From the sequence record HM114315.1: a DNA stretch of 64,000 nt; one strand, given 5' to 3'. Source of the DNA: Acinetobacter phage 133. A program made the position numbers and the translations under genes. Within the stretch, counting starts at the first letter, position 1; each line of letters begins with the position of its first letter. This document shows, in pieces, positions 1 to 64,000 of the stretch. The notes below the pieces were generated by a model. That model was not told where the DNA came from. It saw only the letters and a program-made list of their open reading frames with translations, and did not search any database.

Positions 1-1
1 T

Positions 2-1105
2 ATCTTGTCTACGTCACGTGAAGAACGTGATATGTACGGAAGTAACATTTTCATTAATGATTATTTCCAACGTGGTGCAAGCCGTTACATCTTCGCTTCT
101 GCGCTTAATTGGCCAGCGGGTTTCTCTGGTATTATCCGTTTAGGCGGTGGTACTTCTGCTAATGCTTCGGTGACAACTGGAGACCTTATGCAGGCATGGG
201 ATAAGTTTGCTGATCGTGAATCATTGTATGTAAACTTGATGATTGCTGGTGCCGTGGCCGGTGAATCTGTTGAGACAGCTACTACTGTACAGAAGTATGC
301 TTCATCAATCGGTGAAATCCGCAAGGATTGTTTGGTCCTCATCTCTCCACCACGCGAAACTGTAGTGGGTCTTGATACAACAGTAGCAGTTGATAATATA
401 ATTGACTGGCGGACCGCACAGGGCTCGTACGAGCTCAATAACATGAACATCAGTAGCACATACTCATTCATCGACGGTAACTATAAGTACCAATATGATA
501 AGTATAACGATGTTAATCGTTGGGTACCACTTGCAGCAGACATTGCTGGTCTTTGTGCGCGCACTGACACTGTGGCAAATCCATGGATGTCTCCAGCCGG
601 TTATAACCGAGGCCAGATTCTTAACTGTATTGGTCTTGCGCTTGAAACTCGAGAAGCTCAACGTGACCGCATGTATCAAGAATCCATCAACCCGGTGGTT
701 GGCTCAGACGGTGAAGGATATGTTTTGTTAGGCGATAAGACCGCTACAAAAGTACCAACTCCATTTGACCGAGTAAACGTACGTCGTTTATTCAATATGT
801 TGAAAAAGAATATTGGATCAAATGCGAAGTACAAATTGTTTGAAATAAACAGTGCATTCACTCGTAATTCATTCACTATGGAGACAACTCAATATCTTGA
901 TGGTATTGAGGCACTCGGGGGTATGTATGATTCATTCGTGATCTGTGACGAAACTAACAACACTCCGTCAGTCATTGACCGCAACGAGTTTGTTGGAACA
1001 ATGATGATCAAACCTGCTCGTAGTATTAACTTTATTACGTTAAATTTCGTAGCAACTTCAACTGGCGCGGATTTCCAAGAGTTAGTTGGCGGCGCATTAG
1101 TATAA
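2..1105 (+). CDS. 18: Tail sheath protein gp18, C-terminal part; 5-prime end lies outside the window
   Basis: In-frame continuation of ORF 5..1105. Position immediately upstream of gp19 and length and composition fit the T4 gp18 C-terminal domain. Confidence 0.8.
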   Translation: MLSTSREERDMYGSNIFINDYFQRGASRYIFASALNWPAGFSGIIRLGGGTSANASVTTGDLMQAWDKFADRESLYVNLMIAGAVAGESVETATTVQKYASSIGEIRKDCLVLISPPRETVVGLDTTVAVDNIIDWRTAQGSYELNNMNISSTYSFIDGNYKYQYDKYNDVNRWVPLAADIAGLCARTDTVANPWMSPAGYNRGQILNCIGLALETREAQRDRMYQESINPVVGSDGEGYVLLGDKTATKVPTPFDRVNVRRLFNMLKKNIGSNAKYKLFEINSAFTRNSFTMETTQYLDGIEALGGMYDSFVICDETNNTPSVIDRNEFVGTMMIKPARSINFITLNFVATSTGADFQELVGGALV

Positions 1106-1136
1106 TTAAATGGGGCTTCGGCCCCGAAGAGGATTT

Positions 1137-1631
1137 ATGGCTGATTTAACCGATATCACACGGGGCTTTGAGTCTGGCGATTTCGCACGTTCTAACTTGT
1201 TCATGGTTGAAATCCCGTACTTAGGCGAAAACTTTACATTTAAGTGTAAAGCCGCGCCATTACCACCTGCCCAGGTGGACAAAATTCCAGTAAGTTTCTT
1301 AAACCGAAAATATAATGTTGCGGGTGACCGTACATTTGATGACTGGACAGTTACCATTTATGGTGATGACAAACACGTAACGCGTCAAGCAATTTTAGAT
1401 TGGCAATCGCTTGCTCATGGTCAAGGAAACGAGATCACTGGTGCGGCACCAGCTGATTATAAAAAGACCGCAGTTATTCGTCAATATGCTCGTAATGGTA
1501 AAACAATTACAAAAGAGCATACGATCTATGGTCTATGGCCAACTCTGGTTGGCGAAGTTGCAATGGACTGGGATACAAACAACGAAGTTCAGACCTTCGA
1601 GACCACATTCTGTTACGACTGGTGGTTATAA
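1137..1631 (+). CDS. 19: Tail tube protein gp19
   Basis: Translation aligns with T4 gp19 along its length (ITRGFESGDFAR, NVAGDRTFDDWTV, AVIRQYARNGKT). Start chosen at the ATG preceded by AAGAGGA. Confidence 0.9.
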   Translation: MADLTDITRGFESGDFARSNLFMVEIPYLGENFTFKCKAAPLPPAQVDKIPVSFLNRKYNVAGDRTFDDWTVTIYGDDKHVTRQAILDWQSLAHGQGNEITGAAPADYKKTAVIRQYARNGKTITKEHTIYGLWPTLVGEVAMDWDTNNEVQTFETTFCYDWWL

Positions 1632-1686
1632 AAGGACCGCACTCATCTACATAAATAAAAGTAGATGAGTGCATTTTGGAGGAAAT

Positions 1687-3240
1687 ATGAATTTTCCAGA
1701 TTTAAATTCTTTAAAATTTTGGAAACGTGAAGACGAGCGTATATTCAAACAAGAAATGTCCGATAAAATTGAATCGGTCGCTCCACCTGATCGGGATGAT
1801 GGCGCAACAGAAATTGAAGTGTCTGCCCACGGTGGTATGCAACAATCGTTATTATCCTCACAAGAAATTCAGGCACGAAACACAAAAGATTTAATCAATC
1901 AATACCGTGGATTATTGTCTAACTATGAAGTGGACAATGCTGTACAAGAAATTGTTAACGACGCGATTGTTTATGAAGACCATCATGACGTGGTTCGGCT
2001 AATTTTAGATGACACTGATTTTTCAGAGTCAACTAGAACTCGAATTACAGAAGAATTTGATGTCGTATTAAACACCTTGTCATTTCAACGTAAAGGTGCC
2101 GAACATTTTAAACGATGGTACGTTGATTCTCGAATTTATTTTCATAAAATTATTAACCCTGATAAGCCCAAAGAAGGCATTATCGAAATGCGACGTTTGG
2201 ACCCACGCCGAACTCAGTTCATACGTGAACTAATGGTAGATGATTCCCAAGGGGTTCGTGTTGTCAAAGGGTATCGAGATTATTTTTTATATCAAACTGG
2301 CAGCGAAACATATAACGCAGGTGGCTTTTATTATGGGCCAGGTTCATTGGTAAAAATCCCAGCTTCTGCTGTTACATATGCACACTCTGGCTTGCAAGAC
2401 GGATGTGGTGATAATATTGTGGGTTATCTACATCGTGCTGTAAAGCCGGCTAACCAACTGAAACTGATGGAAGACGCTTTAGTCATTTATCGTATCACCC
2501 GTGCTCCAGACCGTCGAGTTTTTTATATTGACACTGGTCAAATGGCATCGCGTAAAGCAACTCAGTTCATGACATCAATTATGAACTCGATGAAAAATCG
2601 AGTTACTTATGATGTTGCCACAGGCCAAGTTAAAAACAAACAAAATAATATTACTTTAACTGAAGATATTTGGTTACAACGTCGCGATGGTAAAAATGTT
2701 ACTGAAGTTGATACTCTTCCTTCATTATCAGGAATGTCTGATATGGATGATGTGCGTTATTTCAGAAAGGCTTTTTACATGGCACTCCGTGTACCGTTAT
2801 CACGCATCCCAGATGAACAAAATGGTGGGGTGTTAGTTGACAACGGCAGTCAAGTTACTCGTGATGAGCTCGGATTTAGTAAATTTATTCGTACATTGCA
2901 ACATAACTTTGGTCCAGTCTTACTTGATCCATTGCGAGCGAATCTTTTGCTTAAGGGTCTTGTTAGTGAAGAAGAGTGGGACCGTAACATAAATAATATT
3001 AAGTTAAACTTCCACCGTGACTCGTATTTTACCGAGATGAAAGAGCTTGAAATTGCAGAACGTCGTGCCGCAATTGTTGACCAATTAGTGCCGATTACAG
3101 GCAAATATTATTCTAATGAACGAATTATGAAAGAGTATCTTCATATGAGTGAAGAGGATATTAAACAAGAGCGCGAGCTGATCAAGGCGGAAATGAAAGA
3201 CCCAATCTATAAAGAAGAGGATGACGACCAAAATGAATAG
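1687..3240 (+). CDS. 20: Portal vertex protein gp20
   Basis: Strong match to T4 gp20 (SFQRKG.EHF.RWYVDSRI, GYLHRAVKPANQLKL, YRITRAPDRRV, LRVPLSRIP). ATG preceded by GGAGGA. Confidence 0.9.
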   Translation: MNFPDLNSLKFWKREDERIFKQEMSDKIESVAPPDRDDGATEIEVSAHGGMQQSLLSSQEIQARNTKDLINQYRGLLSNYEVDNAVQEIVNDAIVYEDHHDVVRLILDDTDFSESTRTRITEEFDVVLNTLSFQRKGAEHFKRWYVDSRIYFHKIINPDKPKEGIIEMRRLDPRRTQFIRELMVDDSQGVRVVKGYRDYFLYQTGSETYNAGGFYYGPGSLVKIPASAVTYAHSGLQDGCGDNIVGYLHRAVKPANQLKLMEDALVIYRITRAPDRRVFYIDTGQMASRKATQFMTSIMNSMKNRVTYDVATGQVKNKQNNITLTEDIWLQRRDGKNVTEVDTLPSLSGMSDMDDVRYFRKAFYMALRVPLSRIPDEQNGGVLVDNGSQVTRDELGFSKFIRTLQHNFGPVLLDPLRANLLLKGLVSEEEWDRNINNIKLNFHRDSYFTEMKELEIAERRAAIVDQLVPITGKYYSNERIMKEYLHMSEEDIKQERELIKAEMKDPIYKEEDDDQNE

Positions 3241-3463
3241 CTTATTGGAAGCAATTAAAAATAACGATCTTATCAAAGCACAACGAGCTTTCGCAGAAGG
3301 TATGAAAAGCCATGTTGCTGAGATTCTAGAGCGTGAAAAGACTCGTATTGGCGCAAATATTTTCATTGAAGGAGAAGAAAAAACGGATCCTGATGACGAT
3401 GAAGATGACGAAGACGATGATGAAGACGATGACAAACCTGGTAAAGGTAAGGACGAAGACTAA
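3233..3463 (+). CDS. 67: Prohead core protein gp67-like, with an acidic poly-D/E C-terminus
   Basis: Small ORF between gp20 and gp68 with an acidic tail (DDDEDDEDDDEDDD), as in T4 gp67. The start is ambiguous between 3221 and 3233. Confidence 0.65.
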   Translation: MNSLLEAIKNNDLIKAQRAFAEGMKSHVAEILEREKTRIGANIFIEGEEKTDPDDDEDDEDDDEDDDKPGKGKDED

Positions 3464-3886
3464 ATGCAAACATTCATCTTAGACGAACTATTAGAATCGC
3501 ATGAATATCATTCTAAATTAGCATTGGCTAAGACGCATTACAATTCACTTTCTGAATCGCTAACTGGTCCTGAAATAATGGCCGTTGCAATCAAAATGAT
3601 CCCAGACGATCCAGCTTTGGCTGTTGCATTGGGATCACTTGCTGAAAACACGCAACTTGATGAATTTATTGTTCGTCAAGTTTCTAGCAAGGGTGAAGTG
3701 AAACGGTTGAAAGACCGTGATACTCGCAAGCGTCTTGCCACACAAACTACAGGCTTATCAAAAGCTCGTCGCCGTGAAATTTCACGTAAAGCGGTACGCA
3801 CCAAAAAATCTCAACCATCAAAAGTGGCTCGAGCGGTGCGCACACGTAAAAAGGCGATGAAACGTCGTATTGCACTAGGATATTGA
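3464..3886 (+). CDS. 68: Prohead core protein gp68-like
   Basis: Position between 67 and 21, 140 aa, basic C-terminus. Consistent with T4 gp68. Confidence 0.65.
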   Translation: MQTFILDELLESHEYHSKLALAKTHYNSLSESLTGPEIMAVAIKMIPDDPALAVALGSLAENTQLDEFIVRQVSSKGEVKRLKDRDTRKRLATQTTGLSKARRREISRKAVRTKKSQPSKVARAVRTRKKAMKRRIALGY

Positions 3887-3887
3887 T

Positions 3888-4526
3888 ATGGAACTACTCA
3901 TTGAACAATGGGGACAGCCAGGCGGTACTGACATCAAAACATCTCATATTCTTGAGGAATCTACTGAAGGAAAACCTGGATTATATATTGAGGGCATTTT
4001 CCTTCAGGCTGATGTTGTCAACCGTAATAAACGTCTGTATCCAAAATCAGTTTTAGAACCTGCTGTAGCCAAGTACATAAAAGAACAAGTTAATTCACAT
4101 CAGGCCCTTGGAGAACTAAACCATCCTCCTCGAGCAAATGTGGATCCAAATTTAGCTGCTATCATTATTGAAGATATGTGGTGGGAAGGTTCTAATGTAA
4201 TGGGCCGCGCTAGGGTAATTGAAGGCGATAATGGGCCAGGTGATAAACTCGCGGCAAACATTAAAGCTGGATGGGTACCAGGCGTGTCAAGTCGTGGACT
4301 AGGATCTGTAACAAAATCTACCCGTGGTCACAATGTCGTTAACGAAGGTTTTAAGCTAACAGTTGGCGTAGATGTGGTATGGGGTCCTTCTGCACCTGAT
4401 GCCTGGGTTAAACCTCGTATTGTAGAAGCTACAGAAGAAAAACAGGAGCCGGCTATTATACCAAAGAATGATAATGCATTCAAAAAATTGGTAGAAAACT
4501 TGCGCATAAATAATATTGAAGATTAA
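3888..4526 (+). CDS. 21: Prohead core scaffold and maturation protease gp21
   Basis: Aligns with T4 gp21 (LYIEGIF.QA.VVNRNKRLYPK, QALGELNHPPRANVDP, GDKLAANI.AGW.PGVSSRGLGS). Confidence 0.9.
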   Translation: MELLIEQWGQPGGTDIKTSHILEESTEGKPGLYIEGIFLQADVVNRNKRLYPKSVLEPAVAKYIKEQVNSHQALGELNHPPRANVDPNLAAIIIEDMWWEGSNVMGRARVIEGDNGPGDKLAANIKAGWVPGVSSRGLGSVTKSTRGHNVVNEGFKLTVGVDVVWGPSAPDAWVKPRIVEATEEKQEPAIIPKNDNAFKKLVENLRINNIED

Positions 4527-4541
4527 AAAACAAGGTGTCAA

Positions 4542-5375
4542 ATGTTAAAAGATCAACTCATGCAAGAGGCTCAAAAAATTGAAGCTTCGGTAGAATTGGA
4601 CAACATTTTTGAGGGTGTTGAATTATCACCTGAAGTTCGTAGTCAGTTTGCAACTGTATTCGAAAGTGTTGTTAAAAAACACGCAGTAGCCCTAGCTGAA
4701 ACACATATTGAAGCAATGGCTAACCTAGCAGAATCAAAAGTAGAAGAACTCGTTGAGTCTCGTATTGAAGGTGTTGAAGCAAGTCTTGTACAGACAGCGG
4801 AACGTTTCTGTGCGCATCTGGCAGAAAGCTGGCTTAAGGACAATCAAGTTGCAATTGACCGCGGCATCAAAGCTGATTTATATGAATCAATGGTAATGAG
4901 CCTTAAAGATGTATTTGTTGAGCATAATGTTGTTGTTCCAGAAGAATCAGTGGATGTTGTTGCTGAAATGGAAGAAGAACTTGCTGAGCATGCAATTACA
5001 GCAGACAAACTTTTAAAAGAAAAAGAACAAGCTGTTACTGAACTCAACACATTGAAGCGTGATACTGCGTTGAATGAAGCTACGTCTGGTCTTACTTTGA
5101 CCCAAAAAGAAAAAGTATCCGAGCTTGTTGAAGGCGTTGAATTCTCTGACCAGTTCCTAGATAAAGTAAGTGCGATTGTTGGAATGGTAAAAAATTCTAA
5201 ACTTAATGAAGCTGCTCCCGCAACTGAAAATACTCTTACGGAAGGCACGCTAAATAATAGTGACGCTGCAGCATTGAACTTCCAAGTCGAAGACGTTACT
5301 ACTGCACAAACTCCAATTTCTGAAAATGATGCTCGTATGAATCAATACGTACGTGCTACTAAAAATATTAAATAA
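4542..5375 (+). CDS. 22: Prohead scaffold protein gp22
   Basis: Coiled-coil acidic protein in the gp22 position, 277 aa. Confidence 0.75.
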   Translation: MLKDQLMQEAQKIEASVELDNIFEGVELSPEVRSQFATVFESVVKKHAVALAETHIEAMANLAESKVEELVESRIEGVEASLVQTAERFCAHLAESWLKDNQVAIDRGIKADLYESMVMSLKDVFVEHNVVVPEESVDVVAEMEEELAEHAITADKLLKEKEQAVTELNTLKRDTALNEATSGLTLTQKEKVSELVEGVEFSDQFLDKVSAIVGMVKNSKLNEAAPATENTLTEGTLNNSDAAALNFQVEDVTTAQTPISENDARMNQYVRATKNIK

Positions 5376-5387
5376 GGACACCTTAAC

Positions 5388-6953
5388 ATGACTATTAAAA
5401 CCAAAGCACAACTTGTGAAAGACTGGTCTAAACTTCTTGAAGCTGAAGGCGCACCGGAAATCATCGAAGGCAAAGAAGCCATTATGGCGAAGATCTTCGA
5501 AAACCAAGAAAAAGACACAAAATCAGATCCAATCTATCGTGACAAAGATATGATTGAATCGTTTGGCAGTTTCTTGGCAGAAGCGGAAATCGCTGGTGAT
5601 CATGGTTATAACCCAACGAATATTGCATCGGGTCAAGCATCTGGCGCGATCACGAACATCGGTCCATCAGTAATGGGTATGGTACGTCGTACAGTTCCTA
5701 ACATGATGGCATTGGACGTATGTGGTACTCAGCCTTTGTCACAATCAAGCGGTCAATACTTTGCTCTTCGCGCAGTGTATAACAAAAACCCTCTTGCGGC
5801 TGGTGCTAAAGAAGCATTCCACCCAATGTATGCCCCTGACGCTATGTATTCAGGCCAAGGCGCTGCTCAAGCATTCACAGTAGTTGCTGCTGGTGCTACT
5901 CTTGCAATCGGTGATATCCATCGTCATGAGTTTGTTGAAACTGGTACTGCGTTTATCCAAGCGACTGCTGCGATCACTATTGATGCTGCTGCGACAACTC
6001 CAGAATTGTTGGATGCTGAAATTCTTAAGCGTATGGAAGCGGGTGAAGTTGTTGAAATCGCTGAAGGTATGGCAACGTCGGTAGCCGAATTGCAAGAAAA
6101 CTATAATGGTTCAAGCAATAACCCATGGAATGAAATGTCGTTCCGTATTGACAAACAAACTGTTGAAGCCAAAGCTCGTCAATTGAAAGCATCATACTCA
6201 ATTGAAGTTGCACAAGACCTTCGCGCAGTGCACGGTATGGACGCTGACTCAGAACTTGCTGGTATCCTTGCAACTGAAATCACTCTTGAAGTAAACCGTG
6301 AAATCGTTGACTGGATCAACTATTCTGCACAAGTTGGTAAAACTGGATTCACTCGTACTGAAGGTACAAAAGCAGGTATCTTTGACTTTGCAGACCCAAT
6401 CGATGTGAAAGGTGCTCGTTGGCAAGGTGAAGCTTTCAAAGCTTTCTTATTCCAAATCGATAAAGAAGCCGTTGAAGTTGGTCGTCAGACTGGCCGTGGT
6501 GCTGCAAACTTCATCATCGCATCGCGTAACGTTGTCAATGCTCTTGCTTCTGTAGACACTGGTGTAACTCCTGCTGCAGCTGGTATGGGTCGTAACTTCA
6601 ACGTAGACACTGCGAAATCAGTATTTGCTGGTGTGTTGGGCGGCCGCTATAAAGTGTATATCGATCTGTATTCTCGTCAAGACTACTTCACTGTAGGTTA
6701 CAAGGGTACAACTGAACTGGACGCTGGTATCTACTACTTGCCGTATGTTGCATTGACTCCAATGCGTGCTCAAGATCCTGAGTCTTTCCACCCGATCTTA
6801 GGCTTCAAGACTCGCTATGCAGTTGGTATCAACCCAATGGCGTACAGTCAAGAGCAAGCTCCTGGTGGCCGTATCACTAACGGTATGCCAACGATCGCGA
6901 ACTCTGCTGGTAAAAACTCGTACTTCCGCCGTGTTTGGGTAAAAGGTCTATAA
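5388..6953 (+). CDS. 23: Major capsid protein gp23
   Basis: Near full-length identity blocks with T4 gp23 (MTIKTKA.L, GPSVMGMVRR, FALRAVY.K.P.AAGAKEAFHPMY, FIIASRNVVN, YFRRVWVKG). 521 aa, as in T4. Confidence 0.95.
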   Translation: MTIKTKAQLVKDWSKLLEAEGAPEIIEGKEAIMAKIFENQEKDTKSDPIYRDKDMIESFGSFLAEAEIAGDHGYNPTNIASGQASGAITNIGPSVMGMVRRTVPNMMALDVCGTQPLSQSSGQYFALRAVYNKNPLAAGAKEAFHPMYAPDAMYSGQGAAQAFTVVAAGATLAIGDIHRHEFVETGTAFIQATAAITIDAAATTPELLDAEILKRMEAGEVVEIAEGMATSVAELQENYNGSSNNPWNEMSFRIDKQTVEAKARQLKASYSIEVAQDLRAVHGMDADSELAGILATEITLEVNREIVDWINYSAQVGKTGFTRTEGTKAGIFDFADPIDVKGARWQGEAFKAFLFQIDKEAVEVGRQTGRGAANFIIASRNVVNALASVDTGVTPAAAGMGRNFNVDTAKSVFAGVLGGRYKVYIDLYSRQDYFTVGYKGTTELDAGIYYLPYVALTPMRAQDPESFHPILGFKTRYAVGINPMAYSQEQAPGGRITNGMPTIANSAGKNSYFRRVWVKGL

Positions 6954-6967
6954 GATCTAAAAAAATA

Positions 6968-6996
6968 AAGGGACTCAATTGAGTCCCTTTTTTATT
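6968..6996. terminator. Bidirectional intrinsic terminator between gene 23 (+) and the endonuclease gene (-)
   Basis: Hairpin AGGGACTC-AATT-GAGTCCCT followed by TTTTTATTT, with an A-run on the other side. Confidence 0.7.
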
Positions 6997-8509
6997 TGAC
7001 GTATGTTAGGTTGCCACAGTCCCATATGCGCCGAAGCCCGTTATCGTAACAGTTTTGGACTTCCGTTTTGTTGGGATCATACCTTGATAATAAATGGGGT
7101 AACTTATGTTTCATATACGATGACCGGTGTTTTAAAGTTAAATTATCCACATAAAAATAACAAGGTGGTGTAGTACCAACTTGAGTCAGGTTACATTTAG
7201 AATAAACCCCGCCCATTGACCATCGTCTATTTGCATATGAAACAAATGAATGACCTTTGAATAATTTTGATGCTCCCCCAACTACAGTGTGATTTAATAA
7301 AGAACAAAGCCGAAGCAATTCTTTATTTGTAGAACGTGAATACCGGCTTTTGCCATATATTGCAACTTGGACTAATAAATTGTTATGAAATAGTCCATAG
7401 TATTCGCTGCCGTATATTCCGCCCTGTAAATGATTAATATTACAAAACTCATATGCTTCGCTTGCTGATATACGAGATAGAGTACACTTCCGTGCGTATA
7501 TTTTAGCTGAACGTTGTACTTTATTTCGGATAACCGACTTCCAGATATTTTGTTTGTCAATATTGACCCATTCATTCTCAAATATATGTAACAATTGGAT
7601 TCCTTTGGATTCACACTCAATAGTTTTATTCAGATGATAGTTTTTAATGTTATCATCGCTTACACAGCCGGATGAATGCCAATATAGACCATTGTACTCA
7701 ATCGCCAAATTATACATTGGAATATAAATATCCAATTCCAATGGAGGTATTACATTTCTAGTATTACATTCATATTCCACACCTAGAGAATCTAAGAATT
7801 TACATAAATCTTTCTCTGGTTGTGATTTGAATTTATCACGCAAATTATATTCAATTGACTTGGCCATAATGTATGACTTTGTTGCATTGGATTGTTTTAC
7901 AATATCCTCCAGCGAAAGAGTTTCCCATTTAACTTGAAATTCATCTTTATTGAATACCCAAGATTTAATGTGGCGCCTTGATGTTTGCATTTCCTTTTGG
8001 AGTAATCCTAATTTTTCCTTCATAGGAGCATATTTAGAAATATTACTAACTCCATACCGGTCAATACATGTTGCCTTTGTTTGAGTTACATTTCTATCAA
8101 ATGCTTTGATTTTCTCTAATCCGGACTCAGAATACCCCGATGGACCATGGTTTATTTTGCGGGTATTCCAACATTTTGCATGATAATCATTGCGACCAGA
8201 CAAAGCATTTTTAATATTACGATTTTTTGATTCAATGTCAGTATTATTGACTTTAGTCTTTTGCAGATCTGGGTCATTTGCCATACATTTTGTATTGCAA
8301 TAAATTTTAGGTATATCGACTTCAGTGCCACAAGTTGGACACTCATTAAGCCGAGCCCAACCTTTTATCATTAGTAGCAACACGGTTTTATCGCTATACT
8401 CTGGGTTGTATCCAGATCGATCAAACTTTTCAGGATGTCTGGAAAGCTTTTGTGCCCAATTCGGACTCAGCTTTCCAGATTTACTTTTAAAATAATCAAT
8501 ATCAGTCAT
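6992..8509 (-). CDS. Homing-endonuclease-like protein: Vsr/DUF559-like PD-(D/E)XK nuclease core with an N-terminal zinc-finger and NUMOD-like repeats
   Basis: Occupies the 23/24 intergenic slot, where T4 has segD. Core motif ELDIYIP...LAIEYNGLYWHS...GIQLLHIFENEW matches the DUF559/Vsr-like pattern. N-terminus has CPTCG...C and repeated G.S.SG.EKIK-type modules. Strong RBS AGGAGA. Confidence 0.55.
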   Translation of the reverse strand: MTDIDYFKSKSGKLSPNWAQKLSRHPEKFDRSGYNPEYSDKTVLLLMIKGWARLNECPTCGTEVDIPKIYCNTKCMANDPDLQKTKVNNTDIESKNRNIKNALSGRNDYHAKCWNTRKINHGPSGYSESGLEKIKAFDRNVTQTKATCIDRYGVSNISKYAPMKEKLGLLQKEMQTSRRHIKSWVFNKDEFQVKWETLSLEDIVKQSNATKSYIMAKSIEYNLRDKFKSQPEKDLCKFLDSLGVEYECNTRNVIPPLELDIYIPMYNLAIEYNGLYWHSSGCVSDDNIKNYHLNKTIECESKGIQLLHIFENEWVNIDKQNIWKSVIRNKVQRSAKIYARKCTLSRISASEAYEFCNINHLQGGIYGSEYYGLFHNNLLVQVAIYGKSRYSRSTNKELLRLCSLLNHTVVGGASKLFKGHSFVSYANRRWSMGGVYSKCNLTQVGTTPPCYFYVDNLTLKHRSSYMKHKLPHLLSRYDPNKTEVQNCYDNGLRRIWDCGNLTYVK

Positions 8510-8541
8510 GGTGTTCTCCTTAAATGAATTATATCATGATT

Positions 8542-8549
8542 TATAAATA
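8542..8549 (+). promoter_or_regulatory. T4-type late promoter (TATAAATA) for gene 24
   Basis: Exact TATAAATA 22 nt upstream of the gene 24 ATG. Confidence 0.7.
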
Positions 8550-8571
8550 AGTTAAACGATAGGAGTTTTCC

Positions 8572-9840
8572 ATGAGCATTCATAATTTAATTCGTGAATC
8601 AATGGGCAGTGTGGACGTAGAAAAAGGTCGTCCTTCATTGCTGGCATTGACTCGCGCAACAACAAAATTAATCTATACTGACCTAGTTGCGATTCAACCA
8701 ACCGACAGCAACGTAGCCGCTTTATTCGGGGTTAAATATTTAAACCCGAACGATGAATTGTCATTCATTACAGGTGCAACATATTCTGGTGCTATTGGTA
8801 CAGAAGCACGTAAAACCCTGCCTGATATGACCGTCGGTATGACCCTGGCGAAAGGCGATTATTTCAAATACCAAGACGTTGTATTAAAGGCCCTTGTTGA
8901 TAATCCATTTGCAGGGACAACTGAAACTGACTTATTTGATATCTTGTCAGAAGCTATTGCTGGATCCGCTGTGCGCATGGTCCCTGATGCTGCTGAAACC
9001 TCACACTTTGAAGTTGACAAACCTGATATTGCTGAAGCAGGGTTCACAATTGACAAGTGGACCGCCCCCGCCAAAACTCGTAAGTTACAAACTCAAATTA
9101 CTGTTGAATTGGCACAGGATTTAAATTCGAATGGGTTTGAACCTTCTGATATGTTAGAAGATATTCTGGCTACTCAAATGGCCGAAGAAATTAATAAAGA
9201 TGTAATGCAATCTATGATCACAGTGTCAAAACGTTTCAAGGTTAAAGGTATATCAGATAAGGGCGTATTAGATTTATCTGTAGTAGGTAGTTCAGTTGAA
9301 CAAGCTCGTGATTTATTCCGATATATCTGCGAAATGAATGCAGATATCCAACGCAATACTTCCTACTCGGCTACATTTGTGCAAGCGTCTTCTCGTGTCG
9401 CTGCCTTGCTTACATCGTCAGGTTGGATGCAGAAAAAAGATGATCAGCCAGAATCTGCGTATGGTGTATTGAATAATGGCCTTGTATTATACTGTGACAA
9501 CAACAGCCCAGTTGAATATGTGATTGTTGGCGTTAAAGATGAGTTTGGCGATGCAGAAACAATCGGCTCACTATTCTATGCTCCTTATGTGGATGGTCTT
9601 AGTGAAGAAGCTGATATTGTTGACCACATTGGCGCATACAAGGTTCTTCGGGACCCAGCATCATTACAACCAAAAATCATGCTTCAAGTCCGATATGCAC
9701 TATGTGTAAACCCTTACACTATGGGTCTTGATGACCCAACAGCTCGTAATATTGATGCATCAAACATGGACAACTTTGCAGGTCAATCGCAAATGTCAGT
9801 GTTGCTCGGGGTTAAGTTGCCAAAACTAGTGACAGTTTAA
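8572..9840 (+). CDS. 24: Head vertex protein gp24
   Basis: gp23 paralogue; shares LAIQPT/ALDVCGTQP-type motifs, 422 aa, RBS AGGAG. Confidence 0.9.
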   Translation: MSIHNLIRESMGSVDVEKGRPSLLALTRATTKLIYTDLVAIQPTDSNVAALFGVKYLNPNDELSFITGATYSGAIGTEARKTLPDMTVGMTLAKGDYFKYQDVVLKALVDNPFAGTTETDLFDILSEAIAGSAVRMVPDAAETSHFEVDKPDIAEAGFTIDKWTAPAKTRKLQTQITVELAQDLNSNGFEPSDMLEDILATQMAEEINKDVMQSMITVSKRFKVKGISDKGVLDLSVVGSSVEQARDLFRYICEMNADIQRNTSYSATFVQASSRVAALLTSSGWMQKKDDQPESAYGVLNNGLVLYCDNNSPVEYVIVGVKDEFGDAETIGSLFYAPYVDGLSEEADIVDHIGAYKVLRDPASLQPKIMLQVRYALCVNPYTMGLDDPTARNIDASNMDNFAGQSQMSVLLGVKLPKLVTV

Positions 9841-9848
9841 AAATAAAA

Positions 9849-9870
9849 AGGAGCCTAGGCTCCTTTTTTA
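9849..9870. terminator. Bidirectional terminator after gene 24
   Basis: Palindrome GGAGCCTAGGCTCC flanked by an A-run and a T-run. Confidence 0.65.
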
Positions 9871-9950
9871 ATAAATAATACCAAATTCAATCAAGCCGTG
9901 GCCAATAATATAACCATTGCAGGATTCTTGAATTTCAACTCAGTATTACC

Positions 9951-10586
9951 TTAGTTTAATATGTGGAAACGTGAATTACGTGATTCACGGATTTGTACGG
10001 TTTTTTGTCGTTTGATGTAATATAACAAACTGTATAATACTCGACGATCGACTTCGCGAGCGATATGAATTTTGGATTTCCAGTCTTTATTCTGCTCAAT
10101 AAAATCCCAAATCCAATATGGGATATTTGTGTAACCTGGTGCAGGGCCCATTAGACTTAGCGTTGGATAGAAACCTGGAGGTAGTTCTTCTGATTCGATC
10201 ACAGGTTGATCCTGAATCGCTTCTGTTGGAGTTTCTTCAACAGGGACTGGTGTTTCTATAGGCTGTGTAACTTCGTCTGATACAGGATCAATGGTGGCTT
10301 CCGGAGTTTCTTCAACAACAGGTTCGACTTTAGGTTCTGCTGCCTGAACTACGATACGCCCATCTTCCTGTGCTAACAATTCGGACATTGTTAGGCCTTC
10401 TGTTTCTTCAGGCATTGGCTCATTATGTAGGGCTTTAATTTCAGCAGTGAATTTTTCAATCATCGCCTCAATAGTCAGGTTCTTTTTAAGCTCAATTCCG
10501 AACCCTTGTGCATATTCTACAAAGGCCTCTTTGGCTTCACGTTTTGGTAACTCAAGTAAAGAGTCGATATATTCTTTATCAATCAT
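9951..10586 (-). CDS. Hypothetical late protein with an acidic Pro/Glu-rich linker, in the hoc/inh position
   Basis: 211 aa ORF with RBS AGGAGA, and a minus-strand TATAAATA 20 nt upstream. No confident homology from inspection. Confidence 0.5.
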   Translation of the reverse strand: MIDKEYIDSLLELPKREAKEAFVEYAQGFGIELKKNLTIEAMIEKFTAEIKALHNEPMPEETEGLTMSELLAQEDGRIVVQAAEPKVEPVVEETPEATIDPVSDEVTQPIETPVPVEETPTEAIQDQPVIESEELPPGFYPTLSLMGPAPGYTNIPYWIWDFIEQNKDWKSKIHIAREVDRRVLYSLLYYIKRQKTVQIRESRNSRFHILN

Positions 10587-10604
10587 GTTAGTCTCCTTTT
10601 AACA

Positions 10605-10616
10605 TATTTATAAATA
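10605..10616. promoter_or_regulatory. Palindromic divergent late promoter pair TATTTATAAATA (plus strand for uvsW, minus strand for the 9951..10586 gene)
   Basis: Contains TATAAATA on both strands. Confidence 0.6.
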
Positions 10617-10655
10617 AGATATAAGCTAAGCCGTAACCCAATATTAGGAGTTCAT

Positions 10656-12152
10656 ATGGACATTAAATTACACTTTTTAGATTATAGCCACGCCCAAATT
10701 GAATGTGATGATGATGTTTACATGATGCTTCGTGATCACCTTTCTTTCTTTGCAGAAGGTTATCAATTCAACCCAAAATTTAAATATGGTCAATGGGATG
10801 GAAAAATCCGTTTACTTGAATATGATCGCAAAGTCCCAATTGGACTAGTTCCACACGTTGCTAAATTTGCGTCCAATATGGATTACTCAATTTGGATCGA
10901 CTCAAATCTAAAATCAAAATCAAATTTATCTCGCGAACTATTTGATAAATGGTTGGGCAAACTTGAAATATATAGCGGCAATACTCGCATCCAACCACAC
11001 TGGTATCAAGCTGATGCAGTATACAAAGCAATCATTGAAAAACGTGCAATCCTGAATTTACCGACATCCGCAGGTAAATCATTAATCCAAGCATTGTTAA
11101 CTCGTTACTACTTACAAACAAAAGAAGGTAAAGTATTAATTCTGGTTCCTAACACTAGTTTGGTGACTCAAATGAAATCGGACCTTGTGGATTATCGTTT
11201 ATTCCATAATGATGACATTGCAGAACTTCGGGGTGGTAAAAAACCTGGTGATGAAGCGGTAGTTATTGCAACTTGGCAATCGGCTATTAAACAACCGATC
11301 GAGTGGTTTGAACAATTCGGAATGTTATTATGTGATGAGATGCACTTGGCCATTGGTAAATCTATTTCCACCATTATTAAAGCGTTAGTTCATTGCGAAT
11401 ATAAAGCTGGTCTTACTGGATCACTGCGTGATGGCAAAGCAAACCTTATGCAATACCAAAGTTTATTTGGCGAAGTATTCAAACCTGTGACCACTACTCA
11501 ATTAATGGAAGAAGGCCAAGTGACCAATCTGGATATTAATTGTATTATCTTAGAGTACTCAGACGCAGTTAAGCAGATTGCCAAAGGGGTGGATTATCAA
11601 AATGAAATTAAGCTGATTACTAGCTATAAGCCGCGCAATACTTTTATTTGTAATGTTGCATTGACTTTAGCCAAAAAAGGGGAAAATGCGTTCTTGATGT
11701 TTAAACACGTTGAACATGGGAAAGCCCTTTACGCGGAATTAAAAGCGAAATATGATAAGGTTTACTATGTATCAGGTGAGGTTGATGCTGACACGCGCGA
11801 TGCTTTAAAACGAATGGCTGAGACTGAGACTGGTGTTATTATTGTGGCCTCTTATGGAGTGTTCTCTACTGGTATTTCGGTCAAGAATTTACATCATGTT
11901 TTATTAGCCCATCCAGTTAAGTCTGCAGTTATTATCAAGCAAACTATTGGACGTGTGTTACGTAAACATGATTCAAAATCGGTAGCTAAGGTATGGGATT
12001 TCATTGATGATTTTTCAACTGTCAAAGTGTCCAAGTCAACCGGCAAATCAAGTCGTTCTAATGCCAACTATGCATTGAAGCATGGATTAGAACGAATCAA
12101 GATTTACATCACTGAAAAGTTCAACTACACAACTAAGAAATTCAAGCTATAG
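10656..12152 (+). CDS. uvsW: UvsW RNA-DNA/DNA helicase (SF2)
   Basis: Aligns with T4 UvsW (MDIK.HF.D.SH, NLPTSAGKSLIQALL, Walker B DEMH, QTIGRVLRKH, VASYGVFSTGISVKNLHHV). Confidence 0.9.
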   Translation: MDIKLHFLDYSHAQIECDDDVYMMLRDHLSFFAEGYQFNPKFKYGQWDGKIRLLEYDRKVPIGLVPHVAKFASNMDYSIWIDSNLKSKSNLSRELFDKWLGKLEIYSGNTRIQPHWYQADAVYKAIIEKRAILNLPTSAGKSLIQALLTRYYLQTKEGKVLILVPNTSLVTQMKSDLVDYRLFHNDDIAELRGGKKPGDEAVVIATWQSAIKQPIEWFEQFGMLLCDEMHLAIGKSISTIIKALVHCEYKAGLTGSLRDGKANLMQYQSLFGEVFKPVTTTQLMEEGQVTNLDINCIILEYSDAVKQIAKGVDYQNEIKLITSYKPRNTFICNVALTLAKKGENAFLMFKHVEHGKALYAELKAKYDKVYYVSGEVDADTRDALKRMAETETGVIIVASYGVFSTGISVKNLHHVLLAHPVKSAVIIKQTIGRVLRKHDSKSVAKVWDFIDDFSTVKVSKSTGKSSRSNANYALKHGLERIKIYITEKFNYTTKKFKL

Positions 12153-12180
12153 AAAAAGGGACCTAGGTCCCTTTTGTTTT
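12153..12180. terminator. Bidirectional terminator after uvsW
   Basis: Perfect palindrome GGGACCTAGGTCCC followed by TTTTGTTTT. The identical element recurs at 54969. Confidence 0.7.
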
Positions 12181-12562
12181 ATCCGAGCGGATGATATCCA
12201 TCGACATCATCATTTTCAGCGAATCGTATTTCTATACGAACATGTAAGTTTTTACGCAGTTTGAATAATCTGGTTACGTTATGACGATTTACAATTGCAG
12301 GTTTTGGACTATTTGAGAAGTCCACAAAATACAGCCCATAATAAGAGATTAAAAAATATTCAATGCTTTTTGACGGCTCAGTCCGCTTAAATGGGATGTT
12401 ATGCATGTATACTCCATCAATCGATACATCAAGAGATCCATCTTCTCGAACGTAGATTGTCACACGTTCAAGTCTGGACTCCTTTGCATTTGGTCGTGTA
12501 TAAAAATACAGAAACATTGATGCAACAACCACTATTACAATTAATGCAAGCCATCCCATCAT
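12179..12562 (-). CDS. Hypothetical membrane protein (N-terminal transmembrane helix)
   Basis: ORF with a hydrophobic N-terminus (WLALIVIVVVASMFLYF), translationally coupled by ATGA overlap. Confidence 0.45.
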   Translation of the reverse strand: MMGWLALIVIVVVASMFLYFYTRPNAKESRLERVTIYVREDGSLDVSIDGVYMHNIPFKRTEPSKSIEYFLISYYGLYFVDFSNSPKPAIVNRHNVTRLFKLRKNLHVRIEIRFAENDDVDGYHPLG

Positions 12563-12831
12563 TCGTCCCTCATTTGGTCATCACATTCTTCGCACATTTT
12601 CATATCAACGAGCTCGTTATAAACACGGATTCCAATTTCACGCCAATGATCACACTGTTCACAACAGAAAACGCGAGTTTCCAAGTGGTCCAGGAATACC
12701 GGAGAATATTGCAGTTCAGGATCTAACACCTGGGCCTTTAATTCAGTGGCCAATGCCTTCGAATAAGTTTCTTCAGAACCCTCTAGTGCTTCGGCAATTA
12801 AATCATATTGATTTTCATTTGGGTATTGCAT
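12559..12831 (-). CDS. Hypothetical Cys-rich small protein
   Basis: ORF in an operon-like array; CCEQC...CEEC suggests metal binding. Confidence 0.4.
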   Translation of the reverse strand: MQYPNENQYDLIAEALEGSEETYSKALATELKAQVLDPELQYSPVFLDHLETRVFCCEQCDHWREIGIRVYNELVDMKMCEECDDQMRDE

Positions 12832-13112
12832 TATACTTTACTCACTATAGAAACATTGCTCCATCCGATGCATATACTTTGTACACCGTTACTATCACCA
12901 CAAATTGAAATGGAGTATCCCTTTTCTTTAAGATCTTTGATAACCAGAGAATACACTGAGCGGTTAGTTAATTGAGGCAACAATTCAACCGAAGCCCAGA
13001 ATTCACCTTTTAATGCGGCGTCATTTATTGCTTGACTACATTGCGCAATTAGACGGTCCTTGCTAGTTTTGGATGCAATGGTGTGCATTTCAACACTATT
13101 TGGAATTGACAT
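12831..13112 (-). CDS. Hypothetical protein
   Basis: ORF coupled to its neighbours with 1 nt overlaps. Confidence 0.4.
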   Translation of the reverse strand: MSIPNSVEMHTIASKTSKDRLIAQCSQAINDAALKGEFWASVELLPQLTNRSVYSLVIKDLKEKGYSISICGDSNGVQSICIGWSNVSIVSKV

Positions 13113-13372
13113 TAAATATCTCCACCCTGTAACACACTACTTAATGATGGATGGCAATGATCGAGAATCATTTTGCGCACAGTCTCTCGATCTTTATATG
13201 GGAAGAAACGTACCAAGTGATCTTCAAGGCTTAACTTGCTTAATCGAATAAAAACTGGTAATAATCCATCGCCGTAGATAAATGACACTGAGCCAACTTC
13301 ATTATCGATTATGATGCTAATTCGCATACCTTCTGAGCTTTTTACGTTTAAACGTGATTTTAAAAGACGCAT
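13112..13372 (-). CDS. Hypothetical protein
   Basis: ORF coupled to its neighbours. Confidence 0.35.
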   Translation of the reverse strand: MRLLKSRLNVKSSEGMRISIIIDNEVGSVSFIYGDGLLPVFIRLSKLSLEDHLVRFFPYKDRETVRKMILDHCHPSLSSVLQGGDI

Positions 13373-13815
13373 TATTTGATCCCCATATTTGAATTGTACA
13401 CTTTGTATGCGGCGTCAAGCCACTGTTCTGGTGTAACTCGTTGCCCTACTTTTGTGGTAAAAAGCGTAATAACTTCACGCTGGGTAGGATTCATTTTAAC
13501 ATCAGTTTCAATACAGAATGGATTATCCAGGGAGCGTTTAAATGTGTGATTTTGATGCAATTCTGCGCCAAACACTTCATTTAATATTTTTTGAATATGA
13601 TTACCCCAATTATTACCCTGATTAATAACTTTGCCAATTACGCAACTTGACCAAAGGTGCATGTTAAACACCACATCACTATCACGAAGTAGCTCAACTT
13701 TATCAATGATCATTTTCAGACCCTTTAAAAGGTCTGTCCGAGAACCGTACATTGTTGCGTAAGTAGTATTAAAGGAATAATTACCTTGAAATTGACTGAC
13801 CATTTTATTTCTCAC
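13372..13815 (-). CDS. Hypothetical protein
   Basis: 147 aa ORF downstream of the uvsY operon terminator. Confidence 0.45.
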   Translation of the reverse strand: MRNKMVSQFQGNYSFNTTYATMYGSRTDLLKGLKMIIDKVELLRDSDVVFNMHLWSSCVIGKVINQGNNWGNHIQKILNEVFGAELHQNHTFKRSLDNPFCIETDVKMNPTQREVITLFTTKVGQRVTPEQWLDAAYKVYNSNMGIK

Positions 13816-13869
13816 GTTGGTTGGAATAAGAGAATATTAAACCGATAGAAATAAAAAGTAAACCCTAAA

Positions 13870-13892
13870 ACGAAAAAAGGTCCGAGGACCTT
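13870..13892 (-). terminator. Intrinsic terminator of the uvsY transcription unit
   Basis: Hairpin AAGGTCCGAGGACCTT followed by a U-run on the minus strand. Confidence 0.6.
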
Positions 13893-14058
13893 ACATCAAT
13901 AATTCAGTTTCTTGAAGTACCGATGCTGTATTTTCTGTGACTGGGATGTCTTGGACATGGTTTAGACATACTCCAGGGTGAACTGGGCCGTGCTCGGTTT
14001 CAACAACCAGGGCTTCATCAATTGGTGTTTTGCACACCGTACAAATAGTCTGTTGCAT
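13891..14058 (-). CDS. Small (55 aa) Cys-containing ORF coupled to uvsY, in the uvsY.-1 position
   Basis: Not in the supplied ORF track (under 60 aa). ATG overlaps the uvsY stop as TAATG. Translation MQQTICTVCKTPIDEALVVETEHGPVHPGVCLNHVQDIPVTENTASVLQETELLM. Confidence 0.4.
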   Translation of the reverse strand: MQQTICTVCKTPIDEALVVETEHGPVHPGVCLNHVQDIPVTENTASVLQETELLM

Positions 14059-14465
14059 TATTTTCCTGCCTCAAATTGTCTTAAGTCGATAATATTCTTA
14101 ATGGCAAACCCTCTAGACTTAATGGCGTCCATCGCATTACCACAGAACTCAAGCATGATTGTGAAGTATTGAATCTTGGTTTCAACTGTTAGAATATCAG
14201 CGTCACCAGATAAAACTGTTTTCATCTCTGAACGTTCATATCGATCCATCGAAACTTCATCACCACGCCCTGAATAATAATCAAGTTTGGTTTTGGTATG
14301 TTTTTTACGTTGTGCATCCAATGATAAAATGCTTTTACGTATATTAGAATATTTAGTAGACCACTTACAATACAAGTTAATATTTTCAGCGGCTTCTGTT
14401 TGTAACTGAGTCATATCAAGGACAAGGTCCTTCTTTAATTCAGCCTGTAAATCTTCAAGTGTCAT
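14058..14465 (-). CDS. uvsY: UvsY recombination mediator
   Basis: Aligns end to end with T4 UvsY (LEDLQ.ELKKD, LDYYSGRGD, SMDRYE.SEMKTVLS.D, AIKSRGFAIK.I.D.R.FEAGK). Confidence 0.9.
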   Translation of the reverse strand: MTLEDLQAELKKDLVLDMTQLQTEAAENINLYCKWSTKYSNIRKSILSLDAQRKKHTKTKLDYYSGRGDEVSMDRYERSEMKTVLSGDADILTVETKIQYFTIMLEFCGNAMDAIKSRGFAIKNIIDLRQFEAGK

Positions 14466-14494
14466 ATTAATACCTAGTTCGCAAGCTCACGGCT

Positions 14495-14526
14495 TCGCCA
14501 TTATGATTCTATTATTTAAAGCAAGT
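14495..14526 (-). promoter_or_regulatory. Putative MotA-dependent middle promoter for uvsY
   Basis: Read on the minus strand: cTTGCTTTAa, 11 nt spacer, CATAAT, about 35 nt upstream of the uvsY ATG. T4 uvsY is a middle gene. Confidence 0.4.
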
Positions 14527-14622
14527 AGAGTATATCTACCGGCGGCCAAAGTAATAGGGGTGAGGGGCAAAGCGTTGCTTTATTATAACGTTGAATTTCC
14601 AATGCGAATGAGCATAAATAGA

Positions 14623-15012
14623 TTACCCTTGATTTAATCTAAATTTAATTTGTTCCAATGTATCTGGGTTGTCCAGAATAGAGAAACGAACTTCGACTAT
14701 CACGGTATTTCTATCATACTCCGGAGTTACTGATACGCGAAGCTGAACCACACGTGGTTCATATGTTCGAATTGATGACATTATAACACGTTCCATTGTA
14801 TCTGCTACAAGAGGAGTCATGTTTTCAAATAATTGATCGGACAAATTACAACCAAATTCTGGATCAAATGGTCTAGAACCTTTGCGGGTTGTAACAATAC
14901 CTAAAATTGAATTTTTTACTGCACGCGCCCCGACAGATTTTGCCAAATCACGATCCCAATTCATTTCCATTCCAGGATTTAAATCCGTATACATTTGGTC
15001 TATATTACTCAT
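14623..15012 (-). CDS. 25: Baseplate wedge protein gp25
   Basis: Aligns with T4 gp25 (GIVTTRKGSRPFDPEFGC.LSDQLFENMTPL.ADT.ER). Start at the internal ATG with GAGG RBS, overlapping the gp26 stop as ATGA. Confidence 0.9.
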   Translation of the reverse strand: MSNIDQMYTDLNPGMEMNWDRDLAKSVGARAVKNSILGIVTTRKGSRPFDPEFGCNLSDQLFENMTPLVADTMERVIMSSIRTYEPRVVQLRVSVTPEYDRNTVIVEVRFSILDNPDTLEQIKFRLNQG

Positions 15013-15641
15013 AATAGAACCTCGATGCATTCCTCAAGTCCCTTTATATGTTTTACCCCTGACTTTCCACAATCACAACTCACTGGTATAGCTAATTGAA
15101 TATATGGGGCCAAAAGGTATTCCTTGATGTTTAATACGTCCTGTACTGAAAATGCTGCTACAAAGTTATCCATTTCCAATTCGGATAAGTCATCTAGTTG
15201 CAAAACATCATTCGATGTGTAAATTCCATCAATGCATGACAAAATAAGATCATACATGTTGTCATCACAGAACATATTGGTTGGATATTTTAATTTTACT
15301 TTGAACCCCTTTAACTGATACATCTCAGAATGCACCGTATCGCTCTGTGGGATCACTTGGTGCAAATGTGTATAGTTTAGTTCAATAGTGCGTTTTGCTC
15401 CACATTCGCACACGTATTGCGTTTTAGGGCGCATCGTTGTGCTTTTCGCTAATAGTGTTACAAAGAGCTGTTCTTTTGAGACTTTGGTTAAGTTTAAACC
15501 TGCAGTAGAGCCTAAAATATCCAGGACGCCCTCTTTAAAAGTCGCGTTCTCTACTGAGGCCAGAAAGTTCATGTATTGACCAAGAGTAATTGCTTTTAAA
15601 TTAAATGTTTCTTGACCAATTTTTATTTCAATTGTATGCAT
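15009..15641 (-). CDS. 26: Baseplate hub subunit gp26
   Basis: Position, length (210 aa versus 208 in T4) and Cys motifs. Minus-strand late promoter upstream. Confidence 0.7.
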   Translation of the reverse strand: MHTIEIKIGQETFNLKAITLGQYMNFLASVENATFKEGVLDILGSTAGLNLTKVSKEQLFVTLLAKSTTMRPKTQYVCECGAKRTIELNYTHLHQVIPQSDTVHSEMYQLKGFKVKLKYPTNMFCDDNMYDLILSCIDGIYTSNDVLQLDDLSELEMDNFVAAFSVQDVLNIKEYLLAPYIQLAIPVSCDCGKSGVKHIKGLEECIEVLL

Positions 15642-15661
15642 ACATACCTCCGCTATTAAGT

Positions 15662-15673
15662 TATTTATAAATA
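15662..15673. promoter_or_regulatory. Palindromic divergent late promoter pair TATTTATAAATA between gene 26 (-) and gene 51 (+)
   Basis: TATAAATA readable on both strands. Confidence 0.6.
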
Positions 15674-15688
15674 AAAAAGAGGTGTACT

Positions 15689-16438
15689 ATGGCAAAAACT
15701 ATTAGATGTATATTACCAGATGGGGTTCATAGATTTGAGCCCTTTACTGTGGCAGATTATAGAGATTTTATCTATATTCGTTTAGAACTTGAAGAACATG
15801 ACCTTGAAGAACAGGCTAAGATTTTGGACGAAGTTACTCAGGATTATTTTGATCTACCTGAATCGTATCGTCATTATGCCTTTCTTAGAAAATTCTTGGC
15901 TAGCATCGGTAAAACTAAATTTCCGATTCTTGTTACGTGTCCAATTTGCGGGGAAGAACATCAAACCGTATTTACAATTGAACAAGATGATTTAGAAGAA
16001 CCTATTATTCAAGTAAGTAATGTCAAGCTTAAATTTAAGTTTCCGGATAAGGATTACGATGATCTGACTAGCTTGGTCTTGGATAACATTAAAGAAGTTG
16101 AAAACGACGGGCAGACATATAATTGGGATACTCTTCCAAAGGAACAGCAAGACGTAATTATTTCGCTTATTGACATGAAAATATTTGAACAGATTGTCCG
16201 TCGACTAAAGCCCATTTATTTTACTTTACGAAGCAAACACTGTGGAAAGATTCATGAAGTGGTGTTCAACAATTTATTATCAATTTTTAAACTGTTAATC
16301 AGCCCAGACGAAATTTTTACATATTATCAAATTAATCATTTATTAGCTAAACATGGATACGATTTAACTGCTGTTATGAACATGATTCCAGCAGAACGTG
16401 GCTATGCGCTATCACTTGTGGATAAGGACCTATCATGA
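15689..16438 (+). CDS. 51: Baseplate hub assembly protein gp51
   Basis: 249 aa, the same length as T4 gp51, with a CPICG Cys motif. Sits between gp26 and gp27. Confidence 0.65.
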   Translation: MAKTIRCILPDGVHRFEPFTVADYRDFIYIRLELEEHDLEEQAKILDEVTQDYFDLPESYRHYAFLRKFLASIGKTKFPILVTCPICGEEHQTVFTIEQDDLEEPIIQVSNVKLKFKFPDKDYDDLTSLVLDNIKEVENDGQTYNWDTLPKEQQDVIISLIDMKIFEQIVRRLKPIYFTLRSKHCGKIHEVVFNNLLSIFKLLISPDEIFTYYQINHLLAKHGYDLTAVMNMIPAERGYALSLVDKDLS

Positions 16439-18006
16439 AAGATGTACAACGTCCCGGATACCCTAACGTCAGTATTAAACTCTATGAAGATTATACGGCA
16501 TGGGGCGAGAACCGTTTTATTGAACTGGCTGCGACCTTTACAACATTAACTCTTCGGGATGGTTTGTATGGTCGCAATGAAGGAATTCTGCAATTCTTTG
16601 ATGCCTATAATTTACATACTCGTATGAATGGTGAACAAATCATTCAAATTTCACTGGCAAATTCAAACAGTGATAACGTACTGACTCGGATTTATGGTAG
16701 CAAAAATACCTCTGTCTCTGTAGACTCTAAAGGTGATAACATTTTGGCCATTAATTTGGAACCTATACACCATGTAGTTAATCAGAAATTTGCTCGTACT
16801 TTCTTCCAGAATGCAACAGAATCAATTCAAGAAATGATTCGAGTAATTTATCTGAACAAAGACCAAATTGCACCAAATGTTGACGGATTAAATGCATTTG
16901 TCCCGCGTGTCCCGTGGGTTTCAAATCTAAAAGATTATATGCAATACGTGCGCGATGTTGGCATGTCGGTTGAACAAGAACAATTTGTATTCACCTGGGA
17001 AGACTTTGCTGGAATTCATGTTGAAGATTATCAGTTTATTATTGATCAGCCTGCAATTGGGTGTGTGGTTGGTGATGAAAACATGATTGGCGAATATGTG
17101 GATCAACTTGACTCCCCGTTAGTGTTCAAATTTCAGTGGTTATCAAAAACCAATCAATTTGTTCGAAACCCATTAGAAAATACCACCTTCTTTTCTCACT
17201 CATTTAACGATAAAGCGCTAGACCGTATTACAACCGGTACGGGAGAAAACAGTGTGTACATCAGTAGATCAGGCGGTTACTCTGAAATGACTTATCGTAA
17301 TGGGTATGAAGAAGCACTACGACTTTGCACTATGGCCCAATACGATGGATATGCAACTTGTCAGTCATATGGCAACTTTGAATTTATGCCTGGTATGAAA
17401 ATGAATTTCAGTGATCCTAAACGGCAATTCAAAACAGATTTCTACATTGACGAAGTTGTGCATGAAATTTCAAATAACTCATCTCGTACACATATCTACA
17501 TGTTCACTAATGGCAAAGAACTAAAACCGGTCGAATTAGTTAAAGTTAAATCACAAAGTCTGGCTGAACAACCAATAATTAATGAGGAACCTCTTGTGGA
17601 AGATGGAAAAGAACTAATCGCTGGATCGTGGGACCTAAATCGATTATGCACAACTGCTTTAGCGAATGCAGCGGGTCGTAAGTCAACAGGTGATTGTGCA
17701 AAATACGTACGACTTGCGTTAGAATCGGCGCAAAAGAAAAAGATGTTTAGTGGTGGGCTTGGCCACGCCAATCAAATGTCTTCTCGACTAGTGAAGATGG
17801 GATGGGTTTCAGTAGGGTCCAATATTACATCATGGCAAAAGGGTGATATTTGCGTATTCAGTCGTACTAATACAGAAGCGGGTCAGAAATACGGGCATGT
17901 TGCAATATGGACTGGTGTTAAGTGGGTTTCCGACTTCATCCAAAATCAAATCCAACCAACACGCGGTTCTAATCTCCCTTATACAATTTACCGAGTAAAA
18001 CAATGA
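16435..18006 (+). CDS. 27: Baseplate hub protein gp27 fused to a C-terminal CHAP/NlpC-P60-like cysteine peptidase domain
   Basis: First ~390 aa align with T4 gp27 (QRPGYPN.S.KL, RFIELAAT.TTLT.RD.LYGRNEG.LQF, SRSG.YSEMTYRNGYEEA.RL.TMAQYDGYA). Extra ~130 aa carry CHAP hallmarks: GDCAKYV, then KGDICVF...GHVAIW. Confidence 0.85.
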   Translation: MKDVQRPGYPNVSIKLYEDYTAWGENRFIELAATFTTLTLRDGLYGRNEGILQFFDAYNLHTRMNGEQIIQISLANSNSDNVLTRIYGSKNTSVSVDSKGDNILAINLEPIHHVVNQKFARTFFQNATESIQEMIRVIYLNKDQIAPNVDGLNAFVPRVPWVSNLKDYMQYVRDVGMSVEQEQFVFTWEDFAGIHVEDYQFIIDQPAIGCVVGDENMIGEYVDQLDSPLVFKFQWLSKTNQFVRNPLENTTFFSHSFNDKALDRITTGTGENSVYISRSGGYSEMTYRNGYEEALRLCTMAQYDGYATCQSYGNFEFMPGMKMNFSDPKRQFKTDFYIDEVVHEISNNSSRTHIYMFTNGKELKPVELVKVKSQSLAEQPIINEEPLVEDGKELIAGSWDLNRLCTTALANAAGRKSTGDCAKYVRLALESAQKKKMFSGGLGHANQMSSRLVKMGWVSVGSNITSWQKGDICVFSRTNTEAGQKYGHVAIWTGVKWVSDFIQNQIQPTRGSNLPYTIYRVKQ

Positions 18007-18554
18007 ATATTATAATCCCAACTAAGGTTGTTAAGTATGAATACCATGGTCCAAAAACAGTGGAAATCCCAAAGTTTGGTCTCCTACAATATCGTATGGT
18101 TGGAGACATGACTGATGGTGAAAAGGCCTTAACATTATTGATTGAATCAATTAAAAAGAATGCGTCAAAGGCCGAGCGCGATTTGATCAGTCTTCATATT
18201 TTAGAGTTCAACGATAAAATGTCAGGCGCCGTAGTCAAAGATGGATTTGAATACAATTTAGATAACGTCTATATTAGCCAGAAACTTAAATTTGAAATGG
18301 GTGAATACCTTTTTAAATTCCGTAGTCCAAATGCAGATGAATGTGTAATGCCAATTGACTTATTGTTAAAGTCCTGCTGCACATTGGTGAAGTTCAAAGG
18401 TGAAAAAATTGACACTCCTGATTTTATGGAAATGCCGGCCTTTGTTTTAGAATGGGCGGATAAAATACTAAACACTATTTCTATTGATGGACCAGAGGGT
18501 CCAATTGAAGGATTAGGTAATATAATGGAGTTATTCGATGTCAAGCTTGCGTGA
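18003..18554 (+). CDS. 28: Baseplate hub distal subunit gp28
   Basis: Position after gp27, 183 aa versus 177 in T4, ATGA coupling. Confidence 0.65.
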   Translation: MNIIIPTKVVKYEYHGPKTVEIPKFGLLQYRMVGDMTDGEKALTLLIESIKKNASKAERDLISLHILEFNDKMSGAVVKDGFEYNLDNVYISQKLKFEMGEYLFKFRSPNADECVMPIDLLLKSCCTLVKFKGEKIDTPDFMEMPAFVLEWADKILNTISIDGPEGPIEGLGNIMELFDVKLA

Positions 18555-20286
18555 TGATATTCGGGACAAAAATTTGTCCAACCTTGCGTCGTTCCGCGAC
18601 CGCAATGCAGATAGTAAGAAATCAGACCCTGAAACTAAACCAAAACCACCTTTAAATCTCAATGATCCTGATATTAAGGGTCTACCTGGTATAGAAGATG
18701 TTCGCAAACCAAAACGTAAGCGTCGTACTAAGGAGGAAATTAAAGCCTGGCGTGCATCGTTGAAACCTGAGCCTATACAGGACGGAGAACTGCAGCAGGA
18801 AGCGGTTGAAGCCAATACGCACCTGGAACAGATCGAAAAAAGTACAACTGATTCCAATGCTACTTTGTCAAAGTTATCAAGTCAATTGGAATCTAAATTT
18901 AGTGGACAAGTACAGTCTCCGCAAGTGGTTGAACATAAAACAACCGAAGAAATTATTAAAGATTTCGCGGAGAAATCAAAATCTAAAACCGAATCGACTG
19001 AGCCTGCGATATTACCGGCTGTTCTTCCTGAGGCAACAAAGAAACCCAACCTAGGTGGCGCAACTACACCGAAAGAACAAAAGGCTAAATCTGACTCGAC
19101 CAAAGCCAGTCACCCGGCAATGAAAGTCTTTAACGTAGTTAAGTCTGGATTTAAATCAGTTAAAAGTGTGGGGGATAAGATTGCTGGATTTTTATTCAAG
19201 GGCGCATTAACTGCTGCGATCGAAGCTGCTAAGATGGCCGGGATTATTTTCCTTATTATTGCTGCCATTGACTTAGTACGGATTCATTTTAAGTATTGGA
19301 CTGAAAAATTTAGTGCTAAGTTTGATGCTGTAAAAGAAATTATAATGGGTTACTTTGACAGGTTTGGCAATTGGATGGAATCAATTATGCCTATGTTCTC
19401 TGGGCTATTTGATGCTATTGATTATATCAGAAATGTTTTTGCTAAAGGTGATTGGTCTGCATTAGCTGGTGCGATCGGCAACGTTATGAAAGAAGCGTTT
19501 AACTCTTTAGGAGCAATGATTCAGAACGGTATTGCCAAACTCGCATCTATATTATTACGTAAATTTGGTTTTAATGACACTGCAGACTCAATCGAAGCGA
19601 TTGGATTAGAGAATAAGCAGAACATGACTAATACTCCATTGACACCAGAAGAACAGAAGAAAGTGGCCAAGCAACAACAAAAGATGTTGGATAAAGATTA
19701 TACTCCAACACAAACAGGGATTACTGCATTTTTACCAGACAAATTCCGCAAGGCCATTGGTGCATTAAGTGATGGTGAATATGATCAGATACAAGCTGAG
19801 AAAAAGAATATGAGCCAACTTAAAGGATTAAATAAAGAGGATCAAACAAATACCATTGGCGCTATGAATGAAGCTCGTGCTGCCTTGAACCGTTATGAAA
19901 ATAAAGTAGAACGTTTGGATCCAAACGATCCAAATCAAGCAGCTAAGATCGACAATGCTTACAAAGAGGCTAAGACCGCAATTTCAGACCCTGATCTTAA
20001 GAATGTGCCTGATGTTAAGATAGAGCTTGAAAATCAACTTGGTAAGCTTCAAGCAAAAACAGGTCGAGCTGCCCCAAAACCAGCACCGGCTGCGAATAGT
20101 CCAGAAGCGGCGCAAGCCAATTCGATTGCTCGTAAAACTAATGAAGTCAAGGCCCCTGTTGCACAAGCAGCGAATAACACCAATGTTAATACTACAATGG
20201 TTAAGAACAACAAAAGTGTTCACGTACAGGCCCCTGTTACGAGCACTAATGCACCGGGTGTATTCCATGGTACAGGAGTTAATTAA
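18538..20286 (+). CDS. 29: Baseplate hub/tail tube length determinator gp29
   Basis: 582 aa versus 590 in T4. Position and low-complexity Lys/Ala-rich composition are typical of a tape-measure protein. Confidence 0.7.
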   Translation: MSSLRDDIRDKNLSNLASFRDRNADSKKSDPETKPKPPLNLNDPDIKGLPGIEDVRKPKRKRRTKEEIKAWRASLKPEPIQDGELQQEAVEANTHLEQIEKSTTDSNATLSKLSSQLESKFSGQVQSPQVVEHKTTEEIIKDFAEKSKSKTESTEPAILPAVLPEATKKPNLGGATTPKEQKAKSDSTKASHPAMKVFNVVKSGFKSVKSVGDKIAGFLFKGALTAAIEAAKMAGIIFLIIAAIDLVRIHFKYWTEKFSAKFDAVKEIIMGYFDRFGNWMESIMPMFSGLFDAIDYIRNVFAKGDWSALAGAIGNVMKEAFNSLGAMIQNGIAKLASILLRKFGFNDTADSIEAIGLENKQNMTNTPLTPEEQKKVAKQQQKMLDKDYTPTQTGITAFLPDKFRKAIGALSDGEYDQIQAEKKNMSQLKGLNKEDQTNTIGAMNEARAALNRYENKVERLDPNDPNQAAKIDNAYKEAKTAISDPDLKNVPDVKIELENQLGKLQAKTGRAAPKPAPAANSPEAAQANSIARKTNEVKAPVAQAANNTNVNTTMVKNNKSVHVQAPVTSTNAPGVFHGTGVN

Positions 20287-21356
20287 TGAAATACGAAGAA
20301 ATTGTAGATAGTATTAAAAAAGCCGGCACGGAAATTTCTGCCGGTTATACTAAGCAGGATACTACTCAACAAACTTTTAGTGCTCAATATCCAGCAGAAC
20401 GTTCTGCTGGTAACGACGCTACAAAAACGTCCAATGGCGATCTTTATCGCAATGGATTGCTTTTTACTGCTTATGATTACAAAGCACGGGCGACCCCAGA
20501 CATGACTCGTCAACGTCAAGGTGAATTAGATAAAGCCAGATCGTTATACACTCGCATTTCATCCGGTTTGGCTGATGCAGGTAAACGTTCTTCTACACAA
20601 GGCCAAGACAAGAAAATTGTCAAAGACCCGGTCGCAAATATTCTTTTGCCACGTTCCAAGTCGGATTCTGATGTGGTTTCTCATAAGTTCAATGATGTAC
20701 AGGATTCATTGATAACACGTGGCGGTGGTACGGCAACTGGCATTTTGTCCAATATTGCGTCAACTGCAGTCTTCGGCACCATTGAATCGGTAACCCAAGG
20801 ATGGATGGCCGATAAGGGAGAGCAGATCTTCAATGCGTCCCGCTCAATGTATAATGGCGCTGAAAATCGTTCTAAAGTGTATACATGGGAACTTACTCCT
20901 CGTACATTGGAAGACCTAGTTGAAATTATGAAGATCTACGAGATTTTCAATTACTATTCTTATGGTATGACGGGTACAAGTGCTTATGCAAAAGAATTAA
21001 AGGCTTATATTGATGATTGGTATAAAAAGACGTTCCTCAATAATTTAACTCCGGAAGGCTCGGATAAATCTGGCACCGCAATGGAATCTGTAACATCATT
21101 TTTAAGTAATGTAATTACGGTTTCCAATCCAACAATCTGGTTTGTGCGTAACTTTGGCAAATCTACAAAGTTTGATGGTCGACCTGATGTATTTGGACCC
21201 GCTCAGATTCAAAGTATCCGTTTTGATAAGGCGCCAGAAGGACATTTTAAAGGATTGGCTATTGCTCCCAACATGCCTTCGACATTTGTATTGGAAATCA
21301 CAATGCGTGAAGTTATTGCGTTGAGCCGAGGCTCAATTTATGGAGAGGAGCTATGA
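20286..21356 (+). CDS. 48: Baseplate tail tube cap gp48
   Basis: Position and size (356 aa versus 364 in T4), start coupled as TAATG. Confidence 0.7.
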   Translation: MKYEEIVDSIKKAGTEISAGYTKQDTTQQTFSAQYPAERSAGNDATKTSNGDLYRNGLLFTAYDYKARATPDMTRQRQGELDKARSLYTRISSGLADAGKRSSTQGQDKKIVKDPVANILLPRSKSDSDVVSHKFNDVQDSLITRGGGTATGILSNIASTAVFGTIESVTQGWMADKGEQIFNASRSMYNGAENRSKVYTWELTPRTLEDLVEIMKIYEIFNYYSYGMTGTSAYAKELKAYIDDWYKKTFLNNLTPEGSDKSGTAMESVTSFLSNVITVSNPTIWFVRNFGKSTKFDGRPDVFGPAQIQSIRFDKAPEGHFKGLAIAPNMPSTFVLEITMREVIALSRGSIYGEEL

Positions 21357-22183
21357 ACAAAGGAATTGAATCTTTTGCAAGCCAGGTACGTACAGATTTT
21401 CAGCGTACTAACCTTTTCAGTGTTATGTTTGCAACCACTCCATTGAGTCGAGCCGATGAACTAATGCGTAAGTATAATGCTACTGAACCTGATGCAGTAT
21501 TGACTGGGGATTTTGGATGGACACGTGATAACTCACACCCATCCTTGCCGCGCATGCAAACAGACTCTAGTGTCCAAACTTCACTTAAATATATCATCGG
21601 CGCAATGACTGAACGTGTTATGCAAACTCTGGTCGGCCGATATACTGTCGGCAAGCACCTACTAGAGTTCTTTGGTATGAATAAGACCCAAGAATCTGGG
21701 TTAAGTGTATTCGCGGTTAAATTGCCTGAAAACCGCTTAGCTCATGAGATGGATTTGACACATAACGCCCCAAACATTAAGGTGACGGGCCGTGAGTTTG
21801 ATACACTAGTCGTATCATTCCGTATGGCCCATGACGGGCTTAATTTCATTGCGATGCATGATTGGGTTAATGCGGTGGAAGATCCCGTTACGGGCCTTAA
21901 AGCGCTCCCTATTGATGTGGAGTCCGATATCCAAGTTAACTTACATGGACGTGATGGATTACCTCATACAGTCGCAATGATTGGAGGATGCATTCCGGTA
22001 TCAGTATCTGCCCCAGAATTGTCTTATGAGTCTGACAATACTTTCTCTACATTTGATGTTACGTTCGCTTATCGGACCATGCAAATGTCAAAAGTAAGTC
22101 GAGCTGAAGCCATGAATTGGATTAGTGGTGGAATCAACCCAAATGAGCAGCCTATTAATTTAGGTAGTGCCCCAAGAATATAG
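21353..22183 (+). CDS. 54: Baseplate tail tube initiator gp54
   Basis: Position. N-terminus resembles gp19 (RTNLFSV), consistent with the tube-like fold of gp54. Confidence 0.7.
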   Translation: MNKGIESFASQVRTDFQRTNLFSVMFATTPLSRADELMRKYNATEPDAVLTGDFGWTRDNSHPSLPRMQTDSSVQTSLKYIIGAMTERVMQTLVGRYTVGKHLLEFFGMNKTQESGLSVFAVKLPENRLAHEMDLTHNAPNIKVTGREFDTLVVSFRMAHDGLNFIAMHDWVNAVEDPVTGLKALPIDVESDIQVNLHGRDGLPHTVAMIGGCIPVSVSAPELSYESDNTFSTFDVTFAYRTMQMSKVSRAEAMNWISGGINPNEQPINLGSAPRI

Positions 22184-22200
22184 GACTCTTCGGAGTCTTT
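22183..22200 (+). terminator. Terminator after gene 54
   Basis: Hairpin GGACTCTTCGGAGTC followed by TTTTCT. Confidence 0.55.
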
Positions 22201-22202
22201 TC

Positions 22203-22210
22203 TATAAATA
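22203..22210 (+). promoter_or_regulatory. Late promoter TATAAATA for alt
   Basis: Exact TATAAATA 18 nt upstream of the ATG. Confidence 0.7.
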
Positions 22211-22227
22211 TAGGAAAGGAGAATTTT

Positions 22228-24180
22228 ATGTTAGATCAATTAAACGAAGTGTTTGACTCAGATCAAATTTACCCAGTTACAAACTTAACACCTAAAGCAA
22301 AGGTTCCGCAAATCCTGCATGTACAGGCCCCAGGGACTAATGATATTGTGGTCCGTCTAACGAGTTCGGATACAATTGGAACTCGTGTAAAGGCGGTTAA
22401 ACCAGGTGATAAAGCAGTTCAAGTATTTTTAACTAGTATGTCTGCGAAAGGTAATATCACTGATTTCAAGGGCGGACTTGGATCGGATCCAATTGGCGCT
22501 ATCAATACAATCTTTGATACAGTAGTTACTGTATGTAAAGAGTATCGAATTGAGTCAATTCTTTTCCGTTTCCCAAAGTCAAAGCTTAAGGGCAAGGATC
22601 AAGTTGCGCAGCGGATTATCCAACGTTTGACAAAGACCCGTTCGGGCGGTCGGTACACCACTTTAAACGAACTTGAAGGTTTGTCTAAGAAGTTTTCATT
22701 TGCTTTATTATACCGCAAAGGCAAGGTTCTATCTGATATCCCAGGCATTCCAAATATTGATCCTGAAAAGTTTGAAAAAGTAGATACCAAAGTAGGTGAG
22801 ACATTTATTAATAAAGAGAACGGGCAATCAGTAACTAAATCTGAAGTGATCGCTCAAACTATTGTAGACGCCGCAGAGAAAAACACTACTCAACAGGCCG
22901 TTGCGATTACAAAGGTATCTCGTCGTGCGATCACCGCTGCACTATATGCAAATATGTCAGACACTGTAATATCAGCGGAAAACCGCGACCACTTTATGGA
23001 AAATAACAACTCTGTCCATATTGCGGATGCTTCTGTACCTGTGACTAAAATGTCGCAAGTTCTTACTGCAGAAGGCAATCAACCTGCAGCAGTCTGGGCT
23101 AAACACGGTGCTACGGCTGCAAGTAGTTTAGAAAAAACATTATCTGGATATTTGGCACCTAATGAAGCGCAATCAGTTCTTGGTGATATTGAATCGGCAT
23201 GGAATCGCGCTAAAACCGATAATTTACAAGATTTTTACATTGATCTGGCAAATATCTTAGCCTCTGGTGCGTTACGAAATAAATCCAAGTTTGATCGCCG
23301 AATGATTGGAGATAGTATCTTAATGGGTATGGCTCCACTAATTCGTGATATTGAACAGACTGTTGCGGCTACGCCTCCTGAATGGTCTGCTATGACAGAG
23401 CCGGAAAGGGATGCTATTAGAGAATATACAGGTAGTGAGTATGACAGAATCAATCCAATGTTAATGGGTACTCGTAAACGGGCAGAATCTATTGTTGAAT
23501 TAGTTGAAAACCTGGACTCGGCGTTTAGTAAAGGAGTTCGATTAAAGAAAGGAACTTTACTGTTTCGTGGAATGGGTGTGTCAAAGGGACAATTTACGGA
23601 TATTGTTCGCGAGGGGTATTATTACTTCCACAATTTTGTCTCCACCTCATTATTGCCTAACATCTATAACGGTTATCAAGATAATCTTGACGTTCTTAAT
23701 CCAAATGCGGAAGACATAACAGGCCGTGATGAACCGGATAGCTCCAATTTGTATACCGGCACGAGTTCTCCTTCTACCAATACAAAGGTCGGTATCATTA
23801 TATCCGGCACTGATAAGGTAAAGGTAATTATTCCCGGTAGTGAGTCGGAATTTCCACATGAGGCTGAAGTTATTTTACCTCGTGGCTTATTGTTCAAAGT
23901 CACTAAAGCCATGGCTGAAACTGAGGCCGATGATACACATGGGGTACAACAAAGAGCTCTATTATATTTGGACCTAGTTAACCCTAACCAATTGGATGAG
24001 TCCAGTGAAGTGTTTAACGGTGATCTGATGCTACAAGAAGGTAAAATTGAGAAAATCAATCCACGATTCTCATTTAGTGCACTGCATCAACTGTCAGAAT
24101 CCCAATTGGTGGATACCACCGCCGAGGATACACTCGTTTCATTAGTCGGGTTTGGGAATCTATCCAAAAAATTCCAATAA
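22228..24180 (+). CDS. alt: Alt-like packaged ADP-ribosyltransferase
   Basis: N-terminus aligns with T4 Alt and includes an LNE cleavage site (MLDQLNE|VFDSDQIYPVTNLTPKAKVPQIL). C-terminal ART triad: FRG, STS, EAEV. Confidence 0.75.
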   Translation: MLDQLNEVFDSDQIYPVTNLTPKAKVPQILHVQAPGTNDIVVRLTSSDTIGTRVKAVKPGDKAVQVFLTSMSAKGNITDFKGGLGSDPIGAINTIFDTVVTVCKEYRIESILFRFPKSKLKGKDQVAQRIIQRLTKTRSGGRYTTLNELEGLSKKFSFALLYRKGKVLSDIPGIPNIDPEKFEKVDTKVGETFINKENGQSVTKSEVIAQTIVDAAEKNTTQQAVAITKVSRRAITAALYANMSDTVISAENRDHFMENNNSVHIADASVPVTKMSQVLTAEGNQPAAVWAKHGATAASSLEKTLSGYLAPNEAQSVLGDIESAWNRAKTDNLQDFYIDLANILASGALRNKSKFDRRMIGDSILMGMAPLIRDIEQTVAATPPEWSAMTEPERDAIREYTGSEYDRINPMLMGTRKRAESIVELVENLDSAFSKGVRLKKGTLLFRGMGVSKGQFTDIVREGYYYFHNFVSTSLLPNIYNGYQDNLDVLNPNAEDITGRDEPDSSNLYTGTSSPSTNTKVGIIISGTDKVKVIIPGSESEFPHEAEVILPRGLLFKVTKAMAETEADDTHGVQQRALLYLDLVNPNQLDESSEVFNGDLMLQEGKIEKINPRFSFSALHQLSESQLVDTTAEDTLVSLVGFGNLSKKFQ

Positions 24181-24210
24181 AAAAAAGGGAGCATAAGCTC
24201 CCTTTTCTTT
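24181..24210. terminator. Bidirectional terminator between alt (+) and gene 30 (-)
   Basis: A-run, GGGAGC-ATAA-GCTCCC, TTTTCTTT. Confidence 0.7.
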
Positions 24211-25675
24211 ATTTTACACCAGTTTTATCAAAAGAATACCCAAAGATTTCCTCGAATGTTTGTGGTTCAGATTTGTCAATACGAATCTTTTTAATGATCG
24301 GTAAAAATAAACCGACTGTACCGTCTTTACGCTGTTTTGACTTGAGCCAGCCATTACATTGGCATTCGACAATCATACCAATGAGCGCATCGCCTTTTGT
24401 CATTAACAATTCGCGGTCTAACTCATCACGCTCACTCAATGGAATAGGTTGCCATTCATCATTGTCATCTTTGCGTTGAGTTGTATCGGTTAGACCTGAA
24501 CCACCATTGACAGTAATTTTGCCGCATTTTGAGCGGAACTCAAAGCCCCCAATTTTATTTGGATCTTTCGAGTGTGGGTAATATCCAACTATTTCCAGAT
24601 CGGCATCAATAATCTCCTTAAACTTAATTTGATTTTTTGAACGTTTATTTTCCCAAAGCATTTTAATGTTTTTGAGGATAATACCTTCAAGACCTTGATC
24701 AACATAGTTTTGATACACCAGACGTGCTTCTTCTAAGCTATTAACGATAGTGTTTTCAATGACAATAATTTTAGAATGATTCGTGTCAAACATCCAAGTC
24801 AATTGATGAAAACGTTCATTGTACGGGTCTGATTTCAAGGTTCCTTCACTATACACAACATCAAGTGGAATCATATCCCATACTTGATATGACATGCGTT
24901 CAGCTTCTTCTGGAATGATTGTGCCTTTGAGGGATTTATTTGCAATGCCATTTGATTCCGATCGAACGGAAACTGATTCAGGTTCTTCACCTAAAAGGAA
25001 TCCGATTCCATCAGTAGGCGCCGCCATACAAACCAACTCCCCATCAATATAGATTCCGCCTGGGTGTTTCAATAATTCTTCAGCGGCTGCATCAATTAAT
25101 TGGCGTTTAAGTGAGTCTAACCCTTGATATTCATTACCAGCGCGAGATACCAATTTGACATCAGATACATCAGTACCACGAATTTCAGCAAAGCAGCGTG
25201 CACCATCAGCCTTTAATTGTGCATAGGCGGGGAAAGTAATTGATTTAATTGTCTTTTCTGAATATGGGCTTGCCAACATTTGTGGCTGTTCTGGAACTAA
25301 ACCTTTCCATACTTTATTGGCCATTGTACGAGATGCGCCGCATTCTAAGTCACGTAGTAATACACGACGGAGCACTTCACGAGAGTCTTCAGACATACAG
25401 GCCATAATTTCTTGCAGTCGTTCGATTGCAGCATTGCCAGTTACTTGTCGTTCAGCCAAATCATATTCAAGAAAATTTAGCCCTTCTTCAAGAGTCACAG
25501 ATTCAATGCGAGGCTCCACAATAGGAATCTTTTTAATTCCATACTGTAAACGGCGAGAATACGTAAGGTGATAAATGCGCTTGAGCAATTCATTACCAGC
25601 GTTGGCTTTCAATAAAGCTAACTTTGCATTTGTGGAATCTGTGATTTCAATTTGATTTAGAATCTGTAGATACAT
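24209..25675 (-). CDS. 30: ATP-dependent DNA ligase gp30
   Basis: Ligase motif I KADGAR; 488 aa versus 487 in T4; overall T4 gp30-like. Confidence 0.9.
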   Translation of the reverse strand: MYLQILNQIEITDSTNAKLALLKANAGNELLKRIYHLTYSRRLQYGIKKIPIVEPRIESVTLEEGLNFLEYDLAERQVTGNAAIERLQEIMACMSEDSREVLRRVLLRDLECGASRTMANKVWKGLVPEQPQMLASPYSEKTIKSITFPAYAQLKADGARCFAEIRGTDVSDVKLVSRAGNEYQGLDSLKRQLIDAAAEELLKHPGGIYIDGELVCMAAPTDGIGFLLGEEPESVSVRSESNGIANKSLKGTIIPEEAERMSYQVWDMIPLDVVYSEGTLKSDPYNERFHQLTWMFDTNHSKIIVIENTIVNSLEEARLVYQNYVDQGLEGIILKNIKMLWENKRSKNQIKFKEIIDADLEIVGYYPHSKDPNKIGGFEFRSKCGKITVNGGSGLTDTTQRKDDNDEWQPIPLSERDELDRELLMTKGDALIGMIVECQCNGWLKSKQRKDGTVGLFLPIIKKIRIDKSEPQTFEEIFGYSFDKTGVK

Positions 25676-25737
25676 TAAATAACGCCATCCATTTTAAGTT
25701 GTGATTCATTATAACCTGGGGTTGAAAATAAGTACAA

Positions 25738-26334
25738 TTATTTTTCATATTTAATCAAAGTTTTTAAATCCTGCAATTTAATGTGATGACATTTGGGAGT
25801 AGCTCGTTCACCTCGGACCATATGATATCGCGGGACTTCTGGAATAACCCGGGCTGCGGATTCCAGGTTTTCGGCCAAGTCATCGATAAACATGATAATA
25901 TCAGGGTACTTATCTTTAGCCCGACTTAAGATTTCATCTTTACTTTCACCTGCACCGCATACAAAAATATCTTTAAACGCACCAGGAAACAATGAGTTCA
26001 AATTGAATACTCGATTCATCACGGTTTCTTTATCCGTGCCTAGAGCGGTCACAGCTACGAAATTCCATTTGCGTTTCATAGTGTTAACAAATTCCAAAGC
26101 ATCCGAATACGGCGCCAAGTATTTGATAAACTTGGATTTATTGTATTCTTTGAGATACAACATTGACAATTCGTTGTCCATTCCAAAAAGCTCTTCAGCA
26201 GAGACAAATTTTTCATTTAGCAATGACGCCAAGGCAGGTCCAGTAGGTAAACTATGTTTAGCCATGAAATACGGGAGGCCTGATTGCCATTGCACGCATA
26301 CACCATCAATATCAATTAAAACAGTAGGATTCAT
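25738..26334 (-). CDS. HAD-superfamily phosphatase / 5-prime(3-prime)-deoxyribonucleotidase-like
   Basis: N-terminal DxDG motif (LIDIDGV) typical of HAD hydrolases. ATG start at 26334; the track's upstream start is TTG. Confidence 0.55.
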   Translation of the reverse strand: MNPTVLIDIDGVCVQWQSGLPYFMAKHSLPTGPALASLLNEKFVSAEELFGMDNELSMLYLKEYNKSKFIKYLAPYSDALEFVNTMKRKWNFVAVTALGTDKETVMNRVFNLNSLFPGAFKDIFVCGAGESKDEILSRAKDKYPDIIMFIDDLAENLESAARVIPEVPRYHMVRGERATPKCHHIKLQDLKTLIKYEK

Positions 26335-26446
26335 ATCTCTCAACCAATAGGACCAGTATATTTAATTTTGCATACAGTAATGTGGCTATAATTCAGTTCA
26401 TTGCGAAGCTTGGCTAGCAACTCGACTAGCTGTTGATGTTGGCTTT

Positions 26447-26923
26447 TCATAGAAGTGGACTCTTTTTGAAAATAAATTCACTTGTTGGGCGCAGACGTTC
26501 AAGTAGTCCAATAAACTCACTATTTGTTAGGATAGTTTCAGACGGATCATCTTTTCCAATTGAATGAATTAACTTCATTTCACGTGTATTGTAAATTGCT
26601 CGTTGAAAACTTTCATTTTGTGCAAAGCATGACGTAAATGCGCGTTCGAGCAATTTTTTATACCACACACTGTGCCGATTAAATGGCTCACCCATATAGT
26701 ATAATGTGTCATTTTTAATTTGGCGCGCTTTACCTGCCATCTTGGCTTCAACTCCACACATCATGGCAATCTTTACAGATTCGCATTCATATTGATAGCG
26801 TAAGCTCTGCAAGAAGCCCTCTAAGGAACCGTAGAACACACCTTCCATAAGGAACGGCTTCATATAAAGGTTTGACAAAATACCTGCATCACCAGGCATT
26901 GAACTATGAATATCTAATTCCAT
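26447..26923 (-). CDS. NADAR (YbiA-like, DUF1768) domain protein
   Basis: Pattern SNLY...F.MEGVFYGSLEGFLQSLRY parallels YbiA FSNF...DG..W.TSEHYFQAQKF. Start at the ATG with GGAGAA RBS (26923). Confidence 0.5.
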   Translation of the reverse strand: MELDIHSSMPGDAGILSNLYMKPFLMEGVFYGSLEGFLQSLRYQYECESVKIAMMCGVEAKMAGKARQIKNDTLYYMGEPFNRHSVWYKKLLERAFTSCFAQNESFQRAIYNTREMKLIHSIGKDDPSETILTNSEFIGLLERLRPTSEFIFKKSPLL

Positions 26924-26983
26924 AGCGTTCTCCGATTGAATTCCTTTATTATACACATTTTATGATGAACGTACACTAATAAT

Positions 26984-27004
26984 GAAAAAACCTCCCGAAG
27001 GAGG
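26984..27004 (-). terminator. Terminator (UUCG tetraloop on the minus strand) after the IP-like cluster
   Basis: CCTCCCGAAGGAGG preceded by an A-run. On the minus strand this reads stem, UUCG loop, U-run. Confidence 0.6.
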
Positions 27005-27011
27005 TTTAATT

Positions 27012-27416
27012 TTAGTTCACCATATTATATTCATGGAAAGAGTTCTTTGCATTAACGCTGTGGATTTTAGTTAGAGCATCAAACATCAATGAATCAGACG
27101 GCGCTTTAATTAAATGCCCAACCTCTTTTTTCCATTTTGGAGGGAATTTTTTATACTGTCGCAAATCGCTGATGCTTAAGCGACCGACAACATTACCTTC
27201 TTTGTCTTTGATAGTTGCATCCACTATAAATTTTGAAAATGAAATTTTAATTCGAATTTCAGCGTCTACTTTTTCATTTGTGCCAATAAGAGTAGCATAA
27301 TCAGTTTCTTTGAATGACTGAATTTTCCACTCACCGGTTTTGGATTTTACTCGAGTTGAGGCAGTTTCAGTTAATGAGTAACCCACTTCTTGGCTTATTT
27401 GTGTAAATGTTTTCAT
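27012..27416 (-). CDS. Internal-protein-like small protein A; N-terminus MKTFTQISQEV resembles the T4 IP capsid-targeting sequence
   Basis: RBS AAGGAA. Shares N-terminal MKTFTQI with neighbour B, and a C-terminal DAL..NAK..F.H motif with B. Confidence 0.5.
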   Translation of the reverse strand: MKTFTQISQEVGYSLTETASTRVKSKTGEWKIQSFKETDYATLIGTNEKVDAEIRIKISFSKFIVDATIKDKEGNVVGRLSISDLRQYKKFPPKWKKEVGHLIKAPSDSLMFDALTKIHSVNAKNSFHEYNMVN

Positions 27417-27426
27417 TTTGTTTTCC

Positions 27427-27744
27427 TTAGTATGGCACAAACCAGTTTTCATTTGATGCAATTTCTACACCATGCGCATGGCTGAAATATCCCTTAGATT
27501 TAGCGTTTAGAGCATCCGTGCGCCATGACTTAAATGTTTTGTAACCCTTAACTTCAATTGAAGCGTATTGTGACTTTTCATACGGGTCAGATTCAATTTG
27601 TTTTTTAAGCCGAGCAAACTGTGCTGATGTAAATGATTCATCGCGCATTTGGACTTCAGTCTTGCCGTCTTTGCCTTTACGTTGAATTAACACATACACT
27701 TTACCTGAATTTACTTCTTCATGGATTTGGGTAAAAGTTTTCAT
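27427..27744 (-). CDS. Internal-protein-like small protein B (MKTFTQIHEEV)
   Basis: Tandem paralogue of A; an I-H-E site follows the conserved N-terminus. Confidence 0.5.
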   Translation of the reverse strand: MKTFTQIHEEVNSGKVYVLIQRKGKDGKTEVQMRDESFTSAQFARLKKQIESDPYEKSQYASIEVKGYKTFKSWRTDALNAKSKGYFSHAHGVEIASNENWFVPY

Positions 27745-28061
27745 TTTGTTTCCTTGATAAGTGGCCCGGCATTAGCTGGGAGATGTAATGAGTTCCAACG
27801 ACCTTCTTTCATCTCTACAGATTCAATATGCAGTTCGTTTTCTTCAATATGTGAGTATTGTAATATGTTTTTATTTACTTGTAAAATTTTAGAGCCCTTA
27901 AGTGGTTGTCCATTGAACAATTGGATTTCGTCACCCACTGATTTATCTTTATTAAGATCAAAAAATTTCTGGTCTTTCGGACCTAATTTACGAGGCGTAC
28001 TTTTATACTCTTTATACCCAGCATGCTGAGCGTCTTCGTGTAGTTCACGGAATGTCTTCAT
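27741..28061 (-). CDS. Internal-protein-like small protein C (MKTFRELHEDA)
   Basis: Third tandem gene with the same N-terminal motif; ATGA coupling. Confidence 0.45.
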   Translation of the reverse strand: MKTFRELHEDAQHAGYKEYKSTPRKLGPKDQKFFDLNKDKSVGDEIQLFNGQPLKGSKILQVNKNILQYSHIEENELHIESVEMKEGRWNSLHLPANAGPLIKETK

Positions 28062-28300
28062 TTAAGAGTCACCACTAAATGTCGAGCGGCTTTATTAGCA
28101 CGAGAACATAAACGTTTTGCATATTTAATGTTATCTACTTTTTCAAGGGACTCCAATGCTTTTTTTTGAGCCGGGTTTAAATGGTTGAATCGTTTCAGGA
28201 AATGATATATTGCAGCTAGGACATCCAAGTCTGTACCGTAATTATCATGTCCTTTTCGCCACGCTTCTCGTTGTATGTTTAATATATCTTTGATTTCCAT
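28058..28300 (-). CDS. Hypothetical protein
   Basis: ATG at 28300 with a perfect AGGAGG RBS 6 nt upstream. Confidence 0.5.
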   Translation of the reverse strand: MEIKDILNIQREAWRKGHDNYGTDLDVLAAIYHFLKRFNHLNPAQKKALESLEKVDNIKYAKRLCSRANKAARHLVVTLK

Positions 28301-28337
28301 TATTGGCCTCCTGATGCACAAGAGTATTTATGGAAAT

Positions 28338-28357
28338 GAAAAAGGTCCCGAAGGACC
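28338..28357 (-). terminator. Terminator with UUCG tetraloop (minus strand)
   Basis: GGTCCCGAAGGACC with a flanking A-run/T-run. Confidence 0.6.
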
Positions 28358-28358
28358 T

Positions 28359-28667
28359 TTATTTACACTCGCTTGCGACTTCTGTGGCTTTGTTATAATC
28401 CCAACCTTTGCCTGGAATTTTATCAAATGGAATTTCACCTGTAATTGCGCCATTCTTAACAATAAGAATACGCGTACGATAGTTTTTGTTCATGATTTGT
28501 TCCATTAGTTCGCTTGTCGTAACTAATGTTCCATTAGTTTTTTCGAAAACCTGGAGAACTTCATTTTTAGCATAATCATTTTTAGAAGCATACTTATCTA
28601 CAATGGGCTGTAGGTCTTTGCGAGCTTGTATGCTTTCATTTAGTTGGTCAAGGAGATATGCTGACAT
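28359..28667 (-). CDS. Hypothetical protein; N-terminus shares the LDQLNE motif with Alt
   Basis: ATG at 28667 overlaps the gp31 stop as TAATG. MSAYLLDQLNESI compared with Alt MLDQLNEVF. Confidence 0.45.
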   Translation of the reverse strand: MSAYLLDQLNESIQARKDLQPIVDKYASKNDYAKNEVLQVFEKTNGTLVTTSELMEQIMNKNYRTRILIVKNGAITGEIPFDKIPGKGWDYNKATEVASECK

Positions 28668-29002
28668 TATTGGTCTCGATATACGGTTGAAAATGCTTTC
28701 CAATGGATACTCGTGTATTTTTCACGAATTTCTTTTGGTTCTTTACGGCCTTCAATTACATCAGGGTGTGGGACATTACGCATATTACCGGTACCTGGTG
28801 GAATTGCAGTAAGATCACCAATTTGTAATACACCAGGAGGCACGTCTGGTCCGATCGAATAAACTGTCAAATATTCGGGCAGTTCACTTTGCTCTACTTG
28901 GCCTAAAAAAAGACCCGTTTCCGATAGAATTTCATCGCCTTGCTGGCGTGGAGTAGAAACTACGATTACATATTCGCCGACTGCATTAATTGACTTTGAC
29001 AT
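28667..29002 (-). CDS. 31: Co-chaperonin gp31 (GroES-like)
   Basis: 111 aa, the same length as T4 gp31. Aligns (AVGEYVI.VS.P.Q.GDE, NVPHPDVIEG.KEPKEI.EKYTS.HWKA). Confidence 0.9.
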   Translation of the reverse strand: MSKSINAVGEYVIVVSTPRQQGDEILSETGLFLGQVEQSELPEYLTVYSIGPDVPPGVLQIGDLTAIPPGTGNMRNVPHPDVIEGRKEPKEIREKYTSIHWKAFSTVYRDQ

Positions 29003-29005
29003 GAC

Positions 29006-29335
29006 TCACCCTTGATTGGTTGGTAAAATATTATTTATATCGATTCCATTTAAGCTAATGATTTTATCTAGCTTGCATGCACGCCATCCTTTGGCTTCAA
29101 CGTCATATAGCGCAATTGAAGTATTGGACACGACACGGGTAGTACCATCCTTTTTAGGGGGTGGATTCATTTGTTTTTCGAATTCATCTAACCCAATCAC
29201 ATTTGGATCACGAGTACCCTTTAACGTACGCTCATCACCATTCGTTTTAGTGAATACGATCGTGTGAACACCTGCAGCAAAAATAGTTTTTAAATGCTGT
29301 AATGCTTGAGGAAAATCCTCGATCTTAATTGCCAT
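29006..29335 (-). CDS. Hypothetical protein (gene 31.1 position)
   Basis: ATG at 29335 with GGAGG RBS; the track's start is TTG. No secure homology. Confidence 0.4.
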   Translation of the reverse strand: MAIKIEDFPQALQHLKTIFAAGVHTIVFTKTNGDERTLKGTRDPNVIGLDEFEKQMNPPPKKDGTTRVVSNTSIALYDVEAKGWRACKLDKIISLNGIDINNILPTNQG

Positions 29336-29882
29336 GTTGGCCTCCGAAATTAACAATGGTTCCCCAATTTAGTTGATGAAGCTTCTGCTTGCCAATCTGG
29401 TGTACTTCAATCCCTGCTTCTGTGAGGATTTTTTCCCAACCCGGCGTAATACGGTCATAGGTCTCAGAGTATACCAGTTGTTTGATACCTGACTGGGCAA
29501 TAGCTTTTGCGCAATCTGCACATGGGCTAAGAGTAACGTACAGGGTCGCACCTTCAATGGCGGTTCCGTTACGAGCTGCATATAAGATCGCATTAAGTTC
29601 CGCATGAATTTCATTATGCGCGGACCATTTACTGTGTAAGTCCCGACATTCGGTTTTGAGTGTGACCCGATTAATGTGTGGAGGAGCTGGGTCGTACTGT
29701 CCAGTTGTCCAGTTTTGTTCTGACGCATGATCACAGCAATTTACTCCTCCGGCTGGCGAGCCGTTATAACCAGTCGAAATAATACGACCATTTTTTGCAA
29801 TTACTGCACCGACTTTCCACGATACGCATTTTGATTCTTGTGAAACTAAATACGCAATTTGCATGAATGTACTAGACTTCAT
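29325..29882 (-). CDS. cd: dCMP deaminase
   Basis: Aligns with T4 Cd from MKSSTFMQIAYLVSQESKC. Zinc motifs HAELNAI and PCADCAKAI. Confidence 0.9.
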   Translation of the reverse strand: MKSSTFMQIAYLVSQESKCVSWKVGAVIAKNGRIISTGYNGSPAGGVNCCDHASEQNWTTGQYDPAPPHINRVTLKTECRDLHSKWSAHNEIHAELNAILYAARNGTAIEGATLYVTLSPCADCAKAIAQSGIKQLVYSETYDRITPGWEKILTEAGIEVHQIGKQKLHQLNWGTIVNFGGQHGN

Positions 29883-30393
29883 TTTTGTGCTCACGATAAT
29901 TGAAATAATAAGATTCATTTGTACCCGCCCAACCACAACCGGGCTCATACTGCATATCATAATGACCGGGTTTGTTAATATCGCTAGATGAATACATTGG
30001 ATCACCAATCATATCCCAATATTTTTGAGCAAGTAAAGGGTTATTCGTAACTAGTTCTTCTAAGTCAATGATGTCAAAATATGAATCCTGTACTGCACAC
30101 AGTGCAAAGTCAAGGCCTGCTGCAAATAAATAACGAACTAGATTACCATACCGTTTTGAATTTATACCGGATGTGATCTGTACATAACCGTCATCCAAAG
30201 CAACAAACCGAGGTTCTTCCGGGGTGGCAACTTTATCAATACCAGCCTGGGTATAATTATCCGGGCTCAAATCCCATAATGCAGCATCCATTTTTGATAA
30301 ATCTGATCGATCCAATTTACCTAGCGCAATTGCTCGATCCAATAATTCTGAGGGCAACTTAATTACAATGCGAAATCCTGTATACATTCCCAT
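29872..30393 (-). CDS. Hypothetical protein
   Basis: 173 aa ORF upstream of cd, in the same operon. Confidence 0.45.
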   Translation of the reverse strand: MGMYTGFRIVIKLPSELLDRAIALGKLDRSDLSKMDAALWDLSPDNYTQAGIDKVATPEEPRFVALDDGYVQITSGINSKRYGNLVRYLFAAGLDFALCAVQDSYFDIIDLEELVTNNPLLAQKYWDMIGDPMYSSSDINKPGHYDMQYEPGCGWAGTNESYYFNYREHKNEV

Positions 30394-30402
30394 GGGTAAC
30401 TC

Positions 30403-30858
30403 CTATCGACAAGATGGATGTGGCTCACCATAAGTCATAAAGTTGACCAGGTTTGCTTCAGCGTCACAATTCTTCATTGCTTGTTCATATGTGTCACTAT
30501 TGCGCACACGGCGTCCCGCAGCATCGGTTTCATACTCAGGACGCACATTTGTGCGCTTTACCTTTTCCTCTTCATTACGGACCTTTGCGGCGTCTTGGTT
30601 CAATTGGATTGCATTAATGTTCAACTCATTAACTTGTGATTGAAGGCTATCTACTTGAGCAGTAAGACTTTCAATTGTCGCTTTATCAATCACAGGTTGT
30701 TTATGTGAAACTTCCTTGGCCAACTGCATAATAGCAGCCTGGTGATTAGATCGAACAAAGTAATCGTTTGCACTATTTACAATAAGGCCGAGTCCAAGAA
30801 TTATACTACATACTGCCAATAAAGGCGTTGTTCGTACTGGTTTGTCTAAAAATTTCAT
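30403..30858 (-). CDS. Hypothetical membrane-anchored coiled-coil protein
   Basis: N-terminal transmembrane segment (LLAVCSIILGLGLIV) followed by a heptad-like region. Confidence 0.45.
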   Translation of the reverse strand: MKFLDKPVRTTPLLAVCSIILGLGLIVNSANDYFVRSNHQAAIMQLAKEVSHKQPVIDKATIESLTAQVDSLQSQVNELNINAIQLNQDAAKVRNEEEKVKRTNVRPEYETDAAGRRVRNSDTYEQAMKNCDAEANLVNFMTYGEPHPSCR

Positions 30859-31175
30859 GTTAATTCCTTCAATTTTCGAATTGCTACATTGCGGACATTT
30901 TTATCCGCGTCATGTTGCAAAATGTCTAGGCCATATTTTTTCCCAGCGACCTGTGCACGAACTAATGGCGTAGGATCTGTAATAAAATGATCCAAACGAT
31001 ATCCATGATTAACACATGCCGCACGGACAAGTTCATTTGAATCATACATCATCACATCCAAGGCATGGCCTTGTCTAGCAACTTCTACTCGCACTAAGTA
31101 ATGCGGATCTTCCATAAGAACATCCAAGTTTACTTTATTTTGAGCTTGTTCTAAACGAGTAGCTAATGAAATCAT
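30855..31175 (-). CDS. Repeat protein with LRV/HEAT-like repeats
   Basis: Three approximately 24 aa repeats (D..YLVRVEVARQGH / DSNELVRAACVNHGY / DPTPLVRAQVAGKKY). Confidence 0.45.
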   Translation of the reverse strand: MISLATRLEQAQNKVNLDVLMEDPHYLVRVEVARQGHALDVMMYDSNELVRAACVNHGYRLDHFITDPTPLVRAQVAGKKYGLDILQHDADKNVRNVAIRKLKELT

Positions 31176-31233
31176 AATGGTCTCAAATGTTTTGGTATGA
31201 GTTTATTATGCACGTATTAAACTGAAATGTAAA

Positions 31234-31554
31234 CTACCCTAACGCCAAATAACGAGTATTTCTTGTTTGTAACACAATAAATTTAGAATCTGCTGCAACT
31301 TTAAGGCTTTGTACAGGAGAAATTGTGACACCTGACCCGGATGGGAACCGATTTCGGGAGTCAAATAAGATATATCCACCTAACCCATATTCACTCGGCC
31401 GAATAATCAGGAACGCATCACACTCATGGAATTGCATAATCTTTTTAATATTTGCAATTTCAACAGCGTGTGCAATTTCAAGTTGCACTTCTAAATCGTC
31501 TTGGCCTAGGGACTTAACGTTGTCCATTAAAGTTAGTAATTTAGTTCTTAACAT
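31234..31554 (-). CDS. Hypothetical protein
   Basis: ORF in the operon. Confidence 0.4.
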
Positions 31555-32090
31555 TGTACTTCCTCACATTTAACAATATTTGCGATGCCTTTAGTATTAC
31601 GGATGAATTGCTTGCTAGCTTCAACTGCATTTTTCGCATACACAACATCAGGTAAGCTTTTACTGTACCCAGTGTAATAAATCAGGAACTTTTTCAAATA
31701 CCCAAAATGACAGAACATATCGGCATTATATGCACCGAAACTACCTCGGATCAAGTCTTCCATTGAGCGCCACCCGACTTTGCCCGCTTCGTCTTCTTTT
31801 GGATACGCGTTATCGACCCCAATCAAGTCAGTTGCATGATAGGTAGTAACTTCCCAACCCCCTTCAACTTGGACAAACGGGTTGCCCATATCAATACTTA
31901 ACTTCATGCCTGTTTCTTCAAGACATTCACGATATGCACATTCTGCGATTGTTTCACCCAGGTCCAGTTTCCCGCCAGGTAATCCCCAGTCATTGTGATC
32001 GTGTTTGCGAGACACACTAAGAAAGCGATAAGTATCTTTATACGGCTGGGCCATTAATACACATGCCGATTGTTTCATTCTTGCCACCAT
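31548..32090 (-). CDS. Nudix hydrolase
   Basis: Canonical Nudix box [23 protein letters not shown]. Start ambiguous: ATG at 32090, or ATG at 32078 with GGTGG RBS. Confidence 0.8.
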
Positions 32091-32181
32091 TCAATTGTCA
32101 TATTAAAACTGTTTTTAACTGTTACTTTGAAGCCATCTAACCACTTGCCTTGGGCAAGGTTTCTCATTTCACGGGCAAAAC

Positions 32182-32538
32182 TCATCCTTTTTCCCAGCTA
32201 ATTGTAATTGTACTGCCTGTATCACCAATGGCGTTATTTACCACAAAGCCATTCTTTTGTAGTAGGCTAACCATGGAGCTCCGCAAAAGATCCTGTCGGT
32301 CTTTAACCGCTTGTATAGGATGGGCCAGTTTCTCATTGAAGGACCACATATAACCAGGTACACTATAACGGTTAAAGTTTGACGTCCAACCATTGAAGTG
32401 TACAAAGAATTCACCATTTAAAGCCGCTTCATTAATGCACTCCATCAATTCATTGTAATCACGTTGTACTACATTTACGGGGAGGGCGTCAAGTTTGGCT
32501 TGAGTTGCTACAAGAAACATATCATGCGCATTAGTCAT
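32182..32538 (-). CDS. Hypothetical protein
   Basis: ORF coupled by ATGA overlap. Confidence 0.45.
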   Translation of the reverse strand: MTNAHDMFLVATQAKLDALPVNVVQRDYNELMECINEAALNGEFFVHFNGWTSNFNRYSVPGYMWSFNEKLAHPIQAVKDRQDLLRSSMVSLLQKNGFVVNNAIGDTGSTITISWEKG

Positions 32539-32912
32539 ACGTGTTTTCCATTTTTAAGTTGTACATAACCAAGGACCAGTACGGTTTCATCCCCGGATTG
32601 GCATAAGTAAATCCCGGGCGATTCAATGAGTTTGCCAGAATCAATTGTTTGATCGACTCGAGTACCATCAATAAAGTGTGGGCTACCAAATGTATACCCA
32701 CGAGTAACCGGCTCCATGTACATCCAAGAATCAAATGCTGATACCAGGATGTAATCATACTTAGGGACCGGTTTAATCGAATCTTTGAACATGCGTTCAA
32801 TGAACGGAACCAGTTCGCGCTGGATGTTTTCAAGTTCACTTTTCCCAATGGTTCCACCGTACCACGGGAAACCAATATTGGACAGGTACTGTTGTAACGG
32901 TGACGTTCCCAT
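32535..32912 (-). CDS. Hypothetical protein (downstream of pseT)
   Basis: ATG at 32912 overlaps the pseT stop as TAATG. Confidence 0.45.
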   Translation of the reverse strand: MGTSPLQQYLSNIGFPWYGGTIGKSELENIQRELVPFIERMFKDSIKPVPKYDYILVSAFDSWMYMEPVTRGYTFGSPHFIDGTRVDQTIDSGKLIESPGIYLCQSGDETVLVLGYVQLKNGKHV

Positions 32913-33832
32913 TAGAACTCCCCAAAATTTACTTGGGCACAATTGACGCCAATACGACGCCACATTTCACACACCCGGTCGCGATCGTCCACGGCCAATT
33001 CTACATCCCACAGGTGTGAAATTTTGTTCCAGAAGATTTCTTCCTTGACAATATCGTCAGCACGATTATCATTCCACCCACGCATGAACAAGACATCCCA
33101 AGGAATTTTGTGATCGCTAAGCCATTGTGCAGTAGCATGCCAGTGCTTATCATGTTGCTCTGCATCACCTGCATTACGACCTGATACACAGATAATTTCG
33201 TATTCGTTCTGCTTGTACATGCGGGCCAGGTTGACAACAAACTCGATTGGTGTATCTTTGCCCAGGTGTTCGTATGCAAAAGCACCACGGTGATCATTAT
33301 TGGCCAAAGTACCATCCAGGTCAAAGATTACGGCTTTTTGTAAATCGCCCGATGGAGTGTACTGCTTATGATCGCCCATGTACTTCTGCATTTTTAAATA
33401 CATATCACGTAACACGGGTTTTGGAACCGCTTTATCACCACGTTTTAAATTACGCTTTTCCAGAGTAATCCAGGTTTCTTGGAACGGTTTTTCAATAAAC
33501 AATACTTGCGTGCCTGTGGCCTGGATATAATCGTCTACATAAGCAGCATAATCTTTACGAGTTGATTCATTTAGGTTTGTATCTGCAATGATAATTGTTG
33601 ACACTGATTGATCCAACAATAGTGTGGTCAGAGTGTCACGCATCATTTGAGTTACAGTTTTCTCATTCGCACGAGAATATTTGTACACATTTTCACCAGC
33701 CAACATGCTGCGTAAATTGTCACGATTCAGGACAACTACACGAGCGCCACCTTTTGAAGTAGCTGCTTGCTCTTTAGCCCATGTGCTTTTACCAGAACCA
33801 GGTGCACCAACTGTTAAAATAACTTTTTTCAT
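32912..33832 (-). CDS. pseT: Polynucleotide 5-prime kinase / 3-prime phosphatase
   Basis: Aligns with T4 Pnk: P-loop GAPGSGKST, phosphatase motif IFDLDGTLA, C-terminal VKEEIFW...IDDR..V.EMWRRIGV.C.QV..G.F. Confidence 0.9.
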   Translation of the reverse strand: MKKVILTVGAPGSGKSTWAKEQAATSKGGARVVVLNRDNLRSMLAGENVYKYSRANEKTVTQMMRDTLTTLLLDQSVSTIIIADTNLNESTRKDYAAYVDDYIQATGTQVLFIEKPFQETWITLEKRNLKRGDKAVPKPVLRDMYLKMQKYMGDHKQYTPSGDLQKAVIFDLDGTLANNDHRGAFAYEHLGKDTPIEFVVNLARMYKQNEYEIICVSGRNAGDAEQHDKHWHATAQWLSDHKIPWDVLFMRGWNDNRADDIVKEEIFWNKISHLWDVELAVDDRDRVCEMWRRIGVNCAQVNFGEF

Positions 33833-34161
33833 TTCAGATCCTTATAATCTACTACATTTTTGACATCAAACTTAACACATTCTTCGTTAGATGGCCCAGT
33901 TACATATTCCGCCTCTTGCATGACCCACCAATCATCAGTATCCGGAAAATATGACCAATGTGCAACTGTACGATATTCAACGGGTTCCGCATAGTCAGTT
34001 TGAGTCCATGTATAATGTGCCATACCATTGATAGAAAGTACACGGCCCTTTTCAAATGAAACTGATGCAAAATAACAATCTACAATATTTTCAATGCGAT
34101 ATGTTTCGCCAATGCCTGATTTAATTTCATCTGGGCTTGGTAACTTAATGTTAATTTCCAT
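33829..34161 (-). CDS. Hypothetical protein
   Basis: ORF coupled to pseT. Confidence 0.4.
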   Translation of the reverse strand: MEINIKLPSPDEIKSGIGETYRIENIVDCYFASVSFEKGRVLSINGMAHYTWTQTDYAEPVEYRTVAHWSYFPDTDDWWVMQEAEYVTGPSNEECVKFDVKNVVDYKDLK

Positions 34162-34162
34162 A

Positions 34163-34408
34163 TTACCCCCAAATTGAATTTAAAACTACAGCCCATAATT
34201 TTGTGCGGATAACCGTACAGTGAATGTAATGGCCTGGCCATTTTAAAATAGCACAGCCCGTATATCGGCAAACTTCAAGACGAACTACACCTAATGTTTG
34301 GACACGCACTTGATAATGAACCGCATCACCCGCAGGATGTGAACTAATCACTTCTAAGATTTTACGATAATTCGTTTTTCCTTGATCCGTGTACTTAATA
34401 CCTTTCAT
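34163..34408 (-). CDS. Hypothetical protein
   Basis: ORF in the array. Confidence 0.3.
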   Translation of the reverse strand: MKGIKYTDQGKTNYRKILEVISSHPAGDAVHYQVRVQTLGVVRLEVCRYTGCAILKWPGHYIHCTVIRTKLWAVVLNSIWG

Positions 34409-34587
34409 TTCAGTTTCACCTTTTTAAGTTTTCCGCAGAACTCACACCGGTTAACGTACACCCGGTGAGTGGTTCCATACCGACATACATCAACCACATC
34501 AACAGTGTGGTATTTGTGTTTACAACGGAAAAATAGAAAATCTATTAACTCCGGAAAGAACCAGAACAAACTGTCTAAAAAGTGCAT
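34405..34587 (-). CDS. Hypothetical small Cys protein
   Basis: CKHK...C...CEFCG, possibly a zinc ribbon. Confidence 0.3.
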   Translation of the reverse strand: MHFLDSLFWFFPELIDFLFFRCKHKYHTVDVVDVCRYGTTHRVYVNRCEFCGKLKKVKLK

Positions 34588-35114
34588 GATTCACATTCCA
34601 TCTTAACCAGCTCACTATAACGGAGATGCATCAAATTCAATTGGTCTTCCGCATTTTGAATGTACGCAACATGTTTGTTTTGTACAGATTCTAAACCATC
34701 AGTTAAGACTTCCCAAATATCCCGCCAATGCAACACATTAAAGTTTCCGGTGACACGATACAAGTGAGGAGTTTTACCATATCCGGCGTCAAGCTCCCAC
34801 TTATAAGCCCAGTCATACGCTTCCTTGAACGTACTGAATTCAACAGTGTGATAAGGAGGCTTTCCAAAAAGACCATAAAAAGTAAACTTCATTTTGAAGT
34901 CATCTTCCAGCTTACCCTTGAACCAATTATATGCTACTTCAGCATTATTAGTTTCACAAATTTCTTTTGGTACTCCGCCTTCAAACAGATAGCCATGGTA
35001 TCGCATTTGTTGCTGGACAAACGATGCGAATGTTTTATTAATGCCATTACGTGTCGTGTGAAAAAGAGTATACAGATCATCTAGTGCCTTTTGATTCATT
35101 TTCATTTCCTTCAT
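34575..35114 (-). CDS. Hypothetical protein
   Basis: 179 aa ORF. Confidence 0.4.
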   Translation of the reverse strand: MKEMKMNQKALDDLYTLFHTTRNGINKTFASFVQQQMRYHGYLFEGGVPKEICETNNAEVAYNWFKGKLEDDFKMKFTFYGLFGKPPYHTVEFSTFKEAYDWAYKWELDAGYGKTPHLYRVTGNFNVLHWRDIWEVLTDGLESVQNKHVAYIQNAEDQLNLMHLRYSELVKMECESCTF

Positions 35115-35319
35115 CTAGGTTGCCAAATAGTTTCAAATAAATGGGCTCTACATTTATTACCTTTACTGGAGGTTCTTCGAACTTTGACAACTTATATTTT
35201 AAATCGGAAATCTCCGCCTGTTGGTAGAAGATAACCGAGTTTTGTCGGTCAATTTTACTATACAATGTATTGTAAAGATACGCAATTAATAAAATATAAC
35301 CGACGGTTTTTAGTGACAT
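35077..35319 (-). CDS. Hypothetical small membrane protein
   Basis: Hydrophobic N-terminus (VGYILLIAYLY). Confidence 0.3.
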   Translation of the reverse strand: MSLKTVGYILLIAYLYNTLYSKIDRQNSVIFYQQAEISDLKYKLSKFEEPPVKVINVEPIYLKLFGNLDEGNENESKGTR

Positions 35320-35768
35320 AAGAGTTTAATCAGTTTAATCAAGGTTTCTTGATCAATGTAGTTGAATAAAATGTGACGCTTTGACGCCGATGGAACCCCT
35401 TGCATTTCCGCAATAGTTTGCATATCATCAAATGACGTTTCTTTATGCATAATACCTAAACGGTACGTTGCCGCAGAGGTACAAATAATATAACACTTGC
35501 AACCATTAATGTGAACGTTTGGTTGAGTTTTATTGATAAAAACATCCGCCTTGGGGAATTCCATTTCTAGAACTCGCTTCATTTCTTCGATATGATTGGA
35601 CTTACGCAACTTGGAAGTGCCTTTGCGTTCTTGTTCTTTCATAACTTCGGCACGAAGTTCGGCATAAGTACGATGCTTGCCTTTGATATTAATGCCACAC
35701 CAATTGGGTGTGCCTGGAAATAATTCCTGAAGTTTTTGGTGGGTTAATTTTTCTAAAGTGTAATGCAT
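35310..35768 (-). CDS. Hypothetical protein
   Basis: 152 aa ORF directly after a terminator. Confidence 0.4.
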   Translation of the reverse strand: MHYTLEKLTHQKLQELFPGTPNWCGINIKGKHRTYAELRAEVMKEQERKGTSKLRKSNHIEEMKRVLEMEFPKADVFINKTQPNVHINGCKCYIICTSAATYRLGIMHKETSFDDMQTIAEMQGVPSASKRHILFNYIDQETLIKLIKLLCH

Positions 35769-35801
35769 AAAAAAGTCCTCAAGGATTGCTCAATGAGGAC
35801 T
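35769..35801 (-). terminator. Terminator after the spanin genes
   Basis: AGTCCTCA, 12 nt loop, TGAGGACT, then a U-run on the minus strand. Confidence 0.5.
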
Positions 35802-35817
35802 ATATTGCACAGGTTTA

Positions 35818-36102
35818 TTAAGGTTGTACACTACTTTTGCATTTTATTTCATCTGGTTGATGAAAACAGACCATCGTCTTTAAGTCCTTGATATACCGAA
35901 GCACATCAGACTGCCAAATAACAAAGTCCTGGAACTCGGTCAATGGCATTTGAACCTGCTTGTTAACATCACCCGAAACGCGCCAGTTTGCTTCATATGG
36001 AACAATAGGGTCAGGCCAAGACACTTTTACAGGTTCTACCTTTACAGGCGATGTGGTGCAACCGGTGAGCACCAGAGCCAACAATAATATACTAGCTTTC
36101 AT
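35818..36102 (-). CDS. Outer-membrane spanin (o-spanin, Rz1-like lipoprotein)
   Basis: Signal peptide plus lipobox LLLALVLTGC. Small Pro-rich mature part. Overlaps the i-spanin 3-prime end by 11 nt. Confidence 0.6.
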   Translation of the reverse strand: MKASILLLALVLTGCTTSPVKVEPVKVSWPDPIVPYEANWRVSGDVNKQVQMPLTEFQDFVIWQSDVLRYIKDLKTMVCFHQPDEIKCKSSVQP

Positions 36103-36445
36103 TGATCTTACTCGCTATGTTATTGAATGCTTGATTCAAGATTAATTCCGCTTCCTTGTTATTGGTCTTTTCCACCACCTTCACGACTTCTTTAATTTGC
36201 ACCGTGTTATTGGTATGCTCAATACGATTGGATTGCATTTCAACTTGGACTCGCTGAATATCAGCAAGCTGAGATTGAATCTTGACGACATTTTCATTTG
36301 CCACTTGTACATTGACATTCATTTCTTTAAGCTTGGTCTCCAGGATATCATTTCGATAGTCCTGGATCTTCCACATACCGCCTAAAATAAGAAATGCAAC
36401 GGCCACAATGATGGCAATAATTGCACTAGGTTTTAATTGGATCAC
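36092..36445 (-). CDS. Inner-membrane spanin (i-spanin, Rz-like)
   Basis: N-terminal transmembrane helix plus coiled coil. GTG start with a strong GGAGGA RBS. Confidence 0.6.
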   Translation of the reverse strand: MIQLKPSAIIAIIVAVAFLILGGMWKIQDYRNDILETKLKEMNVNVQVANENVVKIQSQLADIQRVQVEMQSNRIEHTNNTVQIKEVVKVVEKTNNKEAELILNQAFNNIASKINES

Positions 36446-37391
36446 GATACTCCTCCGGGATAAACAGATCTACATTTTTAGTGAATACTTCACTGATGGA
36501 TTCTACTAATGCTTCGGTTGTAATCATTCCATTGAATAAGGACATGAACAGACCAAACAAGTACGGTTTGTTCAATTTAGTTAATTCCGTTTGAGACCCG
36601 ATAGCATAATCTTTACGTGACAAACCGTGGTATTTTTTGTGTAATTCACGGATAACTTTTAAACTGTCCATTAAAAAGTCCAGGAATGTCTTCTCAAACT
36701 TATTGATTTTAGTTAATGAATATTCATCACTGAACAGAGCGCGTACATCATCTAGGACCCCTAGTCGGGCCAACATCATCAGAGCCTTGTTATTGTTCAG
36801 TGACGCTTTAACATTATGCAGTTCACTATACCAATCAGTTTTCACTTTGAAGAACAACCCAGATTGCATTTTGAACACGTAGCCTTCAATGTTTTGCATT
36901 TGATACACGCCTTCTACAAATGCGGATGGATCTTGTCCTTCTTCAATAACATAACCTGGCACTAGGTACTTGCGCAGTACAGGATCCGACTTAAGTTCGT
37001 TGTACGGAACGTAATTACCAGATTCATTTTCACGCACATTTAACAAAATCATGCGGGTATCTTGATAGCCCAATACGACTCGATTATGTGGTGCAACGTA
37101 TTCAAAGTTACATGTGAAACCATCTTCTGCTAATTCTTGTACGCGAAAACGTAGTGCTTCATGGGACCAATCATCCATATATTGGTTCGCCCAGATTGCC
37201 TGATCACTATGGATTGAGGCTTTTGATTTCATGCGCACTCGACCATTGTCCAAATACGTAGAGACTAAAGACCCATCCGCTTTGTCCATGAAGAATTCAA
37301 TCTCATTCATGTCCGGTAATATAACGTCTTTAAAGTTTGAATATAGCGAGTCTAGTCCATGTTCAATCACATAGTCATCAAATTTTGCCAT
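36426..37391 (-). CDS. rnlA: RNA ligase 1 (RnlA), C-terminal two-thirds including the KxDG nucleotidyltransferase motif
   Basis: Aligns with T4 Rnl1 from about residue 85 onward (MDKADGSLVSTYLDNG, AEDGFT.NFE.VAP.NR.VL.YQ, ILLNVRENE.G.Y, NIEGYV, FIPEEY). Own ATG with GGAGAAA RBS. Confidence 0.85.
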   Translation of the reverse strand: MAKFDDYVIEHGLDSLYSNFKDVILPDMNEIEFFMDKADGSLVSTYLDNGRVRMKSKASIHSDQAIWANQYMDDWSHEALRFRVQELAEDGFTCNFEYVAPHNRVVLGYQDTRMILLNVRENESGNYVPYNELKSDPVLRKYLVPGYVIEEGQDPSAFVEGVYQMQNIEGYVFKMQSGLFFKVKTDWYSELHNVKASLNNNKALMMLARLGVLDDVRALFSDEYSLTKINKFEKTFLDFLMDSLKVIRELHKKYHGLSRKDYAIGSQTELTKLNKPYLFGLFMSLFNGMITTEALVESISEVFTKNVDLFIPEEYRDPIKT

Positions 37392-38199
37392 GATATTTCT
37401 CCAATAATTCAGGTATTGACATTTCAGATTTGCCGTGTTTGGCTAAATTGTCGCGCCATGGTATAAATCTTAAATTATGAATACACGCTATTATTTCGGG
37501 GTGTATTCCATTATTAAACCCATCTATGATGGACACGATATGATCCAAGTGATAAGCATTATGATTTCTGCAATGATTATCACGCCGCTCATAAAATGGT
37601 AATTGTGTCAAATCATTTTTATTTGATAACAGTCTAACATCCTTTTGATAACGAGCGTACGATTTTTTATCAAATGATATATGACCATTATCAATACGTC
37701 GTTGTCGGCCATTTCCCAACCACCCAGTATTGACGTTATCACCATACCTAGCACGTATTGTTTTTATGGCTTTTTGCCTGGATTTTGTATAGTCCACTTT
37801 TGATCTGTCACGGGTGGACATTTCGATTGATCGTTTTAAACGTTCAGTTTGTTTCTGTGCAATGTATTCAACGCCGTATTTTTTAACGTTGGTGGCCTTT
37901 ACTTGATTTTGCCAATTGGCGCAACTTGCTCGACATTTAGGAGAGCAATATAAATGGTAGCCCTTTTTAAACCGTTCAAACGTAACTTCATGTCCACAAT
38001 AACAAATTGGACATGAAGTTACGTTATTATTAATGCAATATATAGCCTCAGTTATTGATTTTGACCAAGGACAAAACGACATAAGGTCATCAATAGCAGA
38101 TTGTAAATTATGCTTAACTATATAATCGGGTTTATAAACATATGTATTAATTGAACCCGACTTATTAAGTAAACGAGGGTGGATTTTTGGCTTTATCAT
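37378..38199 (-). mobile_element. Free-standing HNH homing endonuclease gene inserted within rnlA
   Basis: HNH motif HLDHIVSIIDGFNNGIHPEIIACIHNLRFIPWRDN. Zinc-finger-like N-terminus (CPICYCGHE...C). Overlaps both rnlA halves and lies in a different frame. Confidence 0.8.
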
Positions 38200-38503
38200 A
38201 AACTTCCTGGCTTAGTAATCCTTGTGATATTAAAATTTGTGCGAATTCATCAGGTGTTTTTAATTCGGTTAAATTAAAAAATTTGGACATGGGACGGGTC
38301 AAAATTTCAGTTGCAACCCCATCAACCATCTTGAACATAATACCTCGGCATTCAAGTGCAGAAGGTTTCAGCCAATCCGTATATGAAACGAAGTGATAAT
38401 TGAAAATACGGACATTCATGCCCATTGCAGTAGTTTGGTCTTTGAAATAGAACAAGTTTTGATCATCTGCGCATAACGCCATTAATTCATCATAAATTTG
38501 CAT
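38165..38503 (-). CDS. rnlA: RNA ligase 1 (RnlA), N-terminal fragment
   Basis: Aligns with T4 Rnl1 residues 1 to about 85 (MQ.....LMELC, RIF.Y.F.SY.DWL.P.ALECRGIMF, RPM.KFFNL). Then a ~30 aa non-homologous tail and a stop codon. Confidence 0.8.
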   Translation of the reverse strand: MQIYDELMALCADDQNLFYFKDQTTAMGMNVRIFNYHFVSYTDWLKPSALECRGIMFKMVDGVATEILTRPMSKFFNLTELKTPDEFAQILISQGLLSQEVYDKAKNPPSFT

Positions 38504-38521
38504 AATTTGCTCCTGGATTTG

Positions 38522-38553
38522 GTATGATTTTAAGACAATTTTTCAAAGCAAAA
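38522..38553 (-). promoter_or_regulatory. Putative MotA-dependent middle promoter for rnlA
   Basis: Minus strand: tTGCTTTGa, about 11 nt spacer, TAAAAT, just downstream of the nrdH terminator. Confidence 0.35.
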
Positions 38554-38571
38554 AGGGTCCCGAAGGACCCT
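38550..38571 (-). terminator. Terminator with UUCG tetraloop after the NrdH-like gene
   Basis: GGGTCCCGAAGGACCC with an A-run. Confidence 0.65.
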
Positions 38572-38575
38572 AACT

Positions 38576-38794
38576 TTATTTCAAGAATTTACGCAGTTCA
38601 ATGTAGCCGCCAATCAATGTATCCCCATATGTAATCACAGGAAATGCTGCTCGACCGGGTGCGATCTTTTGCAAGTCGTCTTTAGTGAAGTCTTCGCCGA
38701 TGGTTTTAATTTCATGAGCAATCTGTTTAATTTCCAAATATTTTTTAGCTTGTAGGCATTGGCCACAATTAGGTGCGCTGTATACAGTAAACAT
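38576..38794 (-). CDS. NrdH/glutaredoxin-like redoxin
   Basis: 72 aa with CGQC near the N-terminus and a C-terminal GG.IGG motif, in the T4 nrdC-like position next to nrdB. Confidence 0.65.
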   Translation of the reverse strand: MFTVYSAPNCGQCLQAKKYLEIKQIAHEIKTIGEDFTKDDLQKIAPGRAAFPVITYGDTLIGGYIELRKFLK

Positions 38795-38796
38795 GA

Positions 38797-39945
38797 TTAT
38801 CCTTTTTTCGGTAAATATTTTTCGCGGAATTGGGCAATAATATTGTCATCCACGTCTTGATCGATTTGAGAAATTAAGTATGAACTCAATTCTGCTTCTT
38901 GTTTTGCCACCTGAACCGATGACGCCATTAGATATTTATTTACCCATGGCAACGGATGACGTTTAGGTCGTTCAATTGGGCAATTAAGGCCAACATTTTT
39001 CATCGCTGGAACTAATTGATAATCAATGAACTCGTGTACCAAATCAGTAGTTAATCCATCAGGGTGACCATTACGATAAACGTATGTTGCCCATGCACGT
39101 TCTTGTGCGCGTACTTCAAGGAACATTGCTTCAGCTTCTTCTTTACAGTCAAGAGCAATTTCGCGCCATTCTGTACCGTCGATGCCTTTGTTCATTTGTT
39201 GAAGAATATAACGCGTGCCTTGATGATGTAGATTTTCGTCACGTGCAATGAATTGCATGATCTTCATATTACCTTCCATGATCTTCATATTTTCGAAGAA
39301 ATTCCAGGTAGAAATGAATGACACATAGAAACGAATTGCTTCCAAAGCATTAATCGCATGTAAACATAAGTAAAGCGCTTTTTTAACTTCACGCAATTGC
39401 CCAGGCGTTGCAACACCGCGGATTTTGTCGGCCTGGTATAAAATGATTAATTTATGCAATAAATCATATCGTTCACAAATACTCGTTGCACGAGCCATAA
39501 TTTCTTTATTGGCCAATACACCATCAAAGATTTTTGAAGGATCCGAATATAAGTTGCGGATAATATGGGTGTAAGAACGAGAGTGAATTGTCTCAGAGAA
39601 AGTCCAAGTCATAATCCAGGTTTCTAACGCCACATCAGAGCAAATTGAAGCTAGAACAATCGCCGGTGCTCGACCCTGCACAGAGTCCATCAGAATTTGG
39701 TAACCCAGGTTGTCAGTGAAAATTGTCTGAAGATGTCCACGATTGGTTTCCCAGAGCTTATCAAACTGTGCTTTGTCAGTCGTTAGATTGACTTCCTCAG
39801 GACGCCAAAAAAACGAAAGTTGCTTAGTAGTTAGTTCTTCAAATTTTTCGTGTTTGACAATTTCATACCGAGCAACACCAGTGTCATCACCAAAGAACAT
39901 GGGTTGATCAATATTAAATTCGTTTTGATTAAAAATAGTTTGCAT
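38797..39945 (-). CDS. nrdB: Ribonucleotide reductase class Ia beta subunit; continuous, no intron
   Basis: R2 hallmarks (FSETIHSRSYTHI, FYVSF...EGNMKI..FIARDENLH). 382 aa. Confidence 0.9.
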   Translation of the reverse strand: MQTIFNQNEFNIDQPMFFGDDTGVARYEIVKHEKFEELTTKQLSFFWRPEEVNLTTDKAQFDKLWETNRGHLQTIFTDNLGYQILMDSVQGRAPAIVLASICSDVALETWIMTWTFSETIHSRSYTHIIRNLYSDPSKIFDGVLANKEIMARATSICERYDLLHKLIILYQADKIRGVATPGQLREVKKALYLCLHAINALEAIRFYVSFISTWNFFENMKIMEGNMKIMQFIARDENLHHQGTRYILQQMNKGIDGTEWREIALDCKEEAEAMFLEVRAQERAWATYVYRNGHPDGLTTDLVHEFIDYQLVPAMKNVGLNCPIERPKRHPLPWVNKYLMASSVQVAKQEAELSSYLISQIDQDVDDNIIAQFREKYLPKKG

Positions 39946-39984
39946 ATTATTCCTTGTGGGGCCGGCTAAGACCCCATTTTATCG

Positions 39985-42396
39985 TTAAATTGAACAACCT
40001 TCACATGCCGCTTCAGAAGAATCATCTGCGCCTGAACCATCATCTGTATTGTGATAATACATGTTCTTATTTCCGTAATAGAAACAGAACAACATATCAT
40101 CCATCATTACTGACATTGGGACTTTGCCATTGGAATAACTAGCTGGCACATAATACGTATTCAAGGAAATTGACTGGTCCCAGAATTTTTGCATAATTGC
40201 CATTTTGGTCAGGTATCCTTTATTGCCGAACTTAGCAGCAGATTCCCATGCAAATTCATAGAACACACTGTTAATATCGTAATTCGGAACAATCTGGTTA
40301 AATGACCCATCTTTTGATTGCTTATACGAAACAGGTTTTAATGCGCGTTCAACACCATTAGTCGAATTTGATACTTGGCTTGATGTTTCGCATGGCATTT
40401 GGGCTGACAGTGTTACGTTACGCATACCAAACTTAATCAGGCGAGCACGAGTGTCTTCCCAATCCATTACATAATTTGGTGCAACCAAGTCGTCTACATT
40501 TTTACAATACCAATCGATCGGAAGTAGTCCTTGACCATATTTGGTTTTGTACAACATTGGGCTTGGGCCTTTTTCTTCAGCCAAGTCAATTGACGCATTA
40601 ACCAATGCGTATTGTAAACGTTCAAACAACTCATGCGATGTTTCATGGTCGTCTTCATAAGAAGAAGCATTGGCCGCAAGCCATCCAGCATAGTTTGTAA
40701 CCCCAATACCTAAAGAACGATATTCTTTGGCCTTCAATGCGTTTTGGTGCGGGTAGTCTTGGTAATCCAAAAGATTATCCAAAGCACGAACCATCACTTT
40801 GCCGATACGATTTACTTCGTCTTGATTCTTCCAATCAAAATTATCAAGCACCCACGCCGACAGTGTACATAATGCAATTTCACCTAAGTCTTCCTGGACA
40901 TTTAAAGAAATTTCCCCTTCTTTTAAATCTTCAACACGACCAATGCGTCGGAATTCATTTTCAACAGTAGGCAACACTGCTTTTTTGGTACCATATTTTT
41001 CAACAAATGCAATCAGTGATCCTTCCGGAACCGCAATAATCCGGTCTGCATAAGTAGCCAATGGCATTGTGTGTAGTGCGATTTCCGCACATAGATTTGA
41101 CATTTTAACTGGAGCGATTGAACGAATCCACGGCCCAAAGTTATTTGCATTGTCAACATGTTGTGGGTAGATACGAGCAGTATTTGCGCGTTCTGGCATA
41201 AACAGACTTTGGAAATATTCTGTTGCTTTGATGCGTTTTTTACGTACTGCTGGGGTTGCTTCCAGTTGTTCATACATTGTGCGGAATAATTCTTCATCCG
41301 CATAAAATGCATCGCGTAGTTGACCCCCATTAATTTCGGGGCTGAACAATGTGATGTAATCGTTGTTTAAATAACGTTCAATCATTAAATTGTTCAACTG
41401 AATACCATAGTCCATATGACGGATACGGTTTTCTTCAATGCCTTTGTTGTTCTTGAGAACAATCAGGTTTTCACATTCTAAGTGCCAGCCAGGCCAGTAA
41501 CATGTAGCTGAGCCTTTACGAATACCACCTTGAGAGCATGAATGTACTCCAGTATTAAAATGCTTCCAGAACGGGGTCACGCCAGTATGCTTAACTTCAC
41601 CAGGCCCAATCTTTGAACCTTCTGCACGGATTGCTCCACCTGAAACCCCAATGCCCGCTCGTTTTGACACGTACGAAATAATAGCAGATGATGTTTCATT
41701 AATCGAGTCCAAGCTATCACCAGATTCAATCAGTACACAAGAACTAAATTGACGTGTTGGTGTACGTACTCCGGCCATGATTGGAGTGGGTAGACTGATT
41801 TGCTTTAATGAAACTGCGTCATAAAAGTCTTTAACATATTGTAAACGTTTGCTTTTTTCGTCTTCCTGGTGCAGACACATACCAATAAGCATGAATGTGA
41901 ACTGAGGAGTTTCATGAATTGCACCGTTAGATCGATCTTTTACAAGATACTTATCCTTCATCTGCATGGTGCCAGCGTACGTGAAATTAAAATCACGATC
42001 GTGGTTAATATAACGGTTAAGCTCTTCAAACTCTTCCGCGCTATATTTTTGCACAATTTCAGGGTCATATACGCCCAGGTCTGTTTTTGCTTTAACTTGA
42101 GCTAACAAATGAGGAGGGTCAAATTGTCCATACACCTCTTTACGTAGCCCAAACATTGCCAAATTAGATGCAACAAATTGATAATCGGATTCTTCAACTG
42201 TGATAGAGTCTGCAGCCACTTTGACTATAGCCCGCTGAATTTCCGCGGTAGTCATTTGGTCTTTAATGAAAGGTTGAGCTCGTTCATATAGTTCGTACGG
42301 GTTGATCTGTGTACCTTCACATGACCATTCTAGAACCTGGATAATTTTGGCAGGATCAAAATCCTGGGCGATTCCACTAGATTTAATTACTTTCAT
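39985..42396 (-). CDS. nrdA: Ribonucleotide reductase class Ia alpha subunit
   Basis: R1 motifs (ATP cone, SSCVLIE, NLCAEI, C-terminal CEGCSI redox pair). 803 aa. Confidence 0.9.
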   Translation of the reverse strand: MKVIKSSGIAQDFDPAKIIQVLEWSCEGTQINPYELYERAQPFIKDQMTTAEIQRAIVKVAADSITVEESDYQFVASNLAMFGLRKEVYGQFDPPHLLAQVKAKTDLGVYDPEIVQKYSAEEFEELNRYINHDRDFNFTYAGTMQMKDKYLVKDRSNGAIHETPQFTFMLIGMCLHQEDEKSKRLQYVKDFYDAVSLKQISLPTPIMAGVRTPTRQFSSCVLIESGDSLDSINETSSAIISYVSKRAGIGVSGGAIRAEGSKIGPGEVKHTGVTPFWKHFNTGVHSCSQGGIRKGSATCYWPGWHLECENLIVLKNNKGIEENRIRHMDYGIQLNNLMIERYLNNDYITLFSPEINGGQLRDAFYADEELFRTMYEQLEATPAVRKKRIKATEYFQSLFMPERANTARIYPQHVDNANNFGPWIRSIAPVKMSNLCAEIALHTMPLATYADRIIAVPEGSLIAFVEKYGTKKAVLPTVENEFRRIGRVEDLKEGEISLNVQEDLGEIALCTLSAWVLDNFDWKNQDEVNRIGKVMVRALDNLLDYQDYPHQNALKAKEYRSLGIGVTNYAGWLAANASSYEDDHETSHELFERLQYALVNASIDLAEEKGPSPMLYKTKYGQGLLPIDWYCKNVDDLVAPNYVMDWEDTRARLIKFGMRNVTLSAQMPCETSSQVSNSTNGVERALKPVSYKQSKDGSFNQIVPNYDINSVFYEFAWESAAKFGNKGYLTKMAIMQKFWDQSISLNTYYVPASYSNGKVPMSVMMDDMLFCFYYGNKNMYYHNTDDGSGADDSSEAACEGCSI

Positions 42397-42730
42397 AGAA
42401 TTCCTCTAATATGTTGACTTTATCTTTAAACACGCGATTGACTGTTTTAGCAATTATATCGCCATGGCACTGATGCGGATAGCAAGTGCACCCTAATCTA
42501 GCACCTCGCAATACTTCCAGATGTTCCAGGGTTATTTTCTTATCTTTGATTAATTGTATCCAGTACGAATTAAATAAGGGGATCGCTTGATCCCCATGCT
42601 CTTCCACAGTGTATGGGTTGCCCCATATTGTTCCGCGCTGGATATTTATGTCGTATTCGTGCCTGTACTTGTTGACGACCCGACATACTTCATCGGATCG
42701 CCAAAGTCTAACACTAGGATCTATGGCCAT
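42383..42730 (-). CDS. Hypothetical protein with a DUF4326-like GC.C.P..CHGD motif
   Basis: LGCTCYPHQCHGDII near the C-terminus. Confidence 0.4.
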   Translation of the reverse strand: MAIDPSVRLWRSDEVCRVVNKYRHEYDINIQRGTIWGNPYTVEEHGDQAIPLFNSYWIQLIKDKKITLEHLEVLRGARLGCTCYPHQCHGDIIAKTVNRVFKDKVNILEEFYESN

Positions 42731-43242
42731 TGATGATATTCTTCTTCAATAACACACGTAGTACCATCGCGATACACCGCATTATTGATCGCATTCAACA
42801 TAACAATTTTATTTAAAAATGCCATGTCCAGACGTTGTGTAACTGGTTTATCTAACGGGGCAACGATACAGGTTTTAAAAACTTTATCTGCAAACGGTAG
42901 AGCCAGTTCAAGAATTTCTTTACCTCCGATGACCGAGTACATATTGTCACGATCTTCAGCCATTGTTTTTAAGCACTCTTTGGCAGCAGATATATTAAAC
43001 CATACGTCTGGTTGATCACCATTCTTTGCACATGGAGCAGAGCGTTCAGGGTTAAGGAAAACTACATGCTGACGACCAGGAAGCTTACATGGAAGACTGG
43101 CGAACGTTTTGGCGCCCATTACAAGTACGGTGCCTTTCGTACGAGCTTTGAAGTTTTTAAAGTCCTGGCTGATGTGAGGCCAAGGCATACCGTCAGCTGC
43201 ACCAAATGCAGAACCTGAATGAGCAAATACTAATTGAATCAT
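42721..43242 (-). CDS. frd: Dihydrofolate reductase
   Basis: DHFR pattern (IQLVFAHS...G.PW, VLVMGAKTF.SLP...PGR.H.V, SVIGG). Confidence 0.85.
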   Translation of the reverse strand: MIQLVFAHSGSAFGAADGMPWPHISQDFKNFKARTKGTVLVMGAKTFASLPCKLPGRQHVVFLNPERSAPCAKNGDQPDVWFNISAAKECLKTMAEDRDNMYSVIGGKEILELALPFADKVFKTCIVAPLDKPVTQRLDMAFLNKIVMLNAINNAVYRDGTTCVIEEEYHQWP

Positions 43243-43688
43243 TTTTCCACCATACGATCTAGTATTGATTTAAGCTGGGTAATTTGAACACCTGCGAGAG
43301 TGATGATTTTACCATCCTGTTCCAAAGCAATTGTTTGCAGTTCTTTACTTGCATTAATGGCAACATCCGTAGACGGGGCCTTGGCAATGCATGTAAGGCC
43401 AGGTTCAACCATAGGGACTCCACTAAGGTCTAAAGTTTCAATCATCAACTCAAGGCGATATTCATCTAGATCACTTGCCGCAAATAGCATATCATGCGTA
43501 ATAACAGTACCCGTTGATTTATGTTTTGCCTTTGTAACCTTCTGATTACGTGGACCTACCTCCAGGACTTCAAACACCTCACCTTCTTGTAAACACTTGT
43601 ATGCAGCCGTTAATGATCGGTTTGTATATGCATCCGACCATTTTGGGGTAAGGCGATAAATTTGACCCACACTGTATATTTTTGTCAT
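43239..43688 (-). CDS. Hypothetical protein
   Basis: 149 aa ORF with ATGA coupling. Confidence 0.4.
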   Translation of the reverse strand: MTKIYSVGQIYRLTPKWSDAYTNRSLTAAYKCLQEGEVFEVLEVGPRNQKVTKAKHKSTGTVITHDMLFAASDLDEYRLELMIETLDLSGVPMVEPGLTCIAKAPSTDVAINASKELQTIALEQDGKIITLAGVQITQLKSILDRMVEK

Positions 43689-43885
43689 TCTAAGATTTCC
43701 TTTAACTGCGCCAGTAGTTCATTGGCCTGATGTTCAGACATAACAATATGCTTGGTGCCCTGGATAAGACTAACTTGTCCGATTGAGGCGCTTGCATTCA
43801 AAGTGATAGCCGGTATTTCTACCGGGTCGCCTGTTCTGTATTGTACTTTATCCAAAGGGATTTTTTTATGAGATAATGATTTCAT
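43685..43885 (-). CDS. Hypothetical small protein
   Basis: 66 aa ORF. Confidence 0.35.
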   Translation of the reverse strand: MKSLSHKKIPLDKVQYRTGDPVEIPAITLNASASIGQVSLIQGTKHIVMSEHQANELLAQLKEILE

Positions 43886-43894
43886 TTATTTTCC

Positions 43895-43902
43895 TCATAA
43901 AT
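43895..43902 (+). promoter_or_regulatory. Late-promoter-like CATAAATA immediately upstream of the GIY-YIG endonuclease gene
   Basis: CATAAATA ends 7 nt before the ATG; T4 I-TevI is expressed late. Confidence 0.4.
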
Positions 43903-43909
43903 AGAAATA

Positions 43910-44737
43910 ATGTTAAACGGGATACCTACTATTATGTCAGCAGGAATATATAAAATACACAATAAATGCACTAACAAATGTTACGTTGGTAGTACGAAAA
44001 ATTTTGAATCTCGTTGGAAACAACATCTTTCAAACTTGCAGAACCAAAAACATTCAAGTATCAAATTGCAACGATCCTATAATAAGCATGGCATTGATGC
44101 ATTTGAGTTTGAAGTTATTGAAGAATTACCATACGAAAGAACGATAATAATTCAGAGAGAAGATTATTGGATATCTCAATTAAACTCCAAACAAAACGGG
44201 TATAATATTGCCGATGCATCCTTTGGGGACCAACTAACTCATCACCCAAATAGATTGGATATTATATCCAGAATAAAGGCCACCTCCATACGTAATATGC
44301 AATCAATGACCACTGAGCAGCGTAAACTTAAATTTGGTCGGCATGGGCCTGATAATGGAATGTACGGTCGAAAACATACCGACTCGACTAAAGAACGTAT
44401 AAGCCAAGCCAATACTGGAAATGAATACAGTAAGGGTAAACTACGTTCAGATCAGACCAAACAGATATTATCAGACATAGCTAAAACCAGAATAGGCGAT
44501 AAAAACCCATTTTACGGGAAGAATCATTCTAATGAAACTAAACGTAAAATTGGTAATGCTAACCTAGGTAATAATCCTGTAAATCGTTTGCAATACTCCA
44601 TATCGGGTAAAATATACAATGGCCTAGATTCGGCTGAGAGAGGCACCGGTATTAAACGAAGTACAATCAGACACCGGTGCCTCTCTCAGAATAAAAAGTA
44701 TGATGAGTACTTTATTATACGGCCATGTCAGCTTTAA
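43910..44737 (+). mobile_element. Free-standing I-TevI-like GIY-YIG homing endonuclease with NUMOD3-like repeats
   Basis: Catalytic domain nearly collinear with I-TevI (SGIYKIHNK..NKCYVGSTKNFESRWKQH, SSIKLQRSYNKHG, EELPYER..IIQREDYWI..LNSK.NGYNIADASFGD...HP). C-terminus carries NUMOD3-type repeats. Opposite strand to the flanking genes; 3-prime end overlaps the td 3-prime end. Confidence 0.85.
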
Positions 44738-45662
44738 TATTTGGATGACTTTCGTATCCAATTAATTTAAAGTCATCCACGGTGGCCTTCTCGAAGTCGT
44801 CTAATGTTTTTAACTCAGGATTAATCCAAAGAGTAGGTAACTTTTTGGGTTCTCTTGATAACTGCTCCAGGCATTGATCAATATGGTTTTTATAAATGTG
44901 AACATTGCCAAACTGACCAATTAGGTAACGAGGTGTTTTACCTAGGATTCGACCGAATACGTGACACAGCTCGGCATAAGAAGCGATATCAAAGGGTTTC
45001 CCCAAGAAAACGTCAACTGACCTCATTAGGAATAGCAAGTCAATATGGCCGTTATTGATATTGATCTGAAACCCGTAATGGCATGGCGGCAAAGTAGGTT
45101 TGTCCTGCTTTACATATTTGTCATCATGGCCCCAAACTGATTTGGGATCCCAGGCAAGAGTCAGCAAACGGCGTGATCCTGGGTTTTTAATTGCTTCATT
45201 GAGCACCGCTTTAATCTGGTCAAACCCGGTTACTTCATACTCATCGTATGATTCGACTTTAGTGTCACCCCGTTCAATTCGAATTGTGCCTTGTCCAAAT
45301 TCGCGCCAAACATTACCATAGACTGGGCCCATATAACCCGCTGTATAACCGAGCTCTTTTTCCGCTTGTTGGTAGTAATTCGCGTCCCAAATTGTTTTCT
45401 TATCCGCATCATATCGCGCGGATTCCCCATGCGTGATTGCACGTAATTCAAATAAATCATTTGACCCACGCAGGAACCACAACATTTCAGCCGTAACTGA
45501 TTTAAAGGCCAAACGCTTTGTGGTCACCGCAGGAAATCCTTTGCGAAGATCAATTTTCAGTTGCTCACCAAATAAAGCAATTGTTCCAACACCAGTACGT
45601 TCATCATCAACGTCTTCGCCATTATCCAATACATTACGCATCAAATCTAAATAACTTTTCAT
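44715..45662 (-). CDS. td: Thymidylate synthase; continuous, no intron
   Basis: Aligns with T4 Td (DRTGTGT.ALFG, GFPAVTTK.LA.K, LPPCH, RSVDVFLG.PFNIASYA, HIY.NH..Q). GGAG RBS. Confidence 0.9.
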   Translation of the reverse strand: MKSYLDLMRNVLDNGEDVDDERTGVGTIALFGEQLKIDLRKGFPAVTTKRLAFKSVTAEMLWFLRGSNDLFELRAITHGESARYDADKKTIWDANYYQQAEKELGYTAGYMGPVYGNVWREFGQGTIRIERGDTKVESYDEYEVTGFDQIKAVLNEAIKNPGSRRLLTLAWDPKSVWGHDDKYVKQDKPTLPPCHYGFQININNGHIDLLFLMRSVDVFLGKPFDIASYAELCHVFGRILGKTPRYLIGQFGNVHIYKNHIDQCLEQLSREPKKLPTLWINPELKTLDDFEKATVDDFKLIGYESHPNIKADMAV

Positions 45663-45685
45663 ATGAGCTCCTTAAAAATGTTATA

Positions 45686-46174
45686 TTAATGTGGTTCATT
45701 TAAGCGAATGAGAGCAGAATGAATTCCATATTGCGCTAACGCAGCCTCTTCTTTTGTACGGAATAACATGCCATGCTTAAGTAGGTAATCCCATAACAAA
45801 TGACTTCGTGTTATTACCACTGGATCATGATTACCATCCAGAACTGGTTTATATGCTGCGCTAGATTCAGTATCATTTGGTAACGGCACTGGAATTTCAC
45901 ATTTAAGTTCAGCCGTCTTCGATGGGACAGTCACAGTTAGTCGTTGTCCAGAATGATGAATTTCGTGTAGTGTTTCCCATTCTTTAATAGGGGTTTCAGT
46001 TTCTGCCACACGAGCAAGTTCAGGAGTTCCGCCCACTTCCCATTTAGAATTTGCGATAAATGGCTTAACAGTAGGACATCGTTTTTCAACCGTGATCACA
46101 ACTCCCTTTTTACTAATCATCACATAAAATGGATATTGGTGAGGGGTATAAATGGTATGATCTTTACCATCCAT
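45686..46174 (-). CDS. Hypothetical protein
   Basis: 162 aa ORF. Confidence 0.4.
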   Translation of the reverse strand: MDGKDHTIYTPHQYPFYVMISKKGVVITVEKRCPTVKPFIANSKWEVGGTPELARVAETETPIKEWETLHEIHHSGQRLTVTVPSKTAELKCEIPVPLPNDTESSAAYKPVLDGNHDPVVITRSHLLWDYLLKHGMLFRTKEEAALAQYGIHSALIRLNEPH

Positions 46175-46206
46175 ACGGAGTAGAAAAAAGACTAGTGGGG
46201 TTAAAA

Positions 46207-46797
46207 TTAATTTTCATGATGTGCTCCACAAATTGAGTTATGATGATTAATAACGGCATCTTTTGAATTAAATAAAAGCCCCATTTGAATTAGGGTTCCC
46301 CATCGGATATGTAAATGAGCCGGGTGTCCCTCTCGAGGTTTTTCAAGTGAGCAAACTTGTAATTTCCCAGTATCGTAATAGAACCCAATTTTTTCTGGAC
46401 CATTTGCTGTCAATGGTATAGGCAATTCAAGAGTACATACACGGAGTGACTGCTCTAAGTATACAATGAGAGGGTCATTTTTAACATATTCCAGGTTTAC
46501 ATGAAAAATCAAATTTTCCCAATTTGGGACATTTTTATTTGTTAGCTCCGCAACTACAATAGGCACTTGTGTATCACTAAAATGAGTACCTTGGAAGCGG
46601 TTTTGCTTAATCTCGTGTTCGTTAGATATTGCAACAGGCCAAACTAATATGTCGCCACGTTGGCTAATAGTTAGCCGAAACTTGGACTCTACTTCAGCAG
46701 GTATTAAAATTTCCACTGGCACATCATTAATAATAGCCGGTAAAGTGCGGACTCTTTGGAATTTTGATTTAATCATATTTTTCTCCATGAAAGCCAT
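46207..46797 (-). CDS. Hypothetical protein
   Basis: 196 aa ORF. Confidence 0.4.
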   Translation of the reverse strand: MAFMEKNMIKSKFQRVRTLPAIINDVPVEILIPAEVESKFRLTISQRGDILVWPVAISNEHEIKQNRFQGTHFSDTQVPIVVAELTNKNVPNWENLIFHVNLEYVKNDPLIVYLEQSLRVCTLELPIPLTANGPEKIGFYYDTGKLQVCSLEKPREGHPAHLHIRWGTLIQMGLLFNSKDAVINHHNSICGAHHEN

Positions 46798-46810
46798 ATA
46801 CTATCATATA

Positions 46811-46839
46811 AAAACAAAAAAGGGAACCCTTAGGTTCCC
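46811..46839 (-). terminator. Terminator after gene 32
   Basis: GGGAACC-CTTA-GGTTCCC preceded by an A-run on the plus strand, which is a U-run on the minus strand. Confidence 0.65.
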
Positions 46840-46845
46840 AAATTT

Positions 46846-47781
46846 TTAAACATCTAGACCTTTCATTAAGTCTTCGAATTCCGCATTTGTATCAGCGCCT
46901 GGAGTTGAGGCCATTGCTGCATCCAATTCAGCTTCAAGATCAACAGCCGGAGCACCTGATGGCGCAGCATTGAATGCGTCCATATCATTACCAAACGCAT
47001 TAAGCTCATCTTCCATGCTAGCCGCTTGTTTTGCAGCCGTTGCTACTGCACCACCCATTGCCGCAGTTCCCATAACTTTATGGAATTTTTCGGTGTTCTT
47101 TTCAAGAGAATCGAACTTGCTCGGTGCAACAATTTCGCTTAGATCACTCATTCCTTCAGAAATCTTAGCTTGCATTTCTGGGGTATCAATACCTGGAATT
47201 GGACCTGGTGTCATGAATTGCGAATCGTCGTAGTTCGGGAAACCGCCTGATTGCTTAACTTTAAGCAACAAGTTTGCCCCACCGTATACACAAGTTACGT
47301 CAACTGGGACTTGGCCTAATGATTCGTCCACAATAGACTGCGCTTGAATTTTTTCCATGATCTTAACACCGAAACGGTATTTCATGACCTTGCCTTCATT
47401 TTCTGGGCAGCCTGGATCTTTAAGAACCAAGATATTCACCCAGTAATTGGTTTTACGTTTCACTTTGTCCCATAGCGGTTTGTTGCTATCATAAAGATCT
47501 TGTTCTTTAATGAAGGCACATACTGGACATGAATCGTAATCACCATGAGTTGATGTACAGTTCGCAAAGTAAGATTTACCATTGTTTTTAAACGAGTGAT
47601 TAATCAATTTGGTGAACGGTAGCTCATCATCCGGGTGTGGCAAAATACGAATAACTGCTGAAGCATTTCCGTTTGCATCAGGAGTTGGTTTCCATAGTTT
47701 GTCATCATTATTATTATAACCACCTTTCATTGAAGTAAGTTGGGCTTGAAGTGCTGCAGGGTCTTTACGTTTGAATAACAT
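46846..47781 (-). CDS. 32: Single-stranded DNA-binding protein gp32
   Basis: Aligns with T4 gp32 (zinc site STHGDYDSCPVC, KRKT.YW.NILV.KDP..PENEGKV.KYRFG.KI, VDVTC, GANL.LKVKQ, acidic C-terminus). Confidence 0.9.
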   Translation of the reverse strand: MLFKRKDPAALQAQLTSMKGGYNNNDDKLWKPTPDANGNASAVIRILPHPDDELPFTKLINHSFKNNGKSYFANCTSTHGDYDSCPVCAFIKEQDLYDSNKPLWDKVKRKTNYWVNILVLKDPGCPENEGKVMKYRFGVKIMEKIQAQSIVDESLGQVPVDVTCVYGGANLLLKVKQSGGFPNYDDSQFMTPGPIPGIDTPEMQAKISEGMSDLSEIVAPSKFDSLEKNTEKFHKVMGTAAMGGAVATAAKQAASMEDELNAFGNDMDAFNAAPSGAPAVDLEAELDAAMASTPGADTNAEFEDLMKGLDV

Positions 47782-47790
47782 AGTAGTTTC

Positions 47791-48441
47791 CTATTGTTTA
47801 CATGATTTGATTGTTTCTACAAAAAGTTGTTTAGCTTTTGCAGAGTCTACGGTTAAAATTTTGCGATACCCATTCAGACGTTTGGAATATGACTCCCAAA
47901 CAATGTCGTCGTGCTTATCCATATTATTTATAATGTCCAAAAAACTGTCCAACAAAATGAAAGTCTCAAATGAGATGATGTCATTCTGCAGGAGCTTGAA
48001 CACATAAGACGTTGATATGTTTTCATTATACACGAAAATATCTCGAAGCGCTTTAATACCAATCTTTTCAGAAAAATAATAAATACTGCGAATATCTTCT
48101 TGATAACGGGTTTGAACTTGAGTCAATCTTCCCAGATATTCTCTATAAAAAATCAAAGCATCAGCGTCCGAAATCTCACCGATCCAAGCGTCTTGGTTTG
48201 CAACCAAATTACTTATGAATATTAAACATAAATCCTTAAGCGTATGACGGGAGGAGAGTCTTTCGAAAAACATTTTGTCACGACGCTTATTATACGCAGC
48301 ATCGGAAAGCTTCATTGACCAATTATATTTCACGACGTCATACTTGCCATTAAAATGACCTTTTAACTGCAAGTACAACTTAAAGACACTCTTGCCATCA
48401 ATGCGCCGGGCATTGTTTTGTGGCAATTGAATATCAAGCAT
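47791..48441 (-). CDS. 59: Helicase loader gp59
   Basis: Aligns with T4 gp59 (IDGKSV.KLYL..K.H.NGKYDV.KYNW.M..SDAAY.KRRDK.FF..LS, LIFISNLVANQDAWIG.ISDADAL.FYREY). Confidence 0.9.
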   Translation of the reverse strand: MLDIQLPQNNARRIDGKSVFKLYLQLKGHFNGKYDVVKYNWSMKLSDAAYNKRRDKMFFERLSSRHTLKDLCLIFISNLVANQDAWIGEISDADALIFYREYLGRLTQVQTRYQEDIRSIYYFSEKIGIKALRDIFVYNENISTSYVFKLLQNDIISFETFILLDSFLDIINNMDKHDDIVWESYSKRLNGYRKILTVDSAKAKQLFVETIKSCKQ

Positions 48442-48733
48442 TTAGAATAAAGTCCAGTGTAGCTGATTGGTGATAATTCACCATTGATGGGGCCACCAAG
48501 CGTTCTTCAATAGCTTCCAGCTTGATCGCTTCAATAATGGATGTAGGCAGATAACGCTGATATTGCGCTTCAGTAAATCCACTTTCCTCGAGCCACTTGG
48601 TGGCTGCTTCCAGGTATAAACACCCAGTCTCAGCCACTTCGCGTTCAATTTTTTCTGACGCTTCTTGTTTGGAAGTCGCGTCATGCAATACTTTATGCAC
48701 TTCGTTTGTTGAACACTGCATCATATACCCCAA
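48434..48733 (-). CDS. 33: Late transcription co-activator gp33-like
   Basis: Position between dsbA and 59 as in T4. About 99 aa, acidic, with a hydrophobic C-terminal LDFILNA resembling a clamp-binding tail. Start uncertain. Confidence 0.5.
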   Translation of the reverse strand: MGYMMQCSTNEVHKVLHDATSKQEASEKIEREVAETGCLYLEAATKWLEESGFTEAQYQRYLPTSIIEAIKLEAIEERLVAPSMVNYHQSATLDFILNA

Positions 48734-48971
48734 TTACTTCTTCATTTTCCGCTTCGACTTTATCGCGTTCGCCTTTATGGTGAATAGATAACACTTTATT
48801 AAACATCTTTGGTGTCAATCCAAGTTCATCTTTGGCCAAAGTGCGCAAGTCCTTAATGGAATCATTTGCTGATTCAACCTGGAATTTTAATCCAGACGCT
48901 TGGCTAATAAGTTCACGTAAACGTGCACCGTGAACTGCTTCATTGAATTCAATTTTTTCTTTCTTAGCCAT
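48693..48971 (-). CDS. dsbA: dsDNA-binding protein DsbA
   Basis: Aligns with T4 DsbA (MAKKE.IEF.EA.HG, KDELG...KMFN..L...HK..RD..EAE.EEV...YD.VF.K). ATG at 48971 with GGAG RBS. Confidence 0.8.
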   Translation of the reverse strand: MAKKEKIEFNEAVHGARLRELISQASGLKFQVESANDSIKDLRTLAKDELGLTPKMFNKVLSIHHKGERDKVEAENEEVIGVYDAVFNKRSA

Positions 48972-48981
48972 GATAAGCTCC

Positions 48982-49926
48982 TTAGAATTGGTCGATGTCT
49001 TTAAGTAATTTTGAAAGTCCAGAACGTATGAAATACTTATACATTTTGCCTTTTGACGCAGGCACAGCATTTTCATACATTTCTCGAATTTGCTCCTGAT
49101 ATACATCAGGGATTCGGGATAAGTCTATTAAATCACGGTTTTCTTTGAAGCGTTTCCAAAGTGTCCCATCATTTAATAATTTTTCAATTTGCTCATCAGT
49201 AGTGCAATCAGCAATTGATTCAATCCATTTAGTAGCTGCAGGCGGAGCTCGCTGGCCTTCTAATGGATTAACATAAAAATCATTGCGAGTTTGGATAGGT
49301 GAAACCCCATCTTTTTTATCACCCTTTACAATTTTAACCATCAAGTCCATATGAGATGAACCAAATTTTGGTTTTACAAACTTTTTAAGAGTTGGACTCC
49401 ATTGCTTAACCATATCACCTTTATGTAACTGAGTGAAATCGCCATCTGACGACATAATCAACACTGGAATATTTCGCACCAAACAATAGTTTGTAATGAC
49501 TCCAATATGATCATCCGCTTCAATACGTGGAATACTTAAAACGATGTAAGGCATATTATCCTGAATTTCTTGAAGCACAGTAGGGAAGTGTTCAAAAAAA
49601 CCGTCAAAATCAAATTTTGAATCTTCTCGCATTTTTTGGCGATTACGTTTGTAATAATCGGCAATATCGCGGCGAGTATAACCGTGCATATGAGTGTTAT
49701 CCACTGTAACAACAATGGTTGGGTAACCTTCTTTGCGGGCTCGTACTACATTTGATTTTAACGTTGACAATATTAGATGTCGCATCATTCCGATATTGAA
49801 GGTCTCGTATTCTTTACCGCTGAAGTTTTGAACTGCGGTAGCAATAGCAAGTTGGGAAATATCAATAAGTGCAACACCAGGTTTTTTCGGCTCATGATTC
49901 ATTTGAACTAGAAAATCTAACGACAT
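48982..49926 (-). CDS. rnh: RNase H (5-prime to 3-prime exonuclease)
   Basis: Aligns with T4 RNase H (MRHLIL, MPYIV..I...EADDHI, ISSDGDFTQLHK, VKQWSP, ILKGDKKD.V, GLSKL...I..F). Confidence 0.9.
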   Translation of the reverse strand: MSLDFLVQMNHEPKKPGVALIDISQLAIATAVQNFSGKEYETFNIGMMRHLILSTLKSNVVRARKEGYPTIVVTVDNTHMHGYTRRDIADYYKRNRQKMREDSKFDFDGFFEHFPTVLQEIQDNMPYIVLSIPRIEADDHIGVITNYCLVRNIPVLIMSSDGDFTQLHKGDMVKQWSPTLKKFVKPKFGSSHMDLMVKIVKGDKKDGVSPIQTRNDFYVNPLEGQRAPPAATKWIESIADCTTDEQIEKLLNDGTLWKRFKENRDLIDLSRIPDVYQEQIREMYENAVPASKGKMYKYFIRSGLSKLLKDIDQF

Positions 49927-49994
49927 AATGTTCTCCTTGTGAAATGATTATAGCTAAATAAATATATGCAAATGACAACTATGTGGAGGGTCCT

Positions 49995-52900
49995 ATGTTG
50001 GACACTATCAAAAAGAGTTTTCGCGCGACTTCAGGTCTTGACGCGGCAGGCGAAAAATTAATTAATGTTGCAACAGCCGACCGCGCAGTTTTAACTGATG
50101 GTGTAAACGTTGAATATTTCTTCCAAGAAAACACCATTCAAGAATATAAACCAGATCGCGCTTATATAAAGGGCTTTGCTGTTATTCATAACAATAAAAT
50201 TTGGGTTAGCCAGGTTGATATTGCAGAGCCAGCTGGACCATTTACAGAAGGCAAATGGTCGCCAATTCGAGTAGACCCAAAATGGGTACTTATTCAAGGC
50301 GGTACACGTCCGCTCCGATCAGGTGAATATCTTACTGTAGATTCGGCATTAAACACTCCAATTGCGTTTACCCTTCCTACTGATGCAATTGATGGCGACA
50401 CTATTGTTATTCGAGATGTCGGAGGTCGAGTAGGTTACAATTCAGTAACGGTTGCGGCATCAAGTCAAAGTATCCGCCATAAAGGGGTTTCGGTACGTGA
50501 TTTCCAAATGACTGTTCCATATTCAGAAATGGTTTTGGTTTATAATAATCGTTTGTGGAACCTATTTGTACAAGCCCCGGAAGAGTACGTTTCAACGGCT
50601 ACAACTGCAACACCATTTGACGCACAATCAGGTCAATCCATTTTGCGCCAATACTTGCAATTAAGCCCAATTACAATTCGATTACCAAAATATGCGAATC
50701 ACGGTGACATTATTCAATTCACGGGCATGGACCATCCGAATGTACCATATTATCACTGTATTATTAATACTTTTGACACCAATACTTCGGTTTACAGCCC
50801 AGGTCAGAAAACACTTGAAGTTAAATATGCTTTAAACGGCTACTTTATTTTCAACTCTGAAACCCAAACATGGGGCTTATATGATGGTAATGTGGCCGAC
50901 CGTTTACGTACTGTCTCTGCTGATACTAATTTATTTCCAGGTGAAACCGTATCTGTAGTTGGTCAGGATAACACAACAGTCCAAACCATTAAACTCACTT
51001 TGCCTACAAACGTTCAACCAGGTGATCAAATCACTGTGGCTTTGAACTATATGCGTAAAGGTCAAACGGTTAAGATTGCTGCGGGTGGAACAGATAAAAT
51101 TCTAACTACTCAAAATATGATGCAGTTCCCTAAACGTTCATCATATCCACCAAATGGCAACTGGTTGAACACACTAGAATTAGAATTCAATGGTTCTACT
51201 TCGTATCCGCCAATTATTACATTTGCCTACATTCCGATGGGCCCAATTAGTCAATGGATGGTTGTTGAAAACGTGCCTCAACTTGAGCGTGTTGATCCAA
51301 CAACCAATGCAACCCGTGGTCGCCTAGGTGTTATTGCGCTTGCTACTCAATTGCAGGCTGATTTAGATAAAGAACAGATCAGCGATACATTAAATGCCTT
51401 GGCCCGTGAAGTTGCTATCACACCTGAGACTTTAGCTGCTCGTGTTGCTCTCGAAACTCGCCGCGGTATTGCACGTATTGCAACCACACCAGAAGTCAAC
51501 CAGGCGTCCACTGCAACATATTTGGACGATGTTATAGTTACACCTAAGAAACTTAACGAACGTGTAGCTACGGAAGATATGCGAGGCCTGGCGGAGATTG
51601 TGTCAGAGCCTGAGATGAAAGATAACTCAAACGACACACATATTGTAACTCCGAAGAAGCTGGATTCTCGTCGTGCCACCGAAGGCTTAACTGGTGTAGC
51701 TTTTGTTGTGACAAAAGCGGGTGCCCCTGCAACGATTCGTACCGGTAAAGGGACTGGGTTATTTGATACTGAGGATCATGGAAAAATTGTAACTCCATTG
51801 GTTTTGGGTGAGTTTAAAGCAACGCCAAACCAGATTGGTGCTGGATTTATTGCATTAGAATCTGAGGTTATTGCAGGAACAGCAGACCCTGTGCAGGGCC
51901 CATTATTTGTTACTCCTGCAATGTTACATAAAAAGACGGCAACAGAAAGTCGAATCGGGCTTGCTGAAATTGCAACTCAGGCTGAAACCGATGCTGGTGC
52001 GGATGATCTTCGTTTTGTAACACCGAAAAAGTTGGCAGGACGTATTGCAAAGGAAAATCAGACGGGCGTTTCACGCATTGCTACGCAACCTGAATTTGAT
52101 GCCGGTGTATTAGATAATGTAATATCTACTCCATTAAAAATTAAAACTTATTTTAGTGGTAATAGATTATCTACCCAGGCCGTAAGTGGACTAACAGGGG
52201 CAGGGACCGTATGGGACCATTATACACTTGATATTCTTGAAGCAACAGAGAACCAACGGGGAACTTTACTTGTTGCTACACAAGCTATTACAGATCAAGG
52301 TGTTAGTGATAACACAATTATCACTCCTAAGAAATTGCAGGCTAAAAAAGCGACTACGACGGCGGAAGGTATTGTTAGAATTGCAAACGCAGCTGAAACT
52401 AACGCAGGGGTTTCAGCGATTACTGCAGTGTGTCCGGTGAACTTGAAGAATGCTATTCAGGTTGAAAAAACTTGGGAAGCTCAAACAACCGTTCGTGGTA
52501 CGGTGAAGATGACCGAAGGTGCTTTGACATTTGTTGGTAACGACACTGCTGGAAGTACGCAAGATCTTGAGTTGTACCAAAAAACAGGTTATGCAATTTC
52601 ACCATATGAACTGAATAAAACATTGTCTAATTTTATGCCATTAAAAGCTAAAGCGGTTGATTCTGATAAATTGGATGGACTTGATTCTACTCAGTTTGTC
52701 CGTCGTGATATTGATCAAACCGTCAATGGCTCGTTAACGTTAACAAAACACACTCAATTTAATAGCTCGGCTGATATTACTGGTTTAGTTACTATTGGAC
52801 GGGGTGCGGGCGCTGGTACTGATGTTGATTATCCAAACTTAATTATTAAGCAAGGTAATCGAAATACTAAATTTGTGGTTTCGTCTTACGATACAATCAC

Positions 52901-53828
52901 TGAAGCAATTTTCAAATTTGGCTATTCATCTGCATTAGATAATGTTGTAACTAAACCGATTTACGAAATCGATGGCCCGACTGGCGTATTCACGTTCAAA
53001 GACGCTGTAGTTGCGGACAAAACAGTTTTAGTTAAGGGTGGGGTGGTAACAAATGGAACTGTTAACACAACATCGACCGGTTATTTTATCGACGGTAATG
53101 CAGCAATAACAAAAGTTGGAACAACGGAACTGACTGTTGGGACTACAGGACGAAAGCTGAATTTAACTAGTAATGATGCGGGTAATATTATTGCTGGCGA
53201 CGCTTCTTCGTCATATAAAGTGTTGACAGAAAAAAATATGAACACTATCCTTAATCCGATTTATGTGAATAAGACAGGTGATTCAATGTCAGGTAGATTG
53301 GATGTATCCGCACCAGTGGCAGCCAAATTCACTGGAGTGACACAAGCCAATATTAACCAAAACCCTACAGCTGCTTCAATTGGTATGTGGTCGGTTGAAA
53401 TAACTTCGCCTCTAATATATAACCAGCTGAACGGGTATCTCGTTCCTGTATATGAAAATCATCCTGATACAGGATTACCATACGTTGCCCGTTATGATGA
53501 GTTTAAGTCTTCTGGTACATTATCTCAATTTGGTACAGATCTTAAAACGACTTATCAGATCTGGCAACCACGGCCAACCGTAACAACGGATTTGCATACT
53601 GCAAATACCATGTGGATTCGACAGTTCAATGTTGCTAAAAATGCGTGGGACGGCTTTGGTCGCATGTATTCAAGCAATTTACCACCAACAGCTGCTGATA
53701 TTGGCGCGATAAGCAATGATGGATCTGCACTGAATAACTTGCGTATTCGTGATTGGATTCAAATTGGCAACTTGCGTATATACCCTGATGTAGCATCACG
53801 TTCAGTTAAATTTGACTGGATTGACTAG
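49995..53828 (+). CDS. 34: Long tail fiber proximal subunit gp34
   Basis: N-terminus aligns with T4 gp34 (FRA..GLDA.G.K.INVA.ADR.V.TDGVNV.Y..QENT.Q.Y, IDGDTIV..D.GG, LPTN...GD...V..NYMRKGQTVKI.A, ARGRLGVIALATQ), plus repeat modules. ATG at 49995 after GGAGGG. Confidence 0.9.
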   Translation: MLDTIKKSFRATSGLDAAGEKLINVATADRAVLTDGVNVEYFFQENTIQEYKPDRAYIKGFAVIHNNKIWVSQVDIAEPAGPFTEGKWSPIRVDPKWVLIQGGTRPLRSGEYLTVDSALNTPIAFTLPTDAIDGDTIVIRDVGGRVGYNSVTVAASSQSIRHKGVSVRDFQMTVPYSEMVLVYNNRLWNLFVQAPEEYVSTATTATPFDAQSGQSILRQYLQLSPITIRLPKYANHGDIIQFTGMDHPNVPYYHCIINTFDTNTSVYSPGQKTLEVKYALNGYFIFNSETQTWGLYDGNVADRLRTVSADTNLFPGETVSVVGQDNTTVQTIKLTLPTNVQPGDQITVALNYMRKGQTVKIAAGGTDKILTTQNMMQFPKRSSYPPNGNWLNTLELEFNGSTSYPPIITFAYIPMGPISQWMVVENVPQLERVDPTTNATRGRLGVIALATQLQADLDKEQISDTLNALAREVAITPETLAARVALETRRGIARIATTPEVNQASTATYLDDVIVTPKKLNERVATEDMRGLAEIVSEPEMKDNSNDTHIVTPKKLDSRRATEGLTGVAFVVTKAGAPATIRTGKGTGLFDTEDHGKIVTPLVLGEFKATPNQIGAGFIALESEVIAGTADPVQGPLFVTPAMLHKKTATESRIGLAEIATQAETDAGADDLRFVTPKKLAGRIAKENQTGVSRIATQPEFDAGVLDNVISTPLKIKTYFSGNRLSTQAVSGLTGAGTVWDHYTLDILEATENQRGTLLVATQAITDQGVSDNTIITPKKLQAKKATTTAEGIVRIANAAETNAGVSAITAVCPVNLKNAIQVEKTWEAQTTVRGTVKMTEGALTFVGNDTAGSTQDLELYQKTGYAISPYELNKTLSNFMPLKAKAVDSDKLDGLDSTQFVRRDIDQTVNGSLTLTKHTQFNSSADITGLVTIGRGAGAGTDVDYPNLIIKQGNRNTKFVVSSYDTITEAIFKFGYSSALDNVVTKPIYEIDGPTGVFTFKDAVVADKTVLVKGGVVTNGTVNTTSTGYFIDGNAAITKVGTTELTVGTTGRKLNLTSNDAGNIIAGDASSSYKVLTEKNMNTILNPIYVNKTGDSMSGRLDVSAPVAAKFTGVTQANINQNPTAASIGMWSVEITSPLIYNQLNGYLVPVYENHPDTGLPYVARYDEFKSSGTLSQFGTDLKTTYQIWQPRPTVTTDLHTANTMWIRQFNVAKNAWDGFGRMYSSNLPPTAADIGAISNDGSALNNLRIRDWIQIGNLRIYPDVASRSVKFDWID

Positions 53829-53836
53829 GAGATAAA

Positions 53837-54967
53837 ATGGCCCAACATCTAATGGCCAGTTTGAACGATGAGCGGGTTCAAGTTCAAACTGTTTCTGAAA
53901 GTAACTCGGTGGCGTTCAAACTGAACGTTGCCGGGGTCACCCGCCACAGCTCACCTCAGGTCCCGTATGTGATGTTAAACGACACCCCCTTAGGTGTACA
54001 AACCTTTGGTAATGGAATCAATGTGCGAGTCCTGGGCGCAAATAACACTATACTAGATAGAAAGGAATTTCAAACTACTAATGTGGATGGTACTGTTAAC
54101 TCGGCATTTGTATCTTATATGAATGCCATTACAGGCATTGCCATTATTTCGTCTGGCCCTAATATGAAAGCATCACCTGCTATTGATGCATGGTTTAGTC
54201 AAAGTTATTCTATTGCTTGGCCAGGTGCGTTTATTTGTAATAATTATGATGTTGCTTATGTCGCTACATATTCTGGTGCAAGTAAGCGAATTGTAATGGA
54301 AGCTAATTTATGCGATGATGGCACGGATAAAGGCCGGGCTACCATTGAAACTGTGTATGATTCATTGTCTGATATCGGAGCGACTGGATTCGCTTATAAA
54401 GCCATCTATGACCCGACGGAATATTCATCAGAATCTTTATACGAACTGAAACGATATCCAGTTGACAATGTATTGATCAGCCCATTTAATGAGTATGGAA
54501 TTGTTCCAGGTACAAACATGTTATTGTCGTGTGAACTATTTGCATCTCAGTCATTAATCCAAGCTGGGATGACAACACGCTTGAACTTGAGATGGTATAA
54601 TGGTTCTACTTTAGTTGATGCTAAGTCATTTGAAGTTAATGCCTTGACCCCTGATAAATGGATAAAGTTTGACGAGTATGTAAAGGTACCATTGAATGCA
54701 AATGGATTTACCATTGTTGTCTCAAGGTACCCTCGAAATAATGCTATTGCCGCTCGCGCCGCTGTACGAAGTCTGGTATTTAATTTAGTGTCCGGGCCAG
54801 ACGAGTTATCAACCGACGCTGCGATTGGGGTAAACGGGATCAAAACGAGTAATTTTATTCAAGGAACAGAGTCTAGTAAACGCATAATGAATTTGCCTGA
54901 CTCTACTACAACCCCCCGTAATTTCGTGTCACTTAATGACGTACATGAATTACCACTTACATATTAA
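53837..54967 (+). CDS. 35: Long tail fiber hinge connector gp35
   Basis: 376 aa versus 372 in T4. Sits between 34 and 36 with an AGGAG RBS. Confidence 0.75.
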   Translation: MAQHLMASLNDERVQVQTVSESNSVAFKLNVAGVTRHSSPQVPYVMLNDTPLGVQTFGNGINVRVLGANNTILDRKEFQTTNVDGTVNSAFVSYMNAITGIAIISSGPNMKASPAIDAWFSQSYSIAWPGAFICNNYDVAYVATYSGASKRIVMEANLCDDGTDKGRATIETVYDSLSDIGATGFAYKAIYDPTEYSSESLYELKRYPVDNVLISPFNEYGIVPGTNMLLSCELFASQSLIQAGMTTRLNLRWYNGSTLVDAKSFEVNALTPDKWIKFDEYVKVPLNANGFTIVVSRYPRNNAIAARAAVRSLVFNLVSGPDELSTDAAIGVNGIKTSNFIQGTESSKRIMNLPDSTTTPRNFVSLNDVHELPLTY

Positions 54968-54990
54968 AGGGACCTAGGTCCCTTTTTCAT
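54966..54990 (+). terminator. Terminator after gene 35 (same palindrome as at 12157)
   Basis: GGGACCTAGGTCCC followed by TTTTT. Confidence 0.6.
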
Positions 54991-54992
54991 TT

Positions 54993-55000
54993 TATAAATA
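54993..55000 (+). promoter_or_regulatory. Late promoter TATAAATA for genes 36 and 37
   Basis: Exact TATAAATA; a second TATAAATT follows at 55003. Confidence 0.65.
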
Positions 55001-55023
55001 CTTATAAATTAGGAGGATTCAAA

Positions 55024-55683
55024 ATGGCGGATTTAAAAGCCGGAACAACAGTCGGAGGCACACCAGTATGGACTCAGGGAACATTCCCTCTATTTCCGAC
55101 TGGCAACACTCTCCTATACAAAACATTTAAAGTCTATACTGAAAATGATAAACCCCAAGCCGCAGATAACGATTTTGTGTCTAAAGCAAGCGGCGGTACG
55201 TATGCGGCACCTTTACATGTGGAGTCATCAATAAATATCGCCAACGGCCCTTCATACAGAACAGGTGGTTTACAACTAGGTAATGGCGATGGCGGCACAC
55301 TTACAATGTGCAACATAGATTTGGTATCATGGTACGGTGTAGGCTTCAAAAGTTCTCAAGGCTCAGCTGGTCGAACCCTTGCTATTGATACACGAACAGG
55401 AAATGTATCGTCAACGGGTAGTGCAACATTTGCTTCATGGGTAGCATCAAATGTTACACCCATTTATCCTAATCATCTCACACGAAAGGATTATGTTGAT
55501 GGTTTAATAAATACTACTACAAACAACGCTAACTCACGTGTACTTAGAAGCGGTGATACTATGACAGGTAACCTAACAGTTCCTGCTGTGTACTTGAACG
55601 CTGAAGCAGCAAATCCAAATCAAGCTGCACGTTTAAGTCAAGTCGTGGTACGCGGCACAGTTCTAGATTACGGCGAATTTTAA
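55024..55683 (+). CDS. 36: Long tail fiber distal subunit gp36
   Basis: Aligns with T4 gp36 (MADLK.G.T.GG...W.QG.FPL.P, KPQAADNDFVSKA.GGTYA, IDLVSWYGVGFKSS.GS.GRT, LTRKDYVDG.INT.T.NANSRVLRSGDTMTGNLT). Confidence 0.85.
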   Translation: MADLKAGTTVGGTPVWTQGTFPLFPTGNTLLYKTFKVYTENDKPQAADNDFVSKASGGTYAAPLHVESSINIANGPSYRTGGLQLGNGDGGTLTMCNIDLVSWYGVGFKSSQGSAGRTLAIDTRTGNVSSTGSATFASWVASNVTPIYPNHLTRKDYVDGLINTTTNNANSRVLRSGDTMTGNLTVPAVYLNAEAANPNQAARLSQVVVRGTVLDYGEF

Positions 55684-55693
55684 GGAAATTATT

Positions 55694-58336
55694 ATGGCTT
55701 TAGATCCAAACATTGGAAGAATCAAATTTCTTCGATCAAAAACCGCTGGGCGTAAGCCGACAACAGCTGACCTAGATGAAGGCGAACTAGCTATTAACCT
55801 CGCTGATCGAACTTTATATACAAGTACAGGTACTGCTATTGTCGATTTAGGCTTTGCTAAAGGCGGCGAAGTTAATGGTGACATTACACAAACTGGTAAT
55901 ATTACCACATCCGGTACTATTAAAGCCACTAAGTTGGAAGGGCCTTTAACTGGTAATGCTGACTCTGCAACAAAATTGCAAAACACTAGAACTTTATCAT
56001 GGACAGGCGATGCTACAGGATCATTATCATTCAATGGTTCTGCAAACGTATCAGCTGCTTTGACATTAGCTAACTCAGGTGTAACTGCTGGTACTTATAA
56101 ATCAGTAACTGTTGATACAAAAGGACGAGTAACAGCAGGTAGTGATGTTATTACAGGTTTAGTTACATCAACTGCAGCTTCTGGAACAACTAATGCTGCA
56201 ACATCAAATACAAATACATATTTGAACATTGTTGAAACTATTGGATCTGCTGTAACTACCGTAGGAACATCAACACAAGTGACAGGTGCAGGAACTGTAA
56301 CAGTTACATCTGATACCGCCGGAAAATTAACAATTACAGGTTCTCAAAATATTACTGGGTCGGCAACTAGTATAACTGTTCAAGGGAACACTACTGCATT
56401 AGAGGGTACTCAACTACCACCGGATGGTTTTAGAGTTGTCCGTGCATATAGCAACGGATACCCTGCACCCTATGGTAACGTCCTTCAAGTTGGTGGAACT
56501 GGACAAAATGAAGTTTTACTCGGATGGTCTGGTGCTGATGGAGGTGTAGCAGATACATTTATTCGTAATAAAAGAGATACTGCTTCAGCTCCTTGGTCGA
56601 ATTGGAGAAAGGTCGTCTTTGAAGATGCGTTAAATTCACTTACTGTCGACAAAGCAAATTCTCTTGTAACTGCAAGAACTATTAATGGCGTAGCATTTAA
56701 TGGTACAGCTAATATTGTGATTGCGGATAGCACTAAATTACCATTAACTGGCGGTACATTAACTGGCGGTTTGACTGCACCCAATCTTACGGCTACTGGT
56801 AGTATAAAAACTATTACACTTAATGCTACTGGTGCGGGTGATTATTCCCCATCAGGTCAGGGTGCATACCTTTCATGGAATAGAAATGTTGGATCGGGTA
56901 AAACTGACTTTATTAATAATAGAGGTGGTGGCCCAGGCGGGTTTGATTGGTGGAATGGAACCGAAAGTAGTTACACCCAAGTAATGAGTCTAGACTCAAA
57001 TGGCGTGTTATCCGCTATAGGTGGTTTTAACGGTAATGCTGCCACCGCAACTAAACTCCAAACGGCTCGCACGATCAATGGCGTTTCGTTCGATGGTAGC
57101 GCCAACATTACCATTGCAGATAATACTAAATTACCATTAACTGGCGGTACAATTACAGGTAACTTGAATGCGAACGCTTTGGGTGTAAACAACACAGCGT
57201 CAATAGGCGGTTTAGGTCTTTCGCTTTACGGTGGTTCGAGTGCAGGAATGCCTGAGTACGGTCTTGCGTTCTCAGGTACAGCAACCTTTGGTACACATGG
57301 AGGTGTAGGTGGTGATTGGGCAACATACTTCACAATGGGCGGAGCGACAAACCGAGGATGGATATTCAAATCAGGAAACGGTGCAGGAGGTAACGTTGCA
57401 TCAATCTCTGCAGCAGGCGCAATAACAGCCACAAGTATTCTCAGCTCAGGCACTGTAACTGCTCCTACATTTAGTGGTGCTTTGTCAGGTAATGCTACTA
57501 CTGCGTCTAGCTTAGCTACCGCTCGTATGATCAATGGCGTATCATTTAATGGTACAGCAAATATCACTATTGCGGATAGCACTAAATTACCATTAACTGG
57601 CGGTACAATATCGGGTAATTTGCAGATCCATAATGGTTTAATTGTGCGCAATGATGTATTGGTAGAAGGAGGAATACAAGGTAAAACTGTTAGAAACCGC
57701 ACAGGTCTTGATGAAAAAATGTATTGGATTGGTGCTTGGAATAGACCAGACCAAACAAACGTTGTTGTGACTCCTGTTGATGCAAATACTTTATCGTTTA
57801 GAATAAATATTCAAAGTGGTTCAATGTATATTGTAAACGGTGTATCACAAATCCACATGTTGACTGGTTGGGGGGATGGAGTCAATGCCAAATTCATTAA
57901 TCCTGTTATTATGTCAACTACCGACGTAAATGCCGGAAAACAAGTTATTGATGTTATTGCTAATCAGCCAAATCACGGAATAACTGTTGCAACCAACTAT
58001 TTTTGGCATGCATTAACTTATGAATCTTATGGATGTAAAATTGATAAATGGGGCGGTCATATTGGCAATACTAGATTCTTAGTCCGTTTAAAATGTGATG
58101 AAAAATTTGTTATGAAAGCCCCTTTGGTTTCAGCTACATCTACAAGCAACAACTGGTTTAGTGGAACACAAAGTGGATTGGATTACCCATTACAACATTC
58201 ATCTTATGCTGTGATTGTACCTACTTCTATTGTCGAAGAGCAAGTTGTTATATGGAACGTTATTGAGAATAACACAGACGCTCTAGCAAATAACTGTCCA
58301 TATGTATCTATCGTGGTTAAAGATAGAATCGCCTAA
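55694..58336 (+). CDS. 37: Long tail fiber distal subunit gp37 with a divergent C-terminal receptor-binding region; no gene 38 follows
   Basis: N-terminus aligns with T4 gp37 (RSK.AG..P....L.EGELAINL.DRT..T......DLGFAKGG.V.G). Three about 35 aa fiber repeats. C-terminal ~200 aa unrelated to T4. Confidence 0.85.
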   Translation: MALDPNIGRIKFLRSKTAGRKPTTADLDEGELAINLADRTLYTSTGTAIVDLGFAKGGEVNGDITQTGNITTSGTIKATKLEGPLTGNADSATKLQNTRTLSWTGDATGSLSFNGSANVSAALTLANSGVTAGTYKSVTVDTKGRVTAGSDVITGLVTSTAASGTTNAATSNTNTYLNIVETIGSAVTTVGTSTQVTGAGTVTVTSDTAGKLTITGSQNITGSATSITVQGNTTALEGTQLPPDGFRVVRAYSNGYPAPYGNVLQVGGTGQNEVLLGWSGADGGVADTFIRNKRDTASAPWSNWRKVVFEDALNSLTVDKANSLVTARTINGVAFNGTANIVIADSTKLPLTGGTLTGGLTAPNLTATGSIKTITLNATGAGDYSPSGQGAYLSWNRNVGSGKTDFINNRGGGPGGFDWWNGTESSYTQVMSLDSNGVLSAIGGFNGNAATATKLQTARTINGVSFDGSANITIADNTKLPLTGGTITGNLNANALGVNNTASIGGLGLSLYGGSSAGMPEYGLAFSGTATFGTHGGVGGDWATYFTMGGATNRGWIFKSGNGAGGNVASISAAGAITATSILSSGTVTAPTFSGALSGNATTASSLATARMINGVSFNGTANITIADSTKLPLTGGTISGNLQIHNGLIVRNDVLVEGGIQGKTVRNRTGLDEKMYWIGAWNRPDQTNVVVTPVDANTLSFRINIQSGSMYIVNGVSQIHMLTGWGDGVNAKFINPVIMSTTDVNAGKQVIDVIANQPNHGITVATNYFWHALTYESYGCKIDKWGGHIGNTRFLVRLKCDEKFVMKAPLVSATSTSNNWFSGTQSGLDYPLQHSSYAVIVPTSIVEEQVVIWNVIENNTDALANNCPYVSIVVKDRIA

Positions 58337-58340
58337 AATA

Positions 58341-58374
58341 AAACCCGATCAAATCACTTTGATCGGGTTTTTTC
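58341..58374 (+). terminator. Terminator after gene 37
   Basis: 13 bp stem AAACCCGATCAAA...TTTGATCGGGTTT followed by TTTTTC. Confidence 0.7.
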
Positions 58375-58381
58375 ATAAATA
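58374..58381 (+). promoter_or_regulatory. Late-promoter-like CATAAATA for holin gene t
   Basis: CATAAATA 6 nt upstream of the ATG. Confidence 0.45.
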
Positions 58382-58386
58382 GACAT

Positions 58387-59064
58387 ATGGAAAAAGAAAA
58401 TAAACCCCAACAAAACCAGACCTCTGGTTTGCCGATCACTGATGTTATCTTTGGATTACTCGATCGGTTGTTCAAGGATAATGCGACAGGTAAAGTATTG
58501 GCCTCACGCGTTGCAACGGTTGTTGTGCTGTTCATATTGGCCTTTGTATGGGTTAAAGGTGAACAGTTGATGACGGTGTATAAAGAATCACGGTATGAAA
58601 CATATTCGGAAATTGTACAGAAAAACAAAGATCAGAAATTTGAGTCTAGCTCATTGGAACAACTGCAGATTGCACACGTTTCAAGTGGTTCAAATTTCTC
58701 AGCGGTATATTCATTCAGACCAAGGAATTTAAACTATTTCGTGGATCTGGTTGCATATGAAGGAAAGCTGCCTAGTACAGTAGACGAAAGGAACTTAGGA
58801 GGATATCCGGTAGATAAAACTAGTTTAGAATATCAAACTCACTTATCCGGTAAAGAATTTGAAACGAGTGATGAATTCGTATTTTTACCTTCTAGACAAA
58901 AAACAGTTGAAATTAAATACATGTATTCATGTCCAGTATTTAATTTGGATAACGTGTACTCTGGGACAGTAGCGTTATATTGGTATGATGAAGTAAAGAT
59001 AGAAAAAAAGCGGCTTGCCGCAATATGTGGACAAGCCGCTCGTACTTTAGGGAGGTCTAGATAG
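58387..59064 (+). CDS. t: Holin T
   Basis: Aligns with T4 holin T (GLLDRLFKDNATGKVLASRVA, YETYSEI..K......FES..LEQLQI.H.SS...FSAVYSFRP.NLNYFVD..AYEGKLPST, YMYSCP.FNLDN.Y.GT...YWY, ICGQAAR.LGR). Confidence 0.9.
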   Translation: MEKENKPQQNQTSGLPITDVIFGLLDRLFKDNATGKVLASRVATVVVLFILAFVWVKGEQLMTVYKESRYETYSEIVQKNKDQKFESSSLEQLQIAHVSSGSNFSAVYSFRPRNLNYFVDLVAYEGKLPSTVDERNLGGYPVDKTSLEYQTHLSGKEFETSDEFVFLPSRQKTVEIKYMYSCPVFNLDNVYSGTVALYWYDEVKIEKKRLAAICGQAARTLGRSR

Positions 59065-59335
59065 TTTTTGAAGTATTCAAGCACATTTCAAGACGGCGAT
59101 ATAATGGCTCGTGACCAATGTTAAACTCATCAATGAGCTGGCGTTGTTCACGAGTCGTAATGTTTTCCGACATAGTTGTCAAAGTATGCACTGTAATTGG
59201 TGCACCCGTATGAGACTTAATTTTAAGTTCATTTAAAAACGCCACAAACAGGACTTTATTTTCAAGAATTTCATCATACCCAAATTTGATTAGGATTGAC
59301 GCAACCGCAATAACTTCAGCTAGAACTTCGTACAT
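59057..59335 (-). CDS. asiA: Anti-sigma70 factor AsiA
   Basis: Aligns with T4 AsiA (VASILIKF, ENK..F.AFLNE, LIDEFN.G.E..YR.LEM). Confidence 0.8.
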   Translation of the reverse strand: MYEVLAEVIAVASILIKFGYDEILENKVLFVAFLNELKIKSHTGAPITVHTLTTMSENITTREQRQLIDEFNIGHEPLYRRLEMCLNTSKTI

Positions 59336-59364
59336 ATTAAACCTCATTAACCACATTTACAATT

Positions 59365-59928
59365 TTAAAAATAATTTTCATTCGTACATTTGATGTCATA
59401 ATACGCATTATTTGATGCCCCTCGTTTGAAGGTCATACCTGCTTTAATTAAAGCGCGGTGCATATTTTCTGGGACTTGGTATGCAAAGATACGGAAATCT
59501 CCTTTATGCATACACTCAAATTGACGAACACCCTTAGTACGTTTTTTAAGACGCACTAAGTAATTGCTTCGATCGATTATAACATCTTTTACTTCAAAAA
59601 ACTTACTCACACGTTCAAGTGTATAATCTTTGAACTCTTCCTGAGCGGAATTCACACCAACAGCTTTTCTTGTGCCACCCGTATTAGAAACTAAGTTATT
59701 CTCAGCGATGAATAAAGTTAAAGCTTCTTCCATCAGATCATCAGCTTTGTCCGTAAAAATCAGTTTATCACTGCTGAATTCCATAATTTCTTCGATAATT
59801 AAATCATCTGGGCAATTCACTTCATCTCGAGCAAAGAACGTTTTATTGAGATTAACTAAACGTAATATTTCTTTTGATAGAACTTCATTTAAACCGGTTA
59901 CACGGGCAACACAAGAAACATTATTCAT
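59365..59928 (-). CDS. motA: Middle transcription activator MotA
   Basis: C-terminal DNA-binding domain aligns with T4 MotA (I.RSNYL..L.KRT.G.R.FE....G..RIF.Y, DIK). 187 aa. Confidence 0.75.
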   Translation of the reverse strand: MNNVSCVARVTGLNEVLSKEILRLVNLNKTFFARDEVNCPDDLIIEEIMEFSSDKLIFTDKADDLMEEALTLFIAENNLVSNTGGTRKAVGVNSAQEEFKDYTLERVSKFFEVKDVIIDRSNYLVRLKKRTKGVRQFECMHKGDFRIFAYQVPENMHRALIKAGMTFKRGASNNAYYDIKCTNENYF

Positions 59929-61253
59929 CCTAAATCCTTCATATACTCTGTTACTGCATCAGTTGATGTCCAGTATTCTAACTCACTTTTTGCCTCTTGT
60001 GCACGTTCAAGAAGTTTAACTGCTTCATCTTCAGCCATATGATACACATTTAAACTTAACAGAGCATCAACATTAGACGCAAATGGTTCACCTAACGCAA
60101 CAATTTCATCTTTTAGCTCTTGTCGTTTCTTCCCTTTGATTACAATTGTTCCGTCCAATACTTTACGAATGAAGAACGCCTTGGCGATGGCCAATTGCAA
60201 ATTGCGTCGGGCTTCCTCAGTCTTTTTGTCAATCCGAGCCTGCACAAACTGCTTACGCACTTCAACGAAGTGATGAATAAGTGACGACGCGTTCGGAAAT
60301 CCGCGTAGAGCACCAACCTCATCAATTGTGTAAATGAATTGTGTAATGTCTTGCTTCAGTTTGAACTTATCGACAATGTAAGCGTGTCGCTTTGCTTCGT
60401 CTTCTGGAAGATTAAATGCTTTGGCCAGTTTGACTTTAAACCCAAATCCGTGCTTGCCACAGTTATCATCATATGAAACAATTAAGCCATCTGATTCCAA
60501 TATATCCAGGCAATTTTCTACGTAGTCGGCTCGGTCATATTTGTATGGAATTTCAGTGATTTCAATTTGAGTTTTCCCAATCAGCTTATATGAGCCGAAT
60601 AATGAATACTTATTTTCATCATTACATACTACGGTACCTTTAAATTGCGGGAACTGCACTTGTGGTTCTTTGTCAAGTTTGCCTTGGAGTGCCAATTTTG
60701 TGCATTCAATGATACTTGCTTCGGAGTGAGGCAAAATATTAGTTGCGAATCCGGTGCCGATACCTTGCACACCATTGATTAATACCATTGGAATAATTGG
60801 CAAATAATACGCCGGTGGGATATGGTCATCATCTTTATGCGCAGGAGCAACTTCAGTGTCTTTGAAATACTTACGAAAGTTATCATGTACGCGGCATTCG
60901 ATATAACGAGATGCTGCTGCTTTTTGCACTAGACGAGAACCAAAGTTACCTTTCCCATCCAGGATTGGGCAGTTGTTATTCCATGTATTGGCCATTAATG
61001 CCCCAGCATCTTGTGCTGATACTTCGCCATGGTGATACCCCAATGATGCAGCAGCTCCAGCAACACCCGCTAATTTATGATAATCGTCGGGTTTGGATTT
61101 ACATAATTGAATAGCCCGATGCAGGACAAATCGTTGTACGGGTTTTAACCCATCCATAAGGTTTGGAATGGCACGATTTTCAACGGTATACAATGCAAAA
61201 TCACGAGCTTCCCCATTAATAATGTCCGTCAATAGACGTTGATTATTTTCCAA
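59925..61253 (-). CDS. 52: DNA topoisomerase II medium subunit gp52
   Basis: GyrA-type N-terminus (ENRAIPNLMDGLKPVQRFVLHRA). 442 aa, the same as T4 gp52. Confidence 0.9.
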   Translation of the reverse strand: MENNQRLLTDIINGEARDFALYTVENRAIPNLMDGLKPVQRFVLHRAIQLCKSKPDDYHKLAGVAGAAASLGYHHGEVSAQDAGALMANTWNNNCPILDGKGNFGSRLVQKAAASRYIECRVHDNFRKYFKDTEVAPAHKDDDHIPPAYYLPIIPMVLINGVQGIGTGFATNILPHSEASIIECTKLALQGKLDKEPQVQFPQFKGTVVCNDENKYSLFGSYKLIGKTQIEITEIPYKYDRADYVENCLDILESDGLIVSYDDNCGKHGFGFKVKLAKAFNLPEDEAKRHAYIVDKFKLKQDITQFIYTIDEVGALRGFPNASSLIHHFVEVRKQFVQARIDKKTEEARRNLQLAIAKAFFIRKVLDGTIVIKGKKRQELKDEIVALGEPFASNVDALLSLNVYHMAEDEAVKLLERAQEAKSELEYWTSTDAVTEYMKDLG

Positions 61254-61422
61254 TTTTTTTATCCTCTTTAGTTAAGCACAAAATAAAAAATACACATACA
61301 CTTGAAACAAGCATGGATAGTACGTATGCCGAATCCCCAAACTCTGTGCGTATGATTGGCATCAAACTGATAACTATTGCGTAACTGGCCAATAGTAACA
61401 TCATAATCACTTTATTTTTCAT
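61243..61422 (-). CDS. Small membrane protein (gene 52.1 position)
   Basis: ATG with GGAGGG RBS; the track's upstream start is TTG. Two hydrophobic helices. Confidence 0.4.
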   Translation of the reverse strand: MKNKVIMMLLLASYAIVISLMPIIRTEFGDSAYVLSMLVSSVCVFFILCLTKEDKKIGK

Positions 61423-61576
61423 TCCACCCTCCAAGAGCAACCCAAATAAGAGTAATTAAAATTACAGACCAGTCCAAATATAAACTAAACTGGTCGGCTG
61501 GGCCTTGATAAAGATCAAAAATTGACACAATAAAGGCCATGGCAATGATGGTCTTTTTAATATTTGGATTGATCAT
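61412..61576 (-). CDS. Small (54 aa) membrane protein (ac-like position); not in the ORF track
   Basis: ATG with GAGGT RBS. Translation MINPNIKKTIIAMAFIVSIFDLYQGPADQFSLYLDWSVILITLIWVALGGWNEK. Confidence 0.3.
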   Translation of the reverse strand: MINPNIKKTIIAMAFIVSIFDLYQGPADQFSLYLDWSVILITLIWVALGGWNEK

Positions 61577-61582
61577 ACGACC

Positions 61583-62038
61583 TCAATAATTTTGCGAGTA
61601 AAATTTAAAATGATCGTTCAACATACGATTCATTTCTTCAAGGTTTTGGTATTGTGTCACGTGTGCACGTGAAAGTAAAGTACCAAGCTTACCTTTACCA
61701 AATGCGGTTGTCAACGTTTTCATTTTATCCACAGGGATAAAGAAGATGTCGTACACCGTTGCACTGTCCATGATACGATTGCCAACATTCGAACGACGAG
61801 TACGGATTTGTGATGCAATGTTGCGAAGACCTGTTTTAGAACGTTGTCGACCAATATAGAATCGCGCAACTACAATCCCTTTACCCCGGTGACTAAAGAA
61901 ATAGAAACCAGGTGCTGCTAATTCATCAGGGGTCAACTCGCTAACCAATTGGCCTACTTCATTTAATGCATCAAATTGCCCGACATTGATGGCCTTGGCT
62001 TTTACCAAAGCGCTAGTGTACATGTTATTTCGCTTCAT
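61583..62038 (-). CDS. ndd: Nucleoid disruption protein Ndd
   Basis: 151 aa, the same as T4 Ndd. Aligns (PGFYF, ARFY.G.QRSK.G...I.S.IR.RRS, KMK.LTT.FGKG.L, QYQ.LEEMNRML.D.FKF). Confidence 0.85.
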   Translation of the reverse strand: MKRNNMYTSALVKAKAINVGQFDALNEVGQLVSELTPDELAAPGFYFFSHRGKGIVVARFYIGRQRSKTGLRNIASQIRTRRSNVGNRIMDSATVYDIFFIPVDKMKTLTTAFGKGKLGTLLSRAHVTQYQNLEEMNRMLNDHFKFYSQNY

Positions 62039-62040
62039 AT

Positions 62041-62664
62041 TCAGTCCTTATAAAAGGTTAATGTTTCATTTTCAATGGCAGCATCTGACATTCGGTTATT
62101 AATATAATAACCCTGAAAGTTTGATTTCTTAATCAGATCTGTGTTTGTAAGAGCTATTTTATCGCAAAGCAAAACAGGTGTAAACGTATAAACATCATTA
62201 TTTTCAGATACATCAAAAATAATTAATAAATCCGCAACACCATATTCAAGCATTGGCCCGATATTAATTCCGGACGCAGCTGGGTACGGTGGTTTATTAC
62301 GGGTATTCACTTGAATCCATTTAGAGCCACTTTGATGCGTTTTAACCTCAATGCGAATGCCACTATATTTTATATGCGATAATACATCATAAGCCCATGT
62401 ATATGGATCATCATAGACCGCATTAAGTGTCCCGAAGTGGCCCTCTACATGCTCTGCAACTTTTTGCTCTGCCATTTGCGCGATCATACATCGTTTTAAT
62501 ACGTCTGTTAAGTTCTGATCTGGGTCACGGGTCATTGTATAACGAACAGTGTCCTTAATCTTTTCTATACTTTCGGTAGTTAGATCAGCCTTTCGCATAT
62601 TAAATTTTTCAAATTCGGCCAATCTCAGGAACCCTGGATTGGTTTGTAACATGGTAACTCCCAA
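62041..62664 (-). CDS. Hypothetical protein (denB region by position)
   Basis: 207 aa ORF between ndd and rIIB. No confident motif. Confidence 0.35.
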   Translation of the reverse strand: MGVTMLQTNPGFLRLAEFEKFNMRKADLTTESIEKIKDTVRYTMTRDPDQNLTDVLKRCMIAQMAEQKVAEHVEGHFGTLNAVYDDPYTWAYDVLSHIKYSGIRIEVKTHQSGSKWIQVNTRNKPPYPAASGINIGPMLEYGVADLLIIFDVSENNDVYTFTPVLLCDKIALTNTDLIKKSNFQGYYINNRMSDAAIENETLTFYKD

Positions 62665-62687
62665 ACGAGAAAGGGGCTTGCGCCCCT
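62660..62687 (-). terminator. Terminator after rIIB
   Basis: AGGGGCTTGCGCCCCT with a U-rich tail on the minus strand. Confidence 0.5.
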
Positions 62688-62690
62688 TTA

Positions 62691-63989
62691 TTAGAATAAG
62701 TGTGTAACGTCAGCGTGTACAACGTATTTGCATGTACGCATTTTAGCATTATTGTAATCAACCGGCACTGATACAACGTCAGCTGGATTGACATGTACGG
62801 ACACCACACGATTGCCAGAACTTCGACCAAATGATGGCAAGTATGATTTAGAGCAAACATGTAGGCCTGATGAGCATGTTACTTCATCATCTTCATCAAC
62901 CTGATTACGCATCATCATAACCGTTTGACCTGGCGAGTTGTCAAATGTCCCCGAGTGGATGTCTTTATAATTGTTACGCACTTTTTTCCACGCTACGAAA
63001 TTGCCATCTGCTAAGATTTCAATATCGTTTGCTTCAAGGAAGTCAAAAATACGCTTGACTACGGTACGGGATGGATTGGCCATTAACTTTTCAAGGAACG
63101 GAATAAAGAATTCAAAATCTTCACCTTTTTCCATGTGAGTTAAAATGCGAGTAACTACACTTGATTTAATTTCAATATCACAATAGTATAGTTTTCCGCC
63201 ATCGATCTTAATATGACCCGATTTACTGGTGTACTTTGTGATTGCATGTTTAACTGAAATCATATCCAATGCTTTATGCACGTTACCGGCAGCAAGTTCA
63301 TGTAGAGCTGATTTAAACATTGGATGTTCATTATTTGCACTATATGACTCGCGACCAACCGTAATAGAAATGAATTTGGAAGTCGCCGACCATACTGGTT
63401 CGGGACCAGGTGCTGCTGGCTCAGGGTCATCCAAACCTTCGTTCACAAATTGCTCTGCACTTTCAACGTTGCTAATAAAACTTACTACTGCATTATATAC
63501 ACCATATCCAGGAGCAATTTCCTCCAGAGTTGTAACGGCATGTAATGTCGGGTCATATAGCATTGGATCGGCACGCCCTGCCACCCATTCATTTTCATTT
63601 TGAATTACAAAACCTACTTTTAATTCGCCGCTCGCCACAAGGTCATTTTCTTCAACAGTATAATCAAACACCAGAAATTTCGGATCTGGAATTGAATCCG
63701 TCATTAAGAAAACATCATTGCATACAATAATACCATCTTCAATTTTGCCAGTAGTCACAATACGTTGTGCCATCAAAGACCCGTCAACCCGGATTGTTCG
63801 GTCTGGCATTGTGTAAACATCACCGTCTTTGGTAAAAATGTTCAACATTCCGCCGGCTTCACGTAGTAAACGTGAAATTGTGTCCGGTGACACTTTAAGA
63901 TCTTTCGCAATTGTAGATAAACTGTGTCCAGCAATACGTTGTGCAACTACAGTTGAATGTTCATCACGGTCTAAACAATGAATAGCCAT
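62691..63989 (-). CDS. rIIB: rIIB membrane-associated protein; carries a ~130 aa insertion relative to T4
   Basis: N-terminal HTH-like region and the C-terminal two-thirds align with T4 rIIB (SKKFISITV, MEKGE.FEF.IPFLE.L..NPS...V.R.FDFL.ANDIEI..DG.F.AWK.VR.NY.D.HS.TFDN.PG, C..GLHVCSKSY, DYN.AKMRTC.Y). Confidence 0.8.
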   Translation of the reverse strand: MAIHCLDRDEHSTVVAQRIAGHSLSTIAKDLKVSPDTISRLLREAGGMLNIFTKDGDVYTMPDRTIRVDGSLMAQRIVTTGKIEDGIIVCNDVFLMTDSIPDPKFLVFDYTVEENDLVASGELKVGFVIQNENEWVAGRADPMLYDPTLHAVTTLEEIAPGYGVYNAVVSFISNVESAEQFVNEGLDDPEPAAPGPEPVWSATSKFISITVGRESYSANNEHPMFKSALHELAAGNVHKALDMISVKHAITKYTSKSGHIKIDGGKLYYCDIEIKSSVVTRILTHMEKGEDFEFFIPFLEKLMANPSRTVVKRIFDFLEANDIEILADGNFVAWKKVRNNYKDIHSGTFDNSPGQTVMMMRNQVDEDDEVTCSSGLHVCSKSYLPSFGRSSGNRVVSVHVNPADVVSVPVDYNNAKMRTCKYVVHADVTHLF

Positions 63990-64000
63990 ACGGCCTCCTA

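Follow-up and report, generated by a model that had tools for sequence, protein, structure and literature searches.

The window analysed here, a 64-kb stretch of Acinetobacter phage 133, carries a gene 27 that encodes, in a single chain, a T4-type baseplate hub protein gp27, a flexible tether of about 20 residues and a predicted cysteine amidase of the Tae3 family. We consider it likely that this protein serves as a cutter of cell-wall cross-links at injection, beside the lysozyme of gp5. In the textbook description of T4, the gp5 lysozyme is the sole wall-degrading activity of the injection device.

Gene 27 starts with an ATG codon and its product has 523 amino acids, followed by a stop codon. 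It belongs to the hub operon, in which the genes follow each other in the order gp51, gp27, gp28, gp29, gp48 and gp54, the same order as in phage Ac42 (neighbours identified with Pfam and PHROGs). The following genes of this region were delimited.

15689–16438, + strand: gp51, hub assembly catalyst, upstream neighbour (Pfam T4_baseplate; PHROG baseplate hub / hub assembly catalyst)
16435–18006, + strand: gene 27, central hub protein of the baseplate, with a predicted C-terminal amidase (complete ORF; Pfam and PHROG baseplate hub matches; identical product on three assemblies)
18003–18554, + strand: gp28, distal hub subunit, downstream neighbour (Pfam Phage_hub_GP28, 125 bits)
18538–20286, + strand: gp29, tape measure / hub subunit (Pfam T4_Tape_measure, 240 bits)
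20286–21356, + strand: gp48, tail tube cap (Pfam T4_tail_cap, 443 bits)

Gene 27 overlaps its neighbours by four bases at both ends, with gp51 at the start (positions 16435–16438) and with gp28 at the stop (positions 18003–18006), as in a tightly coupled operon. The Logan contigs that carry gp27 stop 1.9 kb upstream of it.

The first-pass annotation had read the whole ORF as one gene and not as the product of a sequencing frameshift, and this reading stands. The identical 523-residue product is encoded on three independent Logan assemblies and in ENA, the linker contains neither a stop codon nor a change of frame, and the same in-frame fusion is found in about 70 deposited records of Acinetobacter T4-like phages, originating from many laboratories. 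An artefact, in which a frameshift or a misassembly had merged gp27 with an independent lysin gene downstream of it, was therefore rejected and has a negligible probability. The fusion is common among the sequenced Acinetobacter T4-like phages and not unique to the window phage.

The protein is divided into three parts, and the residues predicted to be catalytic are located in the last of them.

16435–17559, + strand: gp27 core, channel-forming hub domains, residues 1–375 (Pfam, AlphaFold, Foldseek)
17560–17622, + strand: flexible linker, residues 376–396 (pLDDT, identity among fused homologues)
17623–18003, + strand: predicted cysteine amidase domain of the Tae3 family (CHAP superfamily), residues 397–523 (Pfam CHAP, phmmer, profile, fold)
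17695–17697, + strand: codon TGT of Cys421, predicted nucleophile (aligned with Tae3 Cys23; codon read directly)
17896–17898, + strand: codon of His488, predicted general base (aligned with Tae3 His81)
17932–17934, + strand: codon of Asp500, candidate third catalytic residue, in the motif W-V-S-D-F-x-Q (invariant; 12 residues past the His)

A central hub gp27 is defined here by the presence of PF09097 and PF09096, in this order and both above their gathering cut-offs; the two occupy residues 5–373 of the window protein. Phage-tail_1 matches residues 5–199 with 262.7 bits (cut-off 27) and Phage-tail_2 matches residues 203–373 with 224.8 bits (cut-off 25). The core is modelled by AlphaFold with high confidence, and Foldseek superimposes it on the T4 gp27 chains 9MKB, 1K28 and 2Z6B with target-normalized TM scores of 0.94–0.97, an rmsd of 1.2–2.1 Å and 55% identity; the model has the four-domain fold of gp27. 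An ordinary T4-type gp27 had been proposed for the first 390 or so residues, and Pfam, PHROG and the fold match agree with this over residues 1–375. The linker that follows has a pLDDT below 50 throughout and is predicted to be disordered.

The motifs reported for the C-terminal part are all present: GDCAKYV at residue 419, KGDICVF at residue 469 and GHVAIW at residue 487. Either a CHAP or an NlpC/P60 domain had been expected from them, and only the former is detected by Pfam. In the whole protein, CHAP (PF05257) matches residues 417–495 with 27.9 bits (E = 3.4e-6; cut-off 26), and when the domain is scanned alone the score is 31.2 bits against the same cut-off of 26. The CHAP match is thus marginal, barely over the cut-off, and the Ac42 orthologue scores 20.2 bits. 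No NlpC/P60 family (PF00877) is found by Pfam in the C-terminal domain at E ≤ 1, and the CwlO structures of the NlpC/P60 type reach only E = 0.039 against the profile of the domain family. NCBIfam has no model for the whole gp27 or for its C-terminal domain.

The type VI amidase effector Tae3 is the sole PDB match obtained by phmmer with the single sequence (4HZ9, E = 3.9e-5), and the family profile matches the same entry with E = 1.3e-29 over residues 7–118 of 119. The domain is modelled as a compact fold with a pLDDT of 91.5, and Tae3 is its top fold match in Foldseek (TM score 0.69 normalized on the query and 0.77 on the target, rmsd 3.0–3.2 Å, probability 1.0). Sequence comparison and the predicted structure thus place the domain in the Tae3 family, within the CHAP superfamily. 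The sensitivity of the method matters for this domain: as a query by itself it gave 3 matches in a word-indexed search of proteins, as against 803 by exhaustive HMMER search. A scan of bacterial genomes with the single domain sequence detected no relative.

The two residues Cys23 and His81 of Tae3 are catalytic (PMC11796386), and they align with Cys421 and His488 of the window protein. The order of residues is that of CHAP enzymes, with Cys421 at the start of the helix 421–432, followed by His488 and then by Asp500. These three residues are invariant in two alignments, A3 (39 sequences, the window protein and 38 others) and A4 (27 sequences). Asp500 is a candidate by analogy with the usual CHAP triad. 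The conservation of these residues among homologues and the homology to Tae3 bear out the proposal of a C-terminal CHAP-type peptidase fold with a predicted Cys and His; the domain has about 127 residues.

In a tree of the core, all 34 fused gp27 proteins of the sample (34/34) form one clade. The mean pairwise identity among the fused proteins is 66.5 per cent for the amidase domain and 64.2 per cent for the core, whereas the linker between these flanking domains of about 65 per cent has only 32 per cent. Judged by sequence identity, the amidase domain is no less conserved than the structural core.

Whether the peptidase replaces the gp5 lysozyme or is added to it had been left open in the first-pass annotation. 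This could be read in relatives of the window phage. In Ac42, Acj61 and ZZ1, which all have the same gp27 fusion, gp5 keeps its OB, lysozyme and beta-helix domains, and it retains the residues equivalent to E11, D20 and T26 of T4 lysozyme. The lysozyme domain is thus intact in these fused relatives, where the peptidase comes on top of the lysozyme rather than in its place. Matches to Ac42 gp5 include 67 Acinetobacter records, and 1417 of the 1423 records obtained overall cover at least 80 per cent of its length. Within the 64-kb window, tblastn with Ac42 gp5 gave noise alone, and gp5 of the window phage lies outside the window; since the window begins near gene 20, gene 5 should be located about 30 kb upstream.

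These observations suggest the following sequence of events. The C-terminus of gp27 presumably faces the spike, as in the architecture of VgrG, where the gp27-like module runs on into the gp5-like module. Three extra domains of 14 kDa would have to find room around the hub within the baseplate. Upon contraction of the sheath, the amidase domains would enter the periplasm along with the gp5 spike and would cut the peptide cross-links of peptidoglycan, most likely the mDAP–D-Ala (4–3) bridge, like Tae3. The gp5 lysozyme would cut the glycan strands, and both enzymes would jointly open the hole for the tube. Tae2 and Tae3 cleave the D-Ala4–mDAP3 cross-bridge (bioRxiv 10.1101/2020.02.18.954545). 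The cross-link cleavage guessed from the motifs fits this reported specificity and, as Tae3 enzymes cut the mDAP–D-Ala cross-link, the guess can be retained in a more specific form. As the identity of the C-terminal domain to Tae3 is just about 27–33 per cent, the bond cleaved by the phage enzyme may differ.

The domain might have no enzymatic activity at all. It could be a catalytically silent module that binds peptidoglycan or has a structural role, anchoring or orienting the hub on the wall or taking part in baseplate assembly. [quoted passage not shown] In one related gp27 (P0057), moreover, a Tae3-like module with Ser replacing Cys stands ahead of a second CHAP domain of the canonical type, which indicates that a Tae3-like module can persist without its nucleophile. 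However, the window protein shares its Cys, His and Asp with every one of the 38 other A3 sequences, and the domain is conserved as much as the core. We regard a silent module as improbable.

It is likewise unlikely that the amidase acts late in infection or outside the virion, set free by proteolysis or made from an internal start, and that it aids lysis or lysis-from-without. A signal suitable for an internal start, GAGGA-N7-GTG, is found in frame in the linker of the window gene (codon 388); it is absent from Ac42 and therefore probably due to chance. The best non-hub PHROG matches of the domain are endolysin families, and Campylobacter T4-like phages possess a free-standing homologue annotated as an endolysin. 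Against such a role, the domain has neither a signal peptide nor a membrane anchor, it sits within the late hub operon and it stays fused across the whole clade. The window also encodes a T-type holin (58387–59064), consistent with a conventional lysis system. Cross-link cutting at injection, beside gp5, is thus the reading that we retain.

Among other T4-type gp27 proteins, VanY, M15 and SLT domains occur, and so does a second CHAP. This might indicate, and we propose it only tentatively, that the T4-type gp27 is a general, swappable carrier of wall hydrolase cargo, the phage counterpart of the ‘evolved VgrG’. Phage lineages would load onto it modules shared with the pool of type VI effectors (Tae3-like alone, Tae3-like with VanY, SLT with Tae3-like, M15, or a second CHAP), and at least one lineage would, in parallel, have exchanged the lysozyme of gp5 for an SLT enzyme. 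The Tae3-type cutter would have been fixed once in the Acinetobacter-type lineage, where it would be needed to breach the peptidoglycan of the host and would so add to the host range.

Going by its sequences, a lineage of T4-like phages appears to have added to the hub a second, chemically different activity, that of a predicted peptide cross-link amidase. Bacteria fire enzymes of this very type at each other via type VI secretion. If active, the fused hub would represent a natural two-enzyme penetration device, and a tangible example of modules being shared by phage hubs and type VI effectors. With active domains of this kind, the phages of a priority pathogen, Acinetobacter, would also be a source of peptidoglycan endopeptidases directed at Gram-negative bacteria. 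Nothing established is overturned: a hub-borne CHAP domain is established in Staphylococcus myophages, and the Acinetobacter fusion is already present in public genomes.

The closest known systems are the gp27 proteins of the Twarogvirinae (Ac42, Acj61, Acj9, ZZ1, Lazarus, KARL-1 and others), which have the same architecture, the same operon position and the same Tae3-like domain. The window protein is 57–66 per cent identical to its Acinetobacter T4-like relatives over its whole length and 53–62 per cent over the domain. At the DNA level, the core part of the gene, its bases 6–1085, is all that aligns, with 70 per cent identity to Ac42. The confinement of this alignment to the core, and its level, make the window phage a new and fairly distant member of the fused group. 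The window phage was found in neither INPHARED nor IMG/VR; a megablast search of INPHARED found no genome close to it, and the relatives present in IMG/VR were just Acj9, Ac42 and two without the fusion. The GenBank record of Ac42 already notes that gp27 is ‘fused to the conserved hypothetical Acinetobacter protein’. In the searchable literature, we found no paper on a gp27–CHAP or gp27–Tae3 fusion in Acinetobacter T4-like phages, no experiments on those proteins and no statement of where the C-terminus of gp27 lies.

Tae3 of Ralstonia pickettii (4HZ9/4HZB) is homologous to the gp27 domain over its whole length, and the two share the Cys/His dyad and the fold. Tae3 is a free cargo of 119 residues, whereas the gp27 domain is bound covalently to the hub of a phage. 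[quoted passage not shown] No Tai3-like immunity gene is adjacent to gene 27, the next gene downstream being gp28, and no secretion-system match was found among the window ORFs scanned. The fused gp27 would be made in the cytoplasm without an export signal, so that an immunity protein would not be needed. The gp27 domain is homologous to Tae3, but the fused gp27 is not a type VI effector.

A similar arrangement is known from the Staphylococcus phages 812/K, whose contractile tails likewise contain a hub with a gp27-like channel module and then a C-terminal CHAP domain in one chain. In phage 812, the gp27-like domains I–IV are followed by a CHAP ‘cleaver’ whose activity on cell walls was shown in zymograms, and evidence is cited that T4 gp27 remains on the tip of the tube past penetration of the wall (PMC13433997). 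The 812/K entries 9EUM and 9EUF are among the Foldseek matches. The 812/K hub differs in belonging to Herelleviridae of a Gram-positive host and in having an extra clamp domain. Its CHAP domain is of a different subfamily, with a Cys-His-Glu triad, and its fold match to the gp27 domain is weak (E = 0.1). The active site of 812 is covered by the weld protein, of which T4 has no counterpart.

Evolved VgrG spikes and the Tal proteins of siphophages also combine a gp27-like scaffold with a C-terminal peptidoglycan hydrolase cargo. An example of an evolved VgrG is VgrG3 of V. cholerae, listed in PMC6099711. VgrG has gp27-like and gp5-like modules in one chain and the cargo placed after the spike, whereas in the fused phages the cargo is carried by gp27 itself and gp5 is a separate protein in Ac42, Acj61 and ZZ1, and presumably also in the window phage.

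Gene 27 of Acinetobacter phage 133, which encodes a gp27 hub protein fused to a predicted C-terminal amidase domain, is an intact open reading frame of 523 amino acids in a T4-type hub operon and shares 4 bases with the adjoining gene at each end:

14623–15030, minus strand, gp25
15009–15641, minus strand, gp26
15689–16438, plus strand, gp51
16435–18006, plus strand, gp27-amidase gene
18003–18554, plus strand, gp28
18538–20286, plus strand, gp29 tape measure
20286–21356, plus strand, gp48
21353–22183, plus strand, presumed gp54 (by position alone, as in phage Ac42)

Genes for an Alt ADP-ribosyltransferase and then a DNA ligase follow downstream of gp54. The identical 523-aa product is found on three independent Logan assemblies and in ENA, which rules out a frameshift or chimera as the source of the fusion. 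A homing endonuclease gene (505 aa; PHROG 3339, HNH type; 6992–8509, minus strand) is inserted on the opposite strand between gene 23 (major head protein, 5388–6953) and gene 24 (8572–9840).

The N-terminal part is gp27, as the first-pass annotation had claimed: it matches Pfam Phage-tail_1 (residues 5–199, 262.7 bits) and Phage-tail_2 (203–373, 224.8 bits) and the PHROG family ‘baseplate hub’ (612 bits). In an AlphaFold model of the full protein built with 65 homologues as input (mean pLDDT 87), residues 1–375 superimpose on the T4 gp27 chains 9MKB, 1K28 and 2Z6B with a target-normalised TM of 0.94–0.97 and an rmsd of 1.2–2.1 Å, at 55% identity. T4 gp27 has 391 residues, and in these chains between 361 and 375 of them are modelled; its C-terminal tail is therefore likewise unresolved, and the extension in phage 133 begins where the resolved T4 chain stops. 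There, a linker predicted to be disordered (residues 376–396, pLDDT <50) leads into a compact domain in which three helices precede a beta-sheet (397–523; pLDDT 91.5 when modelled alone).

The CHAP-type peptidase domain anticipated by the first-pass annotation is present, with its three motifs GDCAKYV, KGDICVF and GHVAIW at residues 419, 469 and 487. By Pfam alone the CHAP assignment is weak: residues 417–495 score 27.9 bits (31.2 bits for the domain alone) against a cut-off of 26, and the Ac42 orthologue, at 20.2 bits, falls below it. The amidase assignment is made firm by sequence, profile and fold matches to the PDB. A single-sequence search returned one entry, 4HZ9/4HZB (E 3.9e-5), and a profile from 27 domain homologues matched 4HZ9 at E 1.3e-29, covering residues 7–118 of 119. 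The same entry is the best structural match of the domain model (probability 1.0; TM 0.69 by query, 0.77 by target), with CHAP endolysins, PcsB and Tae4 far weaker. The enzyme in 4HZ9 is the type VI secretion effector Tae3, an amidase from Ralstonia pickettii that was co-crystallised with its immunity protein Tai3. The G + C content of the domain (17623–18003) is 43.8%, against 37.9% for the core (16435–17559) and 39.7% for the whole window, which may hint faintly at a foreign origin.

The catalytic dyad of Tae3, Cys23/His81 (PMC11796386), pairs with Cys421 and His488 in both HMMER alignments. Cys421, Gly470, Asp471, Gly487, His488, Trp497 and Asp500 are invariant among 39 homologues and also in a more diverse set of 27 that has free-standing proteins in it. 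Asp500, 12 residues C-terminal of His488, is likely the third catalytic residue, judging from the usual CHAP triad. In the work of Russell et al. 2012, as cited in bioRxiv 10.1101/2020.02.18.954545, Tae2 and Tae3 cut the D-Ala4-mDAP3 cross-bridge between stems, and Tae1 and Tae4 cut D-iGlu-mDAP within one stem. By analogy with Tae3, cleavage of peptide cross-links, as first suggested, is thus the best guess, but with identity to Tae3 of about 30% it is still a guess.

The first-pass annotation had left undecided whether the peptidase replaces the gp5 lysozyme or adds to it. Gene 5 is absent from the 64-kb window and, by T4 synteny, should be about 30 kb upstream of its start; the answer comes from relatives. 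The Ac42 gp5 (580 aa) comprises Gp5_OB, Phage_lysozyme and beta-helix domains, and the T4 lysozyme residues Glu11, Asp20 and Thr26 are invariant in the gp5 lysozyme domains of Ac42, Acj61 and ZZ1. The Ac42 protein is matched by 67 Acinetobacter phage records; of the 1423 records of any kind that match it, 1417 span 80% or more of its length. Since gp5 is intact in the fusion-bearing lineage, its sequence indicates that in these relatives the amidase is added to, not substituted for, the lysozyme.

By tblastn against deposited phage genomes, 71 Acinetobacter phage records have the domain inside gene 27 (53–62% identity), among them Acj61, Ac42, Acj9, ZZ1, Lazarus, KARL-1 and AbTZA1. The gene is nearly always annotated as plain ‘baseplate hub’; the Ac42 record notes that it is ‘fused to the conserved hypothetical Acinetobacter protein’. 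In a large protein collection, 33 further clusters have the same architecture (518–534 aa, versus 343–406 aa for other T4-like gp27). A neighbour-joining tree of the core only places all 34 fusions in one clade, which points to one acquisition. Within this clade the amidase domain averages 66.5% pairwise identity and the core 64.2%, against 32% in the linker; domain and core are therefore equally constrained and the linker is free to vary, demonstrating purifying selection on the domain. Neither INPHARED nor IMG/VR contains the phage itself, and at the DNA level only the core of its gene 27 (bases 6–1085) is matched there, with 70% identity to Ac42. Judging by these relatives, the host is probably Acinetobacter or a related bacterium. 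It is a fairly divergent new member of a fusion family already in public genomes, for which no characterisation was found in the searchable literature.

Homologues also occur outside gene 27. A free-standing A. baumannii protein of 169 aa (34% identity; CP035931.1, 8821–9330) is encoded beside dusA, with no obvious signal peptide or type VI context, and is probably the ‘conserved hypothetical’ protein of the Ac42 note; CP035931.1 was deposited as a 1-Mb ‘plasmid’ yet carries housekeeping genes. T4-like Campylobacter phages (CP220, CPt10, CP21 and others) have a homologue (about 40% identity over 75% of the domain) that different records call an endolysin, a membrane protein or a hypothetical protein. 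The closest non-gp27 relatives (50–60% identity) are parts of 1000–1700-aa proteins, and in those scanned the second Pfam match is a VgrG3-like muramidase or phage tail lysozyme domain. One of 1275 aa (Logan ERR11637140_20831, 10001–13828) joins a VgrG3-like C-terminal muramidase to a Tae3-like domain 54% identical to ours. Its contig is phage-like, with a T4_baseplate (gp26/gp51-like) gene shortly upstream, and the protein probably serves an unrelated phage group as a tail or hub lysin.

T4-type gp27 proteins elsewhere bear different cargo, in two cases confirmed in an authentic gp51-gp27-gp28-gp29-gp48 context (loci L014 and L015). A gp27 of 784 aa (L014, Logan SRR19581634_24852, 6001–8355) carries SLT-like and Tae3-like domains, the pairing known from Tae17, a type VI effector of A. 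baumannii that joins a lytic transglycosylase to a Tae3-like amidase (PMC11796386). Tae3-like and VanY domains are combined in P0046 and in P0076 (744 aa), the latter from a T4-like phage (L015, ENA ERZ27239165 k141_232034, genes at 1697–3927 and 6001–8235). The gp5 of this phage, of 506 aa, consists of Gp5_OB and SLT, and the Gp5_C beta-helix (237 aa) has a gene of its own that comes next; by domain content, a lytic transglycosylase has taken the place of the lysozyme and the spike is divided between two genes. A 698-aa gp27 has a Tae3-like module with the catalytic Cys changed to Ser, then a canonical CHAP, and one of 540 aa bears Peptidase_M15_3 instead. From this variety the T4-type hub seems to be a modular platform for wall hydrolases.

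In VgrG proteins, the gp27-like module continues straight into the gp5-like module, and by this analogy the gp27 C-terminus should face the spike side. We propose that the gp27 trimer would display three tethered amidase domains at the tube tip, which on contraction would enter the periplasm; according to Hu et al. 2015, as cited in PMC13433997, T4 gp27 remains at the tube tip once the wall is penetrated. The amidase domains would sever peptide cross-links and gp5 the glycan strands. As the protein carries no export signal, the producing cell should presumably not need an immunity protein against it; no immunity gene lies beside gene 27. The linker contains an in-frame GAGGA followed 7 bases on by GTG (codon 388; 17569–17599), a start that could in principle yield a free amidase domain; the signal is not in Ac42 and is therefore probably due to chance.

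In function, the nearest precedent comes from Staphylococcus phage 812 (and K), whose hub protein is likewise a gp27-like module with a C-terminal peptidase. In phage 812, gp27-like domains I–IV precede a CHAP ‘cleaver’ with a Cys-His-Glu triad, which is zymogram-active and masked before contraction by a weld protein (PMC13433997). The same logic is seen in the Tal proteins of siphophages and in evolved VgrG spikes. The phage 133 domain is a homologue of Tae3, but the protein does not qualify as a type VI effector: none of the window ORFs scanned matched a secretion system, and a Tai3 partner is lacking. That a gp27-like hub can bear a peptidase is already established in other phages; the Tae3-family assignment and the survey of other gp27 cargoes add modestly to this.

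Follow-up and report, generated by a model that had tools for sequence, protein, structure and literature searches.

Acinetobacter phage 133 encodes RNA ligase 1 in two pieces around a candidate homing-endonuclease gene

Three overlapping reading frames at the rnlA locus

The window analyzed is a stretch of 64,000 nucleotides from Acinetobacter phage 133 (HM114315.1), which includes the locus of rnlA, the gene for RNA ligase 1 (Rnl1). Three open reading frames (ORFs) follow one another there on the minus strand: an rnlA N-fragment of 112 amino acids (38165..38503), a middle nuclease ORF of 273 amino acids called Acj133p227 (37378..38199), and an rnlA C-fragment of 321 amino acids (36426..37391). 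The reading frame shifts by +1 from each ORF to the next, and all three frames are used, with intervening stop codons. The N-fragment overlaps the middle ORF by 35 nt, and the middle ORF overlaps the C-fragment by 14 nt. An earlier note on this DNA, written from the letters alone, had called the same three ORFs, and its coordinates and overlaps were reproduced exactly. GenBank annotates the two ligase ORFs as "split RnlA," which the note had missed, and Acj133p227 as a "hypothetical protein." A literature search found no paper on the split rnlA, the overview paper on the phage 133 genome being silent on the split, and megablast of the locus against a phage collection, from which the phage 133 genome itself is apparently absent, returned no match. 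Sequencing error as the cause of the split was rejected because four metagenome assemblies (L004, L005, L169, and L170), made independently from three samples, have the identical ORF structure.

Ribosome binding sites could be read from the sequence ahead of all three ORFs on the minus strand. A Shine-Dalgarno sequence, AGGAG, precedes the N-fragment (38510..38514), and a Shine-Dalgarno-like AGGAAG lies 3 nt before the nuclease ATG, within the region that encodes the tail described below (38203..38208). For the C-fragment, GGAG is found 7 nt before the ATG, within the 3′ end of the nuclease ORF (37399..37402), consistent with the earlier claim that this fragment has a ribosome binding site and start codon of its own. 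With a ribosome binding site and an ATG for each fragment, we infer that the two are translated independently. A terminator-like hairpin (38554..38571, minus strand) separates a glutaredoxin-like gene from the rnlA N-fragment, and between the hairpin and the end of rnlA neither a promoter-like site nor a T4 late-promoter motif was found; therefore, the three ORFs are probably cotranscribed. The locus is also a boundary of genetic exchange, and an nrdAB module swap ends approximately 150 nt upstream.

Alignment to T4 Rnl1 placed residues 2 to 80 of the N-fragment on T4 residues 3 to 81 (4 to 82 in the numbering of PDB 2c5u; E = 3e-23) and residues 26 to 315 of the C-fragment on T4 residues 88 to 374 (E = 1.5e-74), in agreement with the note's statement that the one matches the start of the T4 enzyme and the other resumes after it. 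Likewise, the N-fragment covers positions 5 to 89 and the C-fragment positions 92 to 376 of the 377 positions of PHROG 562. Alignments to T4 Rnl1 and to L002, an intact relative, delimit an N-exon of codons 1 to 78 that encodes the Rnl1 N-terminal subdomain (38270..38503, minus strand), and the same alignments together with Pfam delimit a C-exon that encodes the nucleotidyltransferase core and the Rnl1 C-terminal domain (36426..37313, minus strand), with matches to RNA_lig_T4_1 (E = 3e-15) and T4_Rnl1_C (E = 2e-40). The KxDG motif was located on the C-fragment, where the note had put it, as K37-A-D-G40 (37272..37283). The N-fragment carries ECRG (R53) and SKFF (K74), the equivalents of T4 Arg54 and Lys75, two residues of the N-terminal subdomain that contact ATP and are essential for ligation (PMC6379707). 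The features of the Rnl1 family, namely, the Arg54/Lys75 equivalents, KxDG, and the Rnl1 C-terminal domain, are present and are distributed over two polypeptides. Moreover, the catalytic residues are kept across split lineages. Strong purifying selection acts on each ligase half (dN/dS of 0.01 to 0.02). Relative to intact L002, at a dS of approximately 1 to 1.5, the N-exon has a dN/dS of 0.011 and the C-exon one of 0.023, a comparison of a split with an intact allele that blends time before and after the insertion.

The product of the middle ORF has a Cys-rich motif near its N terminus and a nuclease motif at residues 216 to 254 (37438..37554). The earlier note had called it an HNH nuclease; the ORF is present and HNH-like, but database profiles lend the HNH assignment only weak support. 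Sequence searches of Pfam, NCBIfam, and PDB with Acj133p227 gave no HNH match, and Foldseek against the PDB returned nothing significant. We consider Acj133p227 to be an HNH-like homing-endonuclease candidate rather than simply a hypothetical protein.

The inserted cassette and its tail and leader peptides

The extent of the insertion was defined by DNA comparison with L002, a close relative with an intact RnlA of 382 amino acids that is 94% identical to phage 133 in amino acid sequence and 87 to 88% identical in nucleotide sequence. The N-exon is 88% identical to L002 9848 to 10233, and the C-exon is 87% identical to L002 from 10262 on. Homology ends at position 38271 of the window and picks up at 37313, and L002 positions 10235 to 10261 have no counterpart. 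The inserted cassette, which comprises tail-coding sequence, the nuclease gene, and leader-coding sequence, lies at 37314..38269 on the minus strand and is 956 nt long, replacing 27 nt, or 950 nt long, replacing 21 nt, if its first two codons (T-E) are counted as exon. The insertion site falls in the linker between the Rnl1 N-terminal subdomain and the nucleotidyltransferase core, 11 residues upstream of the adenylylated lysine. This single site and the intact L002 gene bear out the note's proposal that the break lies in front of the nucleotidyltransferase active site of a gene that is uninterrupted in relatives. In a second clade, split L003 and intact L174 are 95% identical in protein sequence, and homology begins at the same Asp codon, which gives the insertion there the same right-hand edge.

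The earlier note had expected alignment with T4 Rnl1 to confirm that no residues are missing; instead, the conserved (R)E-NPFTTDL segment (L002 codons 79 to 87) is absent from phage 133, a loss of 7 to 9 residues. In its place are a nonhomologous tail of 32 to 34 amino acids and a nonhomologous leader of 26 amino acids, both of which went unnoticed in that note. The tail at the C terminus of the N-fragment (TELKTPDEFAQILISQGLLSQEVYDKAKNPPSFT) is encoded with its stop codon at 38165..38269, and the leader at the N terminus of the C-fragment (MAKFDDYVIEHGLDSLYSNFKDVILP) is encoded with its start codon at 37314..37391, each on the minus strand, within the cassette, and without homology to intact RnlA. 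The cassette supplies the tail and a stop codon, the nuclease gene, the downstream ribosome binding site and ATG, and the leader.

Comparison between lineages indicated that both peptides are conserved. A tail motif, L-I-x-x-G-x-L-S-x-[DE]-V-Y-x-[KR]-x-K, is common to phage 133, L006, L168, and L172, and the leader is kept in eight split lineages with invariant M1, D5, V8, L13, L16, and F20. The conserved residues of tail and leader use differing synonymous codons between lineages; serine, for example, is encoded by AGC, TCG, TCA, or TCT. Retention of the motifs despite synonymous codon differences suggests that both peptides are produced and maintained by selection. Part of the tail conservation could stem from the overlapping nuclease start and ribosome binding site rather than from tail function. 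In a predicted model of the C-fragment alone, the leader is disordered (pLDDT below 50). Analysis of charge and amphipathicity revealed no clear pattern in the tail and leader, and their charges are not complementary, unlike the oppositely charged tails of the split ribonucleotide reductase of Aeromonas phage Aeh1.

Distribution and movement of the cassette

Intact and split alleles of rnlA occur side by side, as a cluster at 90% identity contained 12 of the former and 3 of the latter. One metagenome contig, L004, is a mosaic in which the covered part of the cassette (721 nt, 5 mismatches) is 99.3% identical to phage 133 and the downstream exon is 99.3% identical to intact L002 and 87% identical to phage 133. 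The L004 backbone is of the L002 type, and the junction lies 12 to 35 nt from the cassette edge. More broadly, the three-part module is found in at least eight divergent lineages, in which the ligase parts are down to 35 to 47% identical, and the split alleles are polyphyletic among the intact ones rather than forming one clade. The order of N-fragment with tail, nuclease, and leader with C-fragment was seen whole in L006, L168, and L172, with overlaps of 32 to 35 nt and 14 to 19 nt, while L003 and L171 show the part of the module that runs from the nuclease to the leader and C-fragment. With the leader as query, four more clusters of C-fragments were retrieved, 307 to 329 amino acids in length. 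Finally, distant rnlA clades carry the cassette at one and the same codon position. These sequence comparisons indicate that the cassette moves between phage backbones, as expected of a homing endonuclease gene.

None of 160 further loci of the nuclease family in viral and metagenome collections lies next to rnlA. The nuclease family is broad, with the rnlA-specific cassette as a distinct subgroup of it. An 88-amino-acid "RNA ligase" fragment of Klebsiella phage CPRSA was considered as another split and was set aside, as it more likely reflects a frameshift in an otherwise intact gene. The intact RnlA P0056 has a possible cassette footprint, which hints at a full cycle of gain and loss.

Probable gene fission, its alternatives, and related systems

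Very probably, rnlA underwent gene fission by a homing endonuclease, of the kind seen at Aeh1 nrdA/mobE and without RNA or protein splicing, and the tail and leader probably aid reassembly of the enzyme. The earlier note had read the locus as such a fission, and every element of that reading that could be tested computationally held; its analogy to Aeh1 is apt and extends to the insertion-derived tails. During coinfection, the nuclease would cut intact rnlA at or near the sequence encoding the conserved FFNL-ENPFT (putative target on an L002-type gene, …TTCAATTTGCGTGAAAATCCATTTACTACTGATCTTGACATG…), and recombinational repair would then copy the cassette into the cut gene. Alleles that bear the cassette would be immune to the nuclease because the FFNL-ENPFT coding sequence is gone. 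The three overlapping ORFs would be translated off one transcript, possibly with translational coupling, and the polypeptides of 112 and 321 amino acids would associate noncovalently to form a composite active site, with Arg53 and Lys74 contributed by the N-fragment and Lys37 and motifs III to V contributed by the C-fragment. The insertion-derived tails of split Aeh1 NrdA are essential (PMC3045599), and by analogy the conserved tail and leader may be assembly or stabilizing peptides. The low dN/dS ratios and retained catalytic residues of the two halves indirectly suggest that the two-piece ligase may work as an assembled enzyme.

One alternative is that the insertion inactivated rnlA and left one or both fragments as nonfunctional remnants. 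T4 can do without rnlA on most laboratory hosts, and Rnl1 is needed mainly against host anticodon nucleases; therefore, loss of rnlA could be tolerated. In some backbones, the cassette may have arrived recently. Inactivation is nonetheless improbable given that intact ORFs and the catalytic residues of both halves persist in the eight or more split lineages at the ligase identities given above and that the dN/dS ratios of both exons are low. Moreover, the tail and leader are kept, as are the start codon and the geometry of the overlaps, unlike in a decaying pseudogene.

T4 gp63/Rnl1 has two activities that are genetically separable, and the break in phage 133 falls at a subdomain boundary. The split could therefore have separated two functions, such that the C-fragment alone is the ligase or the fragments divide the ligase and tail-fiber-attachment roles of gp63, with no assembly needed in either case. 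We regard this as quite improbable. The equivalents of Arg54 and Lys75, which in T4 contact ATP and are essential for ligation, are on the N-fragment, and therefore the C-fragment alone should be inactive. The constraint on the N-fragment is also very strong, its dN/dS being the lower of the two.

It is very unlikely that the nuclease ORF sits in a group I or other self-splicing intron and that the rnlA ORFs are exons joined in RNA. Phage HNH genes often lie within group I introns, in vibriophage ICP1, genes that HNH genes seem to break up have proved to be spliced (PMC10448857), and an Rfam intron model may miss divergent introns with large ORFs. Searches with Rfam for a group I intron or any plausible family, however, gave no match at an E value of ≤10 in the window, as the earlier note had expected for group I introns, and none at an E value of ≤5 in five related loci. 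The nuclease ORF covers all but 130 to 136 nt of the insertion, and the whole of that remainder encodes the tail and leader peptides, which are kept in the exon frames via synonymous changes. Shuffled sequences fold at least as well as the junction RNAs (z scores of +0.9 and +0.5). Furthermore, joining the homologous parts would drop 7 to 9 conserved residues (ENPFTTDL) that splicing could not restore, and the C-fragment has its own GGAG-N7-ATG, the start codon of which is kept in eight lineages.

Protein trans-splicing by a degenerate or atypical split intein in the tail and leader, with the nuclease gene between its halves, can be dismissed as extremely unlikely: fractured genes in which a free-standing nuclease gene separates the two intein halves have been reported (PMC2677866), and a degenerate-intein origin was raised for the Aeh1 tails by Crona et al. 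(PMC3045599), but the tail and leader total approximately 58 to 60 amino acids versus approximately 130 for a minimal intein, across the split lineages the tail starts with L, H, or V after a conserved Glu and not with Cys or Ser, the leader ends in ILP, GTP, or SEP followed by D, with no His-Asn and no Cys, Ser, or Thr at +1, and no Pfam intein family matched. The earlier note had also excluded an intein, in line with the three frames, the stops between them, and the lack of intein junction residues in every lineage.

The proposed fission of rnlA by a homing endonuclease can be compared with several known systems. At Aeh1 nrdA-a/mobE/nrdA-b (Friedrich et al. 2007 PNAS; Crona et al. 2011 NAR, PMC3045599), a free-standing HNH-type gene, like the HNH-like candidate of phage 133, interrupts a conserved enzyme gene in a T4-like genome, no intron or intein is detectable (for phage 133, from sequence), the endonuclease ORF overlaps the downstream fragment, and both fragments have unique insertion-derived tails. 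The target in phage 133 is RNA ligase 1 rather than ribonucleotide reductase, and its nuclease, unlike MobE, is no recognizable member of the Mob family. Moreover, Aeh1 represents a single, probably ectopic, transposition, whereas the rnlA cassette, tails included, turns up in at least eight lineages, can be present in one allele and absent from a nearly identical one, and has been transferred from one backbone to another. The T4 topoisomerase genes 39/60 and mobA likewise have an HNH (Mob) gene between pieces of what relatives carry as one continuous gene, with tail-like extensions, but gene 60 also needs a 50-nt translational bypass and nothing comparable is found at phage 133 rnlA. Intronless homing by T4 SegF, SegG, and MobE similarly involves presence/absence polymorphism between close relatives, a short coconversion tract next to the inserted gene (12 to 35 nt in L004), and a position within or beside conserved genes; those T4 genes sit between genes, whereas the rnlA cassette sits inside coding sequence and brings new termini for both halves. 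In ICP1, two ORF fragments flank an HNH gene, as they flank the HNH-like gene of phage 133, and genetic exchange has a boundary there too, but the fragments are joined by RNA splicing (PMC10448857), whereas in phage 133 no intron is detectable and the nuclease flanks are conserved coding sequence.

The annotation of Acj133p227 is corrected here to that of a homing-endonuclease candidate. To our knowledge, enzyme genes that are split by a mobile nuclease gene and yet work without splicing are very rare, and the one that has received thorough study is Aeh1 ribonucleotide reductase. Phage 133 rnlA would be a second clear example of this rare "genes-in-pieces" arrangement after phage ribonucleotide reductase. 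As a small, monomeric, and easily assayed enzyme that is widely used as a laboratory reagent, RNA ligase 1 offers a second system for study, with natural split and intact alleles at 94 to 100% protein identity and at least eight divergent versions of the cassette for comparison.

The locus raises the questions of whether a split active site is rebuilt by peptides that a mobile element delivers, how such a cassette homes, and whether the tail/leader pair could be reused as a natural split-protein assembly tag. We also put forward, as a proposal that stands evenly balanced, that the mobile unit is a complete "gene-splitting kit" of tail-coding sequence, stop codon, nuclease gene, ribosome binding site, start codon, and leader, in which the tail and leader are comobilized assembly peptides. 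Insertion into the active-site region would be phenotypically neutral by way of the tail and leader, and therefore the element could home across the rnlA genes of distant phage lineages, including non-T4-like ones. If true, the rnlA cassette would provide the first comparative evidence for the idea, drawn by Crona et al. from the single case of Aeh1, that the antidote travels with the element.

Structure of the split rnlA locus

The rnlA locus of phage 133 contains three ORFs on the minus strand: an N-fragment of 112 aa (38165..38503), a middle ORF of 273 aa (37378..38199), and a C-fragment of 321 aa (36426..37391). The middle ORF overlaps the N-fragment by 35 nt and the C-fragment by 14 nt, and from one ORF to the next the reading frame shifts by +1, a layout that reproduced exactly the coordinates of an earlier note made from the sequence alone. 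The 112-aa protein was 100% identical to the phage 133 NCBI entry "split RnlA RNA ligase 1 and tail fiber attachment catalyst," the 321-aa protein bears the same GenBank label, and the middle ORF is entered as "hypothetical protein Acj133p227"; these matches identify the window as phage 133. The bare split is already known, having been in GenBank annotation since about 2010; a literature search found no paper discussing it, and rnlA was absent from the text of a genome overview covering phage 133. In alignments, T4 Rnl1 residues 3 to 81 corresponded to N-fragment residues 2 to 80 and residues 88 to 374 to C-fragment residues 26 to 315. Likewise, the N-fragment covered positions 5 to 89 and the C-fragment positions 92 to 376 of the 377 in PHROG 562, in agreement with the claim that the former is the start of Rnl1 and the latter the remainder with KxDG. 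Acinetobacter phage Ac42 has the same gene order (nrdA, nrdB, a glutaredoxin-like gene, rnlA, and downstream genes) and an intact rnlA.

A protein search found an intact 382-aa RnlA of 94% identity on a 28.7-kb metagenome contig, L002, and comparison with this uninterrupted relative defined the insertion site. DNA homology to L002 (87 to 88% identity) ended at 38271 and restarted at 37313, such that 956 nt in the window replace 27 nt encoding R-E-N-P-F-T-T-D-L (codons 79 to 87), or 950 nt replace 21 nt if T-E is taken as homologous to R-E. The expectation that no residues would be missing did not hold, as the conserved ENPFT..DL linker was lost. It is replaced by a C-terminal tail of 32 to 34 aa on the N-fragment, TELKTPDEFAQILISQGLLSQEVYDKAKNPPSFT, and an N-terminal leader of 26 aa on the C-fragment, MAKFDDYVIEHGLDSLYSNFKDVILP. 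We define the tail-coding sequence, the middle gene, and the leader-coding sequence as the cassette. The break separates the Rnl1 N-terminal sub-domain from the nucleotidyltransferase core and lies 11 residues upstream of the adenylylated lysine (K37-A-D-G), ahead of the active site as had been proposed. [quoted passage not shown] In phage 133, the N-fragment carries the equivalent residues, R53 and K74, so that the active site is shared out over two chains.

A Shine-Dalgarno sequence precedes each ORF: AGGAG for the N-fragment, AGGAAG for the middle ORF, and GGAG-N7-ATG for the C-fragment, which thus has its own ribosome binding site and start codon, as originally read. A terminator-like hairpin was present upstream of the N-fragment, and a scan of the locus found neither a promoter-like site above background nor a T4 late-promoter motif. 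We infer that a single transcript would carry the three ORFs, and the conserved overlaps may possibly couple their translation. In a related locus, L172, a very stable hairpin (3100-3210; −28.9 kcal/mol, z −5.0) lies over the start of the corresponding middle ORF; neither phage 133 nor another related locus, L006, has it. The hairpin recalls an RNA structure reported to repress translation of mobE in Aeromonas phage Aeh1 (PMC3045599).

Alternative readings of the split

One alternative is that the two halves are joined by splicing, and HNH-interrupted genes of phage ICP1 that were seemingly fragmented proved to be spliced (PMC10448857), a caveat on any computational no-intron reading. Rfam searches of 3 kb around the locus at permissive thresholds, and of five related loci, found no group I intron or other plausible RNA family, as the earlier note had predicted. 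Moreover, the junction RNAs did not fold more stably than shuffled sequences (z +0.9 and +0.5), and the insertion outside the middle ORF was only 130 to 136 nt, all of it conserved and protein coding. On this evidence, an intron is very unlikely.

Another alternative is that rnlA is pseudogenised. Between the window and L002, dN/dS was 0.011 at a dS of 0.95 in the N-exon and 0.023 at a dS of 1.49 in the C-exon, and the N sub-domain R, K, and F residues, KxDG, and motifs III to V were retained in all split lineages. The low dN/dS and retained catalytic residues argue strongly against a pseudogene. A sequencing artefact was rejected, as the same ORF structure recurred in L004, L005, L169, and L170, independent assemblies from three other samples. 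An intein, already discounted in the earlier note, is incompatible with three ORFs in three frames, and a split intein with a tail and leader that total about 58 to 60 aa and lack junction residues.

A candidate split rnlA in Klebsiella phages CPRSA and CPRSB (OM971648 153500-153763; H81, H82) was also rejected, as no inserted gene is present. There, an 88-aa "RNA ligase 1" ORF adjoins a second rnlA CDS, and residues 1 to 72 of this ORF match full-length genes of many Klebsiella phages at 100% identity; by sequence, a frameshift or an assembly error seems a better explanation than a split made by a nuclease.

The putative nuclease cassette and its mobility

The middle ORF had been called an HNH nuclease, and searches of Pfam, NCBIfam, and PDB sequences placed it in no named HNH family, with DUF7487 matched by some of its relatives. 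It did match PHROG 5104 (E 1e-15) and PHROG 3339, "homing endonuclease" (E 5e-7), and the motif YH-L-DH(x21)NL(x7)N-x2-K was invariant. An AlphaFold2 model (mean pLDDT 78, about 90 over the C-terminal 90 residues) contained a strand-strand-helix unit at residues 216 to 253. We conclude that the protein is likely HNH-like. The family is widespread in phage metagenomes, and because none of 160 other loci adjoins rnlA, the rnlA cassette represents a specialised subgroup.

The full module of N-fragment with tail, nuclease, and C-fragment with leader was also found in L006 (overlaps of 35 and 14 nt), L168 (32 and 17 nt), and L172 (35 and 17 nt), the last in a non-T4-like phage context, and in part in L171 and L003; nucleases of the module loci shared 32 to 58% identity. 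Searching exhaustively with a profile of C-fragment residues 1 to 60 added four representative clusters of proteins, 307 to 329 aa long, that start with the leader. Leader residues M1, D5, V8, L13, L16, and F20 were invariant across eight lineages, and four lineages shared the tail motif L-I-x-x-G-x-L-S-x-[DE]-V-Y-x-[KR]-x-K. Because codons at conserved residues varied synonymously between lineages, including Ser AGC to TCN, the tail and leader appear to be translated in the fragment frames and selected as protein, with the caveat that the distal tail overlaps the nuclease start and ribosome binding site, from which extra constraint may come. Separately, P0056, an intact 396-aa RnlA on a 22.6-kb metagenome contig, reads FFNYGE-LNRVNLEELPKAMGTEP-IDLSQIEFF at the insertion site; the segment starts like cassette tails (EHNTNLNTL...) and ends like leaders (...GTP|DL, ...SEP|DL). 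It could be the footprint of imprecise cassette loss or an ancestral long loop that gave rise to both tail and leader.

Among the members of the protein cluster (90% identity) that contains the C-fragment, 12 were intact (382 aa) and 3 were split (321 aa). In L004, the cassette portion (nuclease 3′ part and leader, 721 nt) had just 5 mismatches to the window, the exon and the genes downstream were 99.3% identical to intact L002 and 87% to the window, and identity switched 12 to 35 nt beyond the cassette edge. Judged from sequence, this pattern is the mark that homing with a short co-conversion tract leaves. In L169 and L170, L002-type nrdB and glutaredoxin-like genes were joined to a phage 133-type N-exon and cassette, with a breakpoint 35 to 100 nt upstream of the rnlA ATG. 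Split alleles were dispersed among intact alleles in a ligase-domain distance tree; split P0011 was 95% identical to intact P0016, and the right edge of its cassette fell at the Asp codon that also marks this edge in phage 133. These comparisons indicate that the rnlA cassette is mobile.

The neighboring nrdAB region (38657..42398; nrdA, 39985..42396; nrdB, 38797..39945) also differed between phage 133 and L002: NrdA was only 26% and NrdB only 20% identical, and flanking DNA was 81 to 92% identical. L002 NrdB was 62% identical to Ac42 NrdB. Such divergence between similar flanks implies that the whole nrdAB module was exchanged for a distant version, and the right edge of the swap is only about 150 nt upstream of split rnlA, beside the cassette.

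Comparison with Aeh1

The closest known system is nrdA-a/mobE/nrdA-b of Aeh1, whose two fragments both carry insertion-derived tails that the enzyme needs for activity (PMC3045599). Split rnlA, known here from sequence, has every structural feature of that system, which supports the proposed fission of the nrdA/mobE type, and differs in its target enzyme, a nuclease subgroup without a name, and a tail and leader without charge complementarity. We conclude that split rnlA is, with high probability, genes-in-pieces created by a nuclease cassette. Beyond Aeh1, the rnlA tails form part of the mobile unit, are found again in many lineages, and are subject to selection, and there is perhaps an even chance that tail and leader would serve as assembly peptides for the two halves.

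Follow-up and report, generated by a model that had tools for sequence, protein, structure and literature searches.

The gene lying just past td on the opposite strand of the Acinetobacter phage 133 genome is likely to encode an active, free-standing GIY-YIG homing endonuclease of the I-TevI lineage, with intron-less homing into td as an earlier note on this DNA had proposed. I-TevI is the textbook intron-borne homing endonuclease, and the arrangement in phage 133 would represent a second solution to the problem of self-cleavage, in which a recoded copy of the 3' third of the target gene is carried along. The window analyzed here is a stretch of 64,000 nucleotides of the phage genome (HM114315.1). 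The ORF had already been annotated there as "putative I-TevI-like homing endonuclease". The advance is therefore incremental, as the gene is in print and the mechanism is of a known kind. The earlier note had treated the arrangement as a curiosity of phage 133, which turned out not to be the case; it recurs in several phage genera, the convergent endonuclease/td pair being present also in several Acinetobacter T4-like phages and in Yersinia phage phiR1-RT. The features of the locus are listed in Table 1.

Table 1. Features in and around the endonuclease and td-like genes of phage 133 (positions in the window).
Feature	Position	Strand	Remarks
149-aa ORF	43239..43688	-	in carriers and non-carriers of the endonuclease gene; within shared tract
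Core of tract ~99% identical to the endonuclease-carrying relative L089	43359..45000		outer limits 43154 and 45050
66-aa ORF	43685..43885	-	in carriers and non-carriers; within shared tract
829-nt insert	43886..44714		missing exactly from endonuclease-less 133-like genomes L102-L106
Late-promoter-like box CATAAATA	43896..43903	+	30 nt upstream of start codon; putative promoter
Homing endonuclease gene	43934..44737	+	267 aa, best start ATG 43934; identical to YP_004300817.1 of Acinetobacter phage 133
GIY-YIG nuclease domain, residues 1-97	43934..44224	+	~60% identical to I-TevI 1-97
Three NUMOD3 repeats, about residues 138-212, linker/DNA-binding region	44345..44569	+	Pfam, E 6e-14; boundaries approximate
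C-terminal helix-turn-helix subdomain, about residues 217-262, I-TevI DNA-binding type	44582..44719	+	PDB 1i3j by sequence, E 8e-4
Perfect 17-bp inverted repeat, 22-nt spacer	44634..44689		inside helix-turn-helix-coding sequence; 25 nt beyond td stop codon on td transcript
Antiparallel overlap, 23 nt	44715..44737		last 7 sense codons and stop of endonuclease gene against last 6 sense codons, stop and 2 nt of preceding codon of td
td-like gene, uninterrupted, 315 aa	44715..45662	-	Pfam Thymidylat_synt over 1-266 of 266; T4 Td aligned end to end
td nt 663-708, from equivalent of T4 intron insertion site (Gly221|Lys222)	44955..45000	-	predicted binding/immunity region
Codons Met213-Arg214-Ser215, equivalent of I-TevI cleavage site	45018..45026	-	no CNNNG motif there

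An in-frame upstream ATG at 43910 gives a longer form of the endonuclease ORF (43910..44737, + strand, 275 aa). An exact look-up of this form returned no recorded protein, and the 267-aa form was the annotated one. Residues 1-97 of I-TevI aligned with residues 9-106 of the longer form (E 3e-35), the consensus MxSGIY of 55 aligned homologues begins at the position of ATG 43934, and the start at this position is used in all eight relatives examined. Because these three lines agree, the true start is almost certainly ATG 43934. The ORF also matched the Pfam GIY-YIG domain (E 5e-14) and TIGR01453 'group I intron endonuclease' of NCBIfam (133 bits against a cut-off of 56). These matches and the I-TevI alignment bore out the earlier identification of a free-standing I-TevI-like GIY-YIG enzyme. 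A scan of IMG/VR with the protein found only relatives of <=45% identity, and megablast searches with the locus and with an 8-kb structural region against a phage collection from which phage 133 is absent gave no useful near DNA relative.

The catalytic residues Y6, Y17, R27, H31, H40, E76 and N91 are all intact in the phage 133 enzyme and invariant in the 55 homologues, and the mutated Tyr, Arg or Glu residues that would have contradicted the earlier note were not found. As the lineages of these homologues are only 47-57% identical to one another, the invariance argues for selection for nuclease activity. When the catalytic domain was compared with both groups of enzymes, it aligned well with I-TevI, and the Pfam family SegE_GIY-YIG stayed below threshold (E 0.069, 13.8 bits against a cut-off of 25); on its sequence, the domain is of the I-TevI type and falls outside the Seg type. 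The AlphaFold model of the endonuclease (pLDDT 87.5) matched both I-TevI crystal domains, and Foldseek matched its nuclease domain to 1mk0/1ln0 (E 1e-11, rmsd 0.6-3.0 A). A linker with low model confidence was found at residues 94-98.

The DNA-binding part had been described as built from NUMOD3-type repeats, with neither the zinc finger nor the helix-turn-helix of I-TevI. The first half of this description stood. The repeats occupy the place of the I-TevI zinc finger and single NUMOD3-like helix, and the modeled helices of this region span residues 150-159, 173-184 and 200-210. A search of the endonuclease for a four-Cys zinc finger gave no I-TevI_ZnF match, and past position 100 only C249 and C265 are present. 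The helix-turn-helix, said to be absent, was found by sequence and also by fold, the AlphaFold model matching 1i3j in Foldseek (E 4e-4, TM 0.69) with a beta-beta-helix-turn-helix-beta subdomain of pLDDT above 90. Judged from these comparisons and the model, the I-TevI-type minor-groove helix and helix-turn-helix are retained in the phage 133 enzyme. The recognition helix (RSTIRHRCLS) is not the one of I-TevI, so the phage 133 enzyme may bind a different sequence.

The gene organization agreed closely with the earlier note. The 23-nt convergent overlap of the two genes was exact, and Apostate has a 23-nt overlap as in phage 133. Both td, a single ORF along its full length in the Pfam and T4 Td alignments, and nrdB (38797..39945), a single 382-aa ORF, are intron-less. 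An Rfam search for a hidden intron or ribozyme remnant, at the gathering threshold and at E <= 1, gave only noise, though this negative carries little weight, as the gathering-threshold search also missed the annotated td intron of CGG4-1. A match of Intron_gpI over the DUF4326 ORF (18 bits, E 0.62) was rejected as an intron. The gap between the endonuclease gene and the next ORF is only 48 nt. The inverted repeat downstream of td, taken as a 101-nt RNA, folds at -41.7 kcal/mol (z = -7).

The late-promoter-like box that had been pointed out upstream of the endonuclease gene is indeed present. The count of CATAAATA across the window showed no excess over chance, and the box also precedes + strand ORFs at 1669, 4542 and 58387. 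It is the box type that is kept: all nine family members examined have a (T/C/A)ATAAATA sequence 22-31 nt ahead of the start codon (133, L089, Apostate, PhT2, Ac42, AbTZA1, phiR1-RT, T4 I-TevI and CGG4-1).

Genomes with and without the endonuclease gene stand side by side in Lazarusvirus, Hadassahvirus and Tegunavirus. In five metagenomic contigs of 133-like phages (L102-L106), the insert listed in Table 1 is exactly missing, and at this empty site the td stop codon overlaps the start of the next gene (TAATG). Sporadic presence among close relatives together with co-converted flanks was seen both in the 133 lineage and in cultured Acinetobacter phages. A recent cross-genus transfer of the Apostate and PhT2 cassettes was considered and rejected, their 70-75% identity being similar to background.

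The comparison of td alleles within the 133 group revealed a tight linkage to the endonuclease gene. From nt 663 to the stop codon, the three carriers (133, L089 and L107) have one allele in common and the five non-carriers another, 53-90% identical to the first in 60-nt windows, so that gene and td 3' allele are perfectly associated (8/8 genomes). The sharp divergence begins at the equivalent of the intron insertion site; nt 613-662, which include the I-TevI cleavage-site equivalent, do not differ among the eight genomes, and upstream of nt 612 the alleles do not track endonuclease status. The carrier allele has 14 substitutions, mostly at wobble positions, in nt 663-708 relative to the endonuclease-less alleles, and by analogy with I-TevI this segment may be the binding and immunity region. 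The divergence of the resident td at its target site, which the earlier note had expected, was thus seen from the insertion-site equivalent on, but the cleavage-site equivalent is the same in carriers and non-carriers, and any resistance of td must therefore lie in the downstream binding region. I-TevI cuts T4 td at CAA CG^C TCA, and the phage 133 enzyme would cut at the equivalent Met213-Arg214-Ser215 codons. Because CNNNG is absent from this position in all Asp-type td genes, it would have to cut another motif or at a slightly different position. A carrier/non-carrier difference in CNNNG was rejected, since the motif is present in Asn-type and absent from Asp-type td genes whatever their endonuclease status. 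An origin of the td 3' third of phage 133 in the Apostate/PhT2 cassettes was likewise rejected; its closest relatives are endonuclease-less Asp-type genes.

The tract shared with L089 contains most of the 149-aa ORF, the 66-aa ORF, the endonuclease gene and the td 3' third. L089 changes from the endonuclease-less to the 133 type between 45051 and 45000, an interval within which the cleavage-site equivalent falls (near 45022). Both L089 and L107 are contigs from metagenomes (Logan), and part of their mosaic structure could be an artefact of assembling mixed strains. Junctions at nearly the same codons were found in other pairs. Apostate and Lazarus are 99% identical up to td nt 630 and only about 65-70% identical beyond it; the Arg codon is at nt 640. 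Between PhT2 and Maestro, dense divergence starts at td nt 642, with the Arg codon at nt 643. The td 3' half of AbTZA1 differs from that of Maestro only at nt 639, 642 and 900-901. The more distant relatives L097 and L100 have a complete td, then the endonuclease gene and then a leftover td 3' third, which becomes homologous to td at the Arg/Ser codons, no more than about 6 nt from the cleavage-site equivalent. In PhT2, the last 14 codons of an older td remain upstream of the endonuclease promoter. A leftover td fragment was not found near the endonuclease gene of phage 133. The empty site, the linked allele and the junctions fit the intron-less homing beside td that had been suggested, as a process that is not peculiar to phage 133.

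These comparisons are consistent with the following course of events. A T4-type late promoter would probably drive the endonuclease gene late in infection, in the direction opposite to the early td-frd-nrd transcription unit. When an endonuclease-less relative infects the same cell, the NUMOD3/helix-turn-helix module would bind the td segment encoding G-x-P-F-D/N-I-A-S-Y, the predicted counterpart of the sequence that I-TevI binds around the intron insertion site of T4. The tethered nuclease domain would cut some 20-25 nt upstream of the bound segment, at or beside the conserved (Q/M)-R-S codons. With the endonuclease-carrying genome as repair template, the td 3' third would then be copied in along with the endonuclease gene and a further stretch of variable length. 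The carrier would not cut its own td, since the 3' third inherited with the endonuclease gene has many substitutions, mainly at wobble positions, beginning at the insertion-site equivalent. No intron would be needed, since the element sits just past the td stop codon and overlaps td.

Several observations do not favor a cut in td. The junction between phiR1-RT and TG1 is off the shared spot, about 175 nt further downstream at td nt ~700, and the long tract in phage 133 runs through the exon II side. The L089 event alone fits equally well with a cut at the empty-site junction and two-way resection. A mobile endonuclease might thus cut at or near its own insertion point (td stop/next-gene start, TAATG) or in the downstream ORFs, the td junctions then being the ends of resection tracts. 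SegG and SegF are free-standing T4 endonucleases that cut some distance from their own genes. The L089 tract, which extends ~290-340 nt on the td side of the insertion point and ~530-730 nt on its other side, suits such two-sided resection. CNNNG is also lacking at the cleavage-site equivalent in td. We nevertheless regard this explanation as unlikely. The Apostate/Lazarus and PhT2/Maestro junctions are independent and differ in insertion point and far-side junction, yet in td they fall at most about 10 nt from the same codons. Cutting at the td stop would not yield the leftover thirds of L097 and L100, and the wobble-saturated divergence begins exactly at the insertion-site equivalent.

The junction is located at the edge of the most conserved td segment, which possibly favors ordinary recombination between diverged alleles. 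The mosaic td genes could then have arisen by homologous recombination at the conserved active-site sequence, with the endonuclease as a passive passenger and perhaps an inactive nuclease. T4-like phages recombine very frequently, the identical nt 613-662 of the 133-like alleles would offer a convenient crossover site, and metagenome contigs may be chimeric. This is nonetheless quite improbable, as it accounts neither for the selection on the catalytic residues nor for the perfect association in the 133 group. In addition, the Apostate/Lazarus junction region is not especially conserved in DNA, and the duplication footprints in L097 and L100 indicate end-joining at a break, not a reciprocal crossover.

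The element also shows a sign of integration into the operon. On the opposite strand, the CATAAATA box overlaps the GAGG ribosome-binding site of the 66-aa ORF, which is thereby supplied by the element. Edgell et al. reportedly described I-TevI in 2004 as a transcriptional autorepressor of its own promoter. This autorepression is also mentioned in PMC12774661. A domesticated protein that does not propagate itself and mainly regulates by binding DNA, or attacks competing phages or host DNA, is nevertheless very improbable, as presence/absence polymorphism among near-identical genomes, combined with a converted tract linked to the gene, is what characterizes a mobile element. A search for an I-TevI-style operator also showed no significant resemblance of the endonuclease promoter region to the predicted target (122/500 shuffles scored as well).

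The neighboring gene itself did not agree with its designation as a thymidylate synthase. It has the catalytic Cys146, Arg166, Asp169, His207 and Tyr209 and the folate-closing C-terminus of the ThyA fold, and departs from the full thymidylate synthase active site only at Met213 (for Gln165) and Asp225 (for Asn177). The dUMP-specifying Asn177, with Gln165, is thus replaced by the dCMP-type signature seen in T4 dCMP hydroxymethylase, following the substrate-specificity rule stated in PMC8670742 and PMC13326640, and for this reason the gene is probably not a thymidylate synthase. Leu143 and Asp169 are retained, for which the rules of the same papers predict a methyl product. It is conceivable, with the balance leaning somewhat against it, that the gene is a td-derived dCMP 5-methyltransferase and that phages 133 and ZZ1 are T4-like phages with 5-methylcytosine replacing cytosine. 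Such an enzyme would explain the retention of Alc, DenB and dCTPase without gene 42 in 133 and ZZ1; a gp42-like sequence was not found in the window. Met213 and Asp225 are both in or next to the converted tract, and if the methyltransferase reading is true, the endonuclease would home into the segment encoding both specificity residues, would have to act on fully C5-modified DNA and could in principle move base-modification specificity between phages. The Asp and Met substitutions were rejected as endonuclease-linked immunity mutations, because endonuclease-less genes have them too. A comparative study of 2021 failed to find the base-modification enzyme of 133 and ZZ1; the Asp-type td is a candidate for it, and this lead may be more useful than the endonuclease result itself. 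For the latter, the td allele of phage 133 and the endonuclease-less L104 allele form a concrete substrate pair, and the zinc-finger-less variant of the I-TevI nuclease/linker could interest builders of Tev-based genome editors.

Among known systems, the closest is I-TevI of the T4 td group I intron. The nuclease domains are alike, with every catalytic residue kept, and both proteins are laid out as nuclease, linker, minor-groove helix and helix-turn-helix. The genes share an ATAAATA-type box upstream of the start, and the probable target of the phage 133 enzyme is in the same td codons. I-TevI, however, is intron-encoded, while the phage 133 gene is outside any intron, on the opposite strand just past the td stop. 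The I-TevI protein has a zinc finger and 245 aa, whereas the phage 133 enzyme has no zinc finger, two extra NUMOD3 repeats and 267 aa. Self-protection is brought about by the intron splitting the site in the former, and presumably by the substituted td 3' third in the latter. I-BmoI, from the thyA intron of Bacillus mojavensis, is a GIY-YIG enzyme with the same conserved thymidylate synthase target, whose DNA-binding region has NUMOD-type modules and lacks the I-TevI zinc finger. I-BmoI differs from the phage 133 enzyme in being intron-encoded and bacterial. I-BmoI and I-TevI are stated to be isoschizomers in PMC12774661.

The free-standing endonucleases of T-even phages spread via a double-strand break in endonuclease-less relatives and co-convert flanking markers, which is known as 'intron-less homing' or marker exclusion (PMC2988022). 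SegF, SegG, SegB, SegH, MobE and Hef resemble the phage 133 gene as free-standing genes located between phage genes, and the mosaic alleles hint at a possible localized marker exclusion in phage 133. The Seg enzymes belong to a different GIY-YIG subtype, and none of the six is an I-TevI orthologue or reported beside td. In the mitochondria of Allomyces macrogynus, a GIY-YIG ORF reportedly introduced a foreign atp6 3' end, with the original one persisting downstream as a remnant (described by Paquin, Laforest and Lang in 1994). This pattern resembles L097, L100 and PhT2, phage 133 itself being without a remnant; the Allomyces system differs from phage 133 in being mitochondrial and in the fusion of the ORF in frame to the gene. 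In 'collaborative homing', F-CphI (cyanophage psbA) and F-TslI (T7-like DNA polymerase) stand free beside an intron-less copy of a gene that is interrupted by an intron in relatives, and target the intron insertion region, and such enzymes have been proposed as precursors of mobile introns (PMC2988022; PMC6083498). Those belong to other nuclease families with other target genes, whereas the phage 133 enzyme is a true homologue of the intron-borne one.

The endonuclease gene beside td is an annotated gene and an element of known kind: its 267-aa form is YP_004300817.1, entered for phage 133 as "putative I-TevI-like homing endonuclease GIY-YIG family", so that neither its existence nor its name is new. 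The ORF, noticed earlier from the sequence, matched the Pfam GIY-YIG domain and three NUMOD3 stretches, PHROG 314 "homing endonuclease" (E 3e-50) and the NCBIfam model for group I intron endonucleases, and residues 9-106 of its 275-aa form aligned with I-TevI 1-97 (E 3e-35). As the consensus of 55 aligned homologues opens with MxSGIY and 8/8 relatives examined begin at the same position, the true start codon is almost certainly ATG 43934. The td product was 100% identical to "Td thymidylate synthase [Acinetobacter phage 133]", and a single 315-aa ORF aligned with the Pfam model and with T4 Td over their full lengths. The uninterrupted td, its 23-nt overlap with the endonuclease gene and the intron-less nrdB (one single ORF) were as the earlier note had described. 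Phage 133 is T4-like, with an NrdA 80% identical to that of Acinetobacter phage Acj9; no near DNA relative of the window was found in the phage collection searched. At the Rfam gathering threshold no group I intron was detected in the td region of Salmonella phage CGG4-1, although the annotation gives a td intron that carries an I-TevI homologue; where td introns contain an ORF, too much should therefore not be read into a negative Rfam result.

The residues Y6, Y17, R27, H31, H40, E76 and N91 (267-aa numbering), corresponding to I-TevI Y6, Y17, R27, H31, H40, E75 and N90, were invariant in the 55 homologues; the Tyr, Arg and Glu residues, on whose integrity the earlier note had made its reading depend, are among them and intact. 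An AlphaFold model built from the 55-sequence alignment (mean pLDDT 87.5) was compared with the PDB by Foldseek and matched the I-TevI catalytic domain (1mk0/1ln0, E 1e-11) and the DNA-bound I-TevI DNA-binding domain (1i3j, E 4e-4, TM 0.69, 83 columns), the latter also being matched by sequence search. Both matches to 1i3j indicate that the predicted C-terminal beta-beta-helix-turn-helix-beta unit is of the I-TevI type, and the previous proposal that NUMOD3 repeats had replaced the helix-turn-helix was wrong. The four-Cys zinc finger was absent from the phage 133 enzyme and all free-standing relatives examined, with no Pfam I-TevI_ZnF match, and two further NUMOD3 repeats take up this part of the protein. 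Since the zinc finger of I-TevI fixes the distance from binding site to cut, this spacing may differ in the phage 133 enzyme. The recognition helix was unlike that of I-TevI. The domain, catalytic residues and DNA-binding fold of the family were all found, and identity as an I-TevI-type GIY-YIG enzyme is practically certain. I-TevI proper was ruled out, as there was neither an intron nor a zinc finger, and a Seg-type enzyme was ruled out by the domain subtype.

The best tblastn matches (44-56% identity) were free-standing genes convergent with td. Such genes were present in Acinetobacter phages Apostate, Octan, Meroveus and Kimel, with the 23-nt overlap of phage 133, and in PhT2, Ac42, AbTZA1 and Yersinia phage phiR1-RT; a metagenomic Ac42-like contig (L099) had the same layout. 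Intron-borne homologues in Salmonella, Klebsiella and Escherichia phages were slightly more distant (40-43%). The free-standing lineages were mutually just 47-57% identical, which points to an old association with td.

Within the 133 lineage, the endonuclease gene has very probably been mobile in recent times. The 90% cluster of phage 133 Td contained 11 members and the endonuclease cluster only 4. Five metagenomic 133-like contigs (L102-L106), from at least four samples, showed the gene order of phage 133 without the endonuclease gene and its surrounding insert: gp32, two ORFs, td, a 65-aa ORF, a 149-aa ORF, frd, DUF4326 and nrdA, with the td stop codon overlapping the next start codon (TAATG). 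The order in the window was gp32, two ORFs, td, the endonuclease gene, a 66-aa ORF, a 149-aa ORF, frd, nrdA.1 and nrdA. Here td lies upstream of frd; frd is upstream of td in T4, Acj9, Lazarus, ZZ1, Ac42 and L090, a contig with an Asp-type td (see below). As the endonuclease-less contigs also had the swapped order, the swap would predate the endonuclease or be independent of it.

Eight td genes of the 133 group, each 948 nt, were compared in a gap-free alignment. The carriers (the phage 133 isolate and contigs L089 and L107) shared one allele from nt 663 to the stop codon (95-100% in 60-nt windows); the five non-carriers shared another from nt 663, only 53-90% identical to the former. Nucleotides 613-662 were identical in all eight, and upstream of nt 612 the alleles were independent of endonuclease status, L089 being of the non-carrier type (98-100% identical) and phage 133 and L107 of another. 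A three-way count of informative sites placed the switch of L089 in an interval bracketing codons Met213-Arg214-Ser215, which align with CAA CG^C TCA of T4 td, where I-TevI cuts, and also detected a switch back. The carrier/non-carrier divergence started exactly at the Gly221/Lys222 boundary, the equivalent of the T4 intron insertion site, with 14 substitutions in 46 nt, nearly all at wobble positions; the divergent sequence suspected here was present. I-TevI contacts the intron-insertion segment with its DNA-binding domain, its nuclease extending upstream from there. The pattern is consistent with an enzyme of I-TevI-like geometry, which the resident allele would escape by its recoded binding site. 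In L107, the phage 133-type td contained a stretch of the non-carrier allele (nt ~520-612) that borders the cleavage-site equivalent on its upstream side; this is either a short conversion patch on the exon-I side or an assembly artefact of a strain mixture.

Junctions located in cultured phages gave independent support. Apostate (carrier) and Lazarus (non-carrier) were 96-98% identical in the flanks, and their td genes were ~99% identical to nt 630 and then ~65-70%, with the Arg codon at nt 640 and homology resuming at the nrdA start. Dense divergence between PhT2 and Maestro began at nt 642 (Arg codon at nt 643), and upstream of its endonuclease promoter PhT2 kept the last 14 codons and stop of an older td. 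AbTZA1 had the endonuclease gene in place of nrdA.1, and its td was that of Maestro except at a few sites, of which nt 639 and 642 belong to the two codons immediately preceding the Arg codon. The pair phiR1-RT and TG1 was the exception, with the main junction at nt ~700 and a small patch of differences at nt 555-573. Two more distant relatives, L097 and L100, had endonucleases 56% and 52% identical to the phage 133 enzyme and carried a td fragment besides a complete td. Homology of the L097 fragment begins at "A GTT GAT", 5-6 nt past the cleavage-site equivalent; the L100 fragment (96 aa, with upstream homology) opens with the Arg codon right behind the endonuclease stop codon. The new and leftover td thirds were 68% and 74% identical (DNA) in L097 and L100. 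These duplications are what would be expected to remain of a break at the cleavage-site equivalent with one end repaired by homology and the other joined without it. Five of the six junctions fell within 30 nt of the pre-specified site (chance ~7% each, taking td as ~900 nt), a count that is supportive and gives no probability, the events being perhaps not all independent and the site conserved.

Judged from these sequence comparisons, the cleavage-site equivalent in td is probably the target of the enzyme. By itself, the L089 event would fit a cut at the insertion junction as well. Being Logan contigs, L089 and L107 may be chimeric in part, an objection that the isolate pairs escape. No Asp-type td examined, carrier or not, had the I-TevI cleavage motif CNNNG at the equivalent position. 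The main idea of the earlier note, intron-less homing beside td, holds.

The late-promoter-like box reported before the gene, CATAAATA, was recovered in a window scan. A (T/C/A)ATAAATA box was located 22-31 nt 5' of the start codon in all nine family members examined (133, L089, Apostate, PhT2, Ac42, AbTZA1, phiR1-RT, T4 I-TevI and the intron-borne enzyme of CGG4-1), and TATAAATA and CATAAATA were each found immediately 5' of plus-strand, late-type ORFs in the window. From these boxes, late expression of the endonuclease gene can reasonably be inferred. On the minus strand, the 66-aa ORF receives its ribosome-binding site from the insert (GAGG, 8 nt before the start codon), in place of the TAATG coupling of the empty site. 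The bases of this site are complementary to the CCTCATAAATA promoter box, and this role may account for the non-canonical C in its first position.

The helix-turn-helix-coding part of the endonuclease gene contains a perfect 17-bp inverted repeat, 25 nt past the td stop in the td transcript. Its fold is very stable (z = -7), no U-run follows it on either strand, and less perfect repeats occur near the 3' end of the homologous genes of Ac42, phiR1-RT, AbTZA1 and Apostate. Possible roles are stabilisation or processing of td mRNA at the 3' end, or a barrier between convergent transcripts. A second, smaller perfect inverted repeat (11 bp, 16-nt spacer) is situated within the final 20 codons of td, immediately after the endonuclease gene ends. 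Elsewhere in the window, rnlA (RNA ligase 1) is split just before the KxDG adenylation motif. The ORF between the two parts contains an HNH-like motif (YHLDHIV...HNL) and weakly matches PHROG 'homing endonuclease' (E 5e-7); in L089, ~957 nt are missing here and rnlA is intact, at 382 aa.

The "Td" of phage 133 reads LFLMRSVDVFLGKPFDIASY. Among the active-site residues checked, R21, E58, W80, Y94, R126, R127, L143, C146, H147, R166, S167, D169, H207 and Y209 were conserved, the exceptions being Gln165 to Met and Asn177 to Asp (Asp-type td). T4 dCMP hydroxymethylase has the same Asp and Met pair; phage 133 td keeps Leu143, His147, Asp169 and a thymidylate-synthase-type C-terminus. The Asn177-to-Asp change shifts the substrate from dUMP to dCMP (PMC8670742; PMC13326640), and where Leu143 and Asp169 are kept, the product predicted is a methyl one, not a hydroxymethyl or hydroxy one (PMC13326640). 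By these signature rules, a dCMP 5-methyltransferase is the slightly favoured prediction for the td-like gene. The signature occurred in 9/120 nearest homologues, Met accompanying Asp in every case, and in ZZ1 td. In a 2021 study (PMC8056088), no known enzyme that makes non-canonical bases was found in phages 133 and ZZ1, although both have DenB, Alc and dCTPase; among Acinetobacter T4-like phages it is these two, both with an Asp-type td, that are reported to retain this trio in the absence of gene 42. The Alc gene lies inside the window. That the Asp-type td is an immunity variant was rejected, because it is also found without the endonuclease.

Coordinates of the features in the window and in related sequences
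Feature	Sequence	Position	Strand	Remark
Endonuclease ORF	window	43910..44737	+	275-aa form
td	window	44715..45662	-	
Insert	window	43886..44714		829 nt, missing from L102-L106
Late-promoter-like box CATAAATA	window	43896..43903		
GAGG site segment	window	43883..43905	-	
Codons Met213-Arg214-Ser215	window	45026..45018	-	cleavage-site equivalent
Met213 (for Gln165)	window	45026..45024	-	
Asp225 (for Asn177)	window	44990..44988	-	
L089 allele switch	window	45051-45000		
L089 switch back	window	43359-43153		
17-bp inverted repeat	window	44634..44650 / 44673..44689		
11-bp inverted repeat	window	44742..44752 / 44769..44779		
gp32 to nrdA	window	42383..47781		
Split rnlA	window	36426..38503	-	
rnlA N-terminal ORF	window	38165..38503		112 aa
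rnlA C-terminal ORF	window	36426..37391		321 aa
ORF between rnlA halves	window	37378..38199		273 aa
Remnant of older td	L095 (PhT2)	1734..1778		
td duplication	L097	826..2919		complete Asp-type td, antisense endonuclease gene, 102-aa td fragment
td duplication	L100	3055..5124		complete td, endonuclease gene on same strand, td fragment
td with patch	L107	5806..6753	-	
Rfam-negative region	L003 (CGG4-1)	3333..5205		

In mitochondrial atp6 of Allomyces, a replacement 3' end of the target gene is co-transferred and the old end is left behind. The relatives of phage 133 with a replaced td 3' end and a leftover are like this case. The phage 133 enzyme would work in the manner of the free-standing endonucleases of T-even phages, by intron-less homing, and it is also like the free-standing enzymes described as "pre-adapted" in the collaborative-homing model (PMC2988022).
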